Shown in pieces: positions 1 through 64,000 of a DNA stretch of 64,000 bases. The notes under the pieces were generated by a model, which was not told the DNA's origin, ran no database searches, and saw only the letters and a list, made by a program, of their open reading frames with translations. The stretch covers positions 704,001 through 768,000 of the forward strand of contig CAVQNG010000003.1 in assembly GCA_963713825.1 (NCBI GenBank), read 5' to 3'. Position numbers and translations under genes: made by a program. The DNA is from an uncultured Acidobacteriota bacterium. GTDB lineage: Bacteria > Acidobacteriota > Thermoanaerobaculia > Multivoradales > JAHEKO01. Within the stretch, counting starts at the first letter, position 1; the number at the start of each line of letters is the position of its first letter.

Positions 1-842
1 TCGAAATCAGGCTTCTCGTACACCGATTCGTCCAGGAGCAGGTACTGGGGACACGTCTCGCCATAGACCTCCAGCCCCGAGTCCCGAGCCTTTGTCAGGG
101 CGTCAACGGCCTGCTGGCAGGTGACGTGGACGATGTAGGCGGAAGCTCCGGTCAGCCCTGCCAGGACCATCATCCGCTCGGTAGCCTCGCCCTCCAATTC
201 GGGCGGCCGCGAGCGAGGATGGGCCTCCGGGCCCAGACTACCGGCAGCCGCCAGGCGGCTGCGCAGGTGCTCCACCATGTCCCCGTGCTCGGCGTGCACC
301 AACACACGGGCTTGCAGGTTGTGCGCCGCCTCGAGGGCGCGAATCAGCGCCGCGTCTTCCAGGCCCACCGTCTCCTTGTAGGCCATGTAGAGCTTGAAGG
401 AGGGAATTCCCTGGTTGTGGACGCAGTCGGCCATCCACCGCGTGGTCTCCTCCCCCCACCAGGTGACGGCCATGTGGAGCCCATAGTCGGCCACCGCCTT
501 ACCAGCCTCCTCCTTGCGGGCCGCGAGCGCCTCCAAGAAGCTCTCTCCACGCTCTGGGTGAACGAAATCCACGATCGTCGTAGTGCCGCCTGCCAGCGCC
601 GCCGCAGTACCACTCTCGAAATCGTCCGAAGAGACGGTGCCTGCCACTGGTAGCTGCATGTGAACGTGGGGATCGACGCCGCCGGGAAAGACCAGTTGGC
701 CTGCGGCATCCAAGACTTCGTCTTCGGAGCCCGGCGCGAGAGCTTCGGCCAATTCCACGATCCGGCCGTCACGACATCGAATATCACCGCGCCAGCGCTG
801 CTGGCCCGTCACGATGTCGCCGTTGCGGATGAGAATGCCCAC
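1..842 (-). CDS. hydA: Dihydropyrimidinase / D-hydantoinase (HydA/HyuA family), 3' end runs off the window
   Basis: Not in the ORF track. Manual translation from GTG at 842 gives VGILIRNGDIVTG...VFPGGVDPHVHMQLPVAGTVSSDDFESGTAAALAGGTTTIVDF, the amidohydrolase DxHxH motif and dihydropyrimidinase signature. Later FKLYMAYK and VHAEH motifs are also present. Confidence 0.92.
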   Translation of the reverse strand, partial: MGILIRNGDIVTGQQRWRGDIRCRDGRIVELAEALAPGSEDEVLDAAGQLVFPGGVDPHVHMQLPVAGTVSSDDFESGTAAALAGGTTTIVDFVHPERGESFLEALAARKEEAGKAVADYGLHMAVTWWGEETTRWMADCVHNQGIPSFKLYMAYKETVGLEDAALIRALEAAHNLQARVLVHAEHGDMVEHLRSRLAAAGSLGPEAHPRSRPPELEGEATERMMVLAGLTGASAYIVHVTCQQAVDALTKARDSGLEVYGETCPQYLLLDESVYEKPDF

Positions 843-984
843 GATCAACCTTTGAAGAGGCGCATGTTCTCCTGAGAGTAACGCGAATTCGCGCCTTGCA
901 TAGCGGATTCTGCCTCTCAGAGTGGGTGAGAAGGACCTTCGGACCTGCGTTTCGACTCCCGAATCAAGTATCCTGTCACGCTGT

Positions 985-3614
<2,630 letters not shown>

Positions 3615-3618
<4 letters not shown>

Positions 3619-4838
3619 CCACAGAACCATCTCTTTCGTTGGGCCCTGACCGGGACGGCAGGATTCTCGTCACGGCGGCCGGCCGTGTGGTCCGGTTCGA
3701 CGACGAGGCCACGCCTGGGACAGCCCCGGCGTCGAACCTGAGCTGCGAGCAAGCTCGCATCGAGCCCGGCAGGGTCAACGCTCACACCCACATCTACAGC
3801 GGGCTGGCACCGTTCGAGATGCCCCCCCCGGCAGTGGCGCCCGAGAACTTTCTGCAGATTCTCGAGCGCGTCTGGTGGCGGCTGGATCGGGCTCTCGACG
3901 AGGAGTCCCTGCGGGCTTCGGCCCGCTTCTACGTGGCCCAAGCCCTTCTCGCTGGTACCACAACCCTGGTCGATCATCACGAATCGCCAACTTTCATCGA
4001 CGGCTCGCTGGACATCCTGGCCGATACCTGTCAGGAGCTCGGGATGCGGGCGCTGCTGTGCTATGGCGCCACCGAGCGCAACGGCGGCCGCGAGGAGGCT
4101 CACCGAGGACTCGAGGAGTGCCGCCGGTTCCATCAGGACAACAGTCGATCGTTGGTTCGAGGACTCGTAGGGCTCCATGCCTCCTTCACGGTCTCCGATG
4201 AGACCATCGAGGAGGCTGCCAACCTGAGCCGCGAGCTCGACACAGTCCTACACGTCCATGTGGCCGAGGACCTGGCCGATGTCGAGGATGCCCTTGAACG
4301 GGGCTACGACGGACCGCTGGAGCGCTTGCTGCACTTCGGTGCCCTGCCGCCGGGTTCGATTCTGGCTCACTGTGTTCACTGCCAGGCGGCGCAAGTTCGC
4401 ACCATTGCCGCCCGAGACCTGTGGATCGTCCAGAACCCGCGCTCGAATCTTGGCAACGGTGTGGGCTACCCCGCGGCCCTCAGCGAGAGTAACCAGGTGG
4501 CGGTCGGAACCGACGGCTATCCGGCCCGCATGGAGGACGAGGTGCTCGTCCTGAGAGCCGAGGCTGCCGAACACGGCGAAGCCGAGACTGTCATCACTGC
4601 TCGCGTCGCCGGCGCCTACCAGCTCGGAGCCGAACGCATTGGCCTCCAGCTGGCACCTTTGACACCAGGTGGTGCCGCTGATTTCATTGTGCGCGACAAC
4701 GACCGGGTCCGCCATGTTGGAGTAGCCGGTCGAGTTGTGGTTCGTGACGGCAGCTTGACGACTGCCGACCTGGAAGAAATCCATGCTCATGCGGTGGAGC
4801 AGGCCAGGCGTCTGTGGAACCGACTGGGCTCTGTGTAG
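3615..4838 (+). CDS. ssnA: SsnA-like metal-dependent amidohydrolase
   Basis: NAHTHIYS, WWRLDRALD, DHHESP, GLHASFT, HVHVAE and GTDG motifs; 4-nt overlap with the xdh stop. Confidence 0.85.
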
Positions 4839-4854
4839 CGGGAGGTAACGTGTC

Positions 4855-6345
4855 ATGCCGACACTCGGGCTGGAAACGAAAATCATCGACAAAGAAGTCT
4901 TCGACAACACGGTCAGCCATTTCCGCGCAGCCGGGATCCGCCTGCCGACCTTTGGCGAGCTGGCCGATCCCAAACGCATTCCGGAGACCATTCGCCAGGG
5001 CCTGGACGAGATCGACACCGATGCTGGGCACCCCCTGAACCTGTTCCGAGTGCACTGGCACAATGCGTCGGGTGGAGGCGCGTTTCGGGCCGTCCCCGAG
5101 CACATTGTCTTGCCATCGGAGCTGACGGGCGTCGAAGCGAAGATCGTCGTTCTTCCGGCGGATCACTTCCCAATGATTCACGCTCACAAGGTGCTGGCAA
5201 CCTATGGTTGTCTGGCTCCTCGGGTCATTACAGGGCAGTTCGATCCCACCCATCATCGAGCCATCTGGCCCTCCACCGGCAACTACTGCCGTGGAGGCAT
5301 CGCGGTCTCGAGGATCATGGACTGTCGAGGGGTCGCGGTGCTGCCGGAGGGCATGAGTCGAGAGCGCTTCGATTGGCTCGAGGCGTGGGTATCGAACCCC
5401 GAAGACATCATCAGGACCCACGGCACCGAGAGCAACGTCAAAGAGATCTATGACAAATGCGCCGAGCTCGACCAAGATGCGGACAACATCATCTTCAACC
5501 AGTTCAGTGAGTTCGGAAACTACCTGGCTCACTACTTATGCACCGGCTCGGCGATCGACCGGGTCCTGACACATCTGAAGGCCGACCATCAAGAGCTGCA
5601 ACTGCGGGCCTACATCTCGGCCACCGGATCCGGCGGCACTCTGGCGGCCGGCGACTACCTCAAGGAGCGTCATGGCGCCTGGATCGTCGCAGTGGAGGCC
5701 CTGGAGTGCCCGACGTTGCTCTACAACGGCTTCGGAGAGCACAACATCCAGGGCATCGGAGACAAGCACATTCCGTTGATTCACAACGTCATGAACACCG
5801 ACGCTGCCGTGGCGATCTCGGACGCCAGCACCGACGAGCTGCTGGTGCTCTTCAACTCCGATGAAGGCAAGCGCTATCTGGCCGAGCGACAAGGAGTACC
5901 CGACGATACTCTCGAAGCCCTGCACCGATTCGGGTTCTCCTCCATTTGCAACATCCTGGCCGGTATCAAGACGGCCAAGTACCTCGATCTCGGATCGGAC
6001 GATGTCGTCGTAACGGTGGCCACCGATGGTGAAGAGCTCTACCGCAGCGAGCACGAGAAGATCCTCGCCCAGCGATTTGGTGACCGGTTCGATTCGATCT
6101 CGGCTGGAGAGACCTTTGGGCAGCACCTGGCGGGCGTCGCTACCGACCACTTCCTGGAACTGTCGCACATCGACCGAACCCGCATCTTCAATCTTGGCTA
6201 CTTCACCTGGGTGGAGCAGCAGGGCATTTCCATCGAAGACTTCGTTGCCCGTCGCGAGCCGATTTTCTGGCACCGACTCCTCGATCTGATCCCCGCCTGG
6301 GACGCAATGATCGACGAGTTCAACAGTCACGTAGGCCTGGAGTGA
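4855..6345 (+). CDS. PLP-dependent fold-type II enzyme (cysteine synthase-like)
   Basis: AHKV (PLP lysine), [13 protein letters not shown] and IQGIG motifs; GGAGG RBS. Confidence 0.85.
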
Positions 6346-6377
6346 GGTAGGCTCGAGCCTCGTCCCGGAATCGCATC

Positions 6378-7817
6378 ATGAACCTCGCGTCGACTCTCGT
6401 CTGTCAGGGCTGCGGCCATTCCGTGCCTCCCGATGAGCCCTATCCGTTCCGCTGTCCTCAGGCCGATCTCGACGACGACATCGATCACGTTCTCCGGCGG
6501 ATTCTGGACACCTCCGCCCTGGACTCGCCCGCCGAGCTGAGTCGGCCTTTCTCCAGCGATCTCCGCAGCCCTTTCTTGCGATATGGGCGGCTACTTCACA
6601 GCTATCAGACGGCCCGCCACATGGGCCTCGACGATACGAGCTTCGCCAAACTGGTGACACGACTGGACGCCGCGGTGGCTCAGACCGACGGCCACGGGTT
6701 TCGAGTCACGCCCTTCGCTCCGGCTGACAAGCTGGCGCAGGCGCTCGACCTCGAGCCCGGTGGCCTTTGGATCAAGGACGAGACAGGCAATGTCTCCGGC
6801 TCCCACAAGGCTCGACACCTGATGGGACTCATGCTCTGGCTGGAGATGAGCCGGCAGCTCTGGCCAGAGAAGGTGGAGACCGCCCCCCGGCTGGCGATCG
6901 CCAGTTGCGGCAATGCCGCCCTCGGCGCCGCGGTCGTTGCCCGTGCGATGAACTATCCGCTCGACGTGTATGTGCCGACCTGGGCGGATACGGCGGTCAC
7001 AGAGCGCCTCGCCGGGCTGGGTGCAACCCTCGTTGCCTGCCCAAGGGAAGGTTCGATCACCGGCGACCCCTGCTATCACCGCTTCCGGGAAGCTGTCGGT
7101 CAGGGGGCCCTGCCCTTCACCTGCCAGGGGACAGAGAACGGTTTGGTCATCGAGGGAGGCAAGACCCTGGTCTGGGAGATGGTTTCCTCTCTCATGGTCG
7201 AGGAGCGCGAGCTCGACCACCTGTGCATCCAGGTCGGCGGTGGAGCCCTGGCCAGCGCCTGTATCCAGGGACTGTTCGAAGCGCGAAGCGTCGGCGTTCT
7301 CGAGCGGCTCCCCGCCATCCACACAGTGCAGTCGTCGGGCGCAAGCCCTCTGCACCGGGCCTGGGAGGCCTTGATGGAGAGGACTCTCGTTCGCCACCAG
7401 CGCGAGACACGTGAAATGCCCCCCCACCTCGGCGATGACGTGGAGCGGGCCGAATTCGTGCGCGACCGGGTCTCTCCTGCCCTCATCCAGGACGAGCTGC
7501 ACTATGCCGCCACCCACCGTTCCGAGTTCATGTGGCCCTGGGAAGAAGAGCCCACCAGCATCGCCACCGGCATCCTGGACGACGAGACCTACGACTGGCT
7601 GTCCGTGGTCGAAGGCATGCTGCTGACGGGGGGTGTCCCTTTGGTCGTCGATGAGAAGACCCTGACTCGGGCCCACGGACTGTCTCGCGAATACACCTCG
7701 GTGGCGGCCGACCCTACCGGCACTTCGGGTCTGGCAGGGCTCTTGGAGTTACACCGCCGCGGTACGATCCAGCCCGGCGAGACTCTCGGCGTGCTGTTGA
7801 CCGGCGTCGAGAGATAG
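6378..7817 (+). CDS. PLP-dependent threonine synthase-like enzyme with N-terminal Cys cluster
   Basis: KDETGNVSGSHKAR, ASCGNA, QVGGGAL and LLTG motifs; CQGC...C at the N-terminus. Confidence 0.82.
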   Translation: MNLASTLVCQGCGHSVPPDEPYPFRCPQADLDDDIDHVLRRILDTSALDSPAELSRPFSSDLRSPFLRYGRLLHSYQTARHMGLDDTSFAKLVTRLDAAVAQTDGHGFRVTPFAPADKLAQALDLEPGGLWIKDETGNVSGSHKARHLMGLMLWLEMSRQLWPEKVETAPRLAIASCGNAALGAAVVARAMNYPLDVYVPTWADTAVTERLAGLGATLVACPREGSITGDPCYHRFREAVGQGALPFTCQGTENGLVIEGGKTLVWEMVSSLMVEERELDHLCIQVGGGALASACIQGLFEARSVGVLERLPAIHTVQSSGASPLHRAWEALMERTLVRHQRETREMPPHLGDDVERAEFVRDRVSPALIQDELHYAATHRSEFMWPWEEEPTSIATGILDDETYDWLSVVEGMLLTGGVPLVVDEKTLTRAHGLSREYTSVAADPTGTSGLAGLLELHRRGTIQPGETLGVLLTGVER

Positions 7818-7944
7818 CCTCCCTGCGGCATATATACTTCCCGTCAGCTTTAGCCGTACCCAAAACCAAGAGCCTCGTATCGCGGGGCCCAGGACGACAG
7901 GCTCTCTCGTTGGTCTGTCGCGATAGACAAACAAGGAGAACTCA

Positions 7945-8895
7945 ATGAGTGACACGAAAATCATTGTTGTCGTCGGAGCGACTGGTGCGCAGGGTGGTGG
8001 CTTGGTTCGCGCCATCCTCGATGACGAGGGTGGACCCTTCACAGCGCGCGCCATCACCAGAAATGTCGAATCGGAGAAGGCGCAAGAGCTCGCCACGCTG
8101 GGCGCCGAGGTCGTCGCCGCCGACATCGACGACCCGCAGAGTCTCGAAAAGGCCTTGGAAGGCGCCTATGGTGCCTACTTCGTAACCTTCTTCTGGGAGC
8201 ACTTCTCGCCGGAGAAGGAGATGGCCCACGTCCGAGCCATGGCCGAGGCCGCCAAGCACGCAGGGCTCCAGCACGTTGTCTGGTCGACCCTCGAGGACAC
8301 CCGGAATTGGGTACCGCTCGACGACGACTCGATGCCGACGCTGATGGAGAGCTACAAGGTGCCACACTTCGATGCCAAGGGTGCGTCGAACCACTACTTC
8401 ACGGACCTCGGTGTTCCCGTCACGTTCCTGCTTACATCGTTCTACTGGGACAACTTCATTCATTTCGGGATGGGGCCGCAGAAGGGACCCGACGGCAAGT
8501 ACACCATCGCCCTGCCCATGGACGACAAAAAGCTTCCGGGCATGGCTGCCGAGGACATCGGACGCGCCGCCTATGGCATCTTCAAGAAGGGGCCCGAGCT
8601 CATCGGCAAGACGATCGGTATCACGGGCGAGCATCTGTCTGGAGCGGAAATGGCTGCCGCGCTCGGCAACGCCCTGGGGGTGGAGGTGGCCTACAACGCC
8701 GTGCCGCCCGAGGTCTATCGCAGCTTCGGCTTCCCCGGCGCCGAAGACCTCGGCAACATGTTCCAGTTCAAGCGGGACTTCAACGACTACTTCTGCGGTG
8801 TGCGCAAGGTCGACGAGACTCGAGCACTCAATCCAGCCCTCCAGTCCTTCGACGAGTGGCTCGCCCGCAACGCTAGTCGCATCCCGATAGAGTAG
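7945..8895 (+). CDS. NmrA/HSCARG family NAD(P)-binding protein
   Basis: VVGATGAQGG Rossmann motif, VPHFDAK; AAGGAG RBS. Confidence 0.9.
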   Translation: MSDTKIIVVVGATGAQGGGLVRAILDDEGGPFTARAITRNVESEKAQELATLGAEVVAADIDDPQSLEKALEGAYGAYFVTFFWEHFSPEKEMAHVRAMAEAAKHAGLQHVVWSTLEDTRNWVPLDDDSMPTLMESYKVPHFDAKGASNHYFTDLGVPVTFLLTSFYWDNFIHFGMGPQKGPDGKYTIALPMDDKKLPGMAAEDIGRAAYGIFKKGPELIGKTIGITGEHLSGAEMAAALGNALGVEVAYNAVPPEVYRSFGFPGAEDLGNMFQFKRDFNDYFCGVRKVDETRALNPALQSFDEWLARNASRIPIE

Positions 8896-8938
8896 CCGGG
8901 CGACAAGAATCGAAATCGAGACCGACGAGGAGATACGG

Positions 8939-9175
8939 ATGATCCGACTTCGCATCAAGGAGACCGGCACCGAGCTGGGATCCATCACCGAGGAAGACCT
9001 GCAATTCCTCATCGATAATCTGGAAGAAGAGTGGGAGGAGGACCAGGACTACTACCTCAACCGCCAAACCCTGGAGATGCTCAAGGGCCGCGGCATCTCT
9101 GCCTCTCTCGCTCAGATGCTCGAACGTGCGATGGGAGAAGGCGACGACGTCGAGGTGGAGTGGTCGCGGGAATAG
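8939..9175 (+). CDS. Small acidic hypothetical protein (78 aa)
   Basis: GAGGAG RBS; protein-like composition (LGSITEEDLQFLIDNLEEE..DQDYY). Confidence 0.75.
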   Translation: MIRLRIKETGTELGSITEEDLQFLIDNLEEEWEEDQDYYLNRQTLEMLKGRGISASLAQMLERAMGEGDDVEVEWSRE

Positions 9176-9301
9176 GCGCTCCTTGGACTTGCTTTCTTCG
9201 ATCACGCTGCTCGTCGCATTGTCTGCTGGCGCGCTGAGCTTACTGGCGGGCTGAGTGGCTCTGGCGAGGGCCCGACTCGGACGTCGCAGTCTGGAGAGTT
9301 C

Positions 9302-9958
9302 ATGTTTCTAGGTCATTTCGGAGTCGGATTCGGGGCCAAACGTATAGCCCCGAGGACGTCGCTGGGGACCCTGTTCCTGGCCTCCCAGTTCATCGATCTA
9401 CTCTGGCCCCTCCTCCTTCTCGTGGGAGCCGAGCGCGTCGCAATCGTGCCAGGCATCACGGTGGTTACGCCCCTGGACTTCACCCACTATCCGTGGTCCC
9501 ACAGCCTGCTGGCCGTCACGCTCTGGGGTGTACTTTTTGCAGCGACCTACTATCTGGTGAAGCGCTACAAGGCTGGAGCGTGGGTCTGCGGAGCCGCGGT
9601 CGTCAGCCACTGGGTACTCGATCTCGTGCTGCATCGGCCCGACCTGCCGCTGTTGCCCGGCGGTGACTACCGGGCGGGGTTCGGCCTCTGGAACTCTCTT
9701 GCAGCCACTCTCGTGATCGAGCTTGCGGTCTTCGCCGTGGGCCTTGTCCTCTATCTTCGAACCACGACCGCGTCTGATCGTATCGGGTCGATCGGTCTAT
9801 GGAGTCTGGTCGGCTTTCTCCTGCTGGTCTATGCGGGAAATCTGTTCGGGGCTCCTCCACCGAGTGTGCGCGCCATCGCCTGGCTAGGGCAGGCGCAATG
9901 GCTACTTATCGCGTGGGGCTACTGGATCGACCGACATCGAGTGACACAAGGAGTCTGA
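9302..9958 (+). CDS. Membrane-bound metal-dependent hydrolase-like protein (YbcI-like)
   Basis: MFLGH, PWSHSL and SHWVLD motifs; several transmembrane segments. Confidence 0.8.
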   Translation: MFLGHFGVGFGAKRIAPRTSLGTLFLASQFIDLLWPLLLLVGAERVAIVPGITVVTPLDFTHYPWSHSLLAVTLWGVLFAATYYLVKRYKAGAWVCGAAVVSHWVLDLVLHRPDLPLLPGGDYRAGFGLWNSLAATLVIELAVFAVGLVLYLRTTTASDRIGSIGLWSLVGFLLLVYAGNLFGAPPPSVRAIAWLGQAQWLLIAWGYWIDRHRVTQGV

Positions 9959-10054
9959 ATGACCCTCGCCCTGACCGCGACGGTCTACCTGATCCTCGGA
10001 CTTCTGAAGAGCAGGCCCTGATCCAAGCGTCCACGCCCCGGGAGGAAGACTTCG

Positions 10055-10996
10055 TCAGGGCACGATATGGGTGCCGGCCGAGCCGCGAATGGCAGCCTCG
10101 AGTAGGTGGGGCTGGGTAATGATTACCTCCTGGCCGCCATGCTCCAGGAACTCGATCGCCGCTTCGATCTTGGGCTTCATGCTGCCGGGCGGGAAATGAC
10201 CTGCCTCGAGATACAGCCGCGCCTCGCGGACGGTCATTCGATCGATCTCCCGCTGCTCGGGCTTCCCGAAGTTCAGAGCCACCCTGTCCACTGCCGTCGA
10301 GAGGATGAACATCTCGGCTCCGAGGTTCTTGGCCAGCATGCATGAGGCCCAGTCCTTGTCGACAACGGCACCCACCCCTTCGAGGCCACCGTCGTCCCGG
10401 CGAATCACCGGAATCCCGCCACCGCCAACCGCCACCACGATGATGTCCTTGGCCAACAGTGCCTCGATGGCCGGCTCCTCGATGATCTCCAGTGGCCGGG
10501 GTGACGCGACCACCCGCCGCCAGCCCCGCCCGGCGTCCTCGACCATCATCCACCCTTCGTTGTCCTGGTGCTCACGTGCTGTTGCCTCGCTGTAGAAGGG
10601 GCCGATCGGTTTCGAGGGCTTCTCGAATCCCGGGTCGTTCGCGTCGACCACCGTCTGCGTCACAATCGCGGCCACGGGCTTGTCGATCCCGCGGCGCCGC
10701 AACTCGTTGCCCAGGGTCTGGCTGATCTGATAGCCGATGGCACCCTGCGTATCGGCGCCACAACTGTCCAGGGGCACTTGGTGCAGCACCTCCTTGGCCA
10801 GCTCCGAGCGCAACAGGATGAAGCCGACCTGTGGGCCGTTGCCGTGCGTGATGACGACACGGTAACCCTCGGCCACGATATCGGCGATGTAATCGCTCGT
10901 CTCACCACAGGCCCGGTACTGATCGAAGACCGTCGAGTGCTCCGCATCTTTGATCAGCGAGTTACCACCAATAGCAATGACGACCAGCTTCTCCAT
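10055..10996 (-). CDS. arcC: Carbamate kinase (ArcC/YqeA)
   Basis: AIGGNSL, THGNGPQVG, KPIGPFY, GWRRVVASP, VVDKD and GSMKPK motifs. Confidence 0.96.
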   Translation of the reverse strand: MEKLVVIAIGGNSLIKDAEHSTVFDQYRACGETSDYIADIVAEGYRVVITHGNGPQVGFILLRSELAKEVLHQVPLDSCGADTQGAIGYQISQTLGNELRRRGIDKPVAAIVTQTVVDANDPGFEKPSKPIGPFYSEATAREHQDNEGWMMVEDAGRGWRRVVASPRPLEIIEEPAIEALLAKDIIVVAVGGGGIPVIRRDDGGLEGVGAVVDKDWASCMLAKNLGAEMFILSTAVDRVALNFGKPEQREIDRMTVREARLYLEAGHFPPGSMKPKIEAAIEFLEHGGQEVIITQPHLLEAAIRGSAGTHIVP

Positions 10997-11112
10997 GGAT
11001 CACCTCTCTCATGCCACGTCTCAGAGTTGAGACTCTTAGGCTATTATCCCGTTTCCAGACCCATTCAAGGGTCCTGAACTGTACGACCCCCGAAATCGGG
11101 AGGAGGTTTTCA

Positions 11113-12066
11113 ATGCGTAGCTTTCTGGGAAGGGACGTCCTCTCCCTCAAGGACTTCGACCGCGAAGAAGTCGATCACATTCTCGAAGTGGCCGAGGAAT
11201 TGGCTCCGATCGCCCGTAATCGTCAGAACACCGACTTGTTGCAGGACAAGATTCTGGCGGTGGCCTTCTACCAGCCCTCGACACGCACGCGGCTCGCCCA
11301 TGAGGCCGCGATGCTCCGCTTGGGCGGCAAGGTCACCGGCTACTCCGACGCCAAGATGACCCGCGCCGGCGACTTCTACCAGGAGACCATCAAGGACACC
11401 GTCAGGATGCTGGAGTGCTATGGCGATTGCATTGTCATGCGCCATTTCGAGCAGGGCGCACCCCACGAAGCCGCCCGCTGGGCAGAGGTTCCCATCATCA
11501 ACGGTGGCGACGGCTGGGGCGAGCACCCCACCCAGATCCTCACCGATCTCTATACCGTGCAGCAGGCCAAAGGCAGGATCGACGGCCTCAACTGGCTGGC
11601 CGTGGGTGACATGCGGATGCGCACCATGCACTCCCTGGCCTACGCCCTGACCAACTTCGACTGTCCCATCACTTTCGTCGCGCCGCCCGAGATCTCCCTG
11701 ACCGACGAGTTCAAGGCCGAGTTGGCGGGCTACGACCTCGACTTCCGTGAGGTGGACCATGTCGAGGAGGCCATCGCCGAGGCCGATGTGATTCTGGTCG
11801 AGCCCGTCGTGCAGCCCGACTACACCAAGTCCCGTGATGAGCGAGACGGGGACGTCGATCTGACACCGGCCAACTATCGGATCACCCGGGAGCTGCTCGA
11901 GGCCAAGGCCAAGTCGGATGCCGTGCTGCTGCACTCGCTGCCCCGCATGGACGAGATCCCGACCGAGGTCGACGACACCCCCTGGGCCTACTACTGGCAG
12001 GAGGCCTTCAACGGCGTGGTGATGCGGATGGCGTTGCTCGCCCTGGTCCTGGGAGCCAAAGAGTAG
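11113..12066 (+). CDS. Aspartate/ornithine carbamoyltransferase-family protein (ATCase-like, atypical substrate loop)
   Basis: STRT, VMRH, HPTQ and HSLPR motifs; AGGAGG RBS before ATG at 11113. Confidence 0.88.
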   Translation: MRSFLGRDVLSLKDFDREEVDHILEVAEELAPIARNRQNTDLLQDKILAVAFYQPSTRTRLAHEAAMLRLGGKVTGYSDAKMTRAGDFYQETIKDTVRMLECYGDCIVMRHFEQGAPHEAARWAEVPIINGGDGWGEHPTQILTDLYTVQQAKGRIDGLNWLAVGDMRMRTMHSLAYALTNFDCPITFVAPPEISLTDEFKAELAGYDLDFREVDHVEEAIAEADVILVEPVVQPDYTKSRDERDGDVDLTPANYRITRELLEAKAKSDAVLLHSLPRMDEIPTEVDDTPWAYYWQEAFNGVVMRMALLALVLGAKE

Positions 12067-12079
12067 GGAGCTTTTGGGG

Positions 12080-13270
12080 CTATAGGCGGCGCGGAGCCCC
12101 TCGCTGCAGCACTTCGGCGAGCACTCGGGCGGGATTCTCGAAGCGCGACAGTAGAATCATCGCCGCCATCACATAGGGCTTGTGCTCGGCCTCGTGGTAG
12201 GTGGCCGTCCGGTAGCGCTCGAACACGCTGGCGGCCACCTCACCCTCCTCACAACTGACTGCCGTGATATCGGCGGGGAGGCAGTGCATGTAGAGGGCTC
12301 GTCCTTCCTGCGTGGTCGCCATGAGCTCCTCGGTGCATTCCCACTGCTTGAACTGAGCGTTGTTCGCCACCGCCTCTTTCTCCAGTTCATCCATTTTGTC
12401 GGCCTGCCCCGAGCGCAAATAGCGGGTCCGCTTCTCCATGACGTGGAAGGGCGCCCAGCTCTTCGGGTAGACGACCTCGGCATCGGCGAAGGCTTCTTCC
12501 ATGCTGTGAACCAACTGGAAGGAGCCACCCGAACTCGCGGCCTGCTGGCTGGCCCGCTCGGCCGTGCCCGGCATCAGGTCATAGCCCTCGGGGTGAGCGA
12601 GCACCACATCCATCCCAAAGCGGGTCATCAGGTTGACGATGCCCTGGGGCACCGACAGAGGCTTGCCATAGGAGGGTGAGTAGGCCCAGGTCATGGCCAG
12701 CTTCTTGCCCCGCAGAGCCTCGAGCGAGCCGAAGGTCTTCCCGAGATGCATCAGGTCGGCCAGCGACTGTGTCGGATGGTCGCGGTCGCACTGCAGATTG
12801 ACCACCGCGGGACGCTGCGGCAACACCCCCTCTTCGTAGGCTTCGTCCAGTGAGCTCGCGACCTCGACCATGTACTCGTGCCCTTCGCCGATGAACAGGT
12901 CGTCCCGGATTCCGATGGCCTCGGTGAGAAACGAGATCATGGCCGCCGTCTCCCGCACCGTCTCTCCATGCGCCACCTGGGTCTTTGTTTCGTCCAGATC
13001 CATCAAGGACAGGCCCAGCAGGCTGGCGGCGCTGGCGAATGAGAATCGGGTACGGGTCGACTTGTCGCGGAAAAGAGAGACGGCTAGTCCGCCGCGAAAC
13101 AGACGCGCGTCGCAGTTGGCCCGATAGAGGTCCTCGAAGATCTCGGTGGCCAGCAGGAGCGCCTTGAGGTCGGCGCCCGATTGCTCCCAGGTCAGAAGGC
13201 AGTCCCTCTGGTAGAGATTCGTCTCTGTCCGGCCGAGCTCTTCGATACGTTGGCGAATCCGTTCCGACAT
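12080..13270 (-). CDS. ygeW: Knotted carbamoyltransferase YgeW
   Basis: FRDKSTRT, NLQCDRDHPTQ, WAYSPSYGKPLSVPQG, YPKSW and MHCLPADI, all YgeW signatures. Confidence 0.95.
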   Translation of the reverse strand: MSERIRQRIEELGRTETNLYQRDCLLTWEQSGADLKALLLATEIFEDLYRANCDARLFRGGLAVSLFRDKSTRTRFSFASAASLLGLSLMDLDETKTQVAHGETVRETAAMISFLTEAIGIRDDLFIGEGHEYMVEVASSLDEAYEEGVLPQRPAVVNLQCDRDHPTQSLADLMHLGKTFGSLEALRGKKLAMTWAYSPSYGKPLSVPQGIVNLMTRFGMDVVLAHPEGYDLMPGTAERASQQAASSGGSFQLVHSMEEAFADAEVVYPKSWAPFHVMEKRTRYLRSGQADKMDELEKEAVANNAQFKQWECTEELMATTQEGRALYMHCLPADITAVSCEEGEVAASVFERYRTATYHEAEHKPYVMAAMILLSRFENPARVLAEVLQRGAPRRL

Positions 13271-13288
13271 CCGATGCTCCTTGAGGTC

Positions 13289-15340
13289 CTATGCGTAGAG
13301 ACTGTTGATGTAGTTGATCCGATCCCCATCCAGAATCGCGAGTCGTAGCGCATCCATGAGAAAGAAGTACGTCAGGTCTACCTCGCCCTCGGCTTCCCCT
13401 TCGAGTGTTCCCTCAGGGTCCTGGCGGTCGAATCGTACCCGGAATCCTGGCCCGGTGAACGCGATCTCGTTCGCCTCGGCCCGCAGCTCGAACTCCTGGC
13501 CTTCGAAGCGGCCCAGCACCTCGTCGCGACCGGCCCGTCGCGCCATCTGGAAGCCATCCAACTCGATCGACGTCCTCCAGTCTTCAGCCCGCCGAAAGAA
13601 ACGCGGTTTGACGACGTAGGGCCCTCCATCTTCGGGGCAGAAGACGTCGCAGTTGCCGCACTCGTTGCAAAAGTCGGCGAAGGTGCCGATCTGGTGTCGC
13701 TCCTCGAGTCTCAGAGATCCCGTCTGCGCCCAATCCCAGCCTTCGGATCGCCGTTGCACCTTGACGACGGGAATCTCATCTCCTTCGATACGGTAGGTGA
13801 AGTTGGCATCATTGGGGCAGACCGGTACGCAGATGTCACAGGTGATGCAGTCGAACAGCTGCAGGTGGCGGCCGATCTTACGCGGTGCGGTGGCGTTGCG
13901 CTCCCGCCCGTAGCGGGGATCCCGTTCCACGGCCTCGACATAGCGTTCCGTGTTCAGCACCTTGGCAGCAGAGACCCACTGGCTGAACAGATCTTCTCCG
14001 GCCGCTTGTCTGAGGTCAGCCTCGTCCGACAGCGCTAGCAGGCAGGCCTCGCGAACTGGCGCTTCCGGGACTAACTCCAACTGGTCGAGGGCCTCTCGGC
14101 CCAGGTCATGCGCTCGCACGATGAAGTCGTCGATGGTCGGGGCGCCCACCTGCTCCATGCGTCGGGCCAGCTCTGCATGGTAGGCCTGCATTCGTCCATA
14201 ACCGCCCTTCTTCAGTAGGTCCGTGCAGACCGTCACCGGCACCAGGCCCAATGCCACCGCGTCCGGGAAATTGACGCTATCGATGCCAGCTGAGAACGAC
14301 ACCGGGATACGATCGCCGAAGTGCCGTCGAAAACGCCGCACCAGATGCATGGCAAGAACGTGGAGTGGCGGTCCCGACAAATAGACCTCCCTCTCGCTCT
14401 CCGGCAGGAATCCCTGGTTGTTTTCGACGATCAGAGTGTTGGTGAACTTCGCACCCAGACCCAAATCGAGAGCCCTGGCTTTTTGCTCCAGTCGCTCCAT
14501 CATGGCAACGGCTTGCTCCCAGGTCGTATCCCGCTCGAAAGCGCTGGCCGGCACGCGGATATCGTGGTAACCGAGGCTGTCGTGCAGCAGGTGCGCGGTC
14601 TTCTCGCGGCCGAGCAGCATGGGATTGAACTTGACGACGCAGTTGAGCCGATACTCCTGCATCAGAAACAGGATGATGCCTTCGATCTCCTCTGGAGGAC
14701 AGCCGTGAAAGGTGCTCAGGGTGACCGTGTCCGCCAGGGAGTTGGAGAAATCCAGATCGCGCAGCTCGCCCAGCTCAGAGGGAATCTCTTGGCGCAGCCG
14801 TTCGATGGTTTCGCCGGCGCTCATCATCCCTTCAATGAACGATCGAACCCTGTCCGAACGGATGCCGGCGAGGTCGTATCCCACACTCAGGTCGTAAACG
14901 ATCTCTCGGCACCCCTGCACCCCTTCGATCTGGCCGCTGTCGGCGAGCATCTCGATCAGCATCGAGCCCTTCACGTACTCGTTCAGTGACTCTTCCAGCT
15001 TGAGCTCCTGGGACCACTCGGCGTTGAAGCCTACAGTCCGCATGTCGATGCAGGGGCGTGGAATCTCCAGGTCGTCGAGAACTTGGACGGTCTTCAGCTC
15101 CAGGATCCGGGCGCCGCCCAACCAGGCCAGAACGAGGTTCTGCGCCATCTGGGTCTGGGGGCCGGCCGCCGGGCCCAGCGGGCTGGGTACCCGGTGGCGG
15201 TGAAAGTCGACCGCGAAGTCCTGCCCATGCTTTGGGGAGAAGAACCGACTCCGCGGCAAGTCGAAGATCGATCCGCATGCCGCCAGCTCTCGGAACATGC
15301 GCCGCGTCAGCGCGGCAAAAGGATAGGGCGTCAGGTTCAA
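13289..15340 (-). CDS. ygfK: YgfK-like oxidoreductase (FMN TIM-barrel + C-terminal 2x[4Fe-4S]), lacking the central FAD/NADPH module
   Basis: GPAAGPQTQMAQN, ELKTVQ, RPCID, STFHGCPP and CTDLLKKGG motifs; CITCDICVPVCP and CNECGNCDVFCP. TTG start overlaps the upstream TGA. Confidence 0.85.
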   Translation of the reverse strand: MNLTPYPFAALTRRMFRELAACGSIFDLPRSRFFSPKHGQDFAVDFHRHRVPSPLGPAAGPQTQMAQNLVLAWLGGARILELKTVQVLDDLEIPRPCIDMRTVGFNAEWSQELKLEESLNEYVKGSMLIEMLADSGQIEGVQGCREIVYDLSVGYDLAGIRSDRVRSFIEGMMSAGETIERLRQEIPSELGELRDLDFSNSLADTVTLSTFHGCPPEEIEGIILFLMQEYRLNCVVKFNPMLLGREKTAHLLHDSLGYHDIRVPASAFERDTTWEQAVAMMERLEQKARALDLGLGAKFTNTLIVENNQGFLPESEREVYLSGPPLHVLAMHLVRRFRRHFGDRIPVSFSAGIDSVNFPDAVALGLVPVTVCTDLLKKGGYGRMQAYHAELARRMEQVGAPTIDDFIVRAHDLGREALDQLELVPEAPVREACLLALSDEADLRQAAGEDLFSQWVSAAKVLNTERYVEAVERDPRYGRERNATAPRKIGRHLQLFDCITCDICVPVCPNDANFTYRIEGDEIPVVKVQRRSEGWDWAQTGSLRLEERHQIGTFADFCNECGNCDVFCPEDGGPYVVKPRFFRRAEDWRTSIELDGFQMARRAGRDEVLGRFEGQEFELRAEANEIAFTGPGFRVRFDRQDPEGTLEGEAEGEVDLTYFFLMDALRLAILDGDRINYINSLYA

Positions 15341-16761
15341 CTGCCCATGTCCTCGGTAAAGACCGACCGGGGAGGGGCGTGCGGATAAGCCCACTTGCGA
15401 ACCGCGACCGCCTCTTTGACGTGGTCGATGACCTGAAGCGAGATCTCCGTGACGATCTGTTCCAGTTCTCCTTCAGTCATCTCCACGATGAGACCGTCCA
15501 CGGCATCACCGATCATGGCCTCTACGACTGTATGCCCCTCCTCGCTGGAAAGCGTGGCCGACAGCGTGTCGGCGAACGCATTGAAGACCACCTGTCCCAC
15601 GGTGACTACGAGCGGTCTCAGAACGGCATCCGGTAGAGGCACCATTCGCAGGGCGTCAGCACTTTCCACGGCCTGCTCCAGGTTGGTGTTCATGAAGCCC
15701 CTTGCCTGTTCCCTGACTTCCTCGCTGGTCAGGATCTCCTGCAACTGATTGGCCAGCTCGCGGCTCAAAGCGTCGCGGTGAGTCGTAGCGACCGAGCGGA
15801 TGATCTTCTGGTGGGTCCCGTCACGGATCTCGGCCTGGGTCTCGTTGAGGATGCGCAGCGACACCATGTCGGAGATCTCTTCGCTGATGATGTTGGCGAA
15901 GTACTTGACTGTGCGGCTGATGACGTCGTCCCCTACCTTCGAGTATTCGCTCTGGTGCAGGCGAATGTAGATGGAAGCCACCCGAAACAGACGGAAGAGC
16001 CGGAATTGCTTGAGCGGAATGATTCCCAGCAGGTCGTACCAGTGGAACAGCGGGTACAGAAACCAGGTGGCATAAGTCCCACGACGAACCGAGACGAACC
16101 AACCGATGAAGAACTCCGCCGCGAAGATCAGCAGAAAGGGGAGATCGATCTTCCAGAAATTGTCGGTGAGATTGCCGCCCAGATCATAGGTTCGGTAGAA
16201 GTTGACCTCCATCAGGGGTCGCACTGTGTCGTCGAAGAACTGAACCCGCCCGGGAAGCCTCTGAGGGTCCGGCTGCAGCGACCAGAAGTATGGGAGGCCT
16301 TCCTCGCTGGTCACTCCTTCCATGACGGCCATTCCGCCCGGCTCCTCTTGGAGGTACAGCTGCATTTCCTTGAGACTGCGAATCAGGCTCCGGGTCAGCC
16401 CCGAGCGCTCGAACGGGTTCTCCTTCACAATCGTCACGGAGAGCCCTTGTAACTCCACAAGTGTCGTTTCGAGCTCGAAGGGTGGCGCCGCCGCTTCGAG
16501 CTGCTCTTCGAGGCGATCGACGAGCGCCAAGGTTGCCGTCGTGAGCGGCTCGGGCTCGATGCCCTTGACCGGATCGTAGATTCGCGTGATCGACGGAAGG
16601 TGCCGGAAATAGACGGGGCGTAGCCAGAGGTAAGTGAGATCGAACAGGATCAGGCCCAGGTTCACGATGGCCAGATAGACCATCAAGAAGTCCCAAGCCA
16701 ACCGTGGCGTGAGACTCCTCCCGAAGGCTCGTAGCCGAGCGAATCTGCCTTCCCTGCTCAT
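15337..16761 (-). CDS. Ion-transport-family membrane protein with a voltage-sensor-like S1-S4 bundle and no evident pore
   Basis: Transmembrane segments with IFAAEF (S2), WYDLLGIIP (S3) and FRLFRLFRV (S4); long helical C-terminus. ATG at 16761 preferred. Confidence 0.75.
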   Translation of the reverse strand: MSREGRFARLRAFGRSLTPRLAWDFLMVYLAIVNLGLILFDLTYLWLRPVYFRHLPSITRIYDPVKGIEPEPLTTATLALVDRLEEQLEAAAPPFELETTLVELQGLSVTIVKENPFERSGLTRSLIRSLKEMQLYLQEEPGGMAVMEGVTSEEGLPYFWSLQPDPQRLPGRVQFFDDTVRPLMEVNFYRTYDLGGNLTDNFWKIDLPFLLIFAAEFFIGWFVSVRRGTYATWFLYPLFHWYDLLGIIPLKQFRLFRLFRVASIYIRLHQSEYSKVGDDVISRTVKYFANIISEEISDMVSLRILNETQAEIRDGTHQKIIRSVATTHRDALSRELANQLQEILTSEEVREQARGFMNTNLEQAVESADALRMVPLPDAVLRPLVVTVGQVVFNAFADTLSATLSSEEGHTVVEAMIGDAVDGLIVEMTEGELEQIVTEISLQVIDHVKEAVAVRKWAYPHAPPRSVFTEDMGS

Positions 16762-16845
16762 GACCAGAGTCAAGCGTAACGCATACCCGCCTGCTTTGGC
16801 TTTGGCGGATTGCACATTGCGCTGTCTCGCGTGGCAGGGCCGTGG

Positions 16846-17190
16846 TTAGTCCTGGCGCAGAACCACGTCACCGTCGCCGGTGGTGATCTGGATGGTGCCC
16901 TGGCCGTCACCAATGCGGCCAGAGGTGCGGCGTCGGAGCCTTCGACCTCGATGCTCCCCTCGCAGCGCTCGAGAGTCACATCGCCATCACTCGTTCGGAT
17001 GCTGCCTCGACTGGTCTCGCAATCGCGGATCTGAATATCCCCATCCTGGCCCCGGATCCTGAAGCCAACCTGCAATCCAGCGATTCTGATGTCGCCGTCA
17101 CTCGACTCGAGGGCGATGTCGGCGCCCCAGTCCTGGATCGACACATTCCCGTCCTGGCCTTCGAGCTCGAGAGCGACCCGCGGTACCGAC
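16846..17190 (-). pseudogene. Remnant of a DUF4097 / adhesin-like beta-strand repeat protein
   Basis: Repeated xDGD(I/V)x units (GQDGNV, SSDGDI, GQDGDI, TSDGDV). The C-terminus GRIGDGQGTIQITTGDGDVVLRQD* is in another frame. No N-terminal signal region; the 5' limit is approximate. Confidence 0.7.
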
Positions 17191-17222
17191 TTCCAAAGCC
17201 GCTCGTAGTAGATTGGGCGTCC

Positions 17223-19118
17223 ATGTCGGACTCCTTCGCTCCCGTTCGCCAGGTGGCCTTGCTCTTTCTGGTACTCGCCGCCTCTTCCCTGGAGCCGGTT
17301 GGAGCGCAGGAGTCACCTGGGTTCGCGGACACTCGCTCGCGACTCGTCAGTCTTCACACCGATCGGTTGACCTCCGGCTGGCTGAAGACTCATGGCGTGC
17401 CCGGTGCTGTGGTGGCCCTCGTCAAAGACAGGCGTCCGCTGCTGGTCAAGGGCTACGGCGTGGCCGACTTGGCCTCCGGCGTGCCAATGGATCCCGAACG
17501 CACGCTCGTCCATGCCTCCTCTCTTGCCACACCCTTGACAGCGACCGCTCTGCTCCAGTTGGTCGATGCTGGACTTCTGGATCTGGGAGCCGACATCGAC
17601 TCCTATCTTCAGACCCTGCGAATCCAACCGACGTTTCCGGAGCCTGTTACCGCCAAGCGGCTTCTGGTTCATAGCGCCGGGTTCGACGCCCGGATCATCG
17701 CTCGTCAGGTTCACTACCCCGAGGAGCTCCAGCCACTGCAGGACTACCTGGCTGCCAGAATGCCACCCAGGATCCGGCCACCAGGCGAGGTCAGCATCTA
17801 CTCCGAGCACAGCTACGCCCTGGCGGGATTGCTGATCGAAGAGATCTCCGGCGCCCCGTTTGCCGCCTACATGCGTCGAAACGTGTTCTTGCCTTTGGGA
17901 ATGCGCCGGAGCTCATTTGCTTGGACGCCGGAGCTCGCGACCTCCGTGGCGACGGGCTATGGATTGGTAGGCACAGATCTCGAGCCGGTGCCAAGGGATC
18001 TCCGGCAGACGGTGCCGGCTTTCATGTTGGCGACCACCGCCTCGGACGCGGCCCACTGGATGCTGGCCCTGCTCAATCAGGGCGCCTTCGAAGGGCACCG
18101 CATCCTCAGCAGCGAAAGCGCTTCTCTGATGCTGTCGCGGCAATTCACCCACCATCCTGCGCTCGTCGGCAGGAGCTTTGGCTTGCGCGAAGGCCACCAC
18201 TTCGAGTCCGGCGAGTTCTTTCAGGTGGGCACGAGCTCGGGTTTCTCTTCGGCGGTTGTGCTGCTTCCTGCTCGACGCCTCGGACTCTTTGTGGCGGGCA
18301 ATGGTCGAACTCCTATCTGGGGATTGGTCGACGCCATCCTGAGGCCTTTTGTGGGCCGAGCTCCAAGCCCCCTCCCCCTAGATGAGGAGCCCTCCGAGGA
18401 CCGCGCTCTCGGGGTAGCCGGGTTCTATCGCGAGACCGGCATCCCGCTGACCAGCCTCGAGAAGCTGGCTACCCTGATCCGTCAGGATCGCCTGGTCGAG
18501 TCGGCCGCAGGCGACCTGGTCTGGCGGTCTCGCACATTCAGACCGGCGGAAGAGCCGTTGCTCTATCGAGAGATGGACTCGGGCGAGCCCTTGGCCCTGG
18601 TGAGCGGGACATCCAAGACCTGGTACCTGGCATTCTCGTGGGGACTCATGGAGGGCGTCTCCTGGTTCGACAGCCGACCGGTGCAGCTCACCCTCTGGGT
18701 CGTGTTTGCGGCCCTCTTTCTGGCGGCATCGGCCTTGCCGACGAGCCGGTTTCCGGCCCGGCAGGCCAGCCTGACTCCGCCGGACTCCTTTCGTCCTCGC
18801 TGGCCCCTCTACTGCGCTTCCCTCGCGGCTCTCTTTCATCTGGCCTTCCTCATCACCCTGGCCACCACACTGGCCTGGGCCCTTGGAGAGGGAGCCCAGA
18901 GTCTGGCCTTCGGTGTCCCCCTCGCCCTCCGCCTGGTATTAGGCCTGCCTTTGATCGGAGCAGCCCTGACCCTGCCCGCCCTGCTTGGCACGATTCGCGC
19001 CTGGTTGGCGAGATCCTGGACTCTCGGTCATCGTCTCCGCTTGACCTTCACCGTTGTCGCGTTGTTGCTGTTCCTGCCGTTTCTCCGCACCTGGAATATG
19101 CTGGGGTTCCATTTTTGA
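17223..19118 (+). CDS. Serine hydrolase / beta-lactamase-fold protein with signal peptide and C-terminal TM helices; catalytic motifs degenerate
   Basis: VPGAVVALV..GYGVAD, LLVHSAG and LPLGM scaffold; SxxK reads SLAT and YSN reads YSE. Confidence 0.82.
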   Translation: MSDSFAPVRQVALLFLVLAASSLEPVGAQESPGFADTRSRLVSLHTDRLTSGWLKTHGVPGAVVALVKDRRPLLVKGYGVADLASGVPMDPERTLVHASSLATPLTATALLQLVDAGLLDLGADIDSYLQTLRIQPTFPEPVTAKRLLVHSAGFDARIIARQVHYPEELQPLQDYLAARMPPRIRPPGEVSIYSEHSYALAGLLIEEISGAPFAAYMRRNVFLPLGMRRSSFAWTPELATSVATGYGLVGTDLEPVPRDLRQTVPAFMLATTASDAAHWMLALLNQGAFEGHRILSSESASLMLSRQFTHHPALVGRSFGLREGHHFESGEFFQVGTSSGFSSAVVLLPARRLGLFVAGNGRTPIWGLVDAILRPFVGRAPSPLPLDEEPSEDRALGVAGFYRETGIPLTSLEKLATLIRQDRLVESAAGDLVWRSRTFRPAEEPLLYREMDSGEPLALVSGTSKTWYLAFSWGLMEGVSWFDSRPVQLTLWVVFAALFLAASALPTSRFPARQASLTPPDSFRPRWPLYCASLAALFHLAFLITLATTLAWALGEGAQSLAFGVPLALRLVLGLPLIGAALTLPALLGTIRAWLARSWTLGHRLRLTFTVVALLLFLPFLRTWNMLGFHF

Positions 19119-19202
19119 GTGGAGCTTCCAACGCTCACTCCGCCATGGTTCGTGGCACAATGCAGCACGGCTAGACCTAGACGCTTGGGAGGGTCGATCT
19201 CT

Positions 19203-20330
19203 ATGCAACAGACTCGTATCACAGCCCTTTTCCTGACTGCACTGGTCGTCGGTTTCGGGGTCGCCTCGGGTGCCGATCTCGACCCCAACGCCGCGGCCCG
19301 CTTCGCCGGCCTGGCGCTCGATTGTGTGCATCGGGAGTATCCGAACAAGATCGCTCATGTCCTGGATAGCGACGAGGATGTCCAGCCGCCTCGACAGCTG
19401 ACACCGGTCTTCTATGGCTGCTACGACTGGCACTCGGCGGTGCATGGACACTGGCTGCTGGCACGGCTGGCGCGCTCCTTCCCCGGTACCGAGCTGGATC
19501 GCCAAGCCCGCGAAGCACTGGACAGGAGCTTCATCCCGCAGAACGTCCAGGGTGAAGTGGCCTATCTCGAGGGCTCGGGCAGGATTTCCTTCGAGCGTCC
19601 CTATGGCCTCGCCTGGCTCCTGCAATTGGCTGCCGAGTTCCGCCAATGGGACGACCCCAGGGCGCAGTGGTGGGCTTTTACCCTGGGTCCCCTCGAGAGG
19701 GTCGCCGTCGAGCGACTGACCGAATGGCTACCCAAGCTGACCGACCCCATTCGGGTCGGAGAGCACTCGCAGACCGCATTCGCTTTCGGTCTGATTCTGG
19801 ACTGGGCCCGCATCGCGGGCGATCAGGACATGACCGCTCTGATGGTGTCGCGGATCCGCGATTTCTACTTGCGTGACCGCAATTGCCCACTGTCCTACGA
19901 ACCCTCTGGCCAGGACTTCCTGTCCCCTTGCCTGGCCGAGGCCGATCTCGTGCGCCGGGTTCTGCCGCCCGCGGAGTTCGCGGCCTGGTTGGGGGCCTTC
20001 CTGCCGGAGATTCCCTTCGATGGCACGACGACCTGGCTGGAGCCCGCGGTGGTCACCGATCCAGAGGATCCGAAACTCGCCCACCTCGACGGCCTGAACC
20101 TGAGCCGCGCCTGGATGCTGGACGGTATCGCCTCCGGGTTACCCGCGGCGGATCCCCGCCTGGGCTCGATTCGGGGCGCCGCTGATCAGCACAGGAATGA
20201 TGGTCTCGGCTCGGTCACAGGCGAGCACTATGAAGGCGGCCATTGGCTGGGCAGCTTCGCCACCTATCTGGTCACGCAAAGGGGTCTTTCGAACCTGGCA
20301 GAACAGGAACAAGACGGCAAGAAGAAGTGA
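19203..20330 (+). CDS. DUF2891 family secreted protein
   Basis: EYPNK, FYGCYDWHSAVHGHW, FERPYGLAW, HLDGLNLSRAW and HWLGSFA motifs; signal peptide. Confidence 0.88.
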   Translation: MQQTRITALFLTALVVGFGVASGADLDPNAAARFAGLALDCVHREYPNKIAHVLDSDEDVQPPRQLTPVFYGCYDWHSAVHGHWLLARLARSFPGTELDRQAREALDRSFIPQNVQGEVAYLEGSGRISFERPYGLAWLLQLAAEFRQWDDPRAQWWAFTLGPLERVAVERLTEWLPKLTDPIRVGEHSQTAFAFGLILDWARIAGDQDMTALMVSRIRDFYLRDRNCPLSYEPSGQDFLSPCLAEADLVRRVLPPAEFAAWLGAFLPEIPFDGTTTWLEPAVVTDPEDPKLAHLDGLNLSRAWMLDGIASGLPAADPRLGSIRGAADQHRNDGLGSVTGEHYEGGHWLGSFATYLVTQRGLSNLAEQEQDGKKK

Positions 20331-20410
20331 GGTCGGTCTTGGGCAACCGTTGATCTCGGCCCCCTCCCTTCCCCCGCGCCACTCGTTGTCGCGATGAGAG
20401 TCCACCAGCC

Positions 20411-22153
20411 TTGCGCATTACAGACTCACAAGCCCTGTTCCGGCCGACCTACCGTCTGGTGCTGTACTGCGTCGTGGTGGGCCTGTTCGGAGCCCTGGCG
20501 GCCCTGGCCTTCGATTTCCTCGTCGACTGGGCCCAGAGGTTCCTGCTCGGTGGGATCGGTCACTTCCCGACTCCCGAGGTCACCCCGACCGAGACGCAGG
20601 TCTTCATTCCGCAGGGACTCGACCGGCTCTGGCTGCCCCTGGTAACCACCCTCGGAGGCTTGCTTAGCGGTTGGCTGGTCTATCGCTGGGCCCCCGAGGC
20701 CGAAGGACACGGTACCGACGCCGCCATCGCCGCCTACCATCGCCGCGGAGGCGAGGTTCGCGGCCGCATTCCTTTCATCAAGGCTATGGCTTCCGCTCTG
20801 ACAATCGGCTCGGGCGGTGTCGCGGGCCGGGAGGGACCCACGGCACAGATCGCCGTTGGATTGGGGACTTCCCTGGCACGTTGGGCTGGGCTGCGAGGCC
20901 AGGAGCGGCGATCTCTGCTGTTGGCCGGCATGGCAGCTGGACTCGCCGCGATGTTCCGCGCCCCCTTGGGGATGGCCATTTTCGCGGTGGAGATCCTCTA
21001 CTCGGGGATGGTGTTCGAGTCGGAGGCGCTGATCTATACGGTAATCGCTGCCGTGACCTCCTATGCCTTCTATGGTCTCTTTGCGGGTTGGGATCGCCTC
21101 TTCTTCATCCCCGATCCCCTGCGCTTCGAAGATGCGCCCCTGTCTCTGCTCAGTTTCGCGGTCCTCGGGATCCTCGCCGGCCTCCTCGGGGCCGTCCTGC
21201 CGACGATGCTCTACTGGGTACGAGACCGCTTTCGACGCCTGCCGGGACCACCCCATATCCGGCCCGCGATTGGCGGCCTCATGGTCGGTATCCTGGCGCT
21301 GGCCGCACCCGAGATTCTGGGAACCGGGTACGTCTGGGTCGAGTTGGCGATGCTCGAGAAGCTGTCGCTGACCACCATCCTGCTGCTGTTGATTCTCAAG
21401 GCACCTGCCATGGCCCTGACCATTGGGTCGGGCGGCTCGGGCGGGGTCTTCGCTCCCACCGTAACAATCGGCGGCATGCTGGGTGCGGCGATCGGGTTGC
21501 TCGTCAACCACCTCGCCCCGGCCGCCGGCATGCCCGTGGCCGCGTTCGTCGTCGTGGGGATGGCCGCGGTCTTCTCCGGCGCTGCCCGCACGCCGATCTC
21601 GACACTCATCATGGTGGCGGAGATGACGGGTGGATACGACCTCATCGTTCCCGCCATGTTGGCCAACATCCTGGCCTTCATGGTGCAAAGGTCCCTGACC
21701 GCGGGTAGCCGCTACCCGACGCTCTATGAATCCCAAGTTCCATCACGTGAGGACTCGCCGTTGCACCGCGGCGTCTTTGTCCGGCGAACTCTAGAGTTGC
21801 TCGACCAGGAAGGCGTCGAGACGAGCCAGTTTCGTCTGCCTCGCCTGGTGAATCTGTTGCGTTTCGGAGAGTCGATTCCAATCGCCGATGGCGAAGGAAA
21901 GCTCGTGGCACTCTGGGTCGGCCGCGGCTCCGAGTTGGCCGACCGAACCGTTGTCGAGACGCTCGGCAAGCTCCAAGGAGTGACAGCGGTGGCGGTGATG
22001 CGCAAAGGAGAGTTGCTGGTGCCCCGTGGGGATACCCGCTTTCGGGAGGGAGACCAGTTATTGGCGGTGACCGCTTCGGCCATCGATCGAGATCTGAGTC
22101 GCCTCGCCATGGCGACGAGCGAAGCTCACGAATCGGAGGTTTCGCCCGAATAA
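20411..22153 (+). CDS. ClC family chloride channel / Cl-/H+ antiporter with C-terminal TrkA-C (RCK-C) domain
   Basis: GHGTD, GREGP, FRAPL and GGVFAP motifs; C-terminal VMRKGELLVPRGDTRFREGD. Confidence 0.9.
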   Translation: MRITDSQALFRPTYRLVLYCVVVGLFGALAALAFDFLVDWAQRFLLGGIGHFPTPEVTPTETQVFIPQGLDRLWLPLVTTLGGLLSGWLVYRWAPEAEGHGTDAAIAAYHRRGGEVRGRIPFIKAMASALTIGSGGVAGREGPTAQIAVGLGTSLARWAGLRGQERRSLLLAGMAAGLAAMFRAPLGMAIFAVEILYSGMVFESEALIYTVIAAVTSYAFYGLFAGWDRLFFIPDPLRFEDAPLSLLSFAVLGILAGLLGAVLPTMLYWVRDRFRRLPGPPHIRPAIGGLMVGILALAAPEILGTGYVWVELAMLEKLSLTTILLLLILKAPAMALTIGSGGSGGVFAPTVTIGGMLGAAIGLLVNHLAPAAGMPVAAFVVVGMAAVFSGAARTPISTLIMVAEMTGGYDLIVPAMLANILAFMVQRSLTAGSRYPTLYESQVPSREDSPLHRGVFVRRTLELLDQEGVETSQFRLPRLVNLLRFGESIPIADGEGKLVALWVGRGSELADRTVVETLGKLQGVTAVAVMRKGELLVPRGDTRFREGDQLLAVTASAIDRDLSRLAMATSEAHESEVSPE

Positions 22154-22195
22154 GGCTTCTGATCAAGCCATTGATGTCGATTCTAGGAGGGAAGA

Positions 22196-22600
22196 ATGGC
22201 GATGATGAAAGTTACCTTTCCCGGTGGACTGGCTGTCGATGCCCATTGCAAAGGGCACTCGATTCACACCGACCAACCCGAGAAGAACGGCGGCGACGAC
22301 ACCGGTCCGGCTCCATTCGATCTCTTTCTGGCCTCGATTGCCACCTGCGCGGGACTTTACGCTTTGCGCTTCTGTGAAAAGAGGGGCTTTGCGGCCGAAG
22401 AGCTCGCAGTATCCCTGGAACCGGTACGGGACCCGGAGAACAAGCGGGTGGCGACCATTCGCATCGAGGTCCACCTGCCGCAGGGCTTTCCCGACAAGTA
22501 CCACTCTGCCGTCCTTCGGGCCATCGATCAATGCGCCGTCAAGCGGCACATCGTCAATCCACCCGACTTCGACGTTCAGATCGCCGGCTCGGACGCCTGA
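22196..22600 (+). CDS. OsmC/YcaO-N family protein
   Basis: TDQPEKNGG, PFDLFLASIATC and QCAVKRH motifs; AGGAGG RBS. Confidence 0.9.
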   Translation: MAMMKVTFPGGLAVDAHCKGHSIHTDQPEKNGGDDTGPAPFDLFLASIATCAGLYALRFCEKRGFAAEELAVSLEPVRDPENKRVATIRIEVHLPQGFPDKYHSAVLRAIDQCAVKRHIVNPPDFDVQIAGSDA

Positions 22601-22627
22601 TCCCGGTCGTTCACCAGGAGATCTCTG

Positions 22628-24463
22628 ATGCAACGCTCACGACTCTTGCACGTCCTCTGGCTCTTCACCTGTTCAGCGGTTCTCGTAGCCGCTCCACCCG
22701 AGACTACGATCGATCCCGAATCTCTACTGCCGCCAGTCATGGCTTGGGATGGGGCCAGCCGGAGCTGGATCGCTGCGACCGATGACCCTTGGCGAACACC
22801 TGCTGAGGCGAGCGAGTTCCGAACGACTCCCGACTACGACACCACGGTCGCCTGGGTCGAGCGCCTCGTGGAGGCCTCGCCTCGGCTACACAAGGTCTCG
22901 CTCGGTGACAGCCTCGAGGGCCGCCCGATCTGGATGGTTGTCGCTTCGGCGGATGGTGCCGATTCCCCAGAGGCGCTTCACGCCAGTGGTCGACCGATCC
23001 TGCTCGCCCACGCAGGCATCCATTCTGGTGAAATCGATGGCAAGGATGCTGGCCTGATGCTCTTGCGGGACCTCACGGTCGGTGGCCGTCAGAGCGAGCT
23101 TCTCGAGGCCGTCAGCTTCCTGTTCGTTCCCATTCTGAACGTCGATGGTCACGAGCGCCGTTCCGCCTACAACCGCATGAATCAGCGCGGACCCGACGAG
23201 ATGGGGTGGCGCACGAACGCCGCCAATCTCAATCTCAACCGGGACTACGCCAAGCTCGACACTCCCGAGATTCGGGCCCTGATTCGAGCGCTCGATCTCT
23301 GGCGACCCGACCTCTATCTCGACCTCCACGTCACCGATGGAATGGACAAGCAACACGATGTGACATGGGGATTCCACGGGGCCCATTCCTGGTCTCCAGC
23401 AGGCGGTGCCTGGCTGGAGAAGCAGCTCGATGTCGCCCTGGTGCGGGAGCTCGAGGCTGCTGGGCACATCCCGGGGCCGCACATCTTCTCGCTGGACCGC
23501 CGGGATCCGAGCCAGGGAATCCTGAAGTGGATCGGAGGTGTCCGCTACTCGGACGGCTATGGTGCCGCCCGCCATCTTCCTACCGTTCTGGTCGAGAATC
23601 ACTCTCTCAAACCCTACGAGCAGCGGGTTCTGGGAACCTATGTCCTGCTGGCCACCAGCCTGCGCACGCTTGGCGAGTCCGGCGAGGAGCTTCGCGCCGC
23701 TGTCCACGCCGATCAGGAGCGTAGGCCTTCCGAGGTCGTCCTCGGATGGGGCAAGAGTGAGGTGCCCAATGCCGCCCCTATGCCGTTTCCGGCTGTCGAA
23801 GTGCAACTCTCGCCATCGGAGGTCTCCGGCAGCGAGCGCATCGAGTGGACCGGCAGGAAGGTGGACCTCGAAGTGCCGGTCTTCGAGACCTCGCGGCCGC
23901 TGGGAAAGGTCGAGCCCCCACCGGCCTACTGGCTCCCCGCGGCCTGGCCGGAGGTGATCGAGCGCCTACTCCTCCATGGTGTGATTGTCGAAACCCTCTC
24001 AGAGCCTCGGGAAATCGAGGTCGATGTCTATCATCTCGGCGAGCCGCAATACGGGGAAGAGCCCTACGAAGGTCGCTTCACGGTCAAGGCCGAAGCCACG
24101 CTGGAACGCACTACACAAATCTTTCCCGTCGGCTCCGTTCGAGTTCCCGTGGACCAACCCCTGGGCAACCTGGCCGTACTGCTCCTGGAGCCCGCGTCGC
24201 CGGACTCCTTCTTCCAGTGGGGCTTCTTCCATCCGATCTTTCAGCGAACCGAGTACGGAGAGAGCTACGCCCTCGAACCGCTGGCCGAGCAGATGCTGGA
24301 CGACCCCGAGGTCGAGGCGGCTTTTCATCGCCGATTGGAAGAGGACCCAGAGTTCGCCGCCAACCCTCGACAACGCTTGGAGTGGTTCTACGAGCGCAGT
24401 CCCTTCTTCGACGAACGCTGGCGTGTCTACCCCGTGGCCCGCGAGATTCCGTCAGGCCGCTAG
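22628..24463 (+). CDS. Secreted M14 family zinc carboxypeptidase
   Basis: GIHSGE, NVDGHE, NLNRD and DLH zinc motifs; signal peptide. Confidence 0.9.
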   Translation: MQRSRLLHVLWLFTCSAVLVAAPPETTIDPESLLPPVMAWDGASRSWIAATDDPWRTPAEASEFRTTPDYDTTVAWVERLVEASPRLHKVSLGDSLEGRPIWMVVASADGADSPEALHASGRPILLAHAGIHSGEIDGKDAGLMLLRDLTVGGRQSELLEAVSFLFVPILNVDGHERRSAYNRMNQRGPDEMGWRTNAANLNLNRDYAKLDTPEIRALIRALDLWRPDLYLDLHVTDGMDKQHDVTWGFHGAHSWSPAGGAWLEKQLDVALVRELEAAGHIPGPHIFSLDRRDPSQGILKWIGGVRYSDGYGAARHLPTVLVENHSLKPYEQRVLGTYVLLATSLRTLGESGEELRAAVHADQERRPSEVVLGWGKSEVPNAAPMPFPAVEVQLSPSEVSGSERIEWTGRKVDLEVPVFETSRPLGKVEPPPAYWLPAAWPEVIERLLLHGVIVETLSEPREIEVDVYHLGEPQYGEEPYEGRFTVKAEATLERTTQIFPVGSVRVPVDQPLGNLAVLLLEPASPDSFFQWGFFHPIFQRTEYGESYALEPLAEQMLDDPEVEAAFHRRLEEDPEFAANPRQRLEWFYERSPFFDERWRVYPVAREIPSGR

Positions 24464-24532
24464 ACCCGCACCCTCTGGATGGTGTCCCGGACACTGCGCC
24501 GGAACCCAATTCGGTTCTGGTAGCCTGACCCG

Positions 24533-25819
24533 ATGAAAAGCCGTGAGCGCCAGGTCTTGCCGCTTCTGGCGGTGTGCGTGGCAATCGTACTCCACGTGTT
24601 GGTAGTGCTGAGTATCTCAAGCCAGCCACCGGACGTCGGTGCGGCCCCAGCGTCGGAGCGTTCTCGGGTGTGGGGACTGTTTCACGACGCCGTACACCGA
24701 GTAGGTCCAGCAGCGGACTTCTTCGCGGTTTACCACGCAGGAGTAGCGGTGAACCAGGGCCGTAGCCCCTACCAGGGACAAGAGGATCCCCGGAGAACGC
24801 CCTACTTCTACCCATTCCGCTACCACCCTCTGGTTGCCGCGACACTAGGGCGAGCGGCCAGCCTCGTTTCCCCCAGAGTGGCCTACCTGCTTTGGATCCT
24901 GACTCTGGAGCTCCTTTTGGTAGGACTGGTGGTGCTCGTGCGGCAACACCTCCCAGGACAAATGGAAAGGGTTTTGGCAACGTGGGTTCTTTTGGTGAGT
25001 GCCCCGTATTTTCTCGAGCTCCATATGGGACAGTTCACCTTCGCTGCAGTTGGCTTGGCAGCGGTAGCTCTCTTGACAGCACCCTGCCCGAGCAAACCGA
25101 GACAAGCACCGGCTGCCTCGGCCTTCAGCGCTGCTGTCGTCCTGAAGATGGTTCCGGCCGCAATGATCCCAGCCCTGGTTCTCCACCGCCGCTGGTGGCT
25201 TCCGGTTGGATTAGCGCTGGCACTTACGGTTGGCGGAGGGCTCGCGTGGTTCACATCTCATCCCGGAGACTGGGAACTCTTTCGTCAGGCCAACGATATT
25301 CAAAGATCCGTCGGCGAGGATTCGGGCAACTTCAGCATCCCTCACACAGCGGCACTGATTCTCGGCCGACAGGTCGACCCTCGTATGTCATGGCTCTGGC
25401 GCATCCTTCTCGGTGGCTGGGTTCTGGTCACGGTTCTACTTTGTGGCGGCAGAAACCCGCTCGTCGGAGCAAGTGCCCTAGCGCTCGTTCACTTCTGCAC
25501 CTATCCACAGGTCTGGGAGCACCACTCGAGCGCTGTGATCGTGTTGGGTCTCTTGGCGATGCCCGAGGTCACGGACGTCCGCTCGAGGGCCGCTATCTGG
25601 GGTGTATTGATCCTGCTGGCGATGCCCTCTCCGTACTTCCTCTTGGATCCAATCAAGAATCCTGCCCTGCTAACACCTGAGGGCTGGTCCGCCAGCCGAG
25701 GGATTCTCCTCGCGGCTTCTCGGTCGATTCCCACTTTGGCTCTGATGGGGATTCTTCTCGGCGTCTTGGTGGCAGCGACCACCGCTCGCCACAGGAGCAC
25801 TATCGAGTACGAGGTATAG
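24533..25819 (+). CDS. GT-C / glycosyltransferase family 87-like membrane protein
   Basis: ADFFAVY, FRYHP, GQ, LK...P and VWEHH motifs; many TM helices. Confidence 0.75.
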   Translation: MKSRERQVLPLLAVCVAIVLHVLVVLSISSQPPDVGAAPASERSRVWGLFHDAVHRVGPAADFFAVYHAGVAVNQGRSPYQGQEDPRRTPYFYPFRYHPLVAATLGRAASLVSPRVAYLLWILTLELLLVGLVVLVRQHLPGQMERVLATWVLLVSAPYFLELHMGQFTFAAVGLAAVALLTAPCPSKPRQAPAASAFSAAVVLKMVPAAMIPALVLHRRWWLPVGLALALTVGGGLAWFTSHPGDWELFRQANDIQRSVGEDSGNFSIPHTAALILGRQVDPRMSWLWRILLGGWVLVTVLLCGGRNPLVGASALALVHFCTYPQVWEHHSSAVIVLGLLAMPEVTDVRSRAAIWGVLILLAMPSPYFLLDPIKNPALLTPEGWSASRGILLAASRSIPTLALMGILLGVLVAATTARHRSTIEYEV

Positions 25820-25882
25820 GACTGGAATTAGCCTCAACCGCTCTGCTTGAATAGGCGAGCCGACTGGCTCGCGGCCCAACTG

Positions 25883-26413
25883 CTACGGACAGACGTCGGC
25901 GTTGCTGGGAACCTGGCCGGTCAGAACCAGAAAGTTGCCGAAGGGACCCATGTTGTTCATGGCCTCACCTTTCGGACCCTTGAACTTCAGTCGGCCGAAC
26001 ATCATCGCTTTCATGGGTCCGTACTTGCCCGCTCCCATCTCCTGCCAACGCTGAGTGTCGGCGAACATCAGATAGTCGGCTTTCTTGCTCAGCTCCTCGA
26101 CGGTGACGGCTCCGCCGTAGACACACTCCGTCGATCCGTCGCGATCTTCGATTCGCATCTCGACCCGGGGACTGTCCTCGCAGTCGCGGCGGTAGATCTG
26201 CATGATCTTGAAGCCGCGGTCGAGATCGTTCTGCATCCACTTACCGAGCTCGCCGGTAAGCCTTTCGTCCTCGTTCCAGGCCTCGCAAGCCAACTCGGCC
26301 CAGTCGGCGGACATGAAGACGAGTTCTTCGCCACTGGCGGGTGAAACGAGAATCGGCGCCAGGAGCACCACCAAAGCGAGCGTGGTGACACTTATCGTGA
26401 TGAGCCTCTTCAT
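25883..26413 (-). CDS. Exported SCP2 (sterol carrier/lipid-binding) domain protein
   Basis: FMSADWA at the N-terminus, AMMFGRLKFKG SCP2 motif; signal peptide; GGAGG RBS. Confidence 0.85.
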   Translation of the reverse strand: MKRLITISVTTLALVVLLAPILVSPASGEELVFMSADWAELACEAWNEDERLTGELGKWMQNDLDRGFKIMQIYRRDCEDSPRVEMRIEDRDGSTECVYGGAVTVEELSKKADYLMFADTQRWQEMGAGKYGPMKAMMFGRLKFKGPKGEAMNNMGPFGNFLVLTGQVPSNADVCP

Positions 26414-26607
26414 TTTGCAGCCTCCTTGTCCCCGGGTTGTCGTTGCTCATGCTCACGATCTGCTCGACACCGCGAGGAAGTCATCTGGGATGTGTCGAGA
26501 GCAACATGTATTGTGGGGGCTGTCGGCTCCTCCCACCACACTCTTTTGGGTGGTGGTGGCGGCGTAGCTCTCAAGGTGGGGTTGACTACCCCTTGGGATG
26601 GGCCGTC

Positions 26608-29600
26608 TCAGTACCGTCGCCGCAGCTTCAGAGCTCCCGGCTCGCGGGAGACGCTGAACATCTCGGCCAACGGCACGACGTAGGGACTGTCCACTGCGGC
26701 CTCTCCATTGATCGACTCGACGGCAATGCCGTGCAGGGGATCGAACTGTCGGGTCAGCAGGACCTTCAGGAAGCCGAAGTAGTCCCGCAGAAAGGGATGG
26801 TCGGGGTCGACATCGATCTGGAGGTCGTGACCCTGCCGTCGGCTCACCACCACCAACTCGGTGCCGTGATAGACGAGGTGTGTTCCCACCCGCCTGGGTG
26901 GGAGGCGCCCCTTGAGCCCTTCGAGGGCCAGACCGCAGGCAGAAGCCGGATCGAGCGCCCCCAGCCAGAAGATCCTGTCGGCCGGCAAGCCCTCGCGGAG
27001 CCAACGGTAGGCCGCAGGAGACATGAACTGCAGGCCAGGTATGCCCTGGAAGAAATGACCGGCCAACACCTCACCCGACAGCTCCATGATGCGAAGCGTC
27101 CGAAAGAGGCTGGACCAGCCGAGCACCGAGAACTCGCGGACCAACAACTCCCTGAAGAGGATCCCGTAGCGCTGCAGCAGCTGACGGACCCTCTCCCTGT
27201 TGAGCTCCTCGATCTCCAAGGCATCGCGTTCCACCTCGAGACTGTCGGGGCTTGCCAAGCGATACCAATCGCCTGGCACCGTTCTGGCGGATCGCCAGCG
27301 CTCCGGTCTGGAGCGCCGCACACGGCGCGAGCTGTCCGTCGATGGGCCGGTAGCTGAGATCTGCGACTCTGTGATCCGAAACTGATGAAGGGCCGCCTGC
27401 CGCACGACCAGAAAGGTCGAGTTCGAGATCCTCCCCTGCCAGGCCAGAGACCACAGGCTGTCAGCCAACTGAGCTGCATCGAGGCCCGTCTCGCGCCCCA
27501 ACTCTTCCAGTCCGAACCGTCCTTCATGCCGACCAAGGACCTCCAGCAGCGCCACCTCCGGGTCTGGAACCTCGTCGGCAGCACCCGGCGGTGGGAACAA
27601 CTCGAGCTCTGGTCGCAGGGCGAAGGTCAACTTCTCCTTGCCGCAGCCGACCCAGGCCAGATCGGTCTCCTGCATCAGGGCATCTAGCCAGGCCGTGTAG
27701 TAGGGGTCCAGGCGGGCTGGCAAAAACTCCGACTCCCAAAGCCGGGCTGGTGCCGGATAGCCGAACAGCTCCTCCAGGGCCGCTTTCAGGCGCTCGGGAT
27801 CGCCCCCTGCGCTGCCCAGTTCCTGCTGCGTAGCGAGGAACAGGGGTAGCTGGTCGAGAGGTAGCGCCTCGAAGGAGGGTCGAGCCTCGGCCCGCAACAG
27901 CCTCAAAAGGCGTTCGAGATTGTCACTGTCGCAGATCTCGAGCGGTGAATCGTCCCCGCTCCGGAAGCGATCGATCACGACCCCCTCCTCTTCGAGCAGT
28001 GCTTCCACTACATCCCGTGTCTCGACCTCGCTCAGGGCGAAGGTCTTCACCAGTCGCTGCTCGACGAAGGGGCCTTGGAACCGGATCCACTCCGACACCA
28101 TTTCCACGAGCGTCGCCCCAGTCTGATCACTCGCACCCGCGGCCTCTTCCGAGGCCGCGGCCAGGCGCTCCTCCGCCCACGCCAAGGCCACCCGGGCGCC
28201 GGGGGATCCACTGACCAAAGGGTGAAGCTCGACGCTGCCCTGGCGCCAGCCCAGGCTGCGGCAGAGCCGGGGGAGATCCTCGACGTGGACGACCACTTCG
28301 AGACCTCTTCTCGAATCGCCGCCCCGAACCCATAAGAGCCGCTCTGAGGCCGACTCCAGAAGGGCTTCGAGGCCGGGCTCCGCCGCCACCAGGTCTCTTT
28401 CCATTGCGCCGAGAAGCCCCTGCCACTCGCTGGCCGTCAGGACCACCCGCTCGCGGGCCCAATCCGTGAGATCTCGAGCTGTCTGCGGAGCATAGCCCGG
28501 GTAGACCCTCTGTAGCTTGCGCTCGAACCGATCCACCAGGGCGGATGGCAAACGCGGCCGCAGTTGGGAGCTGTAGACCAACTCCTGAAGCAGGTCGCGG
28601 CGAAGGCCAGAAGACAGAACGTCCTCGGGAACGTCATCCTCGTACATCAGGCGGTTGGTCTGCTTCCAGAGTACGTTAGCCGCCAGAGGCGAGGCCTCCG
28701 AGGTGGAGACTTCGCTCCAGCGAATCTCTCCCCTCTCCAACTCGCCGAGAACGAGCTTGAGACTCTGCAGATCGAACTCGTCCTGGAGGCAGGTTCGCCA
28801 GGTCTCCACCAAAATCGGGAAGTCCTCATACCGAGAAACCGAGGCCAACATCTTCTTGGCGCGCTGACGGTTGAGCCACAGAGGTACGCGACGCCGGAAG
28901 CTGGCCCGTGGTAGCAGCAGGGCCCGACCCGCGTTTTCACGAAAACGCGCTCCGAAGAACCCACTTTGTTCGAGGCTGTGACGCAGGAGCTCTTCCACGT
29001 TGTCGGGACGCACTAGCCCCAGGAGGCGATCGACATCCAGACGCTCGTCAGCGGAGAACAGGAGGCAGTCGTTGTCCTGCTCGATGGAGAGCGGCAGACC
29101 CTCCTCCCTGTCCCAGGCCGCCGCCAGGGCCAGGGCCCAGGGTCGGTTGACCTGTCCACCCCAGTGGGTGTGCAGTACCAACCCACTGCGGCCTTGCCGT
29201 GGGTCGGGGTCCATCACCCTTTCCACCACAAGGTGCTTGCGGTGGGGCAAGCCACAACCGGTCACCGCCCGCTGTTGCTCGAGGAGACGCACCAGATCCT
29301 CGGCCGCCGAGGCTTCGACGCTGTGCTCTTCTCGCAGTCGTCGCAACAGAACAGCGCGGCCGTCCTCGCTCTCCAGAAGGCGGTCGGCTCGCTCTAGGAA
29401 CTCGGCGGCTTTGGAGGCCAGATGAAAGCTCCGATTGCGCTCTTCGGCCCTCCAGAAGGGCGCCATGGCAGAGGAGCGATGCGCCGGTACGACCAGCACG
29501 TCATTGTGAGTGATGCTCCGGATCTGCCAGTTCTGTGCCCCCAGCGTGAAGGTGTCGCCCACCGAGCGCTCCCAAACGAACTCCTCATCCAGCTCCCCGA

Positions 29601-31215
29601 CCTTGGCCATCGAGTCCTGCAATCGAAGATGAAAGTAGCCGCGATCCGGAATCGTTCCGCCTGATTGATAGATGAGCCGTGCCGCGCCCGGACGGGCGCG
29701 GATCGTGTTCTCCACGCGGTCGATCGTCACCCGCGGACGGAGCTCCCGGATGCGGCTATCGGCGTAGCGCCCGGCCAGCATCTCGAGGACCAGCTCGAAC
29801 TGGCGCCGATTCAGCTCCCGATAGGGGTAGGTGGATCGCAGGAACGCGTACAGCTCCTCGACATCCCAATCCTCGGCTACCACCATGGAGAGCATCACCT
29901 GGGCGAGCACATCGAGGGCGCCTGTGACGGGACGGGTCTCCTCGATATCCTGTTCCAGAACGCACTGAGCCATCACCGCGGCGTCCAGGAGGTCACGGTC
30001 GAAGAGGGCATAGAGCCGGCCCTGGCTGGGCGCACCGACCTGGTGACCAGCCCGACCCAAACGCTGCACCGCCGAGGCGACGGTTGCCGGGGTCTGGACC
30101 AAGAGCACCTCGTCCAGGGCCCCGATATCGATGCCCAGCTCGAGGGAGTTGGTGGCGACCAAAGCCGCCAGCCGACCTTCTTTCAAGCGCTCCTCGACAA
30201 CAGCCCGGATCTCTCGGGAGAGAGATCCATGGTGAGAGTAGGCAAGGTCGGCCGCTGCGGTCTCGTTGAGCAGTCGGGTGAGCTTCTCGGTCAGTCGCCG
30301 AGAGTTGGCGAAGATCAGGGTGGAGCGATTGCTCTCGATGCGCCCTCGTATCGCCTTGATCAGGGGTTCCCAGACCTCGGCTGGCGAGGGCTCGGCCCTC
30401 ACCGTCTCCGCAGTCTCCACCTTTGGGCTGGGATCGTCCTGCCGGTGGGCCACGACGCTCAAGTCGTACCGCTTCTCCTCGGACGACACGATGACCGCCA
30501 CCGGTCGGGGCCGCCCGACGGGCTCGCCGTCGACCCCCAGTTCGGTACGGGTGAACCCGCCCACGAAGTCAGCGATGCGCTCGGCAGGACGCACCGTAGC
30601 CGACAGTGCGATGCGCTGGAACTCGCCTGCCAGCAGGCCGAGTCGCTCTACGGCCGTGATCAGGTGAGTCCCCCGCTTGCTACCGGCTACCGCGTGAATC
30701 TCATCCAGAATGACACACTCTACGGACCCGAGAATGGATCTGCCGCCCTTCGAGGTCAGCAGGATGTTGAGACTCTCCGGAGTGGTGATGAGTACCTCGG
30801 GGGGATGCCGCAGCATTCTCTGTCGTTCGACCGACGGCGTGTCGCCGCTACGGGTCTGCACCCGGATCGCATTGGGACTCTCGCCAGCCTCTTCGAGCTC
30901 GACTTCCAGTCGAGCCAGTGGACCCAGCAAGTTGCGCTGGATGTCGTTGTTGAGTGCACGCAGAGGAGAGATGTAGAGCACCTTCGTCTGTCCGCCGCGC
31001 CATTTGCCTGTCAACAACTGGTTCAAAGACCACAGGAAGGCCGCCAACGTCTTGCCGCTGCCGGTGGGAGCAGTAACGAGAACGTTCTCCCCGGCCGCGA
31101 TGCGCGGCCAGACCTGTGCCTGCACCTGGGTCGGCTGACCGATCTGGCGCTCGAACCAGCGCGCCACGACAGGATGAAAGACGCTCAACGCTGCCTTTGT
31201 CTGCTCGGACGTCAT
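26608..31215 (-). CDS. lhr: Lhr-family ATP-dependent helicase (full length, with C-terminal winged-helix/glycosylase-like region)
   Basis: APTGSGKT, DEIH, LSAT, HHGSL, LELGIDIG, QRLGRAGH and GGTIPDRG motifs; 1535 aa. Confidence 0.93.
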   Translation of the reverse strand: MTSEQTKAALSVFHPVVARWFERQIGQPTQVQAQVWPRIAAGENVLVTAPTGSGKTLAAFLWSLNQLLTGKWRGGQTKVLYISPLRALNNDIQRNLLGPLARLEVELEEAGESPNAIRVQTRSGDTPSVERQRMLRHPPEVLITTPESLNILLTSKGGRSILGSVECVILDEIHAVAGSKRGTHLITAVERLGLLAGEFQRIALSATVRPAERIADFVGGFTRTELGVDGEPVGRPRPVAVIVSSEEKRYDLSVVAHRQDDPSPKVETAETVRAEPSPAEVWEPLIKAIRGRIESNRSTLIFANSRRLTEKLTRLLNETAAADLAYSHHGSLSREIRAVVEERLKEGRLAALVATNSLELGIDIGALDEVLLVQTPATVASAVQRLGRAGHQVGAPSQGRLYALFDRDLLDAAVMAQCVLEQDIEETRPVTGALDVLAQVMLSMVVAEDWDVEELYAFLRSTYPYRELNRRQFELVLEMLAGRYADSRIRELRPRVTIDRVENTIRARPGAARLIYQSGGTIPDRGYFHLRLQDSMAKVGELDEEFVWERSVGDTFTLGAQNWQIRSITHNDVLVVPAHRSSAMAPFWRAEERNRSFHLASKAAEFLERADRLLESEDGRAVLLRRLREEHSVEASAAEDLVRLLEQQRAVTGCGLPHRKHLVVERVMDPDPRQGRSGLVLHTHWGGQVNRPWALALAAAWDREEGLPLSIEQDNDCLLFSADERLDVDRLLGLVRPDNVEELLRHSLEQSGFFGARFRENAGRALLLPRASFRRRVPLWLNRQRAKKMLASVSRYEDFPILVETWRTCLQDEFDLQSLKLVLGELERGEIRWSEVSTSEASPLAANVLWKQTNRLMYEDDVPEDVLSSGLRRDLLQELVYSSQLRPRLPSALVDRFERKLQRVYPGYAPQTARDLTDWARERVVLTASEWQGLLGAMERDLVAAEPGLEALLESASERLLWVRGGDSRRGLEVVVHVEDLPRLCRSLGWRQGSVELHPLVSGSPGARVALAWAEERLAAASEEAAGASDQTGATLVEMVSEWIRFQGPFVEQRLVKTFALSEVETRDVVEALLEEEGVVIDRFRSGDDSPLEICDSDNLERLLRLLRAEARPSFEALPLDQLPLFLATQQELGSAGGDPERLKAALEELFGYPAPARLWESEFLPARLDPYYTAWLDALMQETDLAWVGCGKEKLTFALRPELELFPPPGAADEVPDPEVALLEVLGRHEGRFGLEELGRETGLDAAQLADSLWSLAWQGRISNSTFLVVRQAALHQFRITESQISATGPSTDSSRRVRRSRPERWRSARTVPGDWYRLASPDSLEVERDALEIEELNRERVRQLLQRYGILFRELLVREFSVLGWSSLFRTLRIMELSGEVLAGHFFQGIPGLQFMSPAAYRWLREGLPADRIFWLGALDPASACGLALEGLKGRLPPRRVGTHLVYHGTELVVVSRRQGHDLQIDVDPDHPFLRDYFGFLKVLLTRQFDPLHGIAVESINGEAAVDSPYVVPLAEMFSVSREPGALKLRRRY

Positions 31216-31299
31216 GGTCGATCAGGAATCCGTCTCGGTGTTTCCGGAGTCACGAACCAGGAACGGTAGTCTAGCCGTTCCTCCTAGAGCCGTAGATGA

Positions 31300-31760
31300 C
31301 TCGAGGTTCGTTCGGGTGGCTCGAAGGGGGACGGTGGTCCCGCCCATCCAAGCTGAGGGTTGAGACGGTCGATCGAACCAGGGATCTCCCTCGTCTGCGG
31401 CCTCACCCGACCATGCCCCTCCGACGAGGGAGACCCATGGCCCGATCTACCACCTTCGAGACACACCGAAAATCGGATTGCTGACTCACCCCCTACGCCC
31501 CAAAGCCCCTACTACCCTCACCGGTGCCAAAGGTTCGTTCGGGTGGTTCGACAGGGGGCGCCGAGTCGAGCGCGGCGCAGGGTCCTTCATAGAGCACAGC
31601 AGACGGGGCGCGATGACGAGACGAGGTGGCGGCCCGTCCGTCATAGTCTGAGTAGCCGCCGCCGTCCGCCTGCGGACCACCCGGACGGACCTCAGTAGGA
31701 AGAACGGATTGGCTGAACGCACCAACGGCCGGTAGAGGAGCCGGCCGCTTCAACTCTCGA
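31300..31760 (+). repeat. Modular palindromic intergenic element, copy 1
   Basis: Two AGGTTCGTTCGGGTGG(T/C)TCG modules (31304, 31531) and their complement at 31673-31693; 31495-31695 aligns with 62440-62595 plus 63937-63976. Confidence 0.85.
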
Positions 31761-31764
31761 GGCC

Positions 31765-33993
31765 TCAATCTCTCAGGTAGAAGTATCGCGGTGCGGGTCC
31801 GAGTTCGACTTTCTCGCCGGCTGGGGCTTCCAGTTGTTCACCGTCACGACCAATCACTCTCGAGGCAGGGCGAGGGAGGGTGGCCTTGACGCTCCCGGAG
31901 GTACTCCAACCCACGATCACCTCGTCTCCCGACTGACGCTGAAAGTGGTATAGCCACGCTGGCGACTCGGTCTCGAGCGGTCCGAAGAACGTACTGCCCG
32001 CCAATTGCTCCTGCAAGGTCGCGAGGGCGTGAAAGGAGGGGCGCATTTGAAACGAGCTTTCGGCGTCGAGAAAGATCAAGCCATACCCCTTGGCCACCAG
32101 TTGCCACCAGTAGGCCCTCTCTACGAGCCCGGTTCCCAGCACCAAAAGGAAGTACCGGACCAGATAGTTGGCCTGTGCCTCTTCGTCGACCGACACGTCG
32201 CGGCCGGCCGGAGAGTGGGGACCCTCCCACAGCGGCCAGTTGAACTCCGTCACCCAGGCTGCCGCGCTGCAACTGCGACCGGTCTCGGCAAGGGCTCTGA
32301 GTTGCACCGCCTTGTCGACCGTGTCGAAGCCCAGTTGTCGGTTCTCCGGCGCCCCTCGCCGATCCACATAAAGGAGACTCGAGACGATGTCGAAATGCAC
32401 GTCGTCCCAAGGGACGTTGAGGACTCCCGCCAGGCGATGAAACTCGTAGTCGATCACCGCCGGGCCCAGGATCCTGACGCCTTCGTGCCGTCGCAGGATT
32501 CGGCTGGCATCGGCCACCAGGTCGAGGTACTCCGCGTAGTTCCAAACGCCCCACTTGCTGCGATTGATCGCCTGGCCAATCTGGAAATCTCTGCCAAATG
32601 GTGAGAATCGGTCGGCGAGCTGTTCCACTGCCGCTTTCCATCGACCTCGATCCCGCACCAGGTCCCGATTCTGGGGCAGGGCGAAGAGGAGCTCGATGCC
32701 CCGACCGTGCAGCTCGCGAGCCAGGCGCTCCTCACGGTCGTGATCCTCTTGCCAGGGGTGCAATCGCAGAAGAACCCGCTTGATCCCCAGCGCTTCGAGG
32801 GACACCAATGCCGCCTCGGAATGCTCATTCATCGGTCTCATCCCGACTCCGAGACCATCCCACCGAACAGGCTCCCGATAGAGACCCTCTTTCAACTCTC
32901 GATAGCGACGACGCGCCCTGGGCAGCGAACTCAGGGCAGTGCCGACCTCGCGAGCATGGTGTCCCGAATCCCCCAACCTCACCCCCAGGCGTTGCCAGCG
33001 GCCCGCATGCTGATGGGGTTGATCGGAGAGGTGGTCCCAGACCACCAGGTTCCGGTTCGAGGCGCCCTCGGGAGGCGGCGGGATGTGAGCATGGTGCCCC
33101 CTCGAGACGAAGAGTGACTTGACCCAACGCAAAGGGCTGCGCAGGGCGTCTTTGGTCCAGTTCTTGACCAGAAAACCATGGAAATAGAGCCGATAGAGGC
33201 CTCTCTTGAAGGACGAATCCGCATCTACCTTGCCCCAGTAGGATCGCAACAGCACCTCCTGGAGGTGGGGGTCGAAGATCCGCAGGCGGCACAGGTCCCG
33301 GGTTCGACGGTCCGTCGTCAGGGGACGATCGAGCTGCGACCGATTGAGATCGATCAGGTAGACGGTGGGGGGGGCCGACGCCCTATCTCCGGGAACGATC
33401 AGCAAATTGCCTACCGAAACATCCCGGTGCCAGATGCCCGCATCGTGCAGGCGTCGTAGCGTCTGACCAATTGTGCCAATCAGGATGTCAGCTTCGACCT
33501 GCGGAAAAACCTGTCTGTGCTTGCCCTCCTGCAGAGCTCGAAAGAAGTACCTCGCCTCGATGAAGTCCGGGATCTTCTCACTGACGAAGAAGGAGGGCCC
33601 GTCGATGGCCTCGGACTCGATCAGCAGGATTGGCGCTGGGGTCGGCACCCCGGCGTCGACGACGGCTTGCGCCGCCCTCCAGGATCTTGTCGCCTTGCTG
33701 CCCTTCAAGCGGCGCGACCACCGCGAGCGCAGACCCAGATTTCGAAACTGTTTGACGACGACGGCAAGCGGTCCAGAATTTGTCTCCAGCTCCGAGGCGT
33801 AGAGGTAGTTCCTTCCCCAGTGCAGCGTGTCGCCACCTTGGCCCGGATCGACCAGCTTCTCGATGGCGACGGGCAGGTCGATCGGGCGGCAGGCCGACGA
33901 AACCTCGCCATGCAGCCCTGCTAGAGAGAAGCCTTCGAAGCTGCCCTCCACCCACGCGGCCTCACTTGCCGGCGACGCTCCACTATCCGCCAA
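31765..33993 (-). CDS. Fusion of an N-terminal Kdo/WaaP/InaA-type kinase and a C-terminal TIM-barrel glycoside hydrolase-like domain
   Basis: Kinase motifs VVKQF, HRDVSVGN and IDLN; C-terminal half has WVTEFNWP and a QANYLVRY GH clan-A-like pattern. Confidence 0.78.
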   Translation of the reverse strand: MADSGASPASEAAWVEGSFEGFSLAGLHGEVSSACRPIDLPVAIEKLVDPGQGGDTLHWGRNYLYASELETNSGPLAVVVKQFRNLGLRSRWSRRLKGSKATRSWRAAQAVVDAGVPTPAPILLIESEAIDGPSFFVSEKIPDFIEARYFFRALQEGKHRQVFPQVEADILIGTIGQTLRRLHDAGIWHRDVSVGNLLIVPGDRASAPPTVYLIDLNRSQLDRPLTTDRRTRDLCRLRIFDPHLQEVLLRSYWGKVDADSSFKRGLYRLYFHGFLVKNWTKDALRSPLRWVKSLFVSRGHHAHIPPPPEGASNRNLVVWDHLSDQPHQHAGRWQRLGVRLGDSGHHAREVGTALSSLPRARRRYRELKEGLYREPVRWDGLGVGMRPMNEHSEAALVSLEALGIKRVLLRLHPWQEDHDREERLARELHGRGIELLFALPQNRDLVRDRGRWKAAVEQLADRFSPFGRDFQIGQAINRSKWGVWNYAEYLDLVADASRILRRHEGVRILGPAVIDYEFHRLAGVLNVPWDDVHFDIVSSLLYVDRRGAPENRQLGFDTVDKAVQLRALAETGRSCSAAAWVTEFNWPLWEGPHSPAGRDVSVDEEAQANYLVRYFLLVLGTGLVERAYWWQLVAKGYGLIFLDAESSFQMRPSFHALATLQEQLAGSTFFGPLETESPAWLYHFQRQSGDEVIVGWSTSGSVKATLPRPASRVIGRDGEQLEAPAGEKVELGPAPRYFYLRD

Positions 33994-35467
33994 GGATTTC
34001 GTACTCCTCGGTGCGTAGACCGGCGTCGGACTCGACCCGAATTCGGGTTCCGAGCCGCTCCTCGAGCTCTACCAGAATCGCCCGCTGCTCGCCGTCGAGC
34101 GAAGCGGAGACCTCGGGCCTGACCCGCAGTCGCAGCGGTCGGCCACCCAGCTCGGCGATTCTCTCCAACACTTTGCGGCGCAGCTCGAGCAGTACCGTGA
34201 TCTCGCTCTTCACCCTACCGAGACCGCGGCAGGTGGGACAGGGCCGCGTCAACTGGCTCACCAGATCGCTGCGGCTGCGTTTGCGGGTGATCTGCACCAG
34301 CCCGAAGTCCGACAGGCCGCCGATACGGATTCGCGCCCGGTCGTTGGCCAGCTCGCCCTCGAGCGCCGCCATGACCTGGGCCTGATGATCGGGGTTCTCC
34401 ATGTCGATGAAGTCAGCCACCACGATACCGCCGAGGTCCCGGAGCCGAAGCTGGCGAGCGATCTCACGGGTCGCCTCCATATTCGTCTTCAGGGCCGTCT
34501 CTTTCAGATCCACCGCCCCCACGTAGCGACCCGTGTTGACGTCGATCGCTACCAGGGCCTCAGTGGGACTCACCACCAGATAGCCGCCCGACGGCAGCCA
34601 CACTCTGCTACCGAGAGCTCGTTCCAACTCCGACTCGACTCCGAATCGCTCGAACAGCGTGCCTTCGGGAATGTGCAGTTGGACGCGGCCAGCACTGTCA
34701 GGGGCCACCTGTCTCAGGTATCCCAGCACCTGCTCGTAGACCTCGGCTCCGCTGAGCCACAGGACCTCGAAGCGGGCATCGAAGAAGTCCCGCACGGCTC
34801 TCATCGGCAGCTCCAGGTCCCGGTGCAGGAGCGCCGGTGCCTTGACTTGCCGGGAACGTTGATCGATTTCGTCCCACTGGCGGGTGAGGCGCTCGAGGTC
34901 CGCTTCGAGAACGCTGGCCACCGAGCCTGCGGCCACCGTCCGCACGATGAGGCCCCTCTCGGAAGGACGAAGTGCGGTCAGTAACTCTTCCAGACGCTGA
35001 CGCTCCTCACCATCCTCGATCCGCCGCGAGATACCTAGGTCCGTGCTGGCAGGCAGCAGTACCAGATAGCGACCCGGCAAGGTGATGAAGGTCGTGATCC
35101 GCGCTCCTTTGTTGGGCAGGGGCTCCTTGACCACCTGCACCAACACCTCCTGTCCCTCGGCGATGAGCTGGTTGATGGGGCGCTCGAGCACCCCCGGCTC
35201 GACGTCCTGTTCGAGTTCGGCCTCCTCGACCCCTTGCAGCTGGTCTTGGATGTCTCCTGCATACAGAAAGGCGTCCCGTTCCAGGCCTATGTCCACGAAA
35301 GCGGCCTCGATACCGGGCAGCACGCGCGTCACTCGGCCCTTGAAGACCGCACCCACCAGCCTCTCGTCCCGCCGTCGCTCGATGCGGACTTCCATGAGAC
35401 GACCCTCCTCCAGAACGGCGACCCGACTCTGGTGGGCGTCACTTTCGATGAGCAGTTGGTGGCTCAC
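33983..35467 (-). CDS. rng: Ribonuclease G (Rne/Rng family)
   Basis: AAFVDIG, VQVVKEP..NKGAR, IDVNTG and GGIVVADFIDM motifs; CPTC. Confidence 0.95.
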   Translation of the reverse strand: MSHQLLIESDAHQSRVAVLEEGRLMEVRIERRRDERLVGAVFKGRVTRVLPGIEAAFVDIGLERDAFLYAGDIQDQLQGVEEAELEQDVEPGVLERPINQLIAEGQEVLVQVVKEPLPNKGARITTFITLPGRYLVLLPASTDLGISRRIEDGEERQRLEELLTALRPSERGLIVRTVAAGSVASVLEADLERLTRQWDEIDQRSRQVKAPALLHRDLELPMRAVRDFFDARFEVLWLSGAEVYEQVLGYLRQVAPDSAGRVQLHIPEGTLFERFGVESELERALGSRVWLPSGGYLVVSPTEALVAIDVNTGRYVGAVDLKETALKTNMEATREIARQLRLRDLGGIVVADFIDMENPDHQAQVMAALEGELANDRARIRIGGLSDFGLVQITRKRSRSDLVSQLTRPCPTCRGLGRVKSEITVLLELRRKVLERIAELGGRPLRLRVRPEVSASLDGEQRAILVELEERLGTRIRVESDAGLRTEEYEILGG

Positions 35468-35472
35468 GGGCC

Positions 35473-35654
35473 TAGCCCGACCCTCTCACCAGCTTCGTGG
35501 CGAAAGGGCGAAGATGTCTGGAGATACAAGGCCTGACAACCGAAGCCCCCGCAGGCGTACTTGAAGTACGTCGAGGAGGGATGAGGGCGGAAAACGTAGT
35601 AGCTTCGGGCATATTCGAACTTGCAGTAGAACTGCTGGTGAGAGGGTCGGGCTA
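35473..35654. mobile_element. MITE-like element with perfect terminal inverted repeats, flanked by TA
   Basis: TAGCCCGACCCTCTCACCAGC (35473-35493) is the exact reverse complement of 35634-35654; internal hairpin GCGTAC-TTGAA-GTACGT; non-coding. Confidence 0.8.
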
Positions 35655-36794
35655 TCGATTCACGTGTCGCCTGAAGTCTATCCCCAGGATCAGACCTGTG
35701 GCGATGAAGTTGGCCAGTGTGAACGAGCCGCCGTAGGAGAGAAACGGCAAGGGAATGCCGGTAATCGGCACCAGGCCGACCACCATGGCCGTGTTGTAGA
35801 GGACGTGAAACGCGAAGCCCGACAGGAGCCCCACGATCAGTAGTATTCCGACGCGGTCACGGGCTCGCAGCGCCACCTTCGTTCCGTTGAGGATGTAGAG
35901 CGCATACAGGATCAACACCACGGCCACTCCAATGAAGCCCCACTCTTCCGCCAGAACGGCGAAGATGAAGTCGGTGTGGCGGGCGGGCAGAAAGCGCAAT
36001 TGGCTCTGGGTACCCTGCTGATAACCGCGGCCGTAGAGCTGGCCCGAACCGACCGCGATCTTGCTCTGGCGCAGTTGATAGCCGGTGCCTTGAGGATCAC
36101 TGCCGGGTGACATGAAGGTGCGGACCCGGTCCTTCTGATAGTCCAGCATCACCAGATTCCACCCCACCGCCGCCAGCACAATCGCGACAGCGGCACCGAT
36201 CGCGAAATACCGCCATGGCACCCCCGCCACTACCAACATGCCGGCCAGCATGGGTACAAACATGACTGCTCCACCGAGGTCCGACTCCAGAGCTACGAGC
36301 ACCATTGGCAGGGCTACAATCGAGGTTGCCGCCACGATCTGCCCAAAGCTCAAGAATCGCCGGTTGATTCCAGCCAGATAGCGAGCCAGCAGAAGTGCTG
36401 TGGCGATCTTGGCGAACTCCGAAGGCTGTAGGCGGTAGGCACCGACTCCCAGCCAGCTGCGCGCACCACCAGCCTCCTTGCCGACCACCAAAACCAACAC
36501 GAGCAAGACCATTGTGACGACGTAGATGGGTATGGAGAACTTCGTCAGGAATTGATAGTCGAAGCTGAAGGCCACGAAAAAGACCAGCAGACCCAAGCCC
36601 AGCCAGATGGCCTGGCGTGGCAGGTAATCGATCGACAGCTCGGAGCTGGCGCTGTGAACCGTGATCAGGCCAATCGCCGCGATCAGCAACGCCGCGATCA
36701 GCAACGCCCACCGAACAGTGGCCAGTTGCCTCAGGAACGGCCGTTCGTCAGGAAGACTGGCCGTCGTCGAGATAGTCGCGGAAGTAGATCTCAT
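35652..36794 (-). CDS. rodA: Rod shape-determining protein RodA
   Basis: GARSW, QPSEFAK, DLG, YQLRQSKIAVGSG, HTDFIF and PFLSYGGS motifs; start uncertain. Confidence 0.95.
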   Translation of the reverse strand: MRSTSATISTTASLPDERPFLRQLATVRWALLIAALLIAAIGLITVHSASSELSIDYLPRQAIWLGLGLLVFFVAFSFDYQFLTKFSIPIYVVTMVLLVLVLVVGKEAGGARSWLGVGAYRLQPSEFAKIATALLLARYLAGINRRFLSFGQIVAATSIVALPMVLVALESDLGGAVMFVPMLAGMLVVAGVPWRYFAIGAAVAIVLAAVGWNLVMLDYQKDRVRTFMSPGSDPQGTGYQLRQSKIAVGSGQLYGRGYQQGTQSQLRFLPARHTDFIFAVLAEEWGFIGVAVVLILYALYILNGTKVALRARDRVGILLIVGLLSGFAFHVLYNTAMVVGLVPITGIPLPFLSYGGSFTLANFIATGLILGIDFRRHVNR

Positions 36795-38538
36795 AGAGCC
36801 GTTTCGCCAAAGGTGCTGCAGCCGTGGAGCCGTGCCCACCGTGCTCCACCAATACGACCACTACCAGTTGTTTGTCCCCCGCAGTTGCGTAGGAGGCAAA
36901 CCAGGCGTGATCTCTTTGCTCGTAGGGCAAGTCCTCATTCTTGATCCAGGTCTTCTGCTGGATGACCTGCACCGTACCGGTCTTGCCCGCTACCTCGATT
37001 CCCTCAACCCTGGCCGCCGAGCCGGTGCCTCGTTGGTCGTTGACGACTGACCATAGCGCCGCCCCGATGCGCTCGAAGACCCAGGGCTCCACCGTCAGCT
37101 GCTCTCTCTCGACTGCAGGGTTCTCGGTGACATGCGGTTTCACCTTGTAGCCGCTGTTGGCGACCGCCGCCATGAGCGAAGCGATCTGCAGCGGTGTCAC
37201 CAGCACTGGCCCCTGTCCGATGGCGACCGAAATGGTCTCACCCGGATACCAGGGCGTGCCCCGCCGTCGCTCACTCCAGTCGGGATCGGGAACCAGTCCT
37301 TCTCGCTCACCCAGCAGGTCGATACCGGTTGGACTCCCCAGGCCCAGTAGCCGCGAGTACTTGGCGATGCGCTCGATCCCGAGTTCCTGACCCAGGTGAT
37401 AAAAGTAGACGTCGCACGACTCCTTGATGGCTCGATGTAGCGCCACGTGGCCGTGGCCTGCCTGCTTCCAGCACCGCCAGCGCCGGTTGTAGATCCTCGT
37501 CGAGCCGCCACACCAGACGGTCTCCTCCGGCTCTACAATGCCCTCGCTCAAGCCCGCCGCGGCCATCACGATCTTGAACACCGACCCGGGCGAATAGGTG
37601 TTCTGGATGACGCGATTCTGGAGCGGATCCTCGGGCGCCTCGATCAAATTGCGCCAGGCGTCTCGGTCCAGCCGCCGGGAGAAGATGTTGGGGTTGTACG
37701 AAGGGGCCGAGACCATCGCCCGGATCTCTCCCGTTGCCGGGTCGAGAGCCACCGCCGCTCCAGCCTTGCCTTCGAAGTATCGAGCCGCTTCCTGCTGCAG
37801 GTCCAGATCCAGGCCAAGATTCAGGCTTTGACCCGACTTCGCCGGATCTCGCCCGTATTCCTCCTTGAATCGACCCCTGGAATCTACGATGACGGCTCGT
37901 TGTCCATCGACACCTCGTAGCCTGTCGTCGAATGCCAGCTCGACACCCTTGCGGCCAATCAGGTCACCCGGTTTGAGGGAGTTCGCCTCGGTCGCCAGGT
38001 CGCGCTCGTTGACCTCCCCGAGATAGCCGAGAGTGTGGGCGGTAATCGGCCCATTTCGATACAGGCGCAGATGGCCGACCTCGATCGCGAACTCCGGAAA
38101 TTCGAGTGCAGCCGCCTCGATTGCCGCCACCTCGGAGAGCGACAGAGCCTCGGCTACGAGAATCGGCCGGAAAGAGCCAGCTCCTCCCCCTTCATCGAGA
38201 GCCTGCGCAAGCTCGCTCGCCGGCTGGTCCAGGCAGCGCTCGGCAAATGCCAGAGCCATCTCCAGGTCCTGGCTGCGAGAGGGATCGAGCACCAGGTTGT
38301 AGGAAGCGACGTTCTCCGCCACCAACCGTCCCTGCCGCTCGTAGATCAGTCCCCGGGGCGCCTTCAAGGGCAGCTCTCTCACCCTGTTGTTTTCGGCTAG
38401 CTCCAGGTAGTAGTCACCGGAGACAACCTGCACGAACCAGAAACGGGCAGCGATCAAGAGGAGGAGGCCAAAGAGCACCAGTTGCAGCCTCGGTAGGCGC
38501 TGGAGAAGGTCCTCTTTGTGTTCGCGAACTTGCCTCAT
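36748..38538 (-). CDS. mrdA: Penicillin-binding protein 2
   Basis: PGSVFK (SxxK), SCD and KTGT motifs; N-terminal TM. Alternative ATG at 38559. Confidence 0.95.
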   Translation of the reverse strand: MRQVREHKEDLLQRLPRLQLVLFGLLLLIAARFWFVQVVSGDYYLELAENNRVRELPLKAPRGLIYERQGRLVAENVASYNLVLDPSRSQDLEMALAFAERCLDQPASELAQALDEGGGAGSFRPILVAEALSLSEVAAIEAAALEFPEFAIEVGHLRLYRNGPITAHTLGYLGEVNERDLATEANSLKPGDLIGRKGVELAFDDRLRGVDGQRAVIVDSRGRFKEEYGRDPAKSGQSLNLGLDLDLQQEAARYFEGKAGAAVALDPATGEIRAMVSAPSYNPNIFSRRLDRDAWRNLIEAPEDPLQNRVIQNTYSPGSVFKIVMAAAGLSEGIVEPEETVWCGGSTRIYNRRWRCWKQAGHGHVALHRAIKESCDVYFYHLGQELGIERIAKYSRLLGLGSPTGIDLLGEREGLVPDPDWSERRRGTPWYPGETISVAIGQGPVLVTPLQIASLMAAVANSGYKVKPHVTENPAVEREQLTVEPWVFERIGAALWSVVNDQRGTGSAARVEGIEVAGKTGTVQVIQQKTWIKNEDLPYEQRDHAWFASYATAGDKQLVVVVLVEHGGHGSTAAAPLAKRLYEIYFRDYLDDGQSS

Positions 38539-38555
38539 CGAATCTTGGCCTCCAA

Positions 38556-39060
38556 TCATCCCTCGAAGCGGATCCTGGTCTTGCGCGTCCGGCGCCACAT
38601 CTCGACCCGCGATCGCATCCGTAGATTGGCCAGGTACAGAGCCCCTCCCAACAATCCGGTCGTGCCGACCTTAACCAGAATCCAAGAATACTGCGGCAGA
38701 TCTGCGTCGGCGAGAAACAGCAATGAGATGCCCAGGAGTATCAGTTGCTGGGCTGCTGCTGCGACGGCGAAGACCAGCAGCGAGCTGGCAGGTCGCTGAA
38801 TCACCAGCCGCTGGGCCGTAATCGCGGTGCCATATCCAATCATCGTATTGGCGATCCCGTAGAGACCGAAGTAGCCCCCTGTCACACCATCCGCAACCAG
38901 GCCAGCCACCATTCCCCCTGTCATACCGGCGACGCTGTTGCCGTCCATCGCGTTGAAGACGACGATCACGAGGAAGAAATCCACCGCCAGAGAGAACTGC
39001 GGAAACAAACTCACTCCCGCCACGTCCAAGAGCGTCGCCACCGCCAGTGCCACCACAAAC

Positions 39061-39074
<14 letters not shown>
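38556..39074 (-). CDS. mreD: Rod shape-determining protein MreD
   Basis: Hydrophobic 172 aa with GLVAD; located between mreC and mrdA. Confidence 0.88.
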
Positions 39075-43052
<3,978 letters not shown>

Positions 43053-43079
43053 TCCAGAGAGACTACAGAGCCGATGGTG

Positions 43080-43109
43080 CCCAGGACCCAAGACCCAGGA
43101 CCCAGGACT
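43080..43109 (+). repeat. Short tandem heptamer repeat (CCCAGGA)x4
   Basis: cccagga-cccaaga-cccagga-cccagga; the same unit occurs in the 58.5 kb element. Confidence 0.7.
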
Positions 43110-43114
43110 CTTTG

Positions 43115-43711
43115 ATGATCGGCTTCCTCCACGGCAAGGTTCGGCGCTCGACTCCGGAGCGCGTGATCCTCGACGTCCAAGGGGTCGGCTACGACGTTCA
43201 CATCCCGCTCTCGACCTACTACGAAATCGACAAGCTCGACGCCGATTCCGTTATTGGCCTGTTCGTCCATACCCACGTCCGCGAGGACGCCATCGAGCTC
43301 TTCGGCTTCTGGAGCGAACGGGAGAAGCTGCTCTTCGAGAAGCTGATCGCAGTGAGCGGCATCGGTCCACGGCTGGCTCGTGTCATTCTCTCGGGGATGG
43401 CGCCCGACGACCTTCTCGCCGCCCTGGCGACGGGGGACACTGCTCGACTGGCAACGATTCCGGGTATCGGCAAGAAGACCGCTCAGCGGATGATCGTCGA
43501 TCTCAAGGATCGGGTTCAGGAGCTGGCCGCCGAGCTGCCTCAGGTGACGGCAACGGCGCCGCTCGAAGAGGACCTCGTCCTGGCCCTGGTCAACCTCGGC
43601 TATCGTGAGGGCGAGGCCCAGCGCGCTGTGGCGCAGGCCCGCAGCGAGAGCCCCGACGCCACCTCTCATGAATTGTTGCGCGCCAGCCTGCAGAAGCTGT
43701 CTCGCGTCTAG
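43115..43711 (+). CDS. ruvA: Holliday junction branch migration protein RuvA
   Basis: [28 protein letters not shown] and IPGIGKKTA motifs. Confidence 0.96.
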
Positions 43712-43761
43712 GCGTCTTCTCCTTTTCGCGCCCTCCCTCCCAGGGCGGCTACAATTGCACC

Positions 43762-44787
43762 GTGCCCAGCGAGCGCAACATCCTCTCCGGAGCGCCCGAA
43801 CCCGAAGAGCTCGGGATCGAGCAGTCTCTGCGACCCCAGACGCTCGAAGACTATGTCGGGCAGGAACGGATCGTCAGCAAGCTGCGCGTCTTCATGCAGG
43901 CGGCGCGGGAACGCCGAGAAGCGTTGGACCACGTGCTGCTCTTCGGACCGCCCGGCCTGGGCAAGACCACCCTGGCGCACATCGTCGCCCGGGAGATGGG
44001 CACTTCGATTCGTAGCACTTCAGGCCCTGTACTGGAGAGGCCTGGCGATCTCGCCGCCATCCTGACGAATCTCGAGCCTGGTCAGGTGCTCTTCATCGAC
44101 GAGATGCACCGACTTGGTCCGACCATCGAAGAGATTCTCTACCCGGCCCTCGAGGACTACCGGCTCGACCTCGTGATCGGCCAGGGTCCAGGGGCCCGAA
44201 CCATGCAGATCGAGCTGCGCCCCTTTACTCTCGTGGGAGCCACGACCCGAGCCGGACTCATCACCGGTCCCTTGCGAGCTCGATTCGGTATCGTGCATCG
44301 TCTCGACTTCTACGAGCCACCCGAGCTCGCAGAGATCGCCCGACGCTCGGCTCAATTACTGGAGATTCAGATCGAAGACGATGGCGCGGAAGAGATTGCA
44401 CGACGCAGCCGCGGCACTCCGAGAATCGCCAACCGGCTGTTGCGCCGGGTGCGCGATTTCGCTCAGGTCAAAGGGGATGGGGTTATCAACCAGCAGAGTG
44501 CCGCTAGGGCGCTCGAGATGCTGGAAGTCGACGAGCTCGGCTTCGACGAGGTGGACCGCAAGATCCTCACGACCCTGATCGAGCACTACCAGGGCGGACC
44601 AGCCGGGATCGGCGCCATCGCGGCGGCGGTAGGCGAAGACCGGGGCACGATCGAAGACCTCTACGAGCCCTACCTCATTCAGCAGGGTTTTCTGCAACGC
44701 ACCAAACAGGGGCGGATCGCGACACCCCGAGCCTATGAGCACCTCGGCCAGCCACCGCCGTCCGACTCGAACGCCCGTCTCTTCTAG
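43762..44787 (+). CDS. ruvB: Holliday junction branch migration ATPase RuvB
   Basis: [22 protein letters not shown] and SRGTPR motifs. Confidence 0.97.
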
Positions 44788-44814
44788 CCTCACTCGGCTT
44801 CACGTGGTGGCGCT

Positions 44815-45702
44815 GTGAGCTCAGCCTTCTTGATCTTCAACCCCCGGGCTGGGCGGTGGCGTACACCCCAGCTGGTGGACCAGATTCTCGAAGTTCTCGC
44901 TCATCCTGAACAGAGCATCGAACCCTGGCCCACGCGCTCCCCCGGTGACGCGACACGCCTCGCCAGACGGGCTGTGGAGGCGGGCGCGGAGAGGGTGTAT
45001 GCCTTCGGGGGTGACGGAACCCTGCGAGAAACAGCGGCTGGCCTCTTGGGCTCCGCGGTCACACTAGGCACCATCCCTGGCGGCACGGCCAACGTGATCC
45101 CGATCGCACTCGGACTGCCTCCGAGACCCGTCGCGGCAGCCAGACGGCTGAGAGAGGCGACCCCTCTTGAAATGGACGTCGGTCGGTGCGGCTCCGAGAT
45201 CTTCCTCATGCAGGCCTCCGGCGGCTTGGACGCCCGGGCGTTGCACCACCTCGACCCCGTCCAGAAGCGCTATCTCGGCAAGATCGCCGTCGCCTTGGCC
45301 GGTCTTTCTCAATGGCACAAGTACGACTATCCCGAGCTCGAGTTGTCTGCCGACGGCCGGGCACTCAGCGCATCCTTTTTCGCCATCTGTAACCTGCCCT
45401 ATTACGGGGGTCGCTTTCGATTGGCCCCGGCCGCCCGACTCGACGATCACCAGCTGCACCTGGTTCTATTTCACGGCAGGGGCCGGGCGGAGACCCTGGC
45501 CTTCGCGCGTGACCTGGGCCTCGGAAGACACGTAGCCCGAAACGACGTAGAGGTCCTCCGTGTCAAGGAAGTCGAATTGAAGGCACCGCCCGGTCTAGCC
45601 CTGCAGTTGGACGGCGATGCGCTGCGGTCGGAGCTGCCCGTCACTGTTCGCCTGGCCGCGGAGCGGCTCCGTGTTCTGGCGCTGCCGGGTGCTGCGGTCT
45701 GA
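44815..45702 (+). CDS. Diacylglycerol/lipid kinase family protein (YegS/DgkB-like)
   Basis: FNPRAG, GGDGT, PGGTAN and QLDGD motifs. Confidence 0.9.
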   Translation: MSSAFLIFNPRAGRWRTPQLVDQILEVLAHPEQSIEPWPTRSPGDATRLARRAVEAGAERVYAFGGDGTLRETAAGLLGSAVTLGTIPGGTANVIPIALGLPPRPVAAARRLREATPLEMDVGRCGSEIFLMQASGGLDARALHHLDPVQKRYLGKIAVALAGLSQWHKYDYPELELSADGRALSASFFAICNLPYYGGRFRLAPAARLDDHQLHLVLFHGRGRAETLAFARDLGLGRHVARNDVEVLRVKEVELKAPPGLALQLDGDALRSELPVTVRLAAERLRVLALPGAAV

Positions 45703-45771
45703 CGGACTTCTTCTCGACCCTCGAACCGCACACGGCGTTATGATGCTCGAAGATTGGAGATCCTCTCAAGC

Positions 45772-47889
45772 ATGAAGCACATCGAAACCGTTCAGTCGCT
45801 CAACCCCATCTTTTCGCCTCGCTCCGTGGCGGTGATCGGAGCCTCGCGAAATCGCAACTCGTTGGGCTTTGCCCTGGTCCACAACCTGGTCTTCAGTCAG
45901 TTCAATGGCGCCATCTTCCCGGTCAATCCCCACGCCAGCAACATCCACTCGCTCAAAGCCTACAAGCGTGTGGGGGATATTCCCGACCCGGTGGACCTGG
46001 CGGTCGTCATGGTGCCCAGATCACTGGTCAGGGGCGTGGTCGAGGAGTGCCTGGAGGCGGGAATCAAGGGCCTGGTGATCATCACCGCCGGCTACTCCGA
46101 GACCGGCGCCGAGGGCCTCGAGCTCGAGCGCGAGCTACGAGCCAGGGTCCGCGAGGCCGGAGCCCGGATGATCGGCCCCAACTGCATGGGGGTCATCAAC
46201 ACCGATCCGGAGGTGCGGCTCGACGCCACCTTCTCACCCACGCCTGCACGCAGGGGCTCGATCGGCTTCGTCAGTCAGTCCGGGGCTCTGGGTGTGGCCA
46301 TTCTCAATGCCGCCGCCGACCTGGGGCTGGGGCTCACCCAGTTCGTCTCGATGGGCAACAAGGCCGATGTCTCCGGCAACGATCTGGTCGAGTTCTGGGA
46401 GGACGACCCCAACACCAAGGTCATCTGCATGTACCTCGAATCGTTCGGCAACCCCCGTCGCTTTCCCCAGATCGCCAAACGGGTCAGCCGCAAGAAGCCC
46501 ATCCTGATCGTGAAGTCGGGACGCACGGCCGAGGGGGCCCGGGCTGCCTCCAGCCACACGGGCGCCATCGCCGGCGCCGATGTGCCCGTATCCGCCTTTC
46601 TCGAGCAGTGCGGGGTCTTGCGTGCCAACACCATCGAGGAGCTCTTCGCCATTGCCAAAGCTCTCGACCGGTGCCCGCTGTCGCCGGGCAATCGGGTCGC
46701 GATTCTGACCAACGCCGGCGGTCCGGCGATCATGGCTACCGACGCCTGCGTCAACCTTGGCCTCGAAATCGCCGCGCTGAGCCAGTCGACGCTCGACGCC
46801 CTGTCGGCCTTCCTGCCGCCCGAGGCCAGTATTGCCAACCCCATCGACATGATCGCTTCCGCGACCCCCGAGGGCTACTCCAAGGCGCTGCACGCCATTC
46901 TCGCCGACGAGCAGGTCGACATGGTGATGGTGATCAACGTCCGCCCGCTGCTCACCAACCCCATCGACGTCATGCAGCAGGTCGGCGAGGCCGTCCATGG
47001 CCAGAGTAAACCGGTCGTCGCCGTGATGATGGCCACCGAGGAGTTCCACGACGAAGTTCGGAAGCGCACCGATCTGCCCCCGGTCTACGAGTTCCCCGAA
47101 TCGGCAGCTCGAGCGCTGGCGCAGCTCTACAAGTACTCGGCCTTCCGACAGCGGCCGGCCGACGAGCCCATCCCGGAGTTCGAAGTCGACGATGCAGCCG
47201 TGGCCGAGATCCTGGCGCAGCAGGGTGAGGGATATCTTCCCGATGGTCTCGCATTCAAGGTACTCGAGCTCTACGGAGTACCGGTCGCCAAGTGGAGGGA
47301 GGTAACGGGCAGTGTCGATGCCTCTGTCGCGGCGGAGGGAATCGGCTATCCGGTGGTGGTCAAAGCCGTCGGACCCGCGCTCGTGCACAAGAGCGACCTG
47401 GGAGCGGTGAAGATCGATCTGCGCAGCTCCAGTGAGTTGGAAAAGGCCATGCAGGAGATCCGTACGACGCTCAAGGAAGCTGGCGTCGAGAATGACGGCT
47501 TCCTGCTGCAAGAACTGGGGCGCGGTGGCCACGAGGTCATCTTCGGCATTACGACCGACCCCCGCTTCGGTCCGCTCCTGATGTTTGGCCTGGGAGGTAA
47601 GTACGTCGAGGTGCTGCGCGATGTCCGTTTCGGTGTTCCCCCTCTGACACCGCAAGAGGCCCGCGAGATGATCCGCGGCATTCAGGGGTTCCCTCTGCTG
47701 GAAGGCGTGCGGGGAGAAACCGGGGCAGACCTCGAGCTCCTCGAGGAGATTCTCCTGCGTATCGCCCAGCTCACGGAGCGCCACCCGACGATCCAGGAAC
47801 TGGACATCAATCCCTTCGTCGCCGCCGCTGACCGGGAGAGCGCCAAGGCTCTCGACGTGCGCATTCGCGTCTCTCCGGCAGATGCCTGA
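45772..47889 (+). CDS. Acetate/acyl-CoA ligase (ADP-forming), fused alpha/beta
   Basis: VAVIGAS, GPNCMG, SQSGA, ASSHTGA (phospho-His), HKSDLG and LDINP motifs. Confidence 0.92.
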   Translation: MKHIETVQSLNPIFSPRSVAVIGASRNRNSLGFALVHNLVFSQFNGAIFPVNPHASNIHSLKAYKRVGDIPDPVDLAVVMVPRSLVRGVVEECLEAGIKGLVIITAGYSETGAEGLELERELRARVREAGARMIGPNCMGVINTDPEVRLDATFSPTPARRGSIGFVSQSGALGVAILNAAADLGLGLTQFVSMGNKADVSGNDLVEFWEDDPNTKVICMYLESFGNPRRFPQIAKRVSRKKPILIVKSGRTAEGARAASSHTGAIAGADVPVSAFLEQCGVLRANTIEELFAIAKALDRCPLSPGNRVAILTNAGGPAIMATDACVNLGLEIAALSQSTLDALSAFLPPEASIANPIDMIASATPEGYSKALHAILADEQVDMVMVINVRPLLTNPIDVMQQVGEAVHGQSKPVVAVMMATEEFHDEVRKRTDLPPVYEFPESAARALAQLYKYSAFRQRPADEPIPEFEVDDAAVAEILAQQGEGYLPDGLAFKVLELYGVPVAKWREVTGSVDASVAAEGIGYPVVVKAVGPALVHKSDLGAVKIDLRSSSELEKAMQEIRTTLKEAGVENDGFLLQELGRGGHEVIFGITTDPRFGPLLMFGLGGKYVEVLRDVRFGVPPLTPQEAREMIRGIQGFPLLEGVRGETGADLELLEEILLRIAQLTERHPTIQELDINPFVAAADRESAKALDVRIRVSPADA

Positions 47890-48198
47890 GCTCCCCGACC
47901 TCGAGACCTATCTGACCGCGCTCTAGGCCCGCACTCTCGGAACGCGACTCGAACGGATACGTCTGACCAGCCCTTTTCTCCGGCGCCTTGGAAAGCGGCT
48001 CGTTTTCGACCTTGACGAGGACCTCTTCTTGGTCCTGCACCTCATGATCGCCGGGCGACTCCGCTGGAAGTCACTCGGTACAGCACCTCCCCAGAAGAGT
48101 GGCTTGGCCTCCTTCTGGCCGACCGGGTGCTGTCGCGGCTACTCGAGCAGGGCTGGCCAAAGAGTCTCGACGAGCTCGAACAGCTGAACAATCGTTGA
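47882..48198 (+). pseudogene. Collapsed Fpg/Nei family DNA glycosylase pseudogene
   Basis: MPELPDLETYLTAL* (TAG 47924), then in frame RRLGKRLVF...LHLMIAGRLRW; C-terminal LADRVLSRLLEQGWPKSLDELE in another frame; only 317 bp remain. Confidence 0.85.
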
Positions 48199-48276
48199 CT
48201 CTTGTGCACCTCGCGAGGTTCTCCCGGCCAAGTGCAGGGGTGGTGCGATTGCTTACCGCGCATTAAGATCTTCCTG

Positions 48277-48534
48277 ATGACAGCATCACCCCGAGGAATG
48301 CTCCCCGCTCTGATTGCCCGCTTCGCCGGTAGCTTGCGCTTTCCCCAACTCTTCCTGTTCACGGGTGCGCTTTTCTTCCTCGATCTAATCATTCCCGACC
48401 TGATTCCCTTCGCCGACGAGGTGCTACTCGGTCTCATCACCTTGCTTTTCGGCATGTGGCGCAAGAACGAACCTCCCTCGGTCGCCACCCCGGGCGACAA
48501 ACCGCCCATGAAGGACGTCACTCCCCAGGACTGA
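48277..48534 (+). CDS. Small membrane protein (DUF6116/YkvA-like)
   Basis: LRFPQLF...DLIIPDLIPFADE motif. Confidence 0.78.
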   Translation: MTASPRGMLPALIARFAGSLRFPQLFLFTGALFFLDLIIPDLIPFADEVLLGLITLLFGMWRKNEPPSVATPGDKPPMKDVTPQD

Positions 48535-48539
48535 CGTCC

Positions 48540-48930
48540 TGGGGTTGAGGCGCCGTCGTACCTCCGGCTGGTCTTTGAGGGCTTGGAGGTTAGACCGGCC
48601 GGCACTTCATGCCGGCCGGCCTTTGGGGGCTTGGGACCCGGGTCTTGAGCAGGGAACCGATATCTCGTAGAGGTTCGTTCGGGTGGTTCGAAAGGGGTGC
48701 CACGTCGAGCGCAGCGCCAGGGCCATCAGAAAAGCGGTGACAGGCACCTCATTCCACAACGCCATGGGAGCGCTCTCCGTCGAGCGCAGCGCCAGGGCCA
48801 TCAGTAAATGACCGGTGCGGGCGGGAGGGGGCCCACTGCACAAAGGTCAGCCTGAGGCACGAGGGTCTGGTTCATCCCCCAAGCCCTCAAAGACCGGTCG
48901 GGCATAGCCCGGACCGCCTCAGCCCTCAAG
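48540..48930 (+). repeat. Modular palindromic intergenic element, copy 2
   Basis: Two tandem GGTTGAGG...CTTTGAGGGCTTGG units on the left and one inverted unit at 48878-48925; core module 48671-48690; perfect 27-bp direct repeat at 48703-48729 and 48778-48804. Confidence 0.85.
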
Positions 48931-48943
48931 CCCTGGGTCCTTG

Positions 48944-50518
48944 TCAGGCGGTTCGCAAGAACTGCCAAGGCAAGGGACCCTGGGGCGACCGAAAGACGAG
49001 CGGGTCGATCTGGGTCCGGAACTCGCGCAGCAGGTTCGCGGTCGTCGCTCCCTGGGCTGCCTTCTCGAGAGCCGCAGCCGCCGTATGGTCCGCCTTGCTC
49101 AGGAAAGCCTGCCAAATCGCCTGTCGCACCGACATGGTCCCGAGGCTGACGTTGTCGAGAGTAGCTACACCACGATTCAGCAGCGAGATCTTCTGTTTCA
49201 GGGAATCCCGAGATTCCATGTTCTCCCGTTGGTACCCCGTGTAGGGCTTCGGGATCAGGATATTGACTCCCAGGTGAATCTGGCCGATGACGCCGGTCGG
49301 AGCGAGCTCTTCGAGCATGATGGCGCGACACTGTGCCGCCACATCGAGAATCGCCCGTACATCTTCATCGGTCTCCTCGGGCAGGCCGATGATGAAGTAG
49401 AGCTTCAGCCCTGTGAAACCTTGACGGAAGATCAATCGCACCTTGTCGAAGAGCACCGCGTTGGGGATCGGCTTGTTCAGCTTGACTCTCAACTCGTCGC
49501 TGCCGGTCTCTGGAGCCAGGGTGATGGAGCGGCCTCCCGAAGCGTGCAGTGCCTCGAGGACCCCAGGGGTAACGGCCGGGATTCGGACCGAAGAGACCGC
49601 ACTGCGAAATCCCATCTCCCCGGCCTGGCGCAGGATGCGCTCGATCCCGGGATGATCCCCCACCGCCGTGGCGACGAAGCCAAGCTGGTCGGTAACTGGC
49701 CGAGCCCTCTCCAAAGAGCCTAGGATCGCCTCCGTCGGGTGCCATCGGAAGCGACCCATTCCAAAGGTCGCCCAGCAGTAGCGGCACTTCTCGGGACAGC
49801 CTCGCGACATCTCGATCAGAAACTTGTTGCTGAACTCGGTCGCCGGCGTGACGATGGCAGTCGTCGGCAGGTTGCCGGGTAACCGCATCTGCTCTTCGGA
49901 CAGCTCCAGCTTCTTGAGCTTGGTTACGGGTACCTCGCCTACTGGAAATGCAGCCGGAACATAGAATCCGTCGGCGCTCGACAATCTCTCCAGAACCGCA
50001 TCACGGGCCGGCTCCTCGGCCAGTGCCGGTAGAAGCGCCGGCAGCAGGTTCTCCGCCGCACCCAGCGCAAAGACGTCGACGAACTGGCTCAACGTCAGGG
50101 GATTGATCATGGCGCAGGAGCCACCGACAACGATGACAGGGTCTCCCGGCCCTCGGTCCTGCCGGCGCAAGGCGATGCCAGCCCGACCCAGCATCTGCAG
50201 CAGATGGACGTAGTCCTCTTCGAAGGAGATGGAGAAGGCGATGGTTCCAAAGCTGTTGAGCGGGGTGGCTGCTTCCACCGACAGAGGCATCCCGGTGCCG
50301 TCGGCAAAGAAGCGCTCACAGCTCCACTCGGGGGTCCTGTGGATGAGCTCGAAGACCCGCTGAAAGGCGAGGCTCGACATACCGATGTGGTAGCTGTTGG
50401 CGTAGGCCAGCGCCATTGTGTAGCGGCTGTGGTGCGAGACTGGCAGTACCGGTCGCTCCAGACTGCGGGTCTCAGCCCAGTACCGCCGGGAGCCAGGATC
50501 TGGGGTTTTGCCCTTCAT
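48944..50518 (-). CDS. Radical SAM protein with N-terminal B12-binding-like region
   Basis: SRGCPEKCRYC, TLAPETGS and LYFIIGLP motifs; YANSYHIGMSSL. Confidence 0.88.
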   Translation of the reverse strand: MKGKTPDPGSRRYWAETRSLERPVLPVSHHSRYTMALAYANSYHIGMSSLAFQRVFELIHRTPEWSCERFFADGTGMPLSVEAATPLNSFGTIAFSISFEEDYVHLLQMLGRAGIALRRQDRGPGDPVIVVGGSCAMINPLTLSQFVDVFALGAAENLLPALLPALAEEPARDAVLERLSSADGFYVPAAFPVGEVPVTKLKKLELSEEQMRLPGNLPTTAIVTPATEFSNKFLIEMSRGCPEKCRYCWATFGMGRFRWHPTEAILGSLERARPVTDQLGFVATAVGDHPGIERILRQAGEMGFRSAVSSVRIPAVTPGVLEALHASGGRSITLAPETGSDELRVKLNKPIPNAVLFDKVRLIFRQGFTGLKLYFIIGLPEETDEDVRAILDVAAQCRAIMLEELAPTGVIGQIHLGVNILIPKPYTGYQRENMESRDSLKQKISLLNRGVATLDNVSLGTMSVRQAIWQAFLSKADHTAAAALEKAAQGATTANLLREFRTQIDPLVFRSPQGPLPWQFLRTA

Positions 50519-50654
50519 GACTTCACCTGGGGCATCTTCCTGTCGAAGACGATCAGGGAAGGGGCCGTGCGGCTCGAAGGAGCATGGTCGGGTGAGGCCG
50601 CAGAGGCGGAAGGCCCCTTTCTCGATCGGTTCACGAGTCGGGTACGACGACAGG

Positions 50655-51830
50655 TTATCGCAGGTAGATCCTGGGGACCCGGCTCGTGATGGTCGAGACG
50701 ACCTCGTAGTTGATGGTGTCGAGCGTTGTTGCCATCTCGTCCGCGGTGAGCACCTCGTCGCCTTGCCGGCCGAGGATCACCACCTCATCGCCTTCGGTTG
50801 CCCCGGGGACCTCTCCCACGTCGAGCAGGGTCAGGTCCATACAGATCCTGCCGACGATGGGAACCCGCTGGCCCTTGACGAGCATCTCGCCGCGGCAGGA
50901 CAGGCCTCGGTTCAGGCCATCCGCATAGCCCACTGCTACGGTGGCAAGGCGCGTGGGCCGGGGTGTCTCGTAGGTGATGCCATAGCTGACGCCGAAACCG
51001 GCTGGCACCTCCTTGAGCTGGATGATGCGGGCCTTCCACTCCATGACCGGTTTCAACTCGACACGGCTTTGATCGACCTCTGCCGATGGATAGAGCCCGT
51101 AGGTGGCGATTCCGGGTCTGACCATGTCCAGATGAGAGTCCGGCATGTCCAGGAGTGCTGCGCTGTTCGCAGCATGGCTCAACGAAAACTCGATACCCTC
51201 CTGCTTCAGGCGGCCCACCAACTCCTGGAAGCGCTTCAGCTGTCGGTTGGCATAGGTCTTGTCCGAACGGTCAGCAGTGGCGAAGTGCGTAAAGAGCCCC
51301 TCGGCCTCGAGACCGGGCAGACCAGTCACGCCTACGACTTCGCTGTACCGGTGGTGCGCAGCGCTGTCGGTTGCCTCTTCAACCCTTGGCTCATCCGTCA
51401 ACAAGCCGAGTCGGCCCATCCCGGTATCGACCTTGATGTGGACCCGGACTCGCTTGCCTCTCGAAGAGGCCTCCGCTGCCAGGGCCTCGGCCGTTTCCCG
51501 CGTGAAGACGGCCTGAGTCAAGTCGAGGTCCAGAAGGGTGTCGATCTCTTCGGCTGGCGTCAGTCCGAAGATCAGGATGGGGGCTTCAATCCCCGCCTCG
51601 CGAAGCTCGACGGCCTCATGAAGACGTGCCACACCAAGCCAATCCGCGCCAGCCTCGAGAGCCCCTTGCGACACGGCAATCGCACCGTGCCCATACCCGT
51701 TGGCCTTGACCACGGCCATGAACCTAGAATCCGGACGCGTGGCCCGGCGTAGCTCGGCGATGTTGTGGCGGTAGGCGGCGAGATCGATCTCGGCCCACGT
51801 CAGCGCTTCGGACAGGATCTCTTCTCCCAA
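50655..51830 (-). CDS. alr: Alanine racemase
   Basis: AVVKANGYGHG, KVDTGMGRLG, VSYG, GYADG, GRICMD and TINYE motifs. Confidence 0.95.
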   Translation of the reverse strand: MGEEILSEALTWAEIDLAAYRHNIAELRRATRPDSRFMAVVKANGYGHGAIAVSQGALEAGADWLGVARLHEAVELREAGIEAPILIFGLTPAEEIDTLLDLDLTQAVFTRETAEALAAEASSRGKRVRVHIKVDTGMGRLGLLTDEPRVEEATDSAAHHRYSEVVGVTGLPGLEAEGLFTHFATADRSDKTYANRQLKRFQELVGRLKQEGIEFSLSHAANSAALLDMPDSHLDMVRPGIATYGLYPSAEVDQSRVELKPVMEWKARIIQLKEVPAGFGVSYGITYETPRPTRLATVAVGYADGLNRGLSCRGEMLVKGQRVPIVGRICMDLTLLDVGEVPGATEGDEVVILGRQGDEVLTADEMATTLDTINYEVVSTITSRVPRIYLR

Positions 51831-51868
51831 GAAAATCGGCTCCCCCGGGATTATCCCCGGAGGAGCCG
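51829..51868 (-). terminator. Intrinsic terminator after the TonB receptor gene
   Basis: 13-bp stem at 51837-51868 (one G-U pair on the minus strand) followed by AUUUUCUU. Confidence 0.7.
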
Positions 51869-51896
51869 GAAGAGTGAAACAAGTGTACTCAGCTAA

Positions 51897-54785
51897 CTAG
51901 AACTCGAACCCGACAGCCAGCTGCAGTCGGCGTGGATTGAAGAAATCTCTCGGCTCGCCGAACCTGGCACTGTTGACCTTGTTCTGGATGTTGTACCCGG
52001 TCTGGTTGTCGAAGAGGTTGAAGAGATCGGCGGTCAGCCTGATGCGGTATCGACTGCCGAAGTTGAAGAACTGGGTGTAGTTCAAGTCCAGCTGGTAATG
52101 CTCGTCGGTGCGGCGAGACCCGGCTGGCTCGGCGTAACGACTGGTGTCGCTGGTGCTGCCGGTGTACTGCGATGCGATGGCCCGGTAGTCCCAGGCCTCC
52201 CAGGGCTGTCCGTCCTGATAGACAAAGAATCCACCAGTGGTCGCATTCCAGGGCAGGTTGTAGTAACCGAAGACCTTGAACTGGTTGCGCCGATCGCCAC
52301 GCAGGTAGCCATAGCGGTTGTTCCAGAGCTGGCGCCCGGCCCAGTCGGCGATGAAGGACGAGCCGACGAAGATGTTCCCATCGTTCGAGGTCGTCGTGTT
52401 GTCCTGGTCGAAGTTGCCGTAGTACTGACTCCAGGTATACCCCGCTTGCGCGTACCACTTGGCGCTGCGGTACTCGGCCTCGAGGGCGACCTCGTAGTAG
52501 TCGGTAAAGGCATCGTCCAACTGCGCGATGACGTAGGACGAGCCACCGATCTCATCCCGGATGTCATCCAGGTAGGGGATGTAGAGCTCCCGGGGGATGC
52601 CCGCCGGCGGTTCGAGGATGACCCTGTCATCGTTGGCGGTGTCCTCCCAGAAGTTCTTCCCCTTGCGGTAGCGGAAGTGGCTGCGGGCGACCATTCGGCT
52701 CGAGACCTGCCGATCGTAGCCGACCAAGAACTCGTCGATGTAGCGGGGATCCAAGTCGTCGTCGAACCACTTACCCGAAGAGGATCGTACCGGGTCGGTC
52801 GCCAGATAGTCGCCGTTCGCATCGAACTGGATGTCGATCTGGCGTTGCAGGTTGCGATCCCACGAAGCGGCTCTGGGCAGTGAGCTGGCAGCCGGGTTGT
52901 AGCGCGCGTAGCTGGCATAGGCCTTGTCCCTGCCATTCCAGCTCCAGGTGGCACCCAGACGGGGCTGGATCATCTCGCCGAAGCCGATCTTGTACATCTC
53001 GTACTCGTTGCCCGGCGCGTTCTCGAACCCGGAGACACCCTGGCCCGTGTAGCTCAGACCCGAACCGAAATAGGTGTCCTCGGAAAAGAGGAAACCCACA
53101 TTGAAAGTCCAGTTCTTCATCGTGAAGGTATCGTTGATCTCGATGCCCTGGGACTCCATCGAGGAGACGATCTTGGGTACCGACTCCGCCAGGCTCTGTT
53201 GCCAGACGCGGGCCTCGTAGAAGACCGGAGTGCCGTCGGGGAGCTCATCTCGTCCGCCCGTGAATTCAATCTCACCCCAGCCGTTGGAGACTCGTAGCAG
53301 TTCTTCCGAGACGTCGTACATTTGATAGCCGATATGTAGCTGATGCCGGCTTAGAAGGTAGTCGTAGCCGATCGAGAAATCGGTACGGAAGAAATCGATG
53401 CCGTCGATGGTCCCGTCGACGCCGACTTGACCACCACCCCGCGGGACTCCGTCCTCGTTGTAACCGTACTGCTGGATGATCGGTGCGGCCAACAGATTGA
53501 AGGCGGGATCGCCGTCGAGGAAGTTGGGAACGTAGAACTGACCCTGGGTATCCAGGGCCGAGACGTTGATACTCCTGCCTGGACCGATGTCGAGGTTCAG
53601 GAGATTGTCGGGCGTCGTCGAGCCCTTGTTCGCCCAATCGGTGAACTTGAAATTGAGCGAGCTCCTGTCGTTGATGAGCCAGGTCCCTTCGATATAGCCA
53701 GTTTCCTGTGTCGAATCGTCGCCTACCGAGGTGGTCCCTGCACAGGTGTCACAGACACTCTGGCCCTGGGCGTCGGTCTCCGCATCCCTGTAGCTGCCGG
53801 AGAAGAGTAGGCTGGAAGTCGGCGTGAAGGTCAACTTGCCGAAAAACTCGTCCCTGACACTTTCCTCGCCTGGGACTTGGCCATAGAGGTTGACGCGATT
53901 GCTCTGTTCCACCGTCGGCCGATAGTACGAGCCGTAGAAGAAGATCTTGTCCTTCCACAGGGGGCCACCGATGCCGAGCGTCAGCCAATCCTTGTCCTCA
54001 TCGAAAGTCTCGTCAGACTCCTCGGTGACATCGCTGGTCATGTTGGCACCCTGGTATTGGTAGTTCACCAGGCCGCGCCAGGCGTTGGTGCCGGAGCGGG
54101 TGACCGAGTTGACGGTCAAGCCACCCGAGCGGTTGAAATCCACGGCTTTGACGCCGCCGCGGATGAAGGAGACCTGCTCGATGTCGTAGGCGGCCGGCTC
54201 CGTGGTCAGCGAACCGAACAGTGGCAAACCAACATCGACGCCATCGATCTTGTAGACGTTGTCCTGCCCGCTACCGCCGGCGCTGGGTCCACGGATGGTG
54301 TCCTCGGTGTACTGGACGCCCGGGGCCAACTTCAGGAAGTCCCGATACTCCTGGCCCACCGGCAGGGCATCGATGGTCTGGTCAGAGATAGCAGACTGAA
54401 TCGTCGGCGTGGTGAGGTCCAGGCTCTCGGTTGCCGCCACCACTTCGATGACATCTTCGACCGAGGCAGAGGTCATCGTGACGTTGACCACGGTGTTCTT
54501 CTCCAGGAGCACCTCCAGGGAGTACTTCTGGGTGGCCATGCCATCCATTTCGAACGTTAGCTCGTAGTTGCCAGGGGGGAGAAATGGGAATCGATAGAGA
54601 CCTGTTCCCTCGCTGACAACGATACGCGGCTGCGGCAAGACATCGCCGCTCGCGGTGACGGTGACACCCGGCAAGTCCGTGCCGTCGTCCATGGTGATGG
54701 TTCCGGATACGGTACCGGTCTCCTGGGCGAAGGCCGGGACGCAGAGTACCCCGACAGCCAGGAGAATGAATAGATAACGTCTCAT
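51897..54785 (-). CDS. TonB-dependent receptor (Oar-like, N-terminal carboxypeptidase-regulatory-like domain)
   Basis: Signal peptide, LPGVTVT, LPPGNY, plug region APGV, C-terminal PRRLQLAVGFEF; RBS before ATG at 54785. Confidence 0.92.
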   Translation of the reverse strand: MRRYLFILLAVGVLCVPAFAQETGTVSGTITMDDGTDLPGVTVTASGDVLPQPRIVVSEGTGLYRFPFLPPGNYELTFEMDGMATQKYSLEVLLEKNTVVNVTMTSASVEDVIEVVAATESLDLTTPTIQSAISDQTIDALPVGQEYRDFLKLAPGVQYTEDTIRGPSAGGSGQDNVYKIDGVDVGLPLFGSLTTEPAAYDIEQVSFIRGGVKAVDFNRSGGLTVNSVTRSGTNAWRGLVNYQYQGANMTSDVTEESDETFDEDKDWLTLGIGGPLWKDKIFFYGSYYRPTVEQSNRVNLYGQVPGEESVRDEFFGKLTFTPTSSLLFSGSYRDAETDAQGQSVCDTCAGTTSVGDDSTQETGYIEGTWLINDRSSLNFKFTDWANKGSTTPDNLLNLDIGPGRSINVSALDTQGQFYVPNFLDGDPAFNLLAAPIIQQYGYNEDGVPRGGGQVGVDGTIDGIDFFRTDFSIGYDYLLSRHQLHIGYQMYDVSEELLRVSNGWGEIEFTGGRDELPDGTPVFYEARVWQQSLAESVPKIVSSMESQGIEINDTFTMKNWTFNVGFLFSEDTYFGSGLSYTGQGVSGFENAPGNEYEMYKIGFGEMIQPRLGATWSWNGRDKAYASYARYNPAASSLPRAASWDRNLQRQIDIQFDANGDYLATDPVRSSSGKWFDDDLDPRYIDEFLVGYDRQVSSRMVARSHFRYRKGKNFWEDTANDDRVILEPPAGIPRELYIPYLDDIRDEIGGSSYVIAQLDDAFTDYYEVALEAEYRSAKWYAQAGYTWSQYYGNFDQDNTTTSNDGNIFVGSSFIADWAGRQLWNNRYGYLRGDRRNQFKVFGYYNLPWNATTGGFFVYQDGQPWEAWDYRAIASQYTGSTSDTSRYAEPAGSRRTDEHYQLDLNYTQFFNFGSRYRIRLTADLFNLFDNQTGYNIQNKVNSARFGEPRDFFNPRRLQLAVGFEF

Positions 54786-54915
54786 CTTGTTCCCCCTTCT
54801 TGGGTTGGTGAGGGCCTTGAAGTCGGCAAGACTGCGAATCGTCATACGACCAGATCTCATCTGATTCCAGGGGTCGGCCGGCGCGAGGACGGCCCCGAAT
54901 TGTGCAAGCATTTTC

Positions 54916-54944
54916 AACTTAGCATACGGAATTTCCACTTGCAA
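54916..54944 (-). promoter_or_regulatory. Putative sigma70 promoter of the TonB receptor in an AT-rich patch
   Basis: TTGCAA-17 nt-TAAGTT with a TGn extension on the minus strand. Confidence 0.45.
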
Positions 54945-55889
54945 TTATTGACTTCTCTCCAAATTTCTAAAGTTCGTCAGAGCTTTTCGAACATGGCCAC
55001 GGGCGGCGCTGAGGCGCTTTCGCGCCTCGTCAGACGAGATCCGGCAGCGCGCCATGACAATGGCGGTCTTGACCTCTCCATCTGCCGCGCGAATCAGGCG
55101 ATCAGCCTCCTGGCGCGAAACCTGTCCTGCACTCTCTACGATACGCACGGCTCGGTCCTGGAGTTTCGCGGAGCCCGGACGTAGATCCACCATCAGGTTC
55201 TCGTAGGCCTTGCCCGCGCGCACCATGGCCGCCGTGGTGATGGCATTGAGAACCGCCTTGGTGGCCGATCCCGCCTTGAGCCGGGTGGAACCGGTGAGAA
55301 TCTCCGGTCCGGTCTCGAGGGCGATGACCAGGTCGGCCTGGTCTTCCAGGCCTTCTGCGGCGGCGCATGTGACGAGAATCGTCCGCGCTCCCTGCTGCCG
55401 AGCTTGCGCCAGTGCACCGCGAGCGTACGGCGTCACCGAGCTCGCCGACAGGCCCACCAGGAGGTCGCCCGGGCCCAGATCGTCGACCGCAGTCTGGCCG
55501 TCGTCGAAGCGATCTTCCGCTCCTTCCTGGGCTCTGAAGACCGCCATCTGTCCACCTGCCATGATGGCGCGAATTCTCTCGGGATCGGTACCGAAGGTCG
55601 GCGGGCACTCCGCCGCCTCCAGGATGCCCAGCCGGCCACTTGTGCCTGCGCCGGCGAAGACCAGGTCGCCTCCAGCCTCCAGAGCCTCGGCAACCCAATC
55701 GGCTGCCTGGGCAATCTTTTCGCACTGCACCAGGGCCGCCTCGATCCCCGTGCGGTCCTCCTCGAGCAGGAGCAAGACGACTTCCTGACTCGACAGGGTG
55801 TCGAGCTCGGTGCTCTTGGGGTGACGACCCTCCGTCAGGAGAGTCTGCCAACTGTCGTGTGCGAGGCTCGGATCGGTAGGGTCGGTCAC
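54945..55889 (-). CDS. murQ: N-acetylmuramic acid 6-phosphate etherase
   Basis: LLTE, GAGTSGRLG..AAECPPTFG, EGAED, TGPEILTGSTRLKAG and NLMVD motifs. Confidence 0.95.
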   Translation of the reverse strand: MTDPTDPSLAHDSWQTLLTEGRHPKSTELDTLSSQEVVLLLLEEDRTGIEAALVQCEKIAQAADWVAEALEAGGDLVFAGAGTSGRLGILEAAECPPTFGTDPERIRAIMAGGQMAVFRAQEGAEDRFDDGQTAVDDLGPGDLLVGLSASSVTPYARGALAQARQQGARTILVTCAAAEGLEDQADLVIALETGPEILTGSTRLKAGSATKAVLNAITTAAMVRAGKAYENLMVDLRPGSAKLQDRAVRIVESAGQVSRQEADRLIRAADGEVKTAIVMARCRISSDEARKRLSAARGHVRKALTNFRNLERSQ

Positions 55890-56017
55890 GATTGCCTACC
55901 CGAGTAGAGACGCTTCGTAAGCATTGGGATATTGTTCCGGAACGACGTCGGGCGGGCAAGCGACGTTGCCCTCTCGGGTTGACGCAATCACCTCTCGAGC
56001 CGGCTCACCAACCCATC

Positions 56018-57202
56018 GTGATCACCAACCCGACAGCGATCTTCGTCTATCTGACCTGCCTTCTGGGTGGCATCTTCTGGCTCAGCGGACTGCCCCGACT
56101 GAAGCGCCTCTTCAGTCTGACGCCGGCCGTCGTCTACGCCTACTTCCTGCCAGCGTTGAGCACGAGCTTCGGGGTCCTTCCTTCGAGCTCGACCACCTAC
56201 GACTGGATGGTGCGCTATCTGCTGCCGGTGAGCCTCATGCTCCTGATGACCACCGTCGACGTCAAGGCCATCCTGCGGCTCGGTGGCAAGGCGCTCATCA
56301 TGATGTTGGCGGGCTCGGTCGGGATCATTGTCGGTGGGCCGATTGCCTACGGCCTTCTGGGGCGCTCTCTACCACCCGATACCTGGATGGGGTTGGCGGC
56401 TCTGTCCGGAAGTTGGATCGGCGGCGCCCCCAACATGGTGGCCATCAAGGAAAGCGTCGGCACTCCCGATTCGGTCATGGCCCCGATCATCGTCGTCGAC
56501 ACCGTGGTGGCCTACAGCTGGATGGGCCTGCTGCTCTTCATGACCGCTTGGCAGCAGCGCTTCAACGACTGGGTCAAGGCGGACACCTCCGCGATCGACG
56601 CGTTGAACCAGAAATTGGCCATGACCGACCGTCAGCGACGACCTGCCGAGGTGCGACATCTGGCCATGATCCTGGCCCTTGGGTTCGGTGGAGCTGTCCT
56701 GGCGATCTGGGCTGGCGATCACCTGCCAGCGCTAGGCGACCCGACGATCATCAGCCATACGACCTGGTCAGTGGTCCTGGTGACCACCATGGGGCTCGCG
56801 CTGTCCTTCACCCCGGTCTCATCGGTCGAGACCTTCGGCGCCTCGCGGGTGGGCTACCTGGCGCTCTATCTGATGCTTACTGCCATCGGTGCCCAGGCCG
56901 ATCTCAAGAAGGTTCTGGAGGTGCCGCTGTACCTGGCGGTCGGTGTCTTGTGGATCTCCATCCACATTGCGGTTCTGATTTTGGTGGCCAAGCTCATTCG
57001 GGCGCCGCTGTTCTTCGTGGCCACCGGCAGCATGGCCAACATCGGTGGCCCGGTCTCGGCCCCGGTGGTGGCCTCGGTCTTTCACCCGGCGCTGGCTCCC
57101 GTGGGGGTTCTCATGGGCGTCACAGGGTACATAATAGGCATCTACGGCAGCCTTCTGTGCGCCTGGCTGCTGTCGCTCGTAGCAACCGCTTTGGGCTTCT
57201 AA
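56018..57202 (+). CDS. DUF819 family multi-pass membrane protein (putative transporter)
   Basis: LSGSWIGGAPNMVA and SMANIGGPVSAP motifs; about 11-12 TM helices; start uncertain. Confidence 0.85.
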   Translation: MITNPTAIFVYLTCLLGGIFWLSGLPRLKRLFSLTPAVVYAYFLPALSTSFGVLPSSSTTYDWMVRYLLPVSLMLLMTTVDVKAILRLGGKALIMMLAGSVGIIVGGPIAYGLLGRSLPPDTWMGLAALSGSWIGGAPNMVAIKESVGTPDSVMAPIIVVDTVVAYSWMGLLLFMTAWQQRFNDWVKADTSAIDALNQKLAMTDRQRRPAEVRHLAMILALGFGGAVLAIWAGDHLPALGDPTIISHTTWSVVLVTTMGLALSFTPVSSVETFGASRVGYLALYLMLTAIGAQADLKKVLEVPLYLAVGVLWISIHIAVLILVAKLIRAPLFFVATGSMANIGGPVSAPVVASVFHPALAPVGVLMGVTGYIIGIYGSLLCAWLLSLVATALGF

Positions 57203-57230
57203 TTCAGCTCTTCAAAAGAGGGTAAGGACA

Positions 57231-58232
57231 ATGACGATTCGCGTGATGCACGTGGGTTTGGGACCGATTGGAGTCGGAGTCTTGAAACAGGTCATGGAAA
57301 GGCCAGGATTCGAGGTCGCCACCGCGGTGGACATCGACCCAGAAAAGGCTGGCAAAGACGTCGGTGAGATTCTGGATCTCGAAGACAAGACCGGTGTCGT
57401 GGTGCAGAGCGACCTCAAAGGCGCTCTTGCAAGCCATGACGCAGATGTCGTGGCCCTTTGCACCGGTTCGACCCTGCCTGGAATCAGATCCCAGCTCGCA
57501 GCGATCCTGGCGGCAAGGCTGCCTGTCGTCTCGACGACCGAGGAGCTCTCCTTCCCGCAGTTTTCAAACGAGACACTCGCTGCGGAGATCGACGAGATGG
57601 CCCGGGAGGCAGGAGTGGCCGTTGTCGGTACCGGTGTCAATCCGGGCTTCGCCATGGACACCCTACCCGTCGTCCTGAGCGCCGCCTGCGAGCGTGTGGA
57701 CTCGGTGACCGTGGACCGGATCCAAGACGCCAGCAGTCGCCGGCTTCCCTTTCAGAGGAAGATCGGGGCCGGGCTCGAGCCGGACGACTTCCGCCAGAAG
57801 GCGGATCGCCTCGAGATCCGACACGTCGGGCTGACCGAGTCCATCGCCATGATCGCCGCCGCCTTCGGATGGGAGCTCGATCGAATCACCGACGTCATCG
57901 AGCCCAAGATCGCCGACGAGCCGGTGGCCAGCAACTTCCTCTCGGTCGAACGGGGACAGGTCGCCGGCCTGATTCAAGACGGAGTCGGGTTCCGGAATGG
58001 AGAGCCGATCATCCGGCTCCATATGGAGGCCTACCTGGGGGCTCCCGAATCCTACGATGCGGTGCGCATCGAGGGTTCGCCAGCGCTGTACTCGAAGATC
58101 GACGGAGGCATTCCAGGGGACATCGCCACGGCCTCGGTGACCGTCAACACCCTGCCCCGAGCCCTGGCGGCCCCACCAGGCCTCCACACCATGAGGGATC
58201 TTCCGATCCCCTCCTGGTGGTCAGGGGCCTAG
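57231..58232 (+). CDS. DapB-N / 2,4-diaminopentanoate dehydrogenase (Ord)-like NAD(P)-dependent dehydrogenase
   Basis: GLGPIG, STTEEL, GTGVNPGFAMD, RHVGLTES and GDIATAS motifs. Confidence 0.85.
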   Translation: MTIRVMHVGLGPIGVGVLKQVMERPGFEVATAVDIDPEKAGKDVGEILDLEDKTGVVVQSDLKGALASHDADVVALCTGSTLPGIRSQLAAILAARLPVVSTTEELSFPQFSNETLAAEIDEMAREAGVAVVGTGVNPGFAMDTLPVVLSAACERVDSVTVDRIQDASSRRLPFQRKIGAGLEPDDFRQKADRLEIRHVGLTESIAMIAAAFGWELDRITDVIEPKIADEPVASNFLSVERGQVAGLIQDGVGFRNGEPIIRLHMEAYLGAPESYDAVRIEGSPALYSKIDGGIPGDIATASVTVNTLPRALAAPPGLHTMRDLPIPSWWSGA

Positions 58233-58249
58233 ACGGATGGTCTGGGCCC

Positions 58250-58590
58250 CTGGGGTGGAGGCGTCCGGTCGTACCTCCCGGCTGATCTCTGGGGGCTTGA
58301 GGTTGAGGAGCCCGTCGTTCCTCCGGTCAGCCTTTGAGGGCTTGGGACCTGAGGCCTGGACCACCCCACCCATCCCGGCCGGCAGGGGCGCCGGCCGCTT
58401 CAAGAACTCACGCTTCAGTCTTGCCCCCTTACATCCCTATGCCCTTGAGCCCTCTAGCGGTGCTGAGAGGTTCGTTCGAGTGGTTCGCAGGCGGAAGGGC
58501 CTCTACGAGACATCGGTCCCATACCCAGGACCCAGGTCCCAAGCCCTCAAAGATCGTCCGGCGGCGAGCCGGACGCCTCAACTCCAGGAC
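58250..58590 (+). repeat. Modular palindromic intergenic element, copy 3
   Basis: Two tandem units at 58252-58346, core module 58468-58487, inverted unit 58538-58585; 58500-58540 is the inverted homolog of 48633-48673. Confidence 0.85.
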
Positions 58591-58610
58591 GGGTGGGCGG
58601 GGGGATGGGC

Positions 58611-59840
58611 TCAGCCGAAGAAGAAGTAAGTCACCAGAATGGCGGCGATGGCGCCGGCCAGGTCGGCGGCCAGGCCACAACCGACTGCGTGGCGGGTGTT
58701 GCGGATGCCCACCGAGCCGAAATAGACCGCCAGGACATAGAAGGTCGTCTCGGTGCTGCCCTGGACGACGCTCACCAATCGGCCGGCGAACGAGTCCGGG
58801 CCCATGGCCGTCATCGTCTCCAGCATCATGCCGCGCGCACCGCTACCCGACAGGGGTCGCATGAGGATGGTCGGCAAACCATCCACCCAGCGGGAGTCGA
58901 CACCGATCCCTTCGACTCCCCATCGGACGCCGGCAAGAAGCCAGTCGAGCGCCCCACTGGCCCGAAAGACCCCGATCGCCACGAGCATGGCCACCAGATA
59001 GGGGATGATGCCTACCGCCACTTTGAAGCCATCCTTGGCGCCCTCCACGAAGGTCTCGTAGAGCGGCACCCGGCGACGGGCCGCCAGGAAAAGAAATGTG
59101 ATGATGACCCCGAAGATCGCCAAGTTGGAAATCAGCGACGACTGGCGCTCCATGACCTCGCGTGGAAGGCGGGAAAAGTAGAAGACCAACGAGCCGACCG
59201 CTGCGGTCATCGCTCCCAGGTAGGCCATCACCACCGGATCCAACAGCCGCAGCTTCTGCACCGCAGCCGTGACCACCAGGCCAGCCATCGTCGAGCAGAA
59301 GGTCGCGATGATCAGGGGAATGAAGACATCCGTCGGGTCGGCCGCTCCGAGCTGTGCCCGGTAGACGAAGATCGTGATCGGGATCAAGGTCACTGCCGAG
59401 GTGTTGATCACCAGGAAGAGAATCTGGTCGTTGGTGGCGGTGTCCTTGTCGGGGTTGAGCTCCTGGAGCTCTCCCATGGCTTTGAGGCCCAAGGGAGTCG
59501 CCGCATTGTCCAGGCCCAACATATTGGCGGCCATGTTCATGACGATCGAGCCCATCGCCGGATGACCTTCGGGGATGTCCGGAAACAGCCGGCGCAGCAG
59601 CGGGCCGAAGGCCTTGGCCAGAAGGTCGACCGCCCCCCCCTTCTCCCCCAGCTTCATGATCCCCAGCCAGAGGCACATGACACCGGTCAGCCCCAGGGCG
59701 ATCTCGAAACCCGTCTTGGCCATGTCGAAAGCCGCGGTGACCATCGCCGCCCAGACTTCGTATTCACCCTGCAGTAACCAACGGCCCATGGCCACAAGGA
59801 AGGCCACGAAGAAGAAGCTGCCCCAGATCTTGTTGAGCAT
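58611..59840 (-). CDS. SpmA/SpmB fusion (nucleoside-recognition Gate domain) membrane protein
   Basis: MLNKIW, ANMLGLDNAATPLGLKAM, RPLSGSG and GSTETTFYVLAVYFG motifs. Confidence 0.92.
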   Translation of the reverse strand: MLNKIWGSFFFVAFLVAMGRWLLQGEYEVWAAMVTAAFDMAKTGFEIALGLTGVMCLWLGIMKLGEKGGAVDLLAKAFGPLLRRLFPDIPEGHPAMGSIVMNMAANMLGLDNAATPLGLKAMGELQELNPDKDTATNDQILFLVINTSAVTLIPITIFVYRAQLGAADPTDVFIPLIIATFCSTMAGLVVTAAVQKLRLLDPVVMAYLGAMTAAVGSLVFYFSRLPREVMERQSSLISNLAIFGVIITFLFLAARRRVPLYETFVEGAKDGFKVAVGIIPYLVAMLVAIGVFRASGALDWLLAGVRWGVEGIGVDSRWVDGLPTILMRPLSGSGARGMMLETMTAMGPDSFAGRLVSVVQGSTETTFYVLAVYFGSVGIRNTRHAVGCGLAADLAGAIAAILVTYFFFG

Positions 59841-59858
59841 CGGTTCTCGCCTACCCGC

Positions 59859-61079
59859 TCATCGGCCGAGCACACTCAGTGCGTTGAGTACCTGCACTGC
59901 GGCGCCATAGGCCATGCATTCTTCGTCTACGTCGAAGCTTGCCTGGTGCACAGTCGCGACGATTCCTGCCGACTCGTTGCGCACGCCGAGGACGAAGAAG
60001 GCACCTGGCACGTGGCTCAAGTAGTAAGCGAAGTCCTCGACCCCCATGTTGGGTGTGGGAAAGACGAAGACGTTCTCCTCGCCGACCAGGTCGCGCGCAT
60101 TCTCACGGACCACGTCTACCATTCGATTGTCGTTGATCAGCGGGTCATAGCTCGGCTCGATGTCCACCTCGGCCCGTCCTCCCATAGCCGCAGCCACTCC
60201 TTCCGCCGTCTCGCGCACCCGCCGCACGACGAGCTCGCGGATCGCTGGATCCAGACATCGCACCGTGCCGACGAGTCCCACGCGGTCGGCCAGGATATTG
60301 CCCTGGCTGCCGCCCTGGATCTTGCCGAAGCTGACTACGGCGCTGTCCCGCGCATCCACATTGCGACTCACCACCGTCTGCAGAGCCGTGACGACCTGGG
60401 CCGCGACGACGATCGCATCGACTCCGCCTGCCGGGTAGGCACCATGGCCCGAACGGCCATGAACGATGATGTCCACGTTGTCGGAGGAGGCATTCCTCTG
60501 ACCGTAGTGCAGTCCGAACGTTCCCACCTCGTGACTGCCATCGACATGCAATCCGAAGATGGCATCCACCGCCGGACTCTCCAGCACCCCCTCTTCGATC
60601 AGCAGCTTGGCTCCACCCACCGTTTCCTCGGCCGGCTGGAAGATGAGCTTCGCTGTGCCGGGCAACGCGTCGGCCATCCCAGAGAGGAGGCGCGCCGCCC
60701 CGAGCAGAACCGCCATGTGAACGTCGTGACCACAGGCGTGCATCTTGCCCGGAACCTGCGACCGATAGGGCACATCCTTGGCGTCCTGCAGCGGCAGGGC
60801 GTCCATGTCCGCTCGCAACGCCACCACAGGACCTTCCGAGCTGCCGCGAATGGTCCCCAGCACCCCGGTGCCACCGAGGCCATCCACATGCTCGATGCCG
60901 AGCTCGTCGAGAAGGGCCTGTATGCGCCCCGCCGTGCGGTGCTCCTCGAGACCGAGCTCAGGGTGTCGATGGAAGTCGCGCCGGATCTCACTCATCCAGG
61001 GAAGGATTTCCCTCGCCGCAGACAACAGCTCCTGCGGCGAGGGAAATGCCTGCCTGGCTGGCCCTTGGGAGGCGGTCAT
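59859..61079 (-). CDS. M20D family amidohydrolase
   Basis: RRDFHRHPEL, LRADMDALP, MHACGHD, FQPAEE and EDFAYY motifs; ATG at 61079. Confidence 0.92.
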   Translation of the reverse strand: MTASQGPARQAFPSPQELLSAAREILPWMSEIRRDFHRHPELGLEEHRTAGRIQALLDELGIEHVDGLGGTGVLGTIRGSSEGPVVALRADMDALPLQDAKDVPYRSQVPGKMHACGHDVHMAVLLGAARLLSGMADALPGTAKLIFQPAEETVGGAKLLIEEGVLESPAVDAIFGLHVDGSHEVGTFGLHYGQRNASSDNVDIIVHGRSGHGAYPAGGVDAIVVAAQVVTALQTVVSRNVDARDSAVVSFGKIQGGSQGNILADRVGLVGTVRCLDPAIRELVVRRVRETAEGVAAAMGGRAEVDIEPSYDPLINDNRMVDVVRENARDLVGEENVFVFPTPNMGVEDFAYYLSHVPGAFFVLGVRNESAGIVATVHQASFDVDEECMAYGAAVQVLNALSVLGR

Positions 61080-61213
61080 GGCCGGCAGCGTACCACGACA
61101 GATTTGCCGTCCGGGCACCCTTTCATGGTCCTGTTGCCTGTCCTTGGCAGGGCTGCGAGAATCAGCCCGTTCGACGAATCCGCTTATCGAAGTCCCACCC
61201 TTTGGGAGTGACA

Positions 61214-62308
61214 ATGCTCTTGGCGAAACGTGCTGTCTCTTGGATCGCAATTGTCTTGTTCGCCGGCACCATCTCTGGCTGCCGTTCGACTGGAACAGTC
61301 ACGGTCCCATCGACTTCTCCCCCGGGTGGGCTATCCATGATCTGGCCCGACAGCCTGCGGCCCGGCGACACCATCATGTTCGTGGCTCCAGCAGGAGATC
61401 TGGCAACAGATCTGAGAGAAGAGAGAATCCTACTGGCCAAGAGTCGGCTAGAAGCGCGCGGCTACAAGGTCGAGATGCGCAAGGACCTGTTCGATAAGGA
61501 GGGCTACCTAGCGGGCACCGACAAGCGACGCGCCAAGGAACTCATGCAAGCGTTCCTCGACCCCAACGTCAAGGCAATCTTCTCGGGACGGGGTGGTTAC
61601 GGCACCATGCGGATTCTCGACCGACTGGACTACAAGAAGATCCGAGCGAATCCCAAGATTCTCGTTGGGTTCTCCGACATCACGGGGCTACATCTGGCGC
61701 TCAACCGTCAGGCCGGCCTCGTCACGTTCCACTCGCCGACCTCCTTCTGGCGATTGGACAACGAAACCGAGGGCATGAGGCCCTTCACCCAGGAGTACCT
61801 GCTGCGCGCAGTGATCGACGACGGAGCTGCGACCAACGATGGCTACACGATCGAGATTCCCGAAGACGCCCCTCGACCGGTCGCCCTCGGTAGGGGTACG
61901 GCCCGAGGCAGACTGGCCGGCGGCAATCTGTCGATGATCTCGGCGCTCGAAGGCACGCCCTTCTCTGTCGACACACGCGACGCGATCCTGCTCCTCGAAG
62001 ACACTCGTGAAGCACCCTATCGGATCGACCGCATGCTGAAGCAGCTCGAGCTCGCCGGCAAGCTCGAGACCCTGCGGGGCGCCGTGCTCGGTCAATTCAC
62101 CCGCAACTACGACCGGGAAGAGGATCAGATGACCGAGGATCCCCGCTTTACGGTGGACGGGGTGCTGCGCCAGTACTTCGAGCCTCTCGGGATCCCTGTT
62201 CTGATGAATTACCCTGTCGGACACAGTCCCTACAACGCCACACTGCCACTCGGCGCCCAGGTCGAGATCGACGCCGACCAGGGCACGCTCCGCATCCTGC
62301 CGCACTAG
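61214..62308 (+). CDS. ldcA: LD-carboxypeptidase (S66, LdcA/MccF family), predicted lipoprotein
   Basis: RGGYG, GFSDIT, GGNL, LLED and VGH triad motifs; lipobox-like ISGC after a hydrophobic stretch; GGGAG RBS. Confidence 0.88.
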   Translation: MLLAKRAVSWIAIVLFAGTISGCRSTGTVTVPSTSPPGGLSMIWPDSLRPGDTIMFVAPAGDLATDLREERILLAKSRLEARGYKVEMRKDLFDKEGYLAGTDKRRAKELMQAFLDPNVKAIFSGRGGYGTMRILDRLDYKKIRANPKILVGFSDITGLHLALNRQAGLVTFHSPTSFWRLDNETEGMRPFTQEYLLRAVIDDGAATNDGYTIEIPEDAPRPVALGRGTARGRLAGGNLSMISALEGTPFSVDTRDAILLLEDTREAPYRIDRMLKQLELAGKLETLRGAVLGQFTRNYDREEDQMTEDPRFTVDGVLRQYFEPLGIPVLMNYPVGHSPYNATLPLGAQVEIDADQGTLRILPH

Positions 62309-62618
62309 CCAGGGTTGAGGCGGCCGTCGTTCCTCCCGGCCGATCTTTGAGGGCTTGGGGGTTGAATCGTCCGTCGCTTGCTCCGGCCGACCTTTGAGGC
62401 CGTGGGGGCCCCCCTCCCATTCCTCTAGACCCCTGGGCCCTTACGCCCCTACTGCCCTAAGCCCCTATTGCCTTCAACGGTGCCAGAGGTTCGTTCGGGT
62501 GGCTCGCCTGTGGGGTGCCGAGTCGAGCGCAGCGCAAGGGCCATCGCAGAGCACAACAGAGGAGGCGCGATGACGAGACAAGGTGGCGGCCCACCTCAAT
62601 GTAGGGGAGGGGCTTCCC

Positions 62619-63916
62619 TGTACGTTCTCACGACATAGGTAACACTCGTGTATCAGGACATCGGTAACACCTGAGGCAAGCTAGTGCCTTTAGTAGAGGA
62701 GGTGCTGGATGCCTTGGAAGGAGACCGATGTGGCGGGAGAGCGGATCGAGTTTGTGGTGCGGGCGTTGGGTGAGTCGGGTAGTTTCAGTGCCTTGTGTCG
62801 GGAGTTTGGGGTCTCTCGCAAGACGGGCTACAAGTGGCTACGGCGCTTCGAGGAGGTGGGCAGCGTGTCACGACTGGCGGAGCGCTCGCGACGGCCGCAT
62901 CACAGCCCAGGCAAGACCCCTGAGGCCCTTGAGCTGCGGGTCGCGGCCTTGCGACAGCGCTATGGCTGGGGTAGCAAGAAGCTGCAGTGCTTGCTGGCCG
63001 AGGAAGGGCTCCATCTGCCGCGGATCACGATCGATCGGATCCTGAAGCGTCGGGGCCTGGTGAGCCGCGAGCGAGCGGCGAAGCCGGCCCTGCAGCGCTT
63101 CGAGCGCTCCCAGCCCAACGAGCTCTGGCAGATGGACTTCAAGGGTGAGTATCGCCGCGGCGGGCGCCCCTGGATCTATCCCCTGAGTCTCCTGGACGAT
63201 CACAGCCGCTACTGTCTAGGGCTGTATGCCCTGAGACATCCCGATCACGACAGCGTGAAAGGCCAATTGGTACGGACCTTTGAGCGCTATGGGGTACCTG
63301 AAGCCATACTGGTCGATCACGGCACACCCTGGTGGTCTCCGGCCAATGGTCATGGCTTGACTCGCCTGAGCGTCTTTCTGGTCCGACAGGACATCCGTCT
63401 GATCTACAGCGGAATCGGTCATCCACAGACCCAGGGCAAGGTAGAGCGGTTTCATCGCACCCTGGGCGAGAGTGTGGGACGAGAGGACAAGCTCTCGAGT
63501 GTCGCGTCCTATCAGAGCCGATTTGACCGCTTTCGCCAGGAGTACAACGAGATCCGGCCCCACGAGGCGCTCGGCATGGAGCGCCCCGCAAAGCGCTACC
63601 GGCCCAGCCGTCAGCCGTACCGGCCCGAGCCATCTGAGTGGGTGTACCCACCAGGTGGTGAGGTGCGGCGGCTGAGTGCGGCCGGAGTCTTGAGCTGGGT
63701 CGGGAGACCCTACTTTGTCTGTGAGGCGCTAGCCCGGTAACCTGTCTGGTGCCGGTGCTACGGGAAACGTCTACTGGTCACCTACCGGAATCTGCAGATC
63801 CGGGATATTGACCTCGACTCAGGTCGGACCACCGCGGTGGTCCGACCTGTGGGAGACTGAAGAAGTGTTACCCATGTGGTGATACACAACCGTTACCTAT
63901 GTCCTGACACAGAACA
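62619..63916 (+). mobile_element. IS481 family insertion sequence (1298 bp)
   Basis: TGT...ACA ends; 52-bp imperfect TIRs, each with two TCAxxACATxGGTAAC subrepeats; no target duplication seen. Confidence 0.92.
62709..63860 (+). pseudogene. IS481 transposase with an in-frame TAA at 63738-63740
   Basis: MPWKE, GVSRKTGYKW, WQMDFKG, LDDHSRY and PQTQGKVERFH motifs; the frame continues 39 sense codons past the TAA to TGA 63860, next to the right TIR. Confidence 0.8.
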
Positions 63917-64000
63917 CGCAAGGGGCTCCCCTACAAAGCCGACGCCGTCCCCCTGCGGACCACCCGGACGGGCCTCAACGAGATCGCGGCTATTTGCCGG

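Follow-up and report, generated by a model that had tools for sequence, protein, structure and literature searches.

To our knowledge, it was not until 2025 that the reductive pathway of urate breakdown was elucidated, and gut bacteria are the only group in which this has been done. The locus described here, a urate-degradation-type gene set in an uncultured member of the Thermoanaerobaculia (Acidobacteriota), raises the question of what would remove the two ureido groups of the ring-opened purine where other enzymes stand in the place of the hydrolase and the lyase of the gut version. The gene set occupies 3..16815 of the window, by which we mean the whole 64-kb stretch of DNA that was analysed, and it was delineated with Pfam and NCBIfam models and with tblastn, the latter using E. 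coli K-12 proteins as the reference set against the 64-kb window at E<=1e-8. These searches found a partial hyuA, a Se-type xdhD, an ssnA-like gene, carbamate kinase, ygeW and a ygfK-like gene, all of them where a preliminary description had placed such a set, together with the two PLP enzymes it had mentioned, both of fold type II (PLP1 and PLP2), and an extra carbamoyltransferase, CTx. The NmrA-like and YdjM-like genes inside the cluster and the membrane protein gene at its right end come in addition to that description.

3..836, minus strand: hyuA-like D-hydantoinase/dihydropyrimidinase (TIGR02033, 299 bits spanning model positions 1-278; N-terminal 278 aa only)
922..3618 (ORF), plus strand: xdhD/xdhAC-type molybdenum hydroxylase (TIGR03311, 914 bits, cutoff 830)
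3615..4838, plus strand: ssnA-like amidohydrolase (NF005540, 285 bits, cutoff 444)
4855..6345, plus strand: PLP1, 496 aa, CysK/CBS-like fold-type-II PLP enzyme (PALP, 32 bits, under cutoff)
6378..7817, plus strand: PLP2, 479 aa, threonine-synthase-like fold-type-II PLP enzyme (PALP, 117 bits)
7945..8895, plus strand: gene for an NmrA-like NAD(P)-binding protein (PF05368, 187 bits)
9302..9958, plus strand: gene for a YdjM-like membrane protein (PF04307, 25 bits, under cutoff)
10055..10996, minus strand: carbamate kinase, yqeA/arcC type (NF009007, 416 bits, cutoff 266)
10997..11112, no strand: divergent spacer between carbamate kinase and CTx, 116 bp, with a GCTATTAT box and a GGGAGGAGG ribosome-binding site
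11113..12066, plus strand: CTx, extra carbamoyltransferase, an ATCase-like pseudo-ATCase (TIGR00670, 257 bits; HSLP motif)
12080..13270, minus strand: ygeW, knotted carbamoyltransferase (NF005538, 622 bits, cutoff 453)
13289..15340, minus strand: ygfK-like reductase gene (TIGR03315, 395 bits over model positions 4-398, cutoff 835)
15337..16815, minus strand: gene for a 492-aa membrane protein with an RLFRLFR stretch (without Pfam or NCBIfam match)

Judged by its sequence, the locus represents a Thermoanaerobaculia variant of the reductive (2,8-dioxopurine) urate cluster, and the likeness to the urate-degrading cluster claimed for it earlier holds good in this form against the sections on that cluster in PMC12507026, 10.1101/2025.04.24.650524 and PMC12990295. 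What sets it apart from the known pathway is that CTx and two PLP enzymes take the place of the hydrolase and the lyase of gut bacteria, with extra ATP as a possible gain. Like the E. coli ygeW-ygeX-ygeY-hyuA-yqeA / ygfK-ssnA-ygfM-xdhD genes, it clusters homologues of XdhD, the YgfK N-domain, SsnA, HyuA, YgeW (59% identical to the E. coli protein, a true ygeW) and carbamate kinase (47% identical to E. coli YqeA). It differs from the E. coli cluster in lacking YgeX, YgeY and YgfM, in a YgfK-like protein that has no FAD/NAD(P)H domain, and in the addition of a pseudo-ATCase, two other PLP enzymes and the NmrA-like, YdjM-like and membrane-protein genes. E. coli YgeX, YgeY, YgfM, XdhB, YqeB, YqeC, MocA and UacT gave zero tblastn matches at E<=1e-8 in the 64-kb window, which bears out the earlier statement that ygeY and ygeX are missing from it. 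The sole M20 peptidase of the 64-kb window (59859..61250) was considered as a YgeY and rejected, being an M20D amidohydrolase that scores 31 bits against the YgeY model (cutoff 321).

The ssnA-like start overlaps the xdhD stop (GTGA), CTx and ygeW are convergent with a 13-bp gap, and the stop of the membrane protein gene overlaps the start of the ygfK-like gene (a TTG at 15340; TTG/TGA overlap), so that the unit extends to 16815. In the spacer between carbamate kinase and CTx, the CTx start (ATG 11113) is preceded by the ribosome-binding site, and the box is invariant in three related MAG loci (L001-L003). A promoter common to the kinase and CTx had been proposed; the divergent arrangement over 116 bp stands, but no promoter was called in this spacer, the scan being at chance level. 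The complete gene order recurs in 3/3 Thermoanaerobaculia loci (L001-L003), in which the NmrA-like protein is kept at 83-92% and the YdjM-like protein at 83-90%; the membrane protein encoded at 15337..16815 is 84% identical in L002 and L003. The nearest loci are MAGs titled Thermoanaerobaculia, and the earlier placement in a non-gut lineage is confirmed. The host is a sediment-type Acidobacteria relative.

The upper part of the pathway can be followed by homology to the characterised enzymes. The XdhD-type protein, whose coding sequence probably begins at an in-frame ATG (985), has a fused 2Fe-2S domain and Pfam matches to Fer2_2, Ald_Xan_dh_C, MoCoBD_1 and MoCoBD_2, and by homology to the E. 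coli and Clostridium enzymes it would convert urate to 2,8-dioxopurine; no gene for its FAD subunit was found in the window, in which neither YgfM nor XdhB has a match. The YgfK-like protein, for which homology to the same two sets of enzymes predicts the dearomatisation of 2,8-dioxopurine, aligns with E. coli YgfK over residues 5-405 only (38% identity) and adds a 4Fe-4S dicluster, and the domain comparison found it to be missing the Pyr_redox_2 (FAD/NAD(P)H) domain at E. coli YgfK residues 552-839. With an FMN-type N-domain and Fe-S clusters and without an NAD(P)H module, it presumably takes its electrons from a ferredoxin-type carrier. In known clusters of this kind, the dearomatising step falls to YgfK, UacX or an F420 enzyme. 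In Clostridioides difficile and C. sporogenes, XdhAC is likewise described as lacking an FAD subunit and UacX as lacking an FAD domain, and these variants use a UacY hydrolase (sections of PMC12507026); the shared combination of a Mo enzyme without FAD subunit and a reductase without NAD(P)H module suggests a ferredoxin-type donor here too, although the reductase in the window is YgfK-like and not a PydA/UacX homologue. The two rings would then be opened to 2,3-diureidopropionate by the SsnA-like protein and HyuA, again by homology. SsnA is the best family for the former, at a score under the model cutoff, with 38% identity to E. coli SsnA over 270 residues; the HyuA-like fragment, of which 278 aa are present because the gene passes the left window end, is 37.5% identical to E. 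coli HyuA residues 3-279.

For the lower part, we propose that 2,3-diureidopropionate loses both of its ureido groups by phosphorolysis and that YgeX is replaced by the PLP enzymes, a reading to which we would give a probability of roughly 45%. YgeW, of the ornithine branch, would remove the 3-ureido group, and CTx, of the aspartate branch, the 2-ureido (N-alpha-carbamoyl) group; each carbamoyl phosphate would be converted to ATP by the carbamate kinase encoded beside CTx, and the 2,3-diaminopropionate (or a ureido-alanine intermediate) would go to pyruvate and ammonia by way of PLP1 and/or PLP2, which would occupy the step of E. coli YgeX. The gene set in this way suggests two phosphorolytic ureido-cleaving enzymes, against two hydrolytic ones in C. 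difficile. The pathway intermediates are proposed as R (D) compounds and ATCase-type enzymes take L-amino acids, which counts against double phosphorolysis. Diaminopropionate carbamoyltransferases are known in the ornithine branch (described in PMC4581275), and the ureido group targeted by YgeW is disputed between published studies, as set out in part of PMC12990295, which also speaks against the proposal; pairing as it does an aspartate-branch with an ornithine-branch carbamoyltransferase, the CTx module offers a direct handle on the regiochemistry of YgeW.

The same idea can be put more widely, and we hold it slightly more tentatively in that form: the misnamed ATCase family may supply the second phosphorolytic decarbamoylase that has been missing from anaerobic purine breakdown. 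Combined with carbamate kinase, a partner of YgeW type and the two so far undescribed PLP enzymes, it would make up an alternative lower pathway from 2,3-diureidopropionate to pyruvate, yielding two ATP instead of one, and in environmental fermenters such as the Anaerolineae it is this pathway, not the gut-type YgeY/YgeX one, that would be the usual form. If true, purines would yield twice as much ATP at the substrate level, a large family misannotated as "aspartate carbamoyltransferase" and two unnamed PLP families would gain a function, and it would become clearer how the Anaerolineae and Thermoanaerobaculia, abundant fermenters of sediment and sludge, may make a living from nucleobases.

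A comparison of 80 loci, every one chosen for having CTx (77 from Chloroflexota plus L001-L003), bears on these proposals from both sides. Where enough downstream DNA is available in Chloroflexota, CTx is followed by a YgeW-like carbamoyltransferase (CT2) in 66/68 loci and by carbamate kinase in 63/64; CT2 is 32% identical to the YgeW of the window, and the stretch SY-KP-SVPQ is common to both. Of the Chloroflexota CTx operons, 21 hold homologues of both PLP enzymes, 13 have the ThrC-like one without PLP1, and two have PLP1 without the ThrC-like one. The linkage of the extra enzymes, which the preliminary description had put forward as a test of its proposal, is thus conserved across phyla, with CTx tied to the kinase, a YgeW-like partner and PLP enzymes in a second phylum. 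Its further claim that CTx replaces YgeY does not survive in that simple form, since a YgeY-family hydrolase (TIGR03526, 455 bits) lies directly upstream of CTx in 24/73 Chloroflexota loci, alongside the kinase and, wherever the contig reaches, always a second carbamoyltransferase; one locus can therefore hold three ureido-cleaving enzymes although there are two such groups to cleave, an observation that counts against double phosphorolysis. So does the scarcity of ring-opening context, with XDH, SsnA-like or HyuA genes found within 10 kb in only 8 of the 77 Chloroflexota loci.

Both observations lend some weight to a rather unlikely but serious alternative, in which the ureido steps run as in E. 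coli, with a phosphorolytic step by YgeW and then a hydrolytic one by YgeY or by some other amidase whose gene lies beyond the window, while CTx acts on another carbamoylated purine or pyrimidine catabolite, or on a stereo- or regio-isomer, and also feeds carbamate kinase. In place of nearby ring-opening genes, most Chloroflexota operons encode an adenine deaminase (38/59) and an enzyme of the 8-oxoguanine-deaminase type (40/55), and ygeY and ygeX could be encoded beyond the left end of the window, on the downstream side of hyuA. Two Chloroflexota loci that combine the CTx module with XdhD-type, SsnA-like and HyuA genes point in different directions: L042 has a full uricolytic-type cluster that includes a YgeY-family hydrolase together with CTx, the second carbamoyltransferase and the kinase, whereas in L016, as in the 64-kb window, no YgeY was found within reach. 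Against an E. coli-like course, the published pathway offers no other known ureido intermediate, and the near-exceptionless pairing of CTx with a YgeW-like enzyme fits two steps on one diureido substrate. It is worth adding that the module of CTx, YgeW-like enzyme and carbamate kinase makes a well-defined target for enzymology even if its substrate is another one.

The two PLP enzymes, for which the preliminary description had not considered such a role, are likely stand-ins for YgeX, a true homologue of which was found in none of the 80 loci nor in the window. PLP1 is a member of an unnamed family, with homologues of 46-50% identity in 25 of the 80 loci. Its AF2 model (pLDDT 83.4) has CysK, CBS and beta-cyanoalanine synthase as top Foldseek matches (TMt 0.73-0.80), and K112, S140-T141-G142-N143 and G258-S259-x-G261-T262 are invariant in 20 sequences; its comparison with YgeX gives E=0.017. 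PLP2, with an SGSHK144AR motif, a Cys-rich N-terminal stretch and an AF2 pLDDT of 81.3, finds threonine synthase, serine racemase and threonine deaminase at the top of its Foldseek matches. It was tried as a YgeX and rejected on a BLASTP E of 0.007, 19 bits to NF006058 (cutoff 276) and the threonine synthases at the top of Foldseek.

Two PLP enzymes exceed the need of the double-phosphorolysis proposal, and they lack an explanation outside a third account, in which only one ureido group is phosphorolysed and the other leaves as urea, through beta-elimination of 3-ureido-alanine (albizziin) by PLP1 to aminoacrylate and on to pyruvate, with CTx and YgeW as alternatives for the first step. The modelled structure of PLP1 would suit this, being that of a CysK/CBS-type beta-replacement/elimination enzyme with invariant lysine, asparagine-loop and glycine-loop residues, and albizziin is reported as a YgeW product in part of PMC12507026. 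We nevertheless consider such a release of urea improbable, given that neither urease nor urea carboxylase is among the window genes scanned and that it fails to explain two carbamoyltransferases side by side in nearly every locus.

The proposal of double phosphorolysis also depends on what CTx is. All 81 members of the CTx family retain S52, T53, R54, T55, R56, R105, H134, Q137, R167 and L267 (numbered as in E. coli PyrB), among them the carbamoyl-phosphate motifs STRTR and HPTQ with R105 and R167, and in the same 81/81, S80 is changed to R, K84 to Y and P266 to S and RxQ is lost; the former RxQ site reads P-V-V or K-S-R according to the alignment used, and the 240s region of CTx aligns ambiguously, a point against double phosphorolysis. 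The aspartate signature (K84, R229-x-Q231, HPLP) is intact in 58/58 canonical ATCase representatives. A tree of 103 representatives places the 40 sequences that have R80 and lack RxQ on one side of a branch (SH-aLRT 89), away from the canonical ATCases. CTx looks catalytically competent by these residues, yet it does not look like an ATCase; with HSLP (H[ST]LP for HPLP), the loss of RxQ and its branching apart from genuine ATCases, it belongs by sequence to the pseudo-ATCase radiation of Barba et al. 2013. That it could be a housekeeping aspartate carbamoyltransferase (PyrB) in an incidental position is very improbable: TIGR00670 does reach 257 bits against a cutoff of 237 (a model that fails to separate pseudo-ATCases from true ATCases), ATCases are the best PDB matches (E=8e-68) and database relatives are named "aspartate carbamoyltransferase", but the aspartate-site residues are replaced throughout, the clade is separate, adjacent pyrC, pyrI and pyrR are lacking while carbamate kinase and catabolic genes are the neighbours in two phyla, and genomes with pseudo-ATCases have genuine ATCases elsewhere, according to a section of Barba et al. 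(PMC4016543).

The pseudo-ATCases described by Barba et al. resemble CTx in keeping STRT and HPTQ, in having HSLP for HPLP and in the loss of RxQ, with a VQP stretch there, and ygeW, xdh and hyuA are in the CTx neighbourhood as well. Subgroup 3 is described with HSLP/VxP motifs, and subgroup 2 adjoins ygeW, xdhABC and hyuA in Nocardioides sp. JS614 (PMC4016543); by these descriptions, not by tree placement, CTx fits subgroup 3 in its motifs and subgroup 2 in its gene context. The relevant sections of that paper assign no function to subgroup 2 or 3 (PMC4016543). A pseudo-ATCase adjoining carbamate kinase is reported there to phosphorolyse allantoate, a diureido acid one carbon shorter (PMC4016543). 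In subgroup 1, the ureidoglycine carbamoyltransferase Rxyl_2847 of Rubrobacter xylanophilus, for which phosphorolysis of a single ureido group of allantoate has been proposed, is an ATCase-branch enzyme beside carbamate kinase in a purine-catabolic cluster; it differs from CTx in its HPLA motif (Table 1, PMC4016543), in its oxidative (uricase/allantoinase) pathway and in the shorter substrate. The arginine deiminase pathway also gains ATP from ureido-group phosphorolysis followed by carbamate kinase, through its catabolic ornithine carbamoyltransferase, but with a single carbamoyltransferase and another substrate. The CTx family is highly conserved, its Acidobacteriota and Chloroflexota members sharing about 80% identity, and its relatives occur at at least 558 places among the first 600 pattern matches listed from species-representative genomes.

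In the available text of three sources (PMC12507026; 10.1101/2025.04.24.650524; PMC12990295), the E. coli/Clostridium cluster encodes a reductive urate pathway in which urate is reduced to 2,8-dioxopurine by XdhD with YgfM, the 2,8-dioxopurine is dearomatised by YgfK or UacX, and the rings are opened by SsnA and HyuA to give 2,3-diureidopropionate. One ureido group is phosphorolysed by YgeW, with ATP formed via carbamate kinase, the other is hydrolysed by YgeY, and diaminopropionate is converted to pyruvate by YgeX; two groups disagree on whether YgeW targets the 2- or the 3-ureido group. The known variants include ferredoxin-type clostridial enzymes, the UacY hydrolase and a Chloroflexota F420-type reductase. 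The cluster in the window is a real, conserved variant of this recently solved pathway. Its genes were mapped using the ORF listing, Pfam, NCBIfam and tblastn with E. coli K-12 reference proteins (NC_000913.3).

Genes of the cluster, by position in the window
3..836, minus strand, hyuA-like D-hydantoinase, truncated by the left window end (NCBIfam, tblastn)
922..3618, plus strand, ORF of an xdhD/xdhAC-type Mo enzyme with fused 2Fe-2S (TIGR03311, 914 bits, cutoff 830); probable start, ATG 985
3615..4838, plus strand, ssnA-like amidohydrolase (best family, 285 bits, below the cutoff of 444); start overlaps the xdhD stop
4855..6345, plus strand, PLP1, a fold-type-II PLP enzyme (PF00291 relative)
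6378..7817, plus strand, PLP2, a second, ThrC-like PLP enzyme (PF00291 relative)
7945..8895, plus strand, NmrA-like gene (Pfam)
9302..9958, plus strand, YdjM-like gene (Pfam)
10055..10996, minus strand, carbamate kinase (NCBIfam)
11113..12066, plus strand, CTx, the extra carbamoyltransferase; ATG preceded by GGGAGGAGG
12080..13270, minus strand, ygeW (622 bits, cutoff 453; 59% identity to E. coli YgeW)
13289..15340, minus strand, ygfK-like gene (tblastn, domain comparison)
15337..16815, minus strand, 492-aa membrane protein gene; stop overlaps the TTG start of the ygfK-like gene

The map bears out the gene set of the preliminary description, apart from minor adjustments to start positions and an extension of the right-hand border. 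The divergent promoter that carbamate kinase and CTx were said to share found no such support: a sigma-70 scan was empty in the spacer between them, and its matches overall were at chance level. The ygfK-like protein matches only residues 5–405 of E. coli YgfK and has the 4Fe-4S dicluster, but is without the Pyr_redox_2 domain (residues 552–839 in E. coli YgfK). Across the entire 64 kb, no tblastn match at E ≤ 1e-8 was found for E. coli YgeX, YgeY, YgfM, XdhB, YqeB, YqeC, MocA or UacT; an M20 gene at 59859..61250, considered as a distant ygeY, was ruled out as an M20D/CpsA-like amidohydrolase. The window gave no Rfam riboswitch match at gathering thresholds and no tRNA by ARAGORN. The 492-aa membrane protein matched no Pfam or NCBIfam family, and an RLFRLFR stretch in it recalls a voltage-sensor helix; its gene shows translational coupling with the ygfK-like gene and is kept in two of the three related Thermoanaerobaculia loci (L002 and L003).

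Homology is the basis for assigning YgeW, carbamate kinase and the upper pathway as far as 2,3-diureidopropionate. As to the extra enzyme, an intact carbamoyl-phosphate site and a near-universal linkage suggest that CTx is a catabolic carbamoyltransferase feeding carbamate kinase, a reading to which we give a probability of roughly 0.75. The fuller scheme is tentative, a little short of even odds. In this scheme, CTx would remove the N-alpha (2-) ureido group, by analogy with the allantoate-cleaving pseudo-ATCase found in the available text of PMC4016543, and the ornithine-branch YgeW, or its Chloroflexota counterpart CT2, would remove the 3-ureido group, for which the ornithine-branch diaminopropionate carbamoyltransferases in the available text of PMC4581275 offer an analogue; two ATP would be gained, with the last steps to pyruvate carried out by the PLP enzymes. 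No proposal that the 2,8-dioxopurine pathway uses a second carbamoyltransferase was found in the available titles, abstracts and paper sections.

The linkage of CTx was followed in other genomes. The nearest CTx proteins, 95–98% identical, come from records named Thermoanaerobaculia; Anaerolineae and Marinimicrobia records supply the next, at about 80% identity. A scan of species-representative genomes gave at least 600 matching stretches, and 558 of those listed encode a relative; the best 80 of the 558 were retained together with flanks of at most 10 kb per side. Loci were annotated by competitive tblastn mapping, and the counts allow for contig ends. Three loci (L001–L003) are from Thermoanaerobaculia and repeat the window arrangement from xdhD to the ygfK-like gene, reaching leftward only into xdhD. 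The other 77 (L004–L080) are from Chloroflexota.

Genes accompanying CTx in Chloroflexota loci among the best 80
CT2, a YgeW-like enzyme, directly after CTx, 66/68
Carbamate kinase after CT2, 63/64
GntR regulator upstream, 64/70
Adenine deaminase, 38/59
8-oxoguanine-deaminase-type gene, 40/55
ThrC-like PLP gene, 26/49 loci with full 10 kb downstream
PLP1 homologue, 16/49 loci with full 10 kb downstream
Nucleoside-type ABC transporter ATPase, 31/49 loci with full 10 kb downstream
Bmp-type binding protein, 30/49 loci with full 10 kb downstream

CT2 is an unknotted protein of 327 aa with an HPLP motif, and is 32% identical to the window YgeW, with which it has an SY-KP-SVPQ stretch in common. In L016 and L042, the CTx module is joined to XdhD-type, SsnA-like and HyuA genes and F420-type enzymes, a cluster type that corresponds to the Chloroflexota F420-type reductase variant mentioned in the available text of PMC12507026. 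Linkage of the extra carbamoyltransferase to carbamate kinase, a YgeW-like partner and both PLP enzymes is thus conserved in two phyla with differing gene orders, which argues for a common function in purine breakdown.

Some further features of these loci deserve mention. A luciferase-like (PF00296) gene and an F420_oxidored gene, at L042:7602-8618 and L016:14747-15475, lie inside CTx-bearing Chloroflexota clusters. Three more genes recur 3' of carbamate kinase in the Chloroflexota operons of the best 80 loci: one for an unannotated 680-aa protein, present in 18 of the 49 loci with full downstream flank, one for a GT2 glycosyltransferase, placed between the PLP genes, and one for a protein of about 190–250 aa, before HyuA. 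Between Thermoanaerobaculia and L004–L080, CTx (11113..12066) shares about 80% identity, much more than its neighbours carbamate kinase (53–60%) and PLP1 (46–50%); either CTx is under unusually strong constraint or its gene has moved from one phylum to the other.

The proposal in the preliminary description that the extra carbamoyltransferase replaces YgeY has fared less well. In 24 of 73 Chloroflexota loci among the best 80, the gene immediately upstream of CTx encodes a YgeY-family hydrolase (TIGR03526, 455 bits, cutoff 321.5), with CT2 and the kinase alongside wherever the contig extends, and in L042 it occurs together with CTx, CT2, carbamate kinase and the ring-opening genes; CTx is therefore not simply a stand-in for YgeY. 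A rival reading of the window is that CTx has another substrate and YgeY is encoded elsewhere. Among the 49 full-flank Chloroflexota loci of the best 80, 23 of the 32 that lack YgeY show at least one PLP gene, vs 4 of the 17 that have it, but we distrust these raw counts as a sign of YgeY/PLP anticorrelation: they are probably an artefact of the 10-kb flank limit, since YgeY loci usually contain an ABC transporter and the additional gene for a 680-aa protein, which push the PLP genes beyond it. YgeY and PLP genes do coexist in L037, L038, L042 and L073. All of these loci were sampled via CTx, and a fair anticorrelation test needs clusters chosen regardless of CTx.

PLP1 and PLP2 trail xdhD and the ssnA-like gene with gaps of 16 and 32 bp and are thus members of the unit. 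The PLP1 structure model (20 sequences; pLDDT 83.4, pTM 0.88) resembles CysK, CBS and beta-cyanoalanine synthases (TMt 0.73–0.80); lysine K112 and the S-T-G-N and G-S-x-G-T loops are invariant, and the homologues in Chloroflexota loci of the best 80 are 46–50% identical to the window protein. The PLP2 model (25 sequences; pLDDT 81.3) resembles threonine synthases, serine racemases and threonine deaminases, and its lysine motif is SGSHKAR. ESM Atlas matches for both were to unnamed PLP-enzyme clusters only. Either enzyme as a diverged YgeX was ruled out by family scores, structure matches and comparison with YgeX, and YgeX was the best explanation of no region in the best 80 loci. The predicted chemistry of the pair fits a beta-substituted alanine, either diaminopropionate or 3-ureidoalanine; a rival to the two-carbamoyltransferase scheme would have PLP1 eliminate urea.

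Returning to CTx, its NCBIfam ATCase score is 257, above the cutoff of 237, and its closest solved relatives are ATCases. It was aligned, using only full-query matches without stops, as 81 family members with 63 partner enzymes and E. coli PyrB, ArgI and YgeW. S52-R56, R105, H134, Q137, R167 and L267 are retained in 81/81 CTx sequences, which all have R at 80, Y at 84 and S at 266 (HSLP) and all miss R229-x-Q231. In the 240s region, one alignment sets EPVVQPDY over TRVQKERL and another places an 8-residue insert before TKSRDER; RxQ is absent from both. Judged from these residues, the aspartate signature is lost despite the ATCase-level score. A search of 1.84 billion proteins supplied representatives of the 150 best clusters, of which 102 were of full length; these were sorted on the same residues, alongside E. 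coli PyrB and four CTx sequences as five reference rows. The canonical set is present in 58, and R80 without RxQ in 44. In a quick IQ-TREE tree of 103 rows, four odd rows omitted, a branch with SH-aLRT 89 separates the R80 group from the rest, and the window CTx groups with Chloroflexota proteins in well-supported small clades (99, 99, 98). That CTx is a housekeeping PyrB is contradicted by its residues, tree position and gene context, and is rejected.

By its sequence, CTx matches the "pseudo-ATCases" in the available text of Barba et al. 2013 (PMC4016543). There, subgroup 1 is the reported allantoate-cleaving ureidoglycine carbamoyltransferase beside carbamate kinase, subgroup 3 has HSLP and VxP motifs, and subgroup 2 adjoins ygeW, xdhABC and hyuA in Nocardioides, so that the pseudo-ATCase/ygeW pairing has been in print since 2013, with no function proposed for it in that text. 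No paper found describes, in the text available, the 2,8-dioxopurine-pathway reading, the wide module of the Chloroflexota or the pair of PLP enzymes.

Other parts of the window hold a few minor features. At 17223..20330 (plus strand), a 631-aa beta-lactamase/transpeptidase-fold protein is followed immediately by a DUF2891 protein (445 bits), and this pair is kept beside the cluster in L002 and L003. The MreB ORF at 39903..41351 (minus strand) is 482 aa long with its MreB domain confined to residues 153–476, and it overlaps a SurA-like ORF at 41100..43052; its listed start is probably too far upstream. Genes for 2,4-diaminopentanoate-dehydrogenase-like, DUF819 membrane, "Gate" nucleoside-recognition membrane and M20D amidohydrolase proteins are grouped at 57231..61250 and may form a separate amino-acid catabolic unit. 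Near the right window end, 62709..63740 (plus strand) encodes an IS481-type transposase with rve, HTH_32 and LZ_Tnp_IS481 domains.

Follow-up and report, generated by a model that had tools for sequence, protein, structure and literature searches.

Bacteroidota polysaccharide utilization loci (PULs) of the SusC/SusD type group genes for an outer-membrane barrel and exported glycoside hydrolases with those for an inner-membrane carrier and for catabolism in the cytoplasm. In E. coli, MpaA, Mpl, LdcA, YcjG and PepD fill the enzyme roles of murein-peptide recycling, and abgA-abgB-abgT combines M20D hydrolases with an AbgT-family carrier. [quoted passage not shown] The described contexts of the SpmA/SpmB membrane family are B. 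subtilis spmA and spmB, located downstream of dacB (PMC13188902), and E. coli yjiHG-iadA, a single transcription unit (PMC6469107), the partners being a D-Ala-D-Ala carboxypeptidase (dacB) and an isoaspartyl dipeptidase (iadA) (PMC13188902, PMC6469107, PMC3533761); the cited parts of this literature place no biochemical function of SpmA/B or YjiG on record (PMC3533761, PMC13311989). Gene neighbours in the locus described here offer a testable function for this family.

Gene content and layout of the locus

The host is a sediment bacterium of the Thermoanaerobaculia (Acidobacteriota; genome G000, 96% complete), and the genes of the window (the whole stretch of 64,000 nucleotides analysed, to which coordinates refer) make up the left third, at one end, of a ~36 kb locus that runs past the window to about G000:C3:788833 and is interrupted by an IS481 insertion. 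We consider it very probable that this locus serves the salvage of peptidoglycan (murein) fragments, and hold with moderate confidence that such a locus, together with the proposed route for sugar and peptides, is the best explanation of the whole. The evidence lies in which genes are present, which of their products carry export signals (judged by eye) and how the set recurs from genus to genus, and from it we infer the mechanism; transport and enzyme assignments are read from gene neighbourhood and protein family. All eight genes named in a first-pass annotation were recovered in place with Pfam and NCBIfam profiles, and its idea of a PUL-like system for peptidoglycan salvage is borne out by the presence, side by side, of genes for an outer-membrane barrel, for trimming enzymes that are exported, for carriers of the inner membrane and for catabolism in the cytoplasm, with a clean split between exported and cytoplasmic proteins by N-terminus (again by eye).

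The minus-strand genes at the left end are alr (alanine racemase, 50655-51830; TIGR00492, 394 bits vs. a cut-off of 168), an Oar-like outer-membrane barrel (51897-54785; CarboxypepD_reg and OMP_b-brl_4 matches) and murQ, encoding MurNAc-6-phosphate etherase (54945-55889; TIGR00274, 305.8 vs. 302; NF003915, 347.8 vs. 168). Of the original label "TonB receptor", the outer-membrane barrel with a signal peptide (by eye) stands, whereas a Plug domain was not detected in the protein even at E 0.05; the structural model (pLDDT 45.7) is unusable, and we treat the barrel as a candidate for TonB-dependent uptake of wall fragments. A terminator-like hairpin on the minus strand (51837-51868; 14-pair stem with 11 GC pairs, T-rich tail) separates alr from the barrel gene, the total of nine such sites being not above shuffles (6.5 +/- 3.1 expected). 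Since alr and lysA are each single-copy in the genome (tblastn) and alr lies behind this hairpin, it is unsafe to regard either gene as catabolic, and both may be housekeeping ones; alr is found in the locus only in the host's genus and, at a different position, in G033, and its membership is doubtful.

The intergenic region between murQ and the divergent DUF819 gene (55890-56017, delimited by a start-codon survey) is presumed to hold promoters of both; no regulator site was identified in it and it has no Rfam match. On the plus strand follow the DUF819 membrane protein (ORF from 55892, likely GTG start at 56018, end at 57202; PF05684, 303 bits) and a candidate Ord/AmDH4-like NAD(P) amine dehydrogenase (57231-58232; DAP_DH_C match; NF040740 score of 271, below the cut-off of 400), the closest solved structures of which are 7xdu, 6g1m and 6g1h. 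The minus strand then carries a fused SpmA/SpmB-type protein, hereafter Gate (58611-59840; two PF07670 stretches in one chain), with which an M20D amidohydrolase directly upstream is co-transcribed (likely 59859-61079; TIGR01891, 382.7 vs. 153.75). The latter is cytoplasmic, without a signal peptide; its closest solved structures are ILL2 and YxeP, and it also matches 3io1. An exported S66 LD-carboxypeptidase (likely 61214-62308, plus strand; Peptidase_S66 and S66C matches) has a lipoprotein-type N-terminus, as judged by eye, and at the window's edge lies the 3' end (63990-64000, minus strand) of a gene for an exported class-A-beta-lactamase-like lipoprotein, seen in L041:1990-3213(-) as a Beta-lactamase2 match.

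Repeated elements are interspersed with these genes. A MITE-like repeat with inverted ends (58249-58588; inverted and direct repeats) is tied to 62.4 kb and 63.97 kb by joints within contigs, and a second copy occupies 62313-62507 (inverted/direct repeats and contig joints); an ORF of 130 aa at 58237-58629 was rejected as a gene as it falls within the repeat. The IS481-family element (62600-63935, plus strand; transposase at 62709-63740, NF033577 241.5 vs. 224; terminal inverted repeats) is a late insertion: it is missing from the same site in G003 and G004, and in contigs from three runs 62592 connects with 63937.

Beyond the window, the genes encode a NagZ-AmiE-NamZ triple fusion (a single polypeptide of ~1342 aa), an SSF symporter, NagB and a MurK-type kinase, and further an exported M14 peptidase, a dipeptide-epimerase-like enzyme, LysA, an AmiD-like amidase and a second, leaderless S66 protein (LdcA), 21 kb downstream of the S66 lipoprotein gene; three exported hydrolases are also among the genes past the window.

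Proposed route for sugar and peptides

Wall fragments would pass the outer membrane via the Oar-like barrel, and in the periplasm the NagZ-AmiE-NamZ fusion would strip GlcNAc, stem peptide and MurNAc off glycan ends. Peptide trimming and D-Ala release could be shared by the AmiD-like amidase, AmpH-like and class-A-like serine hydrolases, the M14 peptidase and two lipoproteins, one D-aminoacylase-like and the other of family S66. For the sugar, the SSF symporter would import MurNAc, the kinase, of BadF type, would phosphorylate it, and MurQ would yield GlcNAc-6-P, with NagB acting later. The reported absence of ampG, mpp/opp and murP from the window was upheld, and neither AmpG, PTS EIIC nor AnmK was found in the whole genome (96% complete); MurNAc probably enters via the SSF symporter, the more likely carrier, the gene of which adjoins those of the kinase and NagB. 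A genome search gave no NagA match above cut-off, so a step is missing between MurQ and NagB.

For the peptides, fused SpmAB (Gate) would import stem peptides, which the M20D amidohydrolase would cleave as an analogue of MpaA; meso-DAP would then proceed to LysA, and L-Ala-D-Glu or N-acyl-D-Glu to the MR_MLE enzyme. The AlphaFold model of Gate (pLDDT 84.8) has a fold like ArsB, TRAP-QM, INDY, AbgT and CNT carriers, with Z of 7.8-11.0, under the tool's safe level for helical bundles; its 13 best structural matches are all secondary carriers, and Foldseek with this model returned no match at E <= 0.001. Gate is probably an elevator-type anion carrier. That it transports murein peptides is in our estimate an evenly balanced proposition, and the role of M20 as an MpaA analogue (MpaA itself was not found in the host genome) is put forward somewhat more tentatively. 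DUF819 and the Ord-like dehydrogenase would be an extension peculiar to the genus, handling one more amine or amino-acid product.

Conservation and alternative explanations

Among 41 genomes of the order (G000 included; one counted genus rests on an unpublished genome, G006), 13 carry murQ and 11 carry Gate; every Gate genome has murQ too, and in eight of them the two genes are no more than 10 kb apart on one contig. The locus is co-conserved in at least six genera and three families of the order. SpmAB (Gate) is a core member of it. DUF819 is an accessory carrier: an orthologue (at least 65% identity) occurs only in the host genus (g1) and G035, a wall-specific neighbour was seen at two of 79 DUF819 loci outside the genus, and neighbours elsewhere are mostly unrelated. 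These include sirB at six gammaproteobacterial loci, five of which have the full sirB - transglutaminase-like - DUF819 - kdsA string. Of the suggestion that import proceeds via DUF819 and/or SpmAB, the SpmAB part holds as regards membership of the locus, whereas the co-conservation expected of DUF819 is absent beyond the genus and G035; transport of a wall-derived amino acid or peptide by DUF819 appears rather unlikely. The Ord-like gene lies within the locus in six of the 11 Gate genomes, representing four genera, and recurs there in G011, G023 and G006.

The expected association of SpmAB with murQ, as clear as it is within the order, does not extend outside the class: in the phylum sample murQ is found in 11 of 22 Gate genomes vs. 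42 of 129 genomes without Gate. This half without murQ is one argument for an alternative that we consider unlikely, yet deserving of weight, namely that Gate and DUF819 carry no wall products, Gate being a widespread housekeeping carrier of another anion or envelope precursor that in this class just happens to lie in the locus, and peptides entering via the single Opp-type system or an unrecognised carrier. Gate orthologues from backgrounds of widely differing GC content share 55-73% identity, and their neighbours, Ppx among them, vary: a MOP-flippase-like gene is downstream at five of 30 annotated metagenome Gate loci, others have Wzy_C, LpxL-type or MiaB-like genes, and a murein-peptide context is seen at only two of the 30. 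Any locus partner is present at only five of 80 metagenome Gate loci (tblastn), and in G146 and G098, whose Gate proteins show 77% and 70% identity, none was found within 10 kb of Gate. The DUF819 neighbours point the same way, and a family-5 binding protein (SBP_bac_5), the sole genome copy, on another contig, is a possible alternative peptide importer. Nevertheless, in nine of the 11 genomes of the order M20 is the gene immediately preceding Gate, in the same orientation, and other peptidases take its position in unrelated metagenome contigs: MpaA in L228 (245.6 vs. 157), where the gene after Gate encodes an Mpl-like ligase (359.8, short of the cut-off of 388.7) and PBP4 is close by, and M14 in L258, beside NlpC/P60-SH3 (YkfC-like), DUF819, MR_MLE, PBP4-like and AmpD-like genes. 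Homologues of the M14 peptidase of the host locus are the one next to Gate in L258 (38% identity) and the one adjoining Amidase_2|DUF819 in L078 (35%); in G102, split SpmA/SpmB genes are divergent from an S66 gene. The dacB and iadA contexts, as cited above, likewise count against a housekeeping carrier.

The salvage reading itself has competitors. Recycling of the cell's own wall turnover products, with the barrel serving another substrate or minor scavenging, is in our view improbable: it would fit the single-copy alr and lysA, an Mpl-like ligase in the genome that could re-use tripeptide directly, the leaderless LdcA with an AmpD/AmiD-type amidase, and the presence of MurB and DapF, by which the cell is not an auxotroph. 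Against it, the barrel gene adjoins murQ in eight of the 13 murQ genomes (six genera), the exo-lytic fusion and five other hydrolases are exported, and AnmK and AmpG, two marks of classical anhydro-muropeptide recycling, are missing. Still less probable is a general necromass route, not specific to peptidoglycan, that handles D-amino-acid or N-acylated peptides via M20, the D-aminoacylase-like protein, the Ord-like enzyme and MR_MLE, the last acting as an N-acetyl-D-Glu racemase like DgcA. The MR_MLE protein does score higher as DgcA (258.7) than as YcjG (180.3), both under cut-offs, the Amidohydro_3 protein matches PRK09061 (D-aminoacylase-type subfamily), and M20D acts on N-acyl amino acids, judging by the names of its nearest structures; nevertheless, MurQ, the NamZ and NagZ domains, two S66 proteins and Amidase_2 are wall-specific families co-conserved with the rest. 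Chance juxtaposition of separate operons without a common function, to which the four transcription directions in the window, the hairpin before alr and the shuffled gene order among genera might point, is very hard to reconcile with the re-assembly of about 15 families, in varied orders, in eight genomes (G011, G022, G023, G027, G033, G036, G006 and G035).

Comparison with described systems

With the B. subtilis murQ-murR-murP-amiE-nagZ-namZ(ybbC) operon the locus shares MurQ and the exported exo-enzymes NagZ, NamZ and AmiE, the last with a beta-lactamase fold; according to the cited account, these three attack peptidoglycan from the non-reducing end (PMC8054146). It differs in the fusion of these three exo-enzymes, in lacking MurP/PTS EIIC and, among annotated genes, MurR, and in belonging to a diderm with a barrel gene and a large peptide-handling arm. 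As in T. forsythia, a PTS-independent carrier would act with a MurK-type kinase and MurQ, and AnmK is absent from both as far as the cited accounts go (PMC7670621, PMC10465942); unlike T. forsythia, the host is without AmpG, its candidate sugar carrier is of the SSF type (MurT being set apart as its own family in the cited description), and, having MurB, it is not a MurNAc auxotroph.

The peptide arm resembles the E. coli recycling system of MppA/OppBCDF, MpaA, Mpl, LdcA, YcjG and PepD (PMC10622912). In both, the stem peptide would be imported and then re-ligated, or split with epimerisation of L-Ala-D-Glu, and the host has an Mpl-like ligase as well as homologues of LdcA and of the epimerase. 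The host, however, has M20D in the place occupied by MpaA or M14 in L228 and L258, and its proposed permease, Gate, is a secondary carrier and not an ABC system. In abgA-abgB-abgT, too, M20D is paired with a carrier of the elevator type that takes an anion resembling N-acyl-glutamate: the M20 match to 3io1 and the alignment of the Gate model with the AbgT-family YdaH (4r0c, Z 9.2) are consistent with such a pairing, and no sequence relation between Gate and AbgT was detected in this analysis. In dacB-spmA-spmB and yjiH-yjiG-iadA, too, a Gate-family protein is, by the cited descriptions, co-transcribed with a peptidase for unusual peptide bonds (PMC13188902, PMC6469107, PMC3533761), whereas in the host SpmA and SpmB are fused, the organism is non-sporulating and the partner is M20D. 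Overall, the four-part layout is that of the Bacteroidota PULs, with an Oar-like barrel (CarboxypepD_reg N-terminus) and no SusD-like gene among those annotated, and with a presumed glycopeptide as substrate, the majority of genes serving its peptide part.

Extent and gene content of the locus

The genes that the first-pass annotation had grouped as a candidate peptidoglycan-scavenging system were all recovered in place with Pfam and NCBIfam models, and its reading of them as a peptidoglycan-salvage locus was right by gene content as well as by co-conservation, with the actual locus being three times the size of the stretch originally flagged. The leftmost of the named genes is alr (50655–51830, minus strand), separated from the outer-membrane barrel gene by a strong terminator-like hairpin absent from the first-pass annotation. 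Following alr, a B12-binding-type radical SAM gene (48944–50518, minus strand) is kept within the genus (90% identity), with no counterpart seen in the corresponding loci elsewhere. No Rfam match was obtained within 48000–64000, and a promoter scan gave site counts not above those of shuffled sequences. By its best named relative, the source organism belongs to the Thermoanaerobaculia (Acidobacteriota). Of 24 listed sequencing runs, 19 contained 50% or more of the sampled words, all 19 of them labelled as sediment or salt-marsh metagenomes; contigs from one metatranscriptome library fall on alr, murQ, Gate and M20, although contigs prove neither transcription nor its levels, and a second run that may be RNA gave no contigs.

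The locus is split by an IS481-family element (62600–63935) with 71-nt imperfect terminal inverted repeats, two more copies of which (62% identity) occur elsewhere on the same contig (C3). This element is a late insertion, since it is missing at this site in two genomes of the same genus (G003 and G004), where the flanking genes adjoin, and since in three sequencing runs contigs connect 62592 with 63937. Two intergenic regions are occupied by a MITE-like repeat with inverted ends, 58249–58588 (in the 380 bp that separate the dehydrogenase gene from Gate) and 62313–62507 (behind the S66 LD-carboxypeptidase gene); DNA-run depth peaks at these repeats, and contigs link both places to approximately 63976. 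A 130-aa ORF at 58237–58629 lies inside the repeat and was rejected as a gene.

Past the insertion, the gene order continues with an exported class-A-beta-lactamase-like lipoprotein, LysA (414.8 vs. a cut-off of 297.9), an exported AmpH-like PF00144 hydrolase, a D-aminoacylase-type Amidohydro_3 lipoprotein, an exported M14 peptidase, a NagZ/AmiE-like/NamZ fusion, an SSF symporter, NagB, a BadF-type kinase, an MR_MLE enzyme (matching both the DgcA and the L-Ala-D/L-Glu epimerase models below both cut-offs), a sulfatase-domain/TPR protein, a leaderless S66 protein and an Amidase_2 lipoprotein. The only BadF-type kinase of this 96% complete genome (G000) and a second S66 gene are found just past the end of the window. 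The first S66 protein (61214–62308, plus strand) contains both S66 domains (PF02016, 137.6; PF17676, 125.6) behind a lipoprotein-type leader, and scores well under the cut-off of the E. coli LdcA equivalog (NF008424, 163 vs. 378).

The secreted fusion of ~1342 aa is encoded by a single ORF (L041:9543–13571, equal to G000:C3:775543–779571) and combines GH3 (NagZ), an AmiE-like beta-lactamase fold and NamZ_N/C. Its relatives number 3175 proteins at E <= 1e-30 among 8000 scored candidates, from sources including Thermoanaerobaculia, Acidobacteriota, Kofleriaceae and Luteimonas; most of the best 120 share the three-part architecture, and none bears the name of such a function. The corresponding separate B. 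subtilis enzymes NagZ, AmiE and NamZ jointly degrade peptidoglycan from the non-reducing end (PMC8054146). The stop codon of the M14 gene (L041:7888–9543, plus strand) overlaps the start of the fusion, and its product is homologous over ~400 residues to the M14 proteins of two surveyed neighborhoods, L258 and L078. This gene was masked by two conserved-looking shadow frames, "unk171" and "unk151", which were rejected as conserved unknown genes; the case is a warning for ORF calling in high-GC DNA. The sulfatase/TPR gene (L042:50–1753) has conserved relatives adjoining the barrel gene (G033, G011, G027, G079, G095, G109 and G006); since the ORF in G000 begins at position 87 of the sulfatase-domain profile, it may be truncated or frameshifted.

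The Oar-like barrel protein (51897–54785, minus strand) comprises a CarboxypepD_reg domain and an OMP_b-brl_4 large barrel behind a signal peptide read by eye. It is a candidate for the TonB receptor of its previous label. The Plug domain PF07715 was not detected (E 0.05, residues 100–420), and ~120 residues separate CarboxypepD_reg from the part covered by the barrel model. Its AlphaFold model (pLDDT 45.7) is too poor to judge a plug or to search with, and a profile-based PDB search gave no match. A VIEVV-type hydrophobic stretch after CarboxypepD_reg may be a TonB box. No SusD-like lipoprotein was present among the annotated locus genes, which sets the locus apart from SusC/SusD-type PULs.

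MurQ (54945–55889, minus strand) scores just above its equivalog cut-off (TIGR00274, 305.8 vs. 302), exceeds NF003915 (347.8 vs. 168) and carries SIS-type Pfam domains. Its substrate, MurNAc-6-P, would be supplied by the BadF/BadG-type kinase of the locus, whose MurNAc specificity is predicted from the family. The reported lack of ampG and murP in the window extends to the whole genome, where neither AmpG nor a PTS EIIC was found; one Opp-type binding protein is encoded elsewhere. The 96% complete genome likewise revealed no AnmK and no NagA over cut-off (best TIGR00221 match 27 bits vs. 225.65). Given MurQ and NagB in a genome with no recognized NagA, G000 may hold an unrecognized GlcNAc-6-P deacetylase.

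Conservation in the order and phylum

The survey covered 41 genomes of the order (G000 included) and 151 of the phylum, together with 80 + 80 loci. In the order sample, 13 of 41 genomes carry murQ and 11 carry Gate (one genus in these counts depends on the unpublished genome G006 alone), and every Gate genome (11/11) also has murQ. The two genomes with murQ and no Gate are G027 and a 70%-complete genome of the source genus. In 8 of 11 cases the two genes share a contig and are no more than 10 kb apart; in the other three they are on separate contigs, each with other locus genes flanking. In 9/11, M20 immediately precedes Gate in the same orientation. SpmA/SpmB had rightly been placed in the locus. 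The barrel gene adjoins murQ in 8 of 13 genomes, and of the rest, three have murQ at a contig edge and two contain no barrel gene within 40 kb. The genes for LysA, PF00144, the class-A-like hydrolase, Amidohydro_3, M14, the NagZ fusion, SSF, the kinase, MR_MLE and sulfatase/TPR reappear, variously rearranged, in G011, G022, G023, G027, G033, G036, G006 and G035.

The Ord-like dehydrogenase gene (57231–58232, plus strand) is a true locus member: outside the source genus, it is found after Gate in G011 (52% identity), next to murQ in G023 (43%) and at a distance of two genes from Gate in G006 (57%). Described earlier as an Ord/DapB-like diamino-acid dehydrogenase, the protein carries the DAP_DH_C domain and scores below the Ord equivalog cut-off (NF040740, 271.3 vs. 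400). Its closest counterparts among solved structures are 7xdu and 6g1m/6g1h, and no partners in ornithine fermentation (aminomutase, thiolase) were present among the annotated locus genes. The alr gene is inside the locus only in the source genus and in G033, where a 37%-identical alr ends the string M20-Gate-alr.

In the phylum sample, Gate was found in 22 and murQ in 53 genomes, with murQ present in 11/22 Gate genomes vs. 42/129 without Gate. According to these counts, the Gate-murQ tie is strong in the class (8/8) and weak outside it. Split SpmA/SpmB forms, which occur in other Acidobacteriota, lie in three genomes of family f14 beside a LysA-like gene, Amidohydro_3, an amino-acid permease and sulfatase/TPR (with the barrel gene in 2/3); in G102, an S66 gene is divergent from SpmA/SpmB, and no locus partner was found by Gate in G146 and G098. 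A metagenome scan yielded 80 Gate loci (53–97% identity), 5 of which contain a locus partner by tblastn.

Candidate transporters

The Gate protein (58611–59840, minus strand) matches PF07670 (76.8 bits) in two stretches of one fused 409-aa ORF behind the M20 gene, rather than as separate sporulation genes behind dacB. No relative was found by sequence among solved structures. Its AlphaFold model (pLDDT 84.8, pTM 0.80) has 13 best structural matches that are all secondary carriers (ArsB, TRAP-QM, Pho90, INDY/DASS, DiT, AbgT-family YdaH and CNT) at Z 7.8–11.0 over 266–333 aligned residues, scores that stay below the Z of ~13 that a safe match of helical bundles would require; the next match falls to Z 6.7 over 67 residues, and Foldseek returned no match at E <= 0.001 (best 2.1e-3). 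By fold, the protein may be an elevator-type anion carrier of the IT superfamily. Its neighbor M20 (59859–61079, minus strand) is of the M20D type (TIGR01891, 382.7 vs. 153.75, with M20_dimer), its nearest structures being ILL2, YxeP and an acyl-glutamine aminoacylase, with an AbgA/B-type protein also matched.

Among the 30 of 80 metagenome Gate loci that were annotated, two cases are decisive. A tight MpaA-Gate-Mpl-like operon followed by PBP4 (L228:9117–12709, contig GC 0.69) has MpaA above cut-off and an Mpl-like ligase scoring 359.8 vs. a cut-off of 388.7, though higher than its murC score; no other single locus points as clearly to the putative substrate of the Gate family. In L258, M14 precedes Gate beside NlpC/P60-SH3 (YkfC-like), DUF819, MR_MLE, PBP4-like and AmpD-like genes. 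The remaining annotated loci display MOP-flippase-like (5), Wzy_C (2), LpxL-type (2), MiaB-like (3) and Ppx (3) genes. A MOP-flippase-like (Polysacc_synt) gene is directly downstream of Gate, on the same strand, in L237, L240, L256, L262 and L263 (GC 0.47–0.56).

Based on MpaA or M14 upstream of Gate in these two loci, and on G000 containing an Mpl-like ligase and no MpaA (M14) match, we infer that Gate may be a stem-peptide importer and M20, a member of a different family, the enzyme that splits the peptides, working like MpaA as judged by its position upstream of Gate. In this scheme, Gate would import stem peptides, M20 would cleave them, and the resulting mDAP would go to LysA.

The case for DUF819 is different. 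The protein (plus strand; ORF open from 55892, likely GTG start at 56018, end at 57202) is a full-length family member (PF05684, 303.3 bits, profile positions 3–377 of 379), whose family fold is CitS/GltS-like with reentrant helices (PMC8396727). In the order sample, orthologs (>=65% identity) are confined to the source genus and G035, where the order is LysA, class-A-like hydrolase, S66, a 382-aa gene (weak DUF5009 match only) and DUF819; the 17 other order homologs (<=46% identity) had no locus partner within 10 kb. Of 79 non-genus DUF819 loci in named genomes, 10 contain a homolog of any locus protein and two a wall-specific one: L078 (Cyclobacteriaceae), with MR_MLE, M14 and Amidase_2 divergent from DUF819, and L123, with murQ 6 kb away. 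The nearest neighbors in 54 loci annotated by Pfam include a peptidase or a penicillin-binding-fold hydrolase in about a dozen, among them PF00144 directly upstream in L057, L067 and L076; an M15-peptidase/DUF819 gene pair is reported for Neisseria meningitidis strains (PMC12671195). Taken together, these surveys point to a recurrent yet minority link between DUF819 and wall peptides. The function previously assigned to DUF819 was too generous, with orthologs so confined and neighbors mostly of other kinds; the co-conservation anticipated for both transporters holds for Gate and murQ within the class, and DUF819, mostly unlinked, is by its distribution a locus accessory.

Elsewhere, sirB lies beside DUF819 in six gammaproteobacterial loci (L077, L080, L085, L095, L099 and L121; Shewanella, Thalassotalea, Neiella, Idiomarina), in a housekeeping string sirB, transglutaminase-like/TPR, DUF819, kdsA that is full in five. 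A second DUF819 paralog of G000 (G000:C3:134888–136057, 28% identity) has one TGA within the match and adjoins purL/purQ-type genes, likewise in G009.

Origin of the wall material and relation to known systems

As to how the sugar enters, the proposal that DUF819 and/or SpmA/SpmB import it is probably wrong, the candidate being the SSF symporter of the locus. As to its origin, the conserved outer-membrane barrel and the predicted exported exo-enzymes argue for uptake from outside. The wall may instead be supplied by the cell's own turnover, given that alr and lysA are each single-copy and that the cell can synthesize both MurNAc and DAP. Indeed, MurB and DapF are present (with a DapA-like gene below its cut-off), and auxotrophy for MurNAc or DAP was rejected. 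For the same single-copy reason, a catabolic role of alr in D-Ala use is unsafe, even though the gene itself is in place. Overall, the original interpretation is partly supported.

We also entertain, as a tentative reading that we hold to be somewhat less likely than not, that fused and split SpmA/SpmB Gate proteins constitute a third, hitherto unrecognized class of murein-peptide permeases beside AmpG and MppA/Opp, with DUF819 as another carrier, one that takes up an amino acid from the wall (such as D-Ala or mDAP). Gate would then supply an adjacent amidase (M20D, M14 or MpaA), or the ligase Mpl, with imported L-Ala-gamma-D-Glu-mDAP(-D-Ala) or gamma-D-Glu-mDAP. If true, this reading would explain why spmA/spmB follow dacB in spore formers, and would predict that YjiG/YjiH carry iso-peptides. 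A term search of the text of a 2024 review of muropeptide transporters returned no mention of SpmA/B, YjiG, DUF819 or TonB-type uptake, and the full-text literature searched, which lies mostly outside subscription journals, contained neither a peptidoglycan-utilization locus with a TonB-dependent receptor nor a link between spore maturation proteins and murein peptides. The main value of the finding is that the 30-year-old question of SpmA/SpmB function becomes concrete and testable.

Peptidoglycan constitutes a large pool of bacterial necromass and of sediment D-amino acids. To our knowledge, its uptake by diderms beyond Proteobacteria and Bacteroidota is poorly known, and for one such lineage the locus offers a parts list that is complete and conserved. 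With its SSF, kinase, MurQ and NagB, the sugar arm follows the logic of the Tannerella murTKQ operon (PMC10465942, PMC7670621); it has no recognizable NagA. As a whole, the system belongs with the known clusters for peptidoglycan recycling and catabolism, of which it is a variant.
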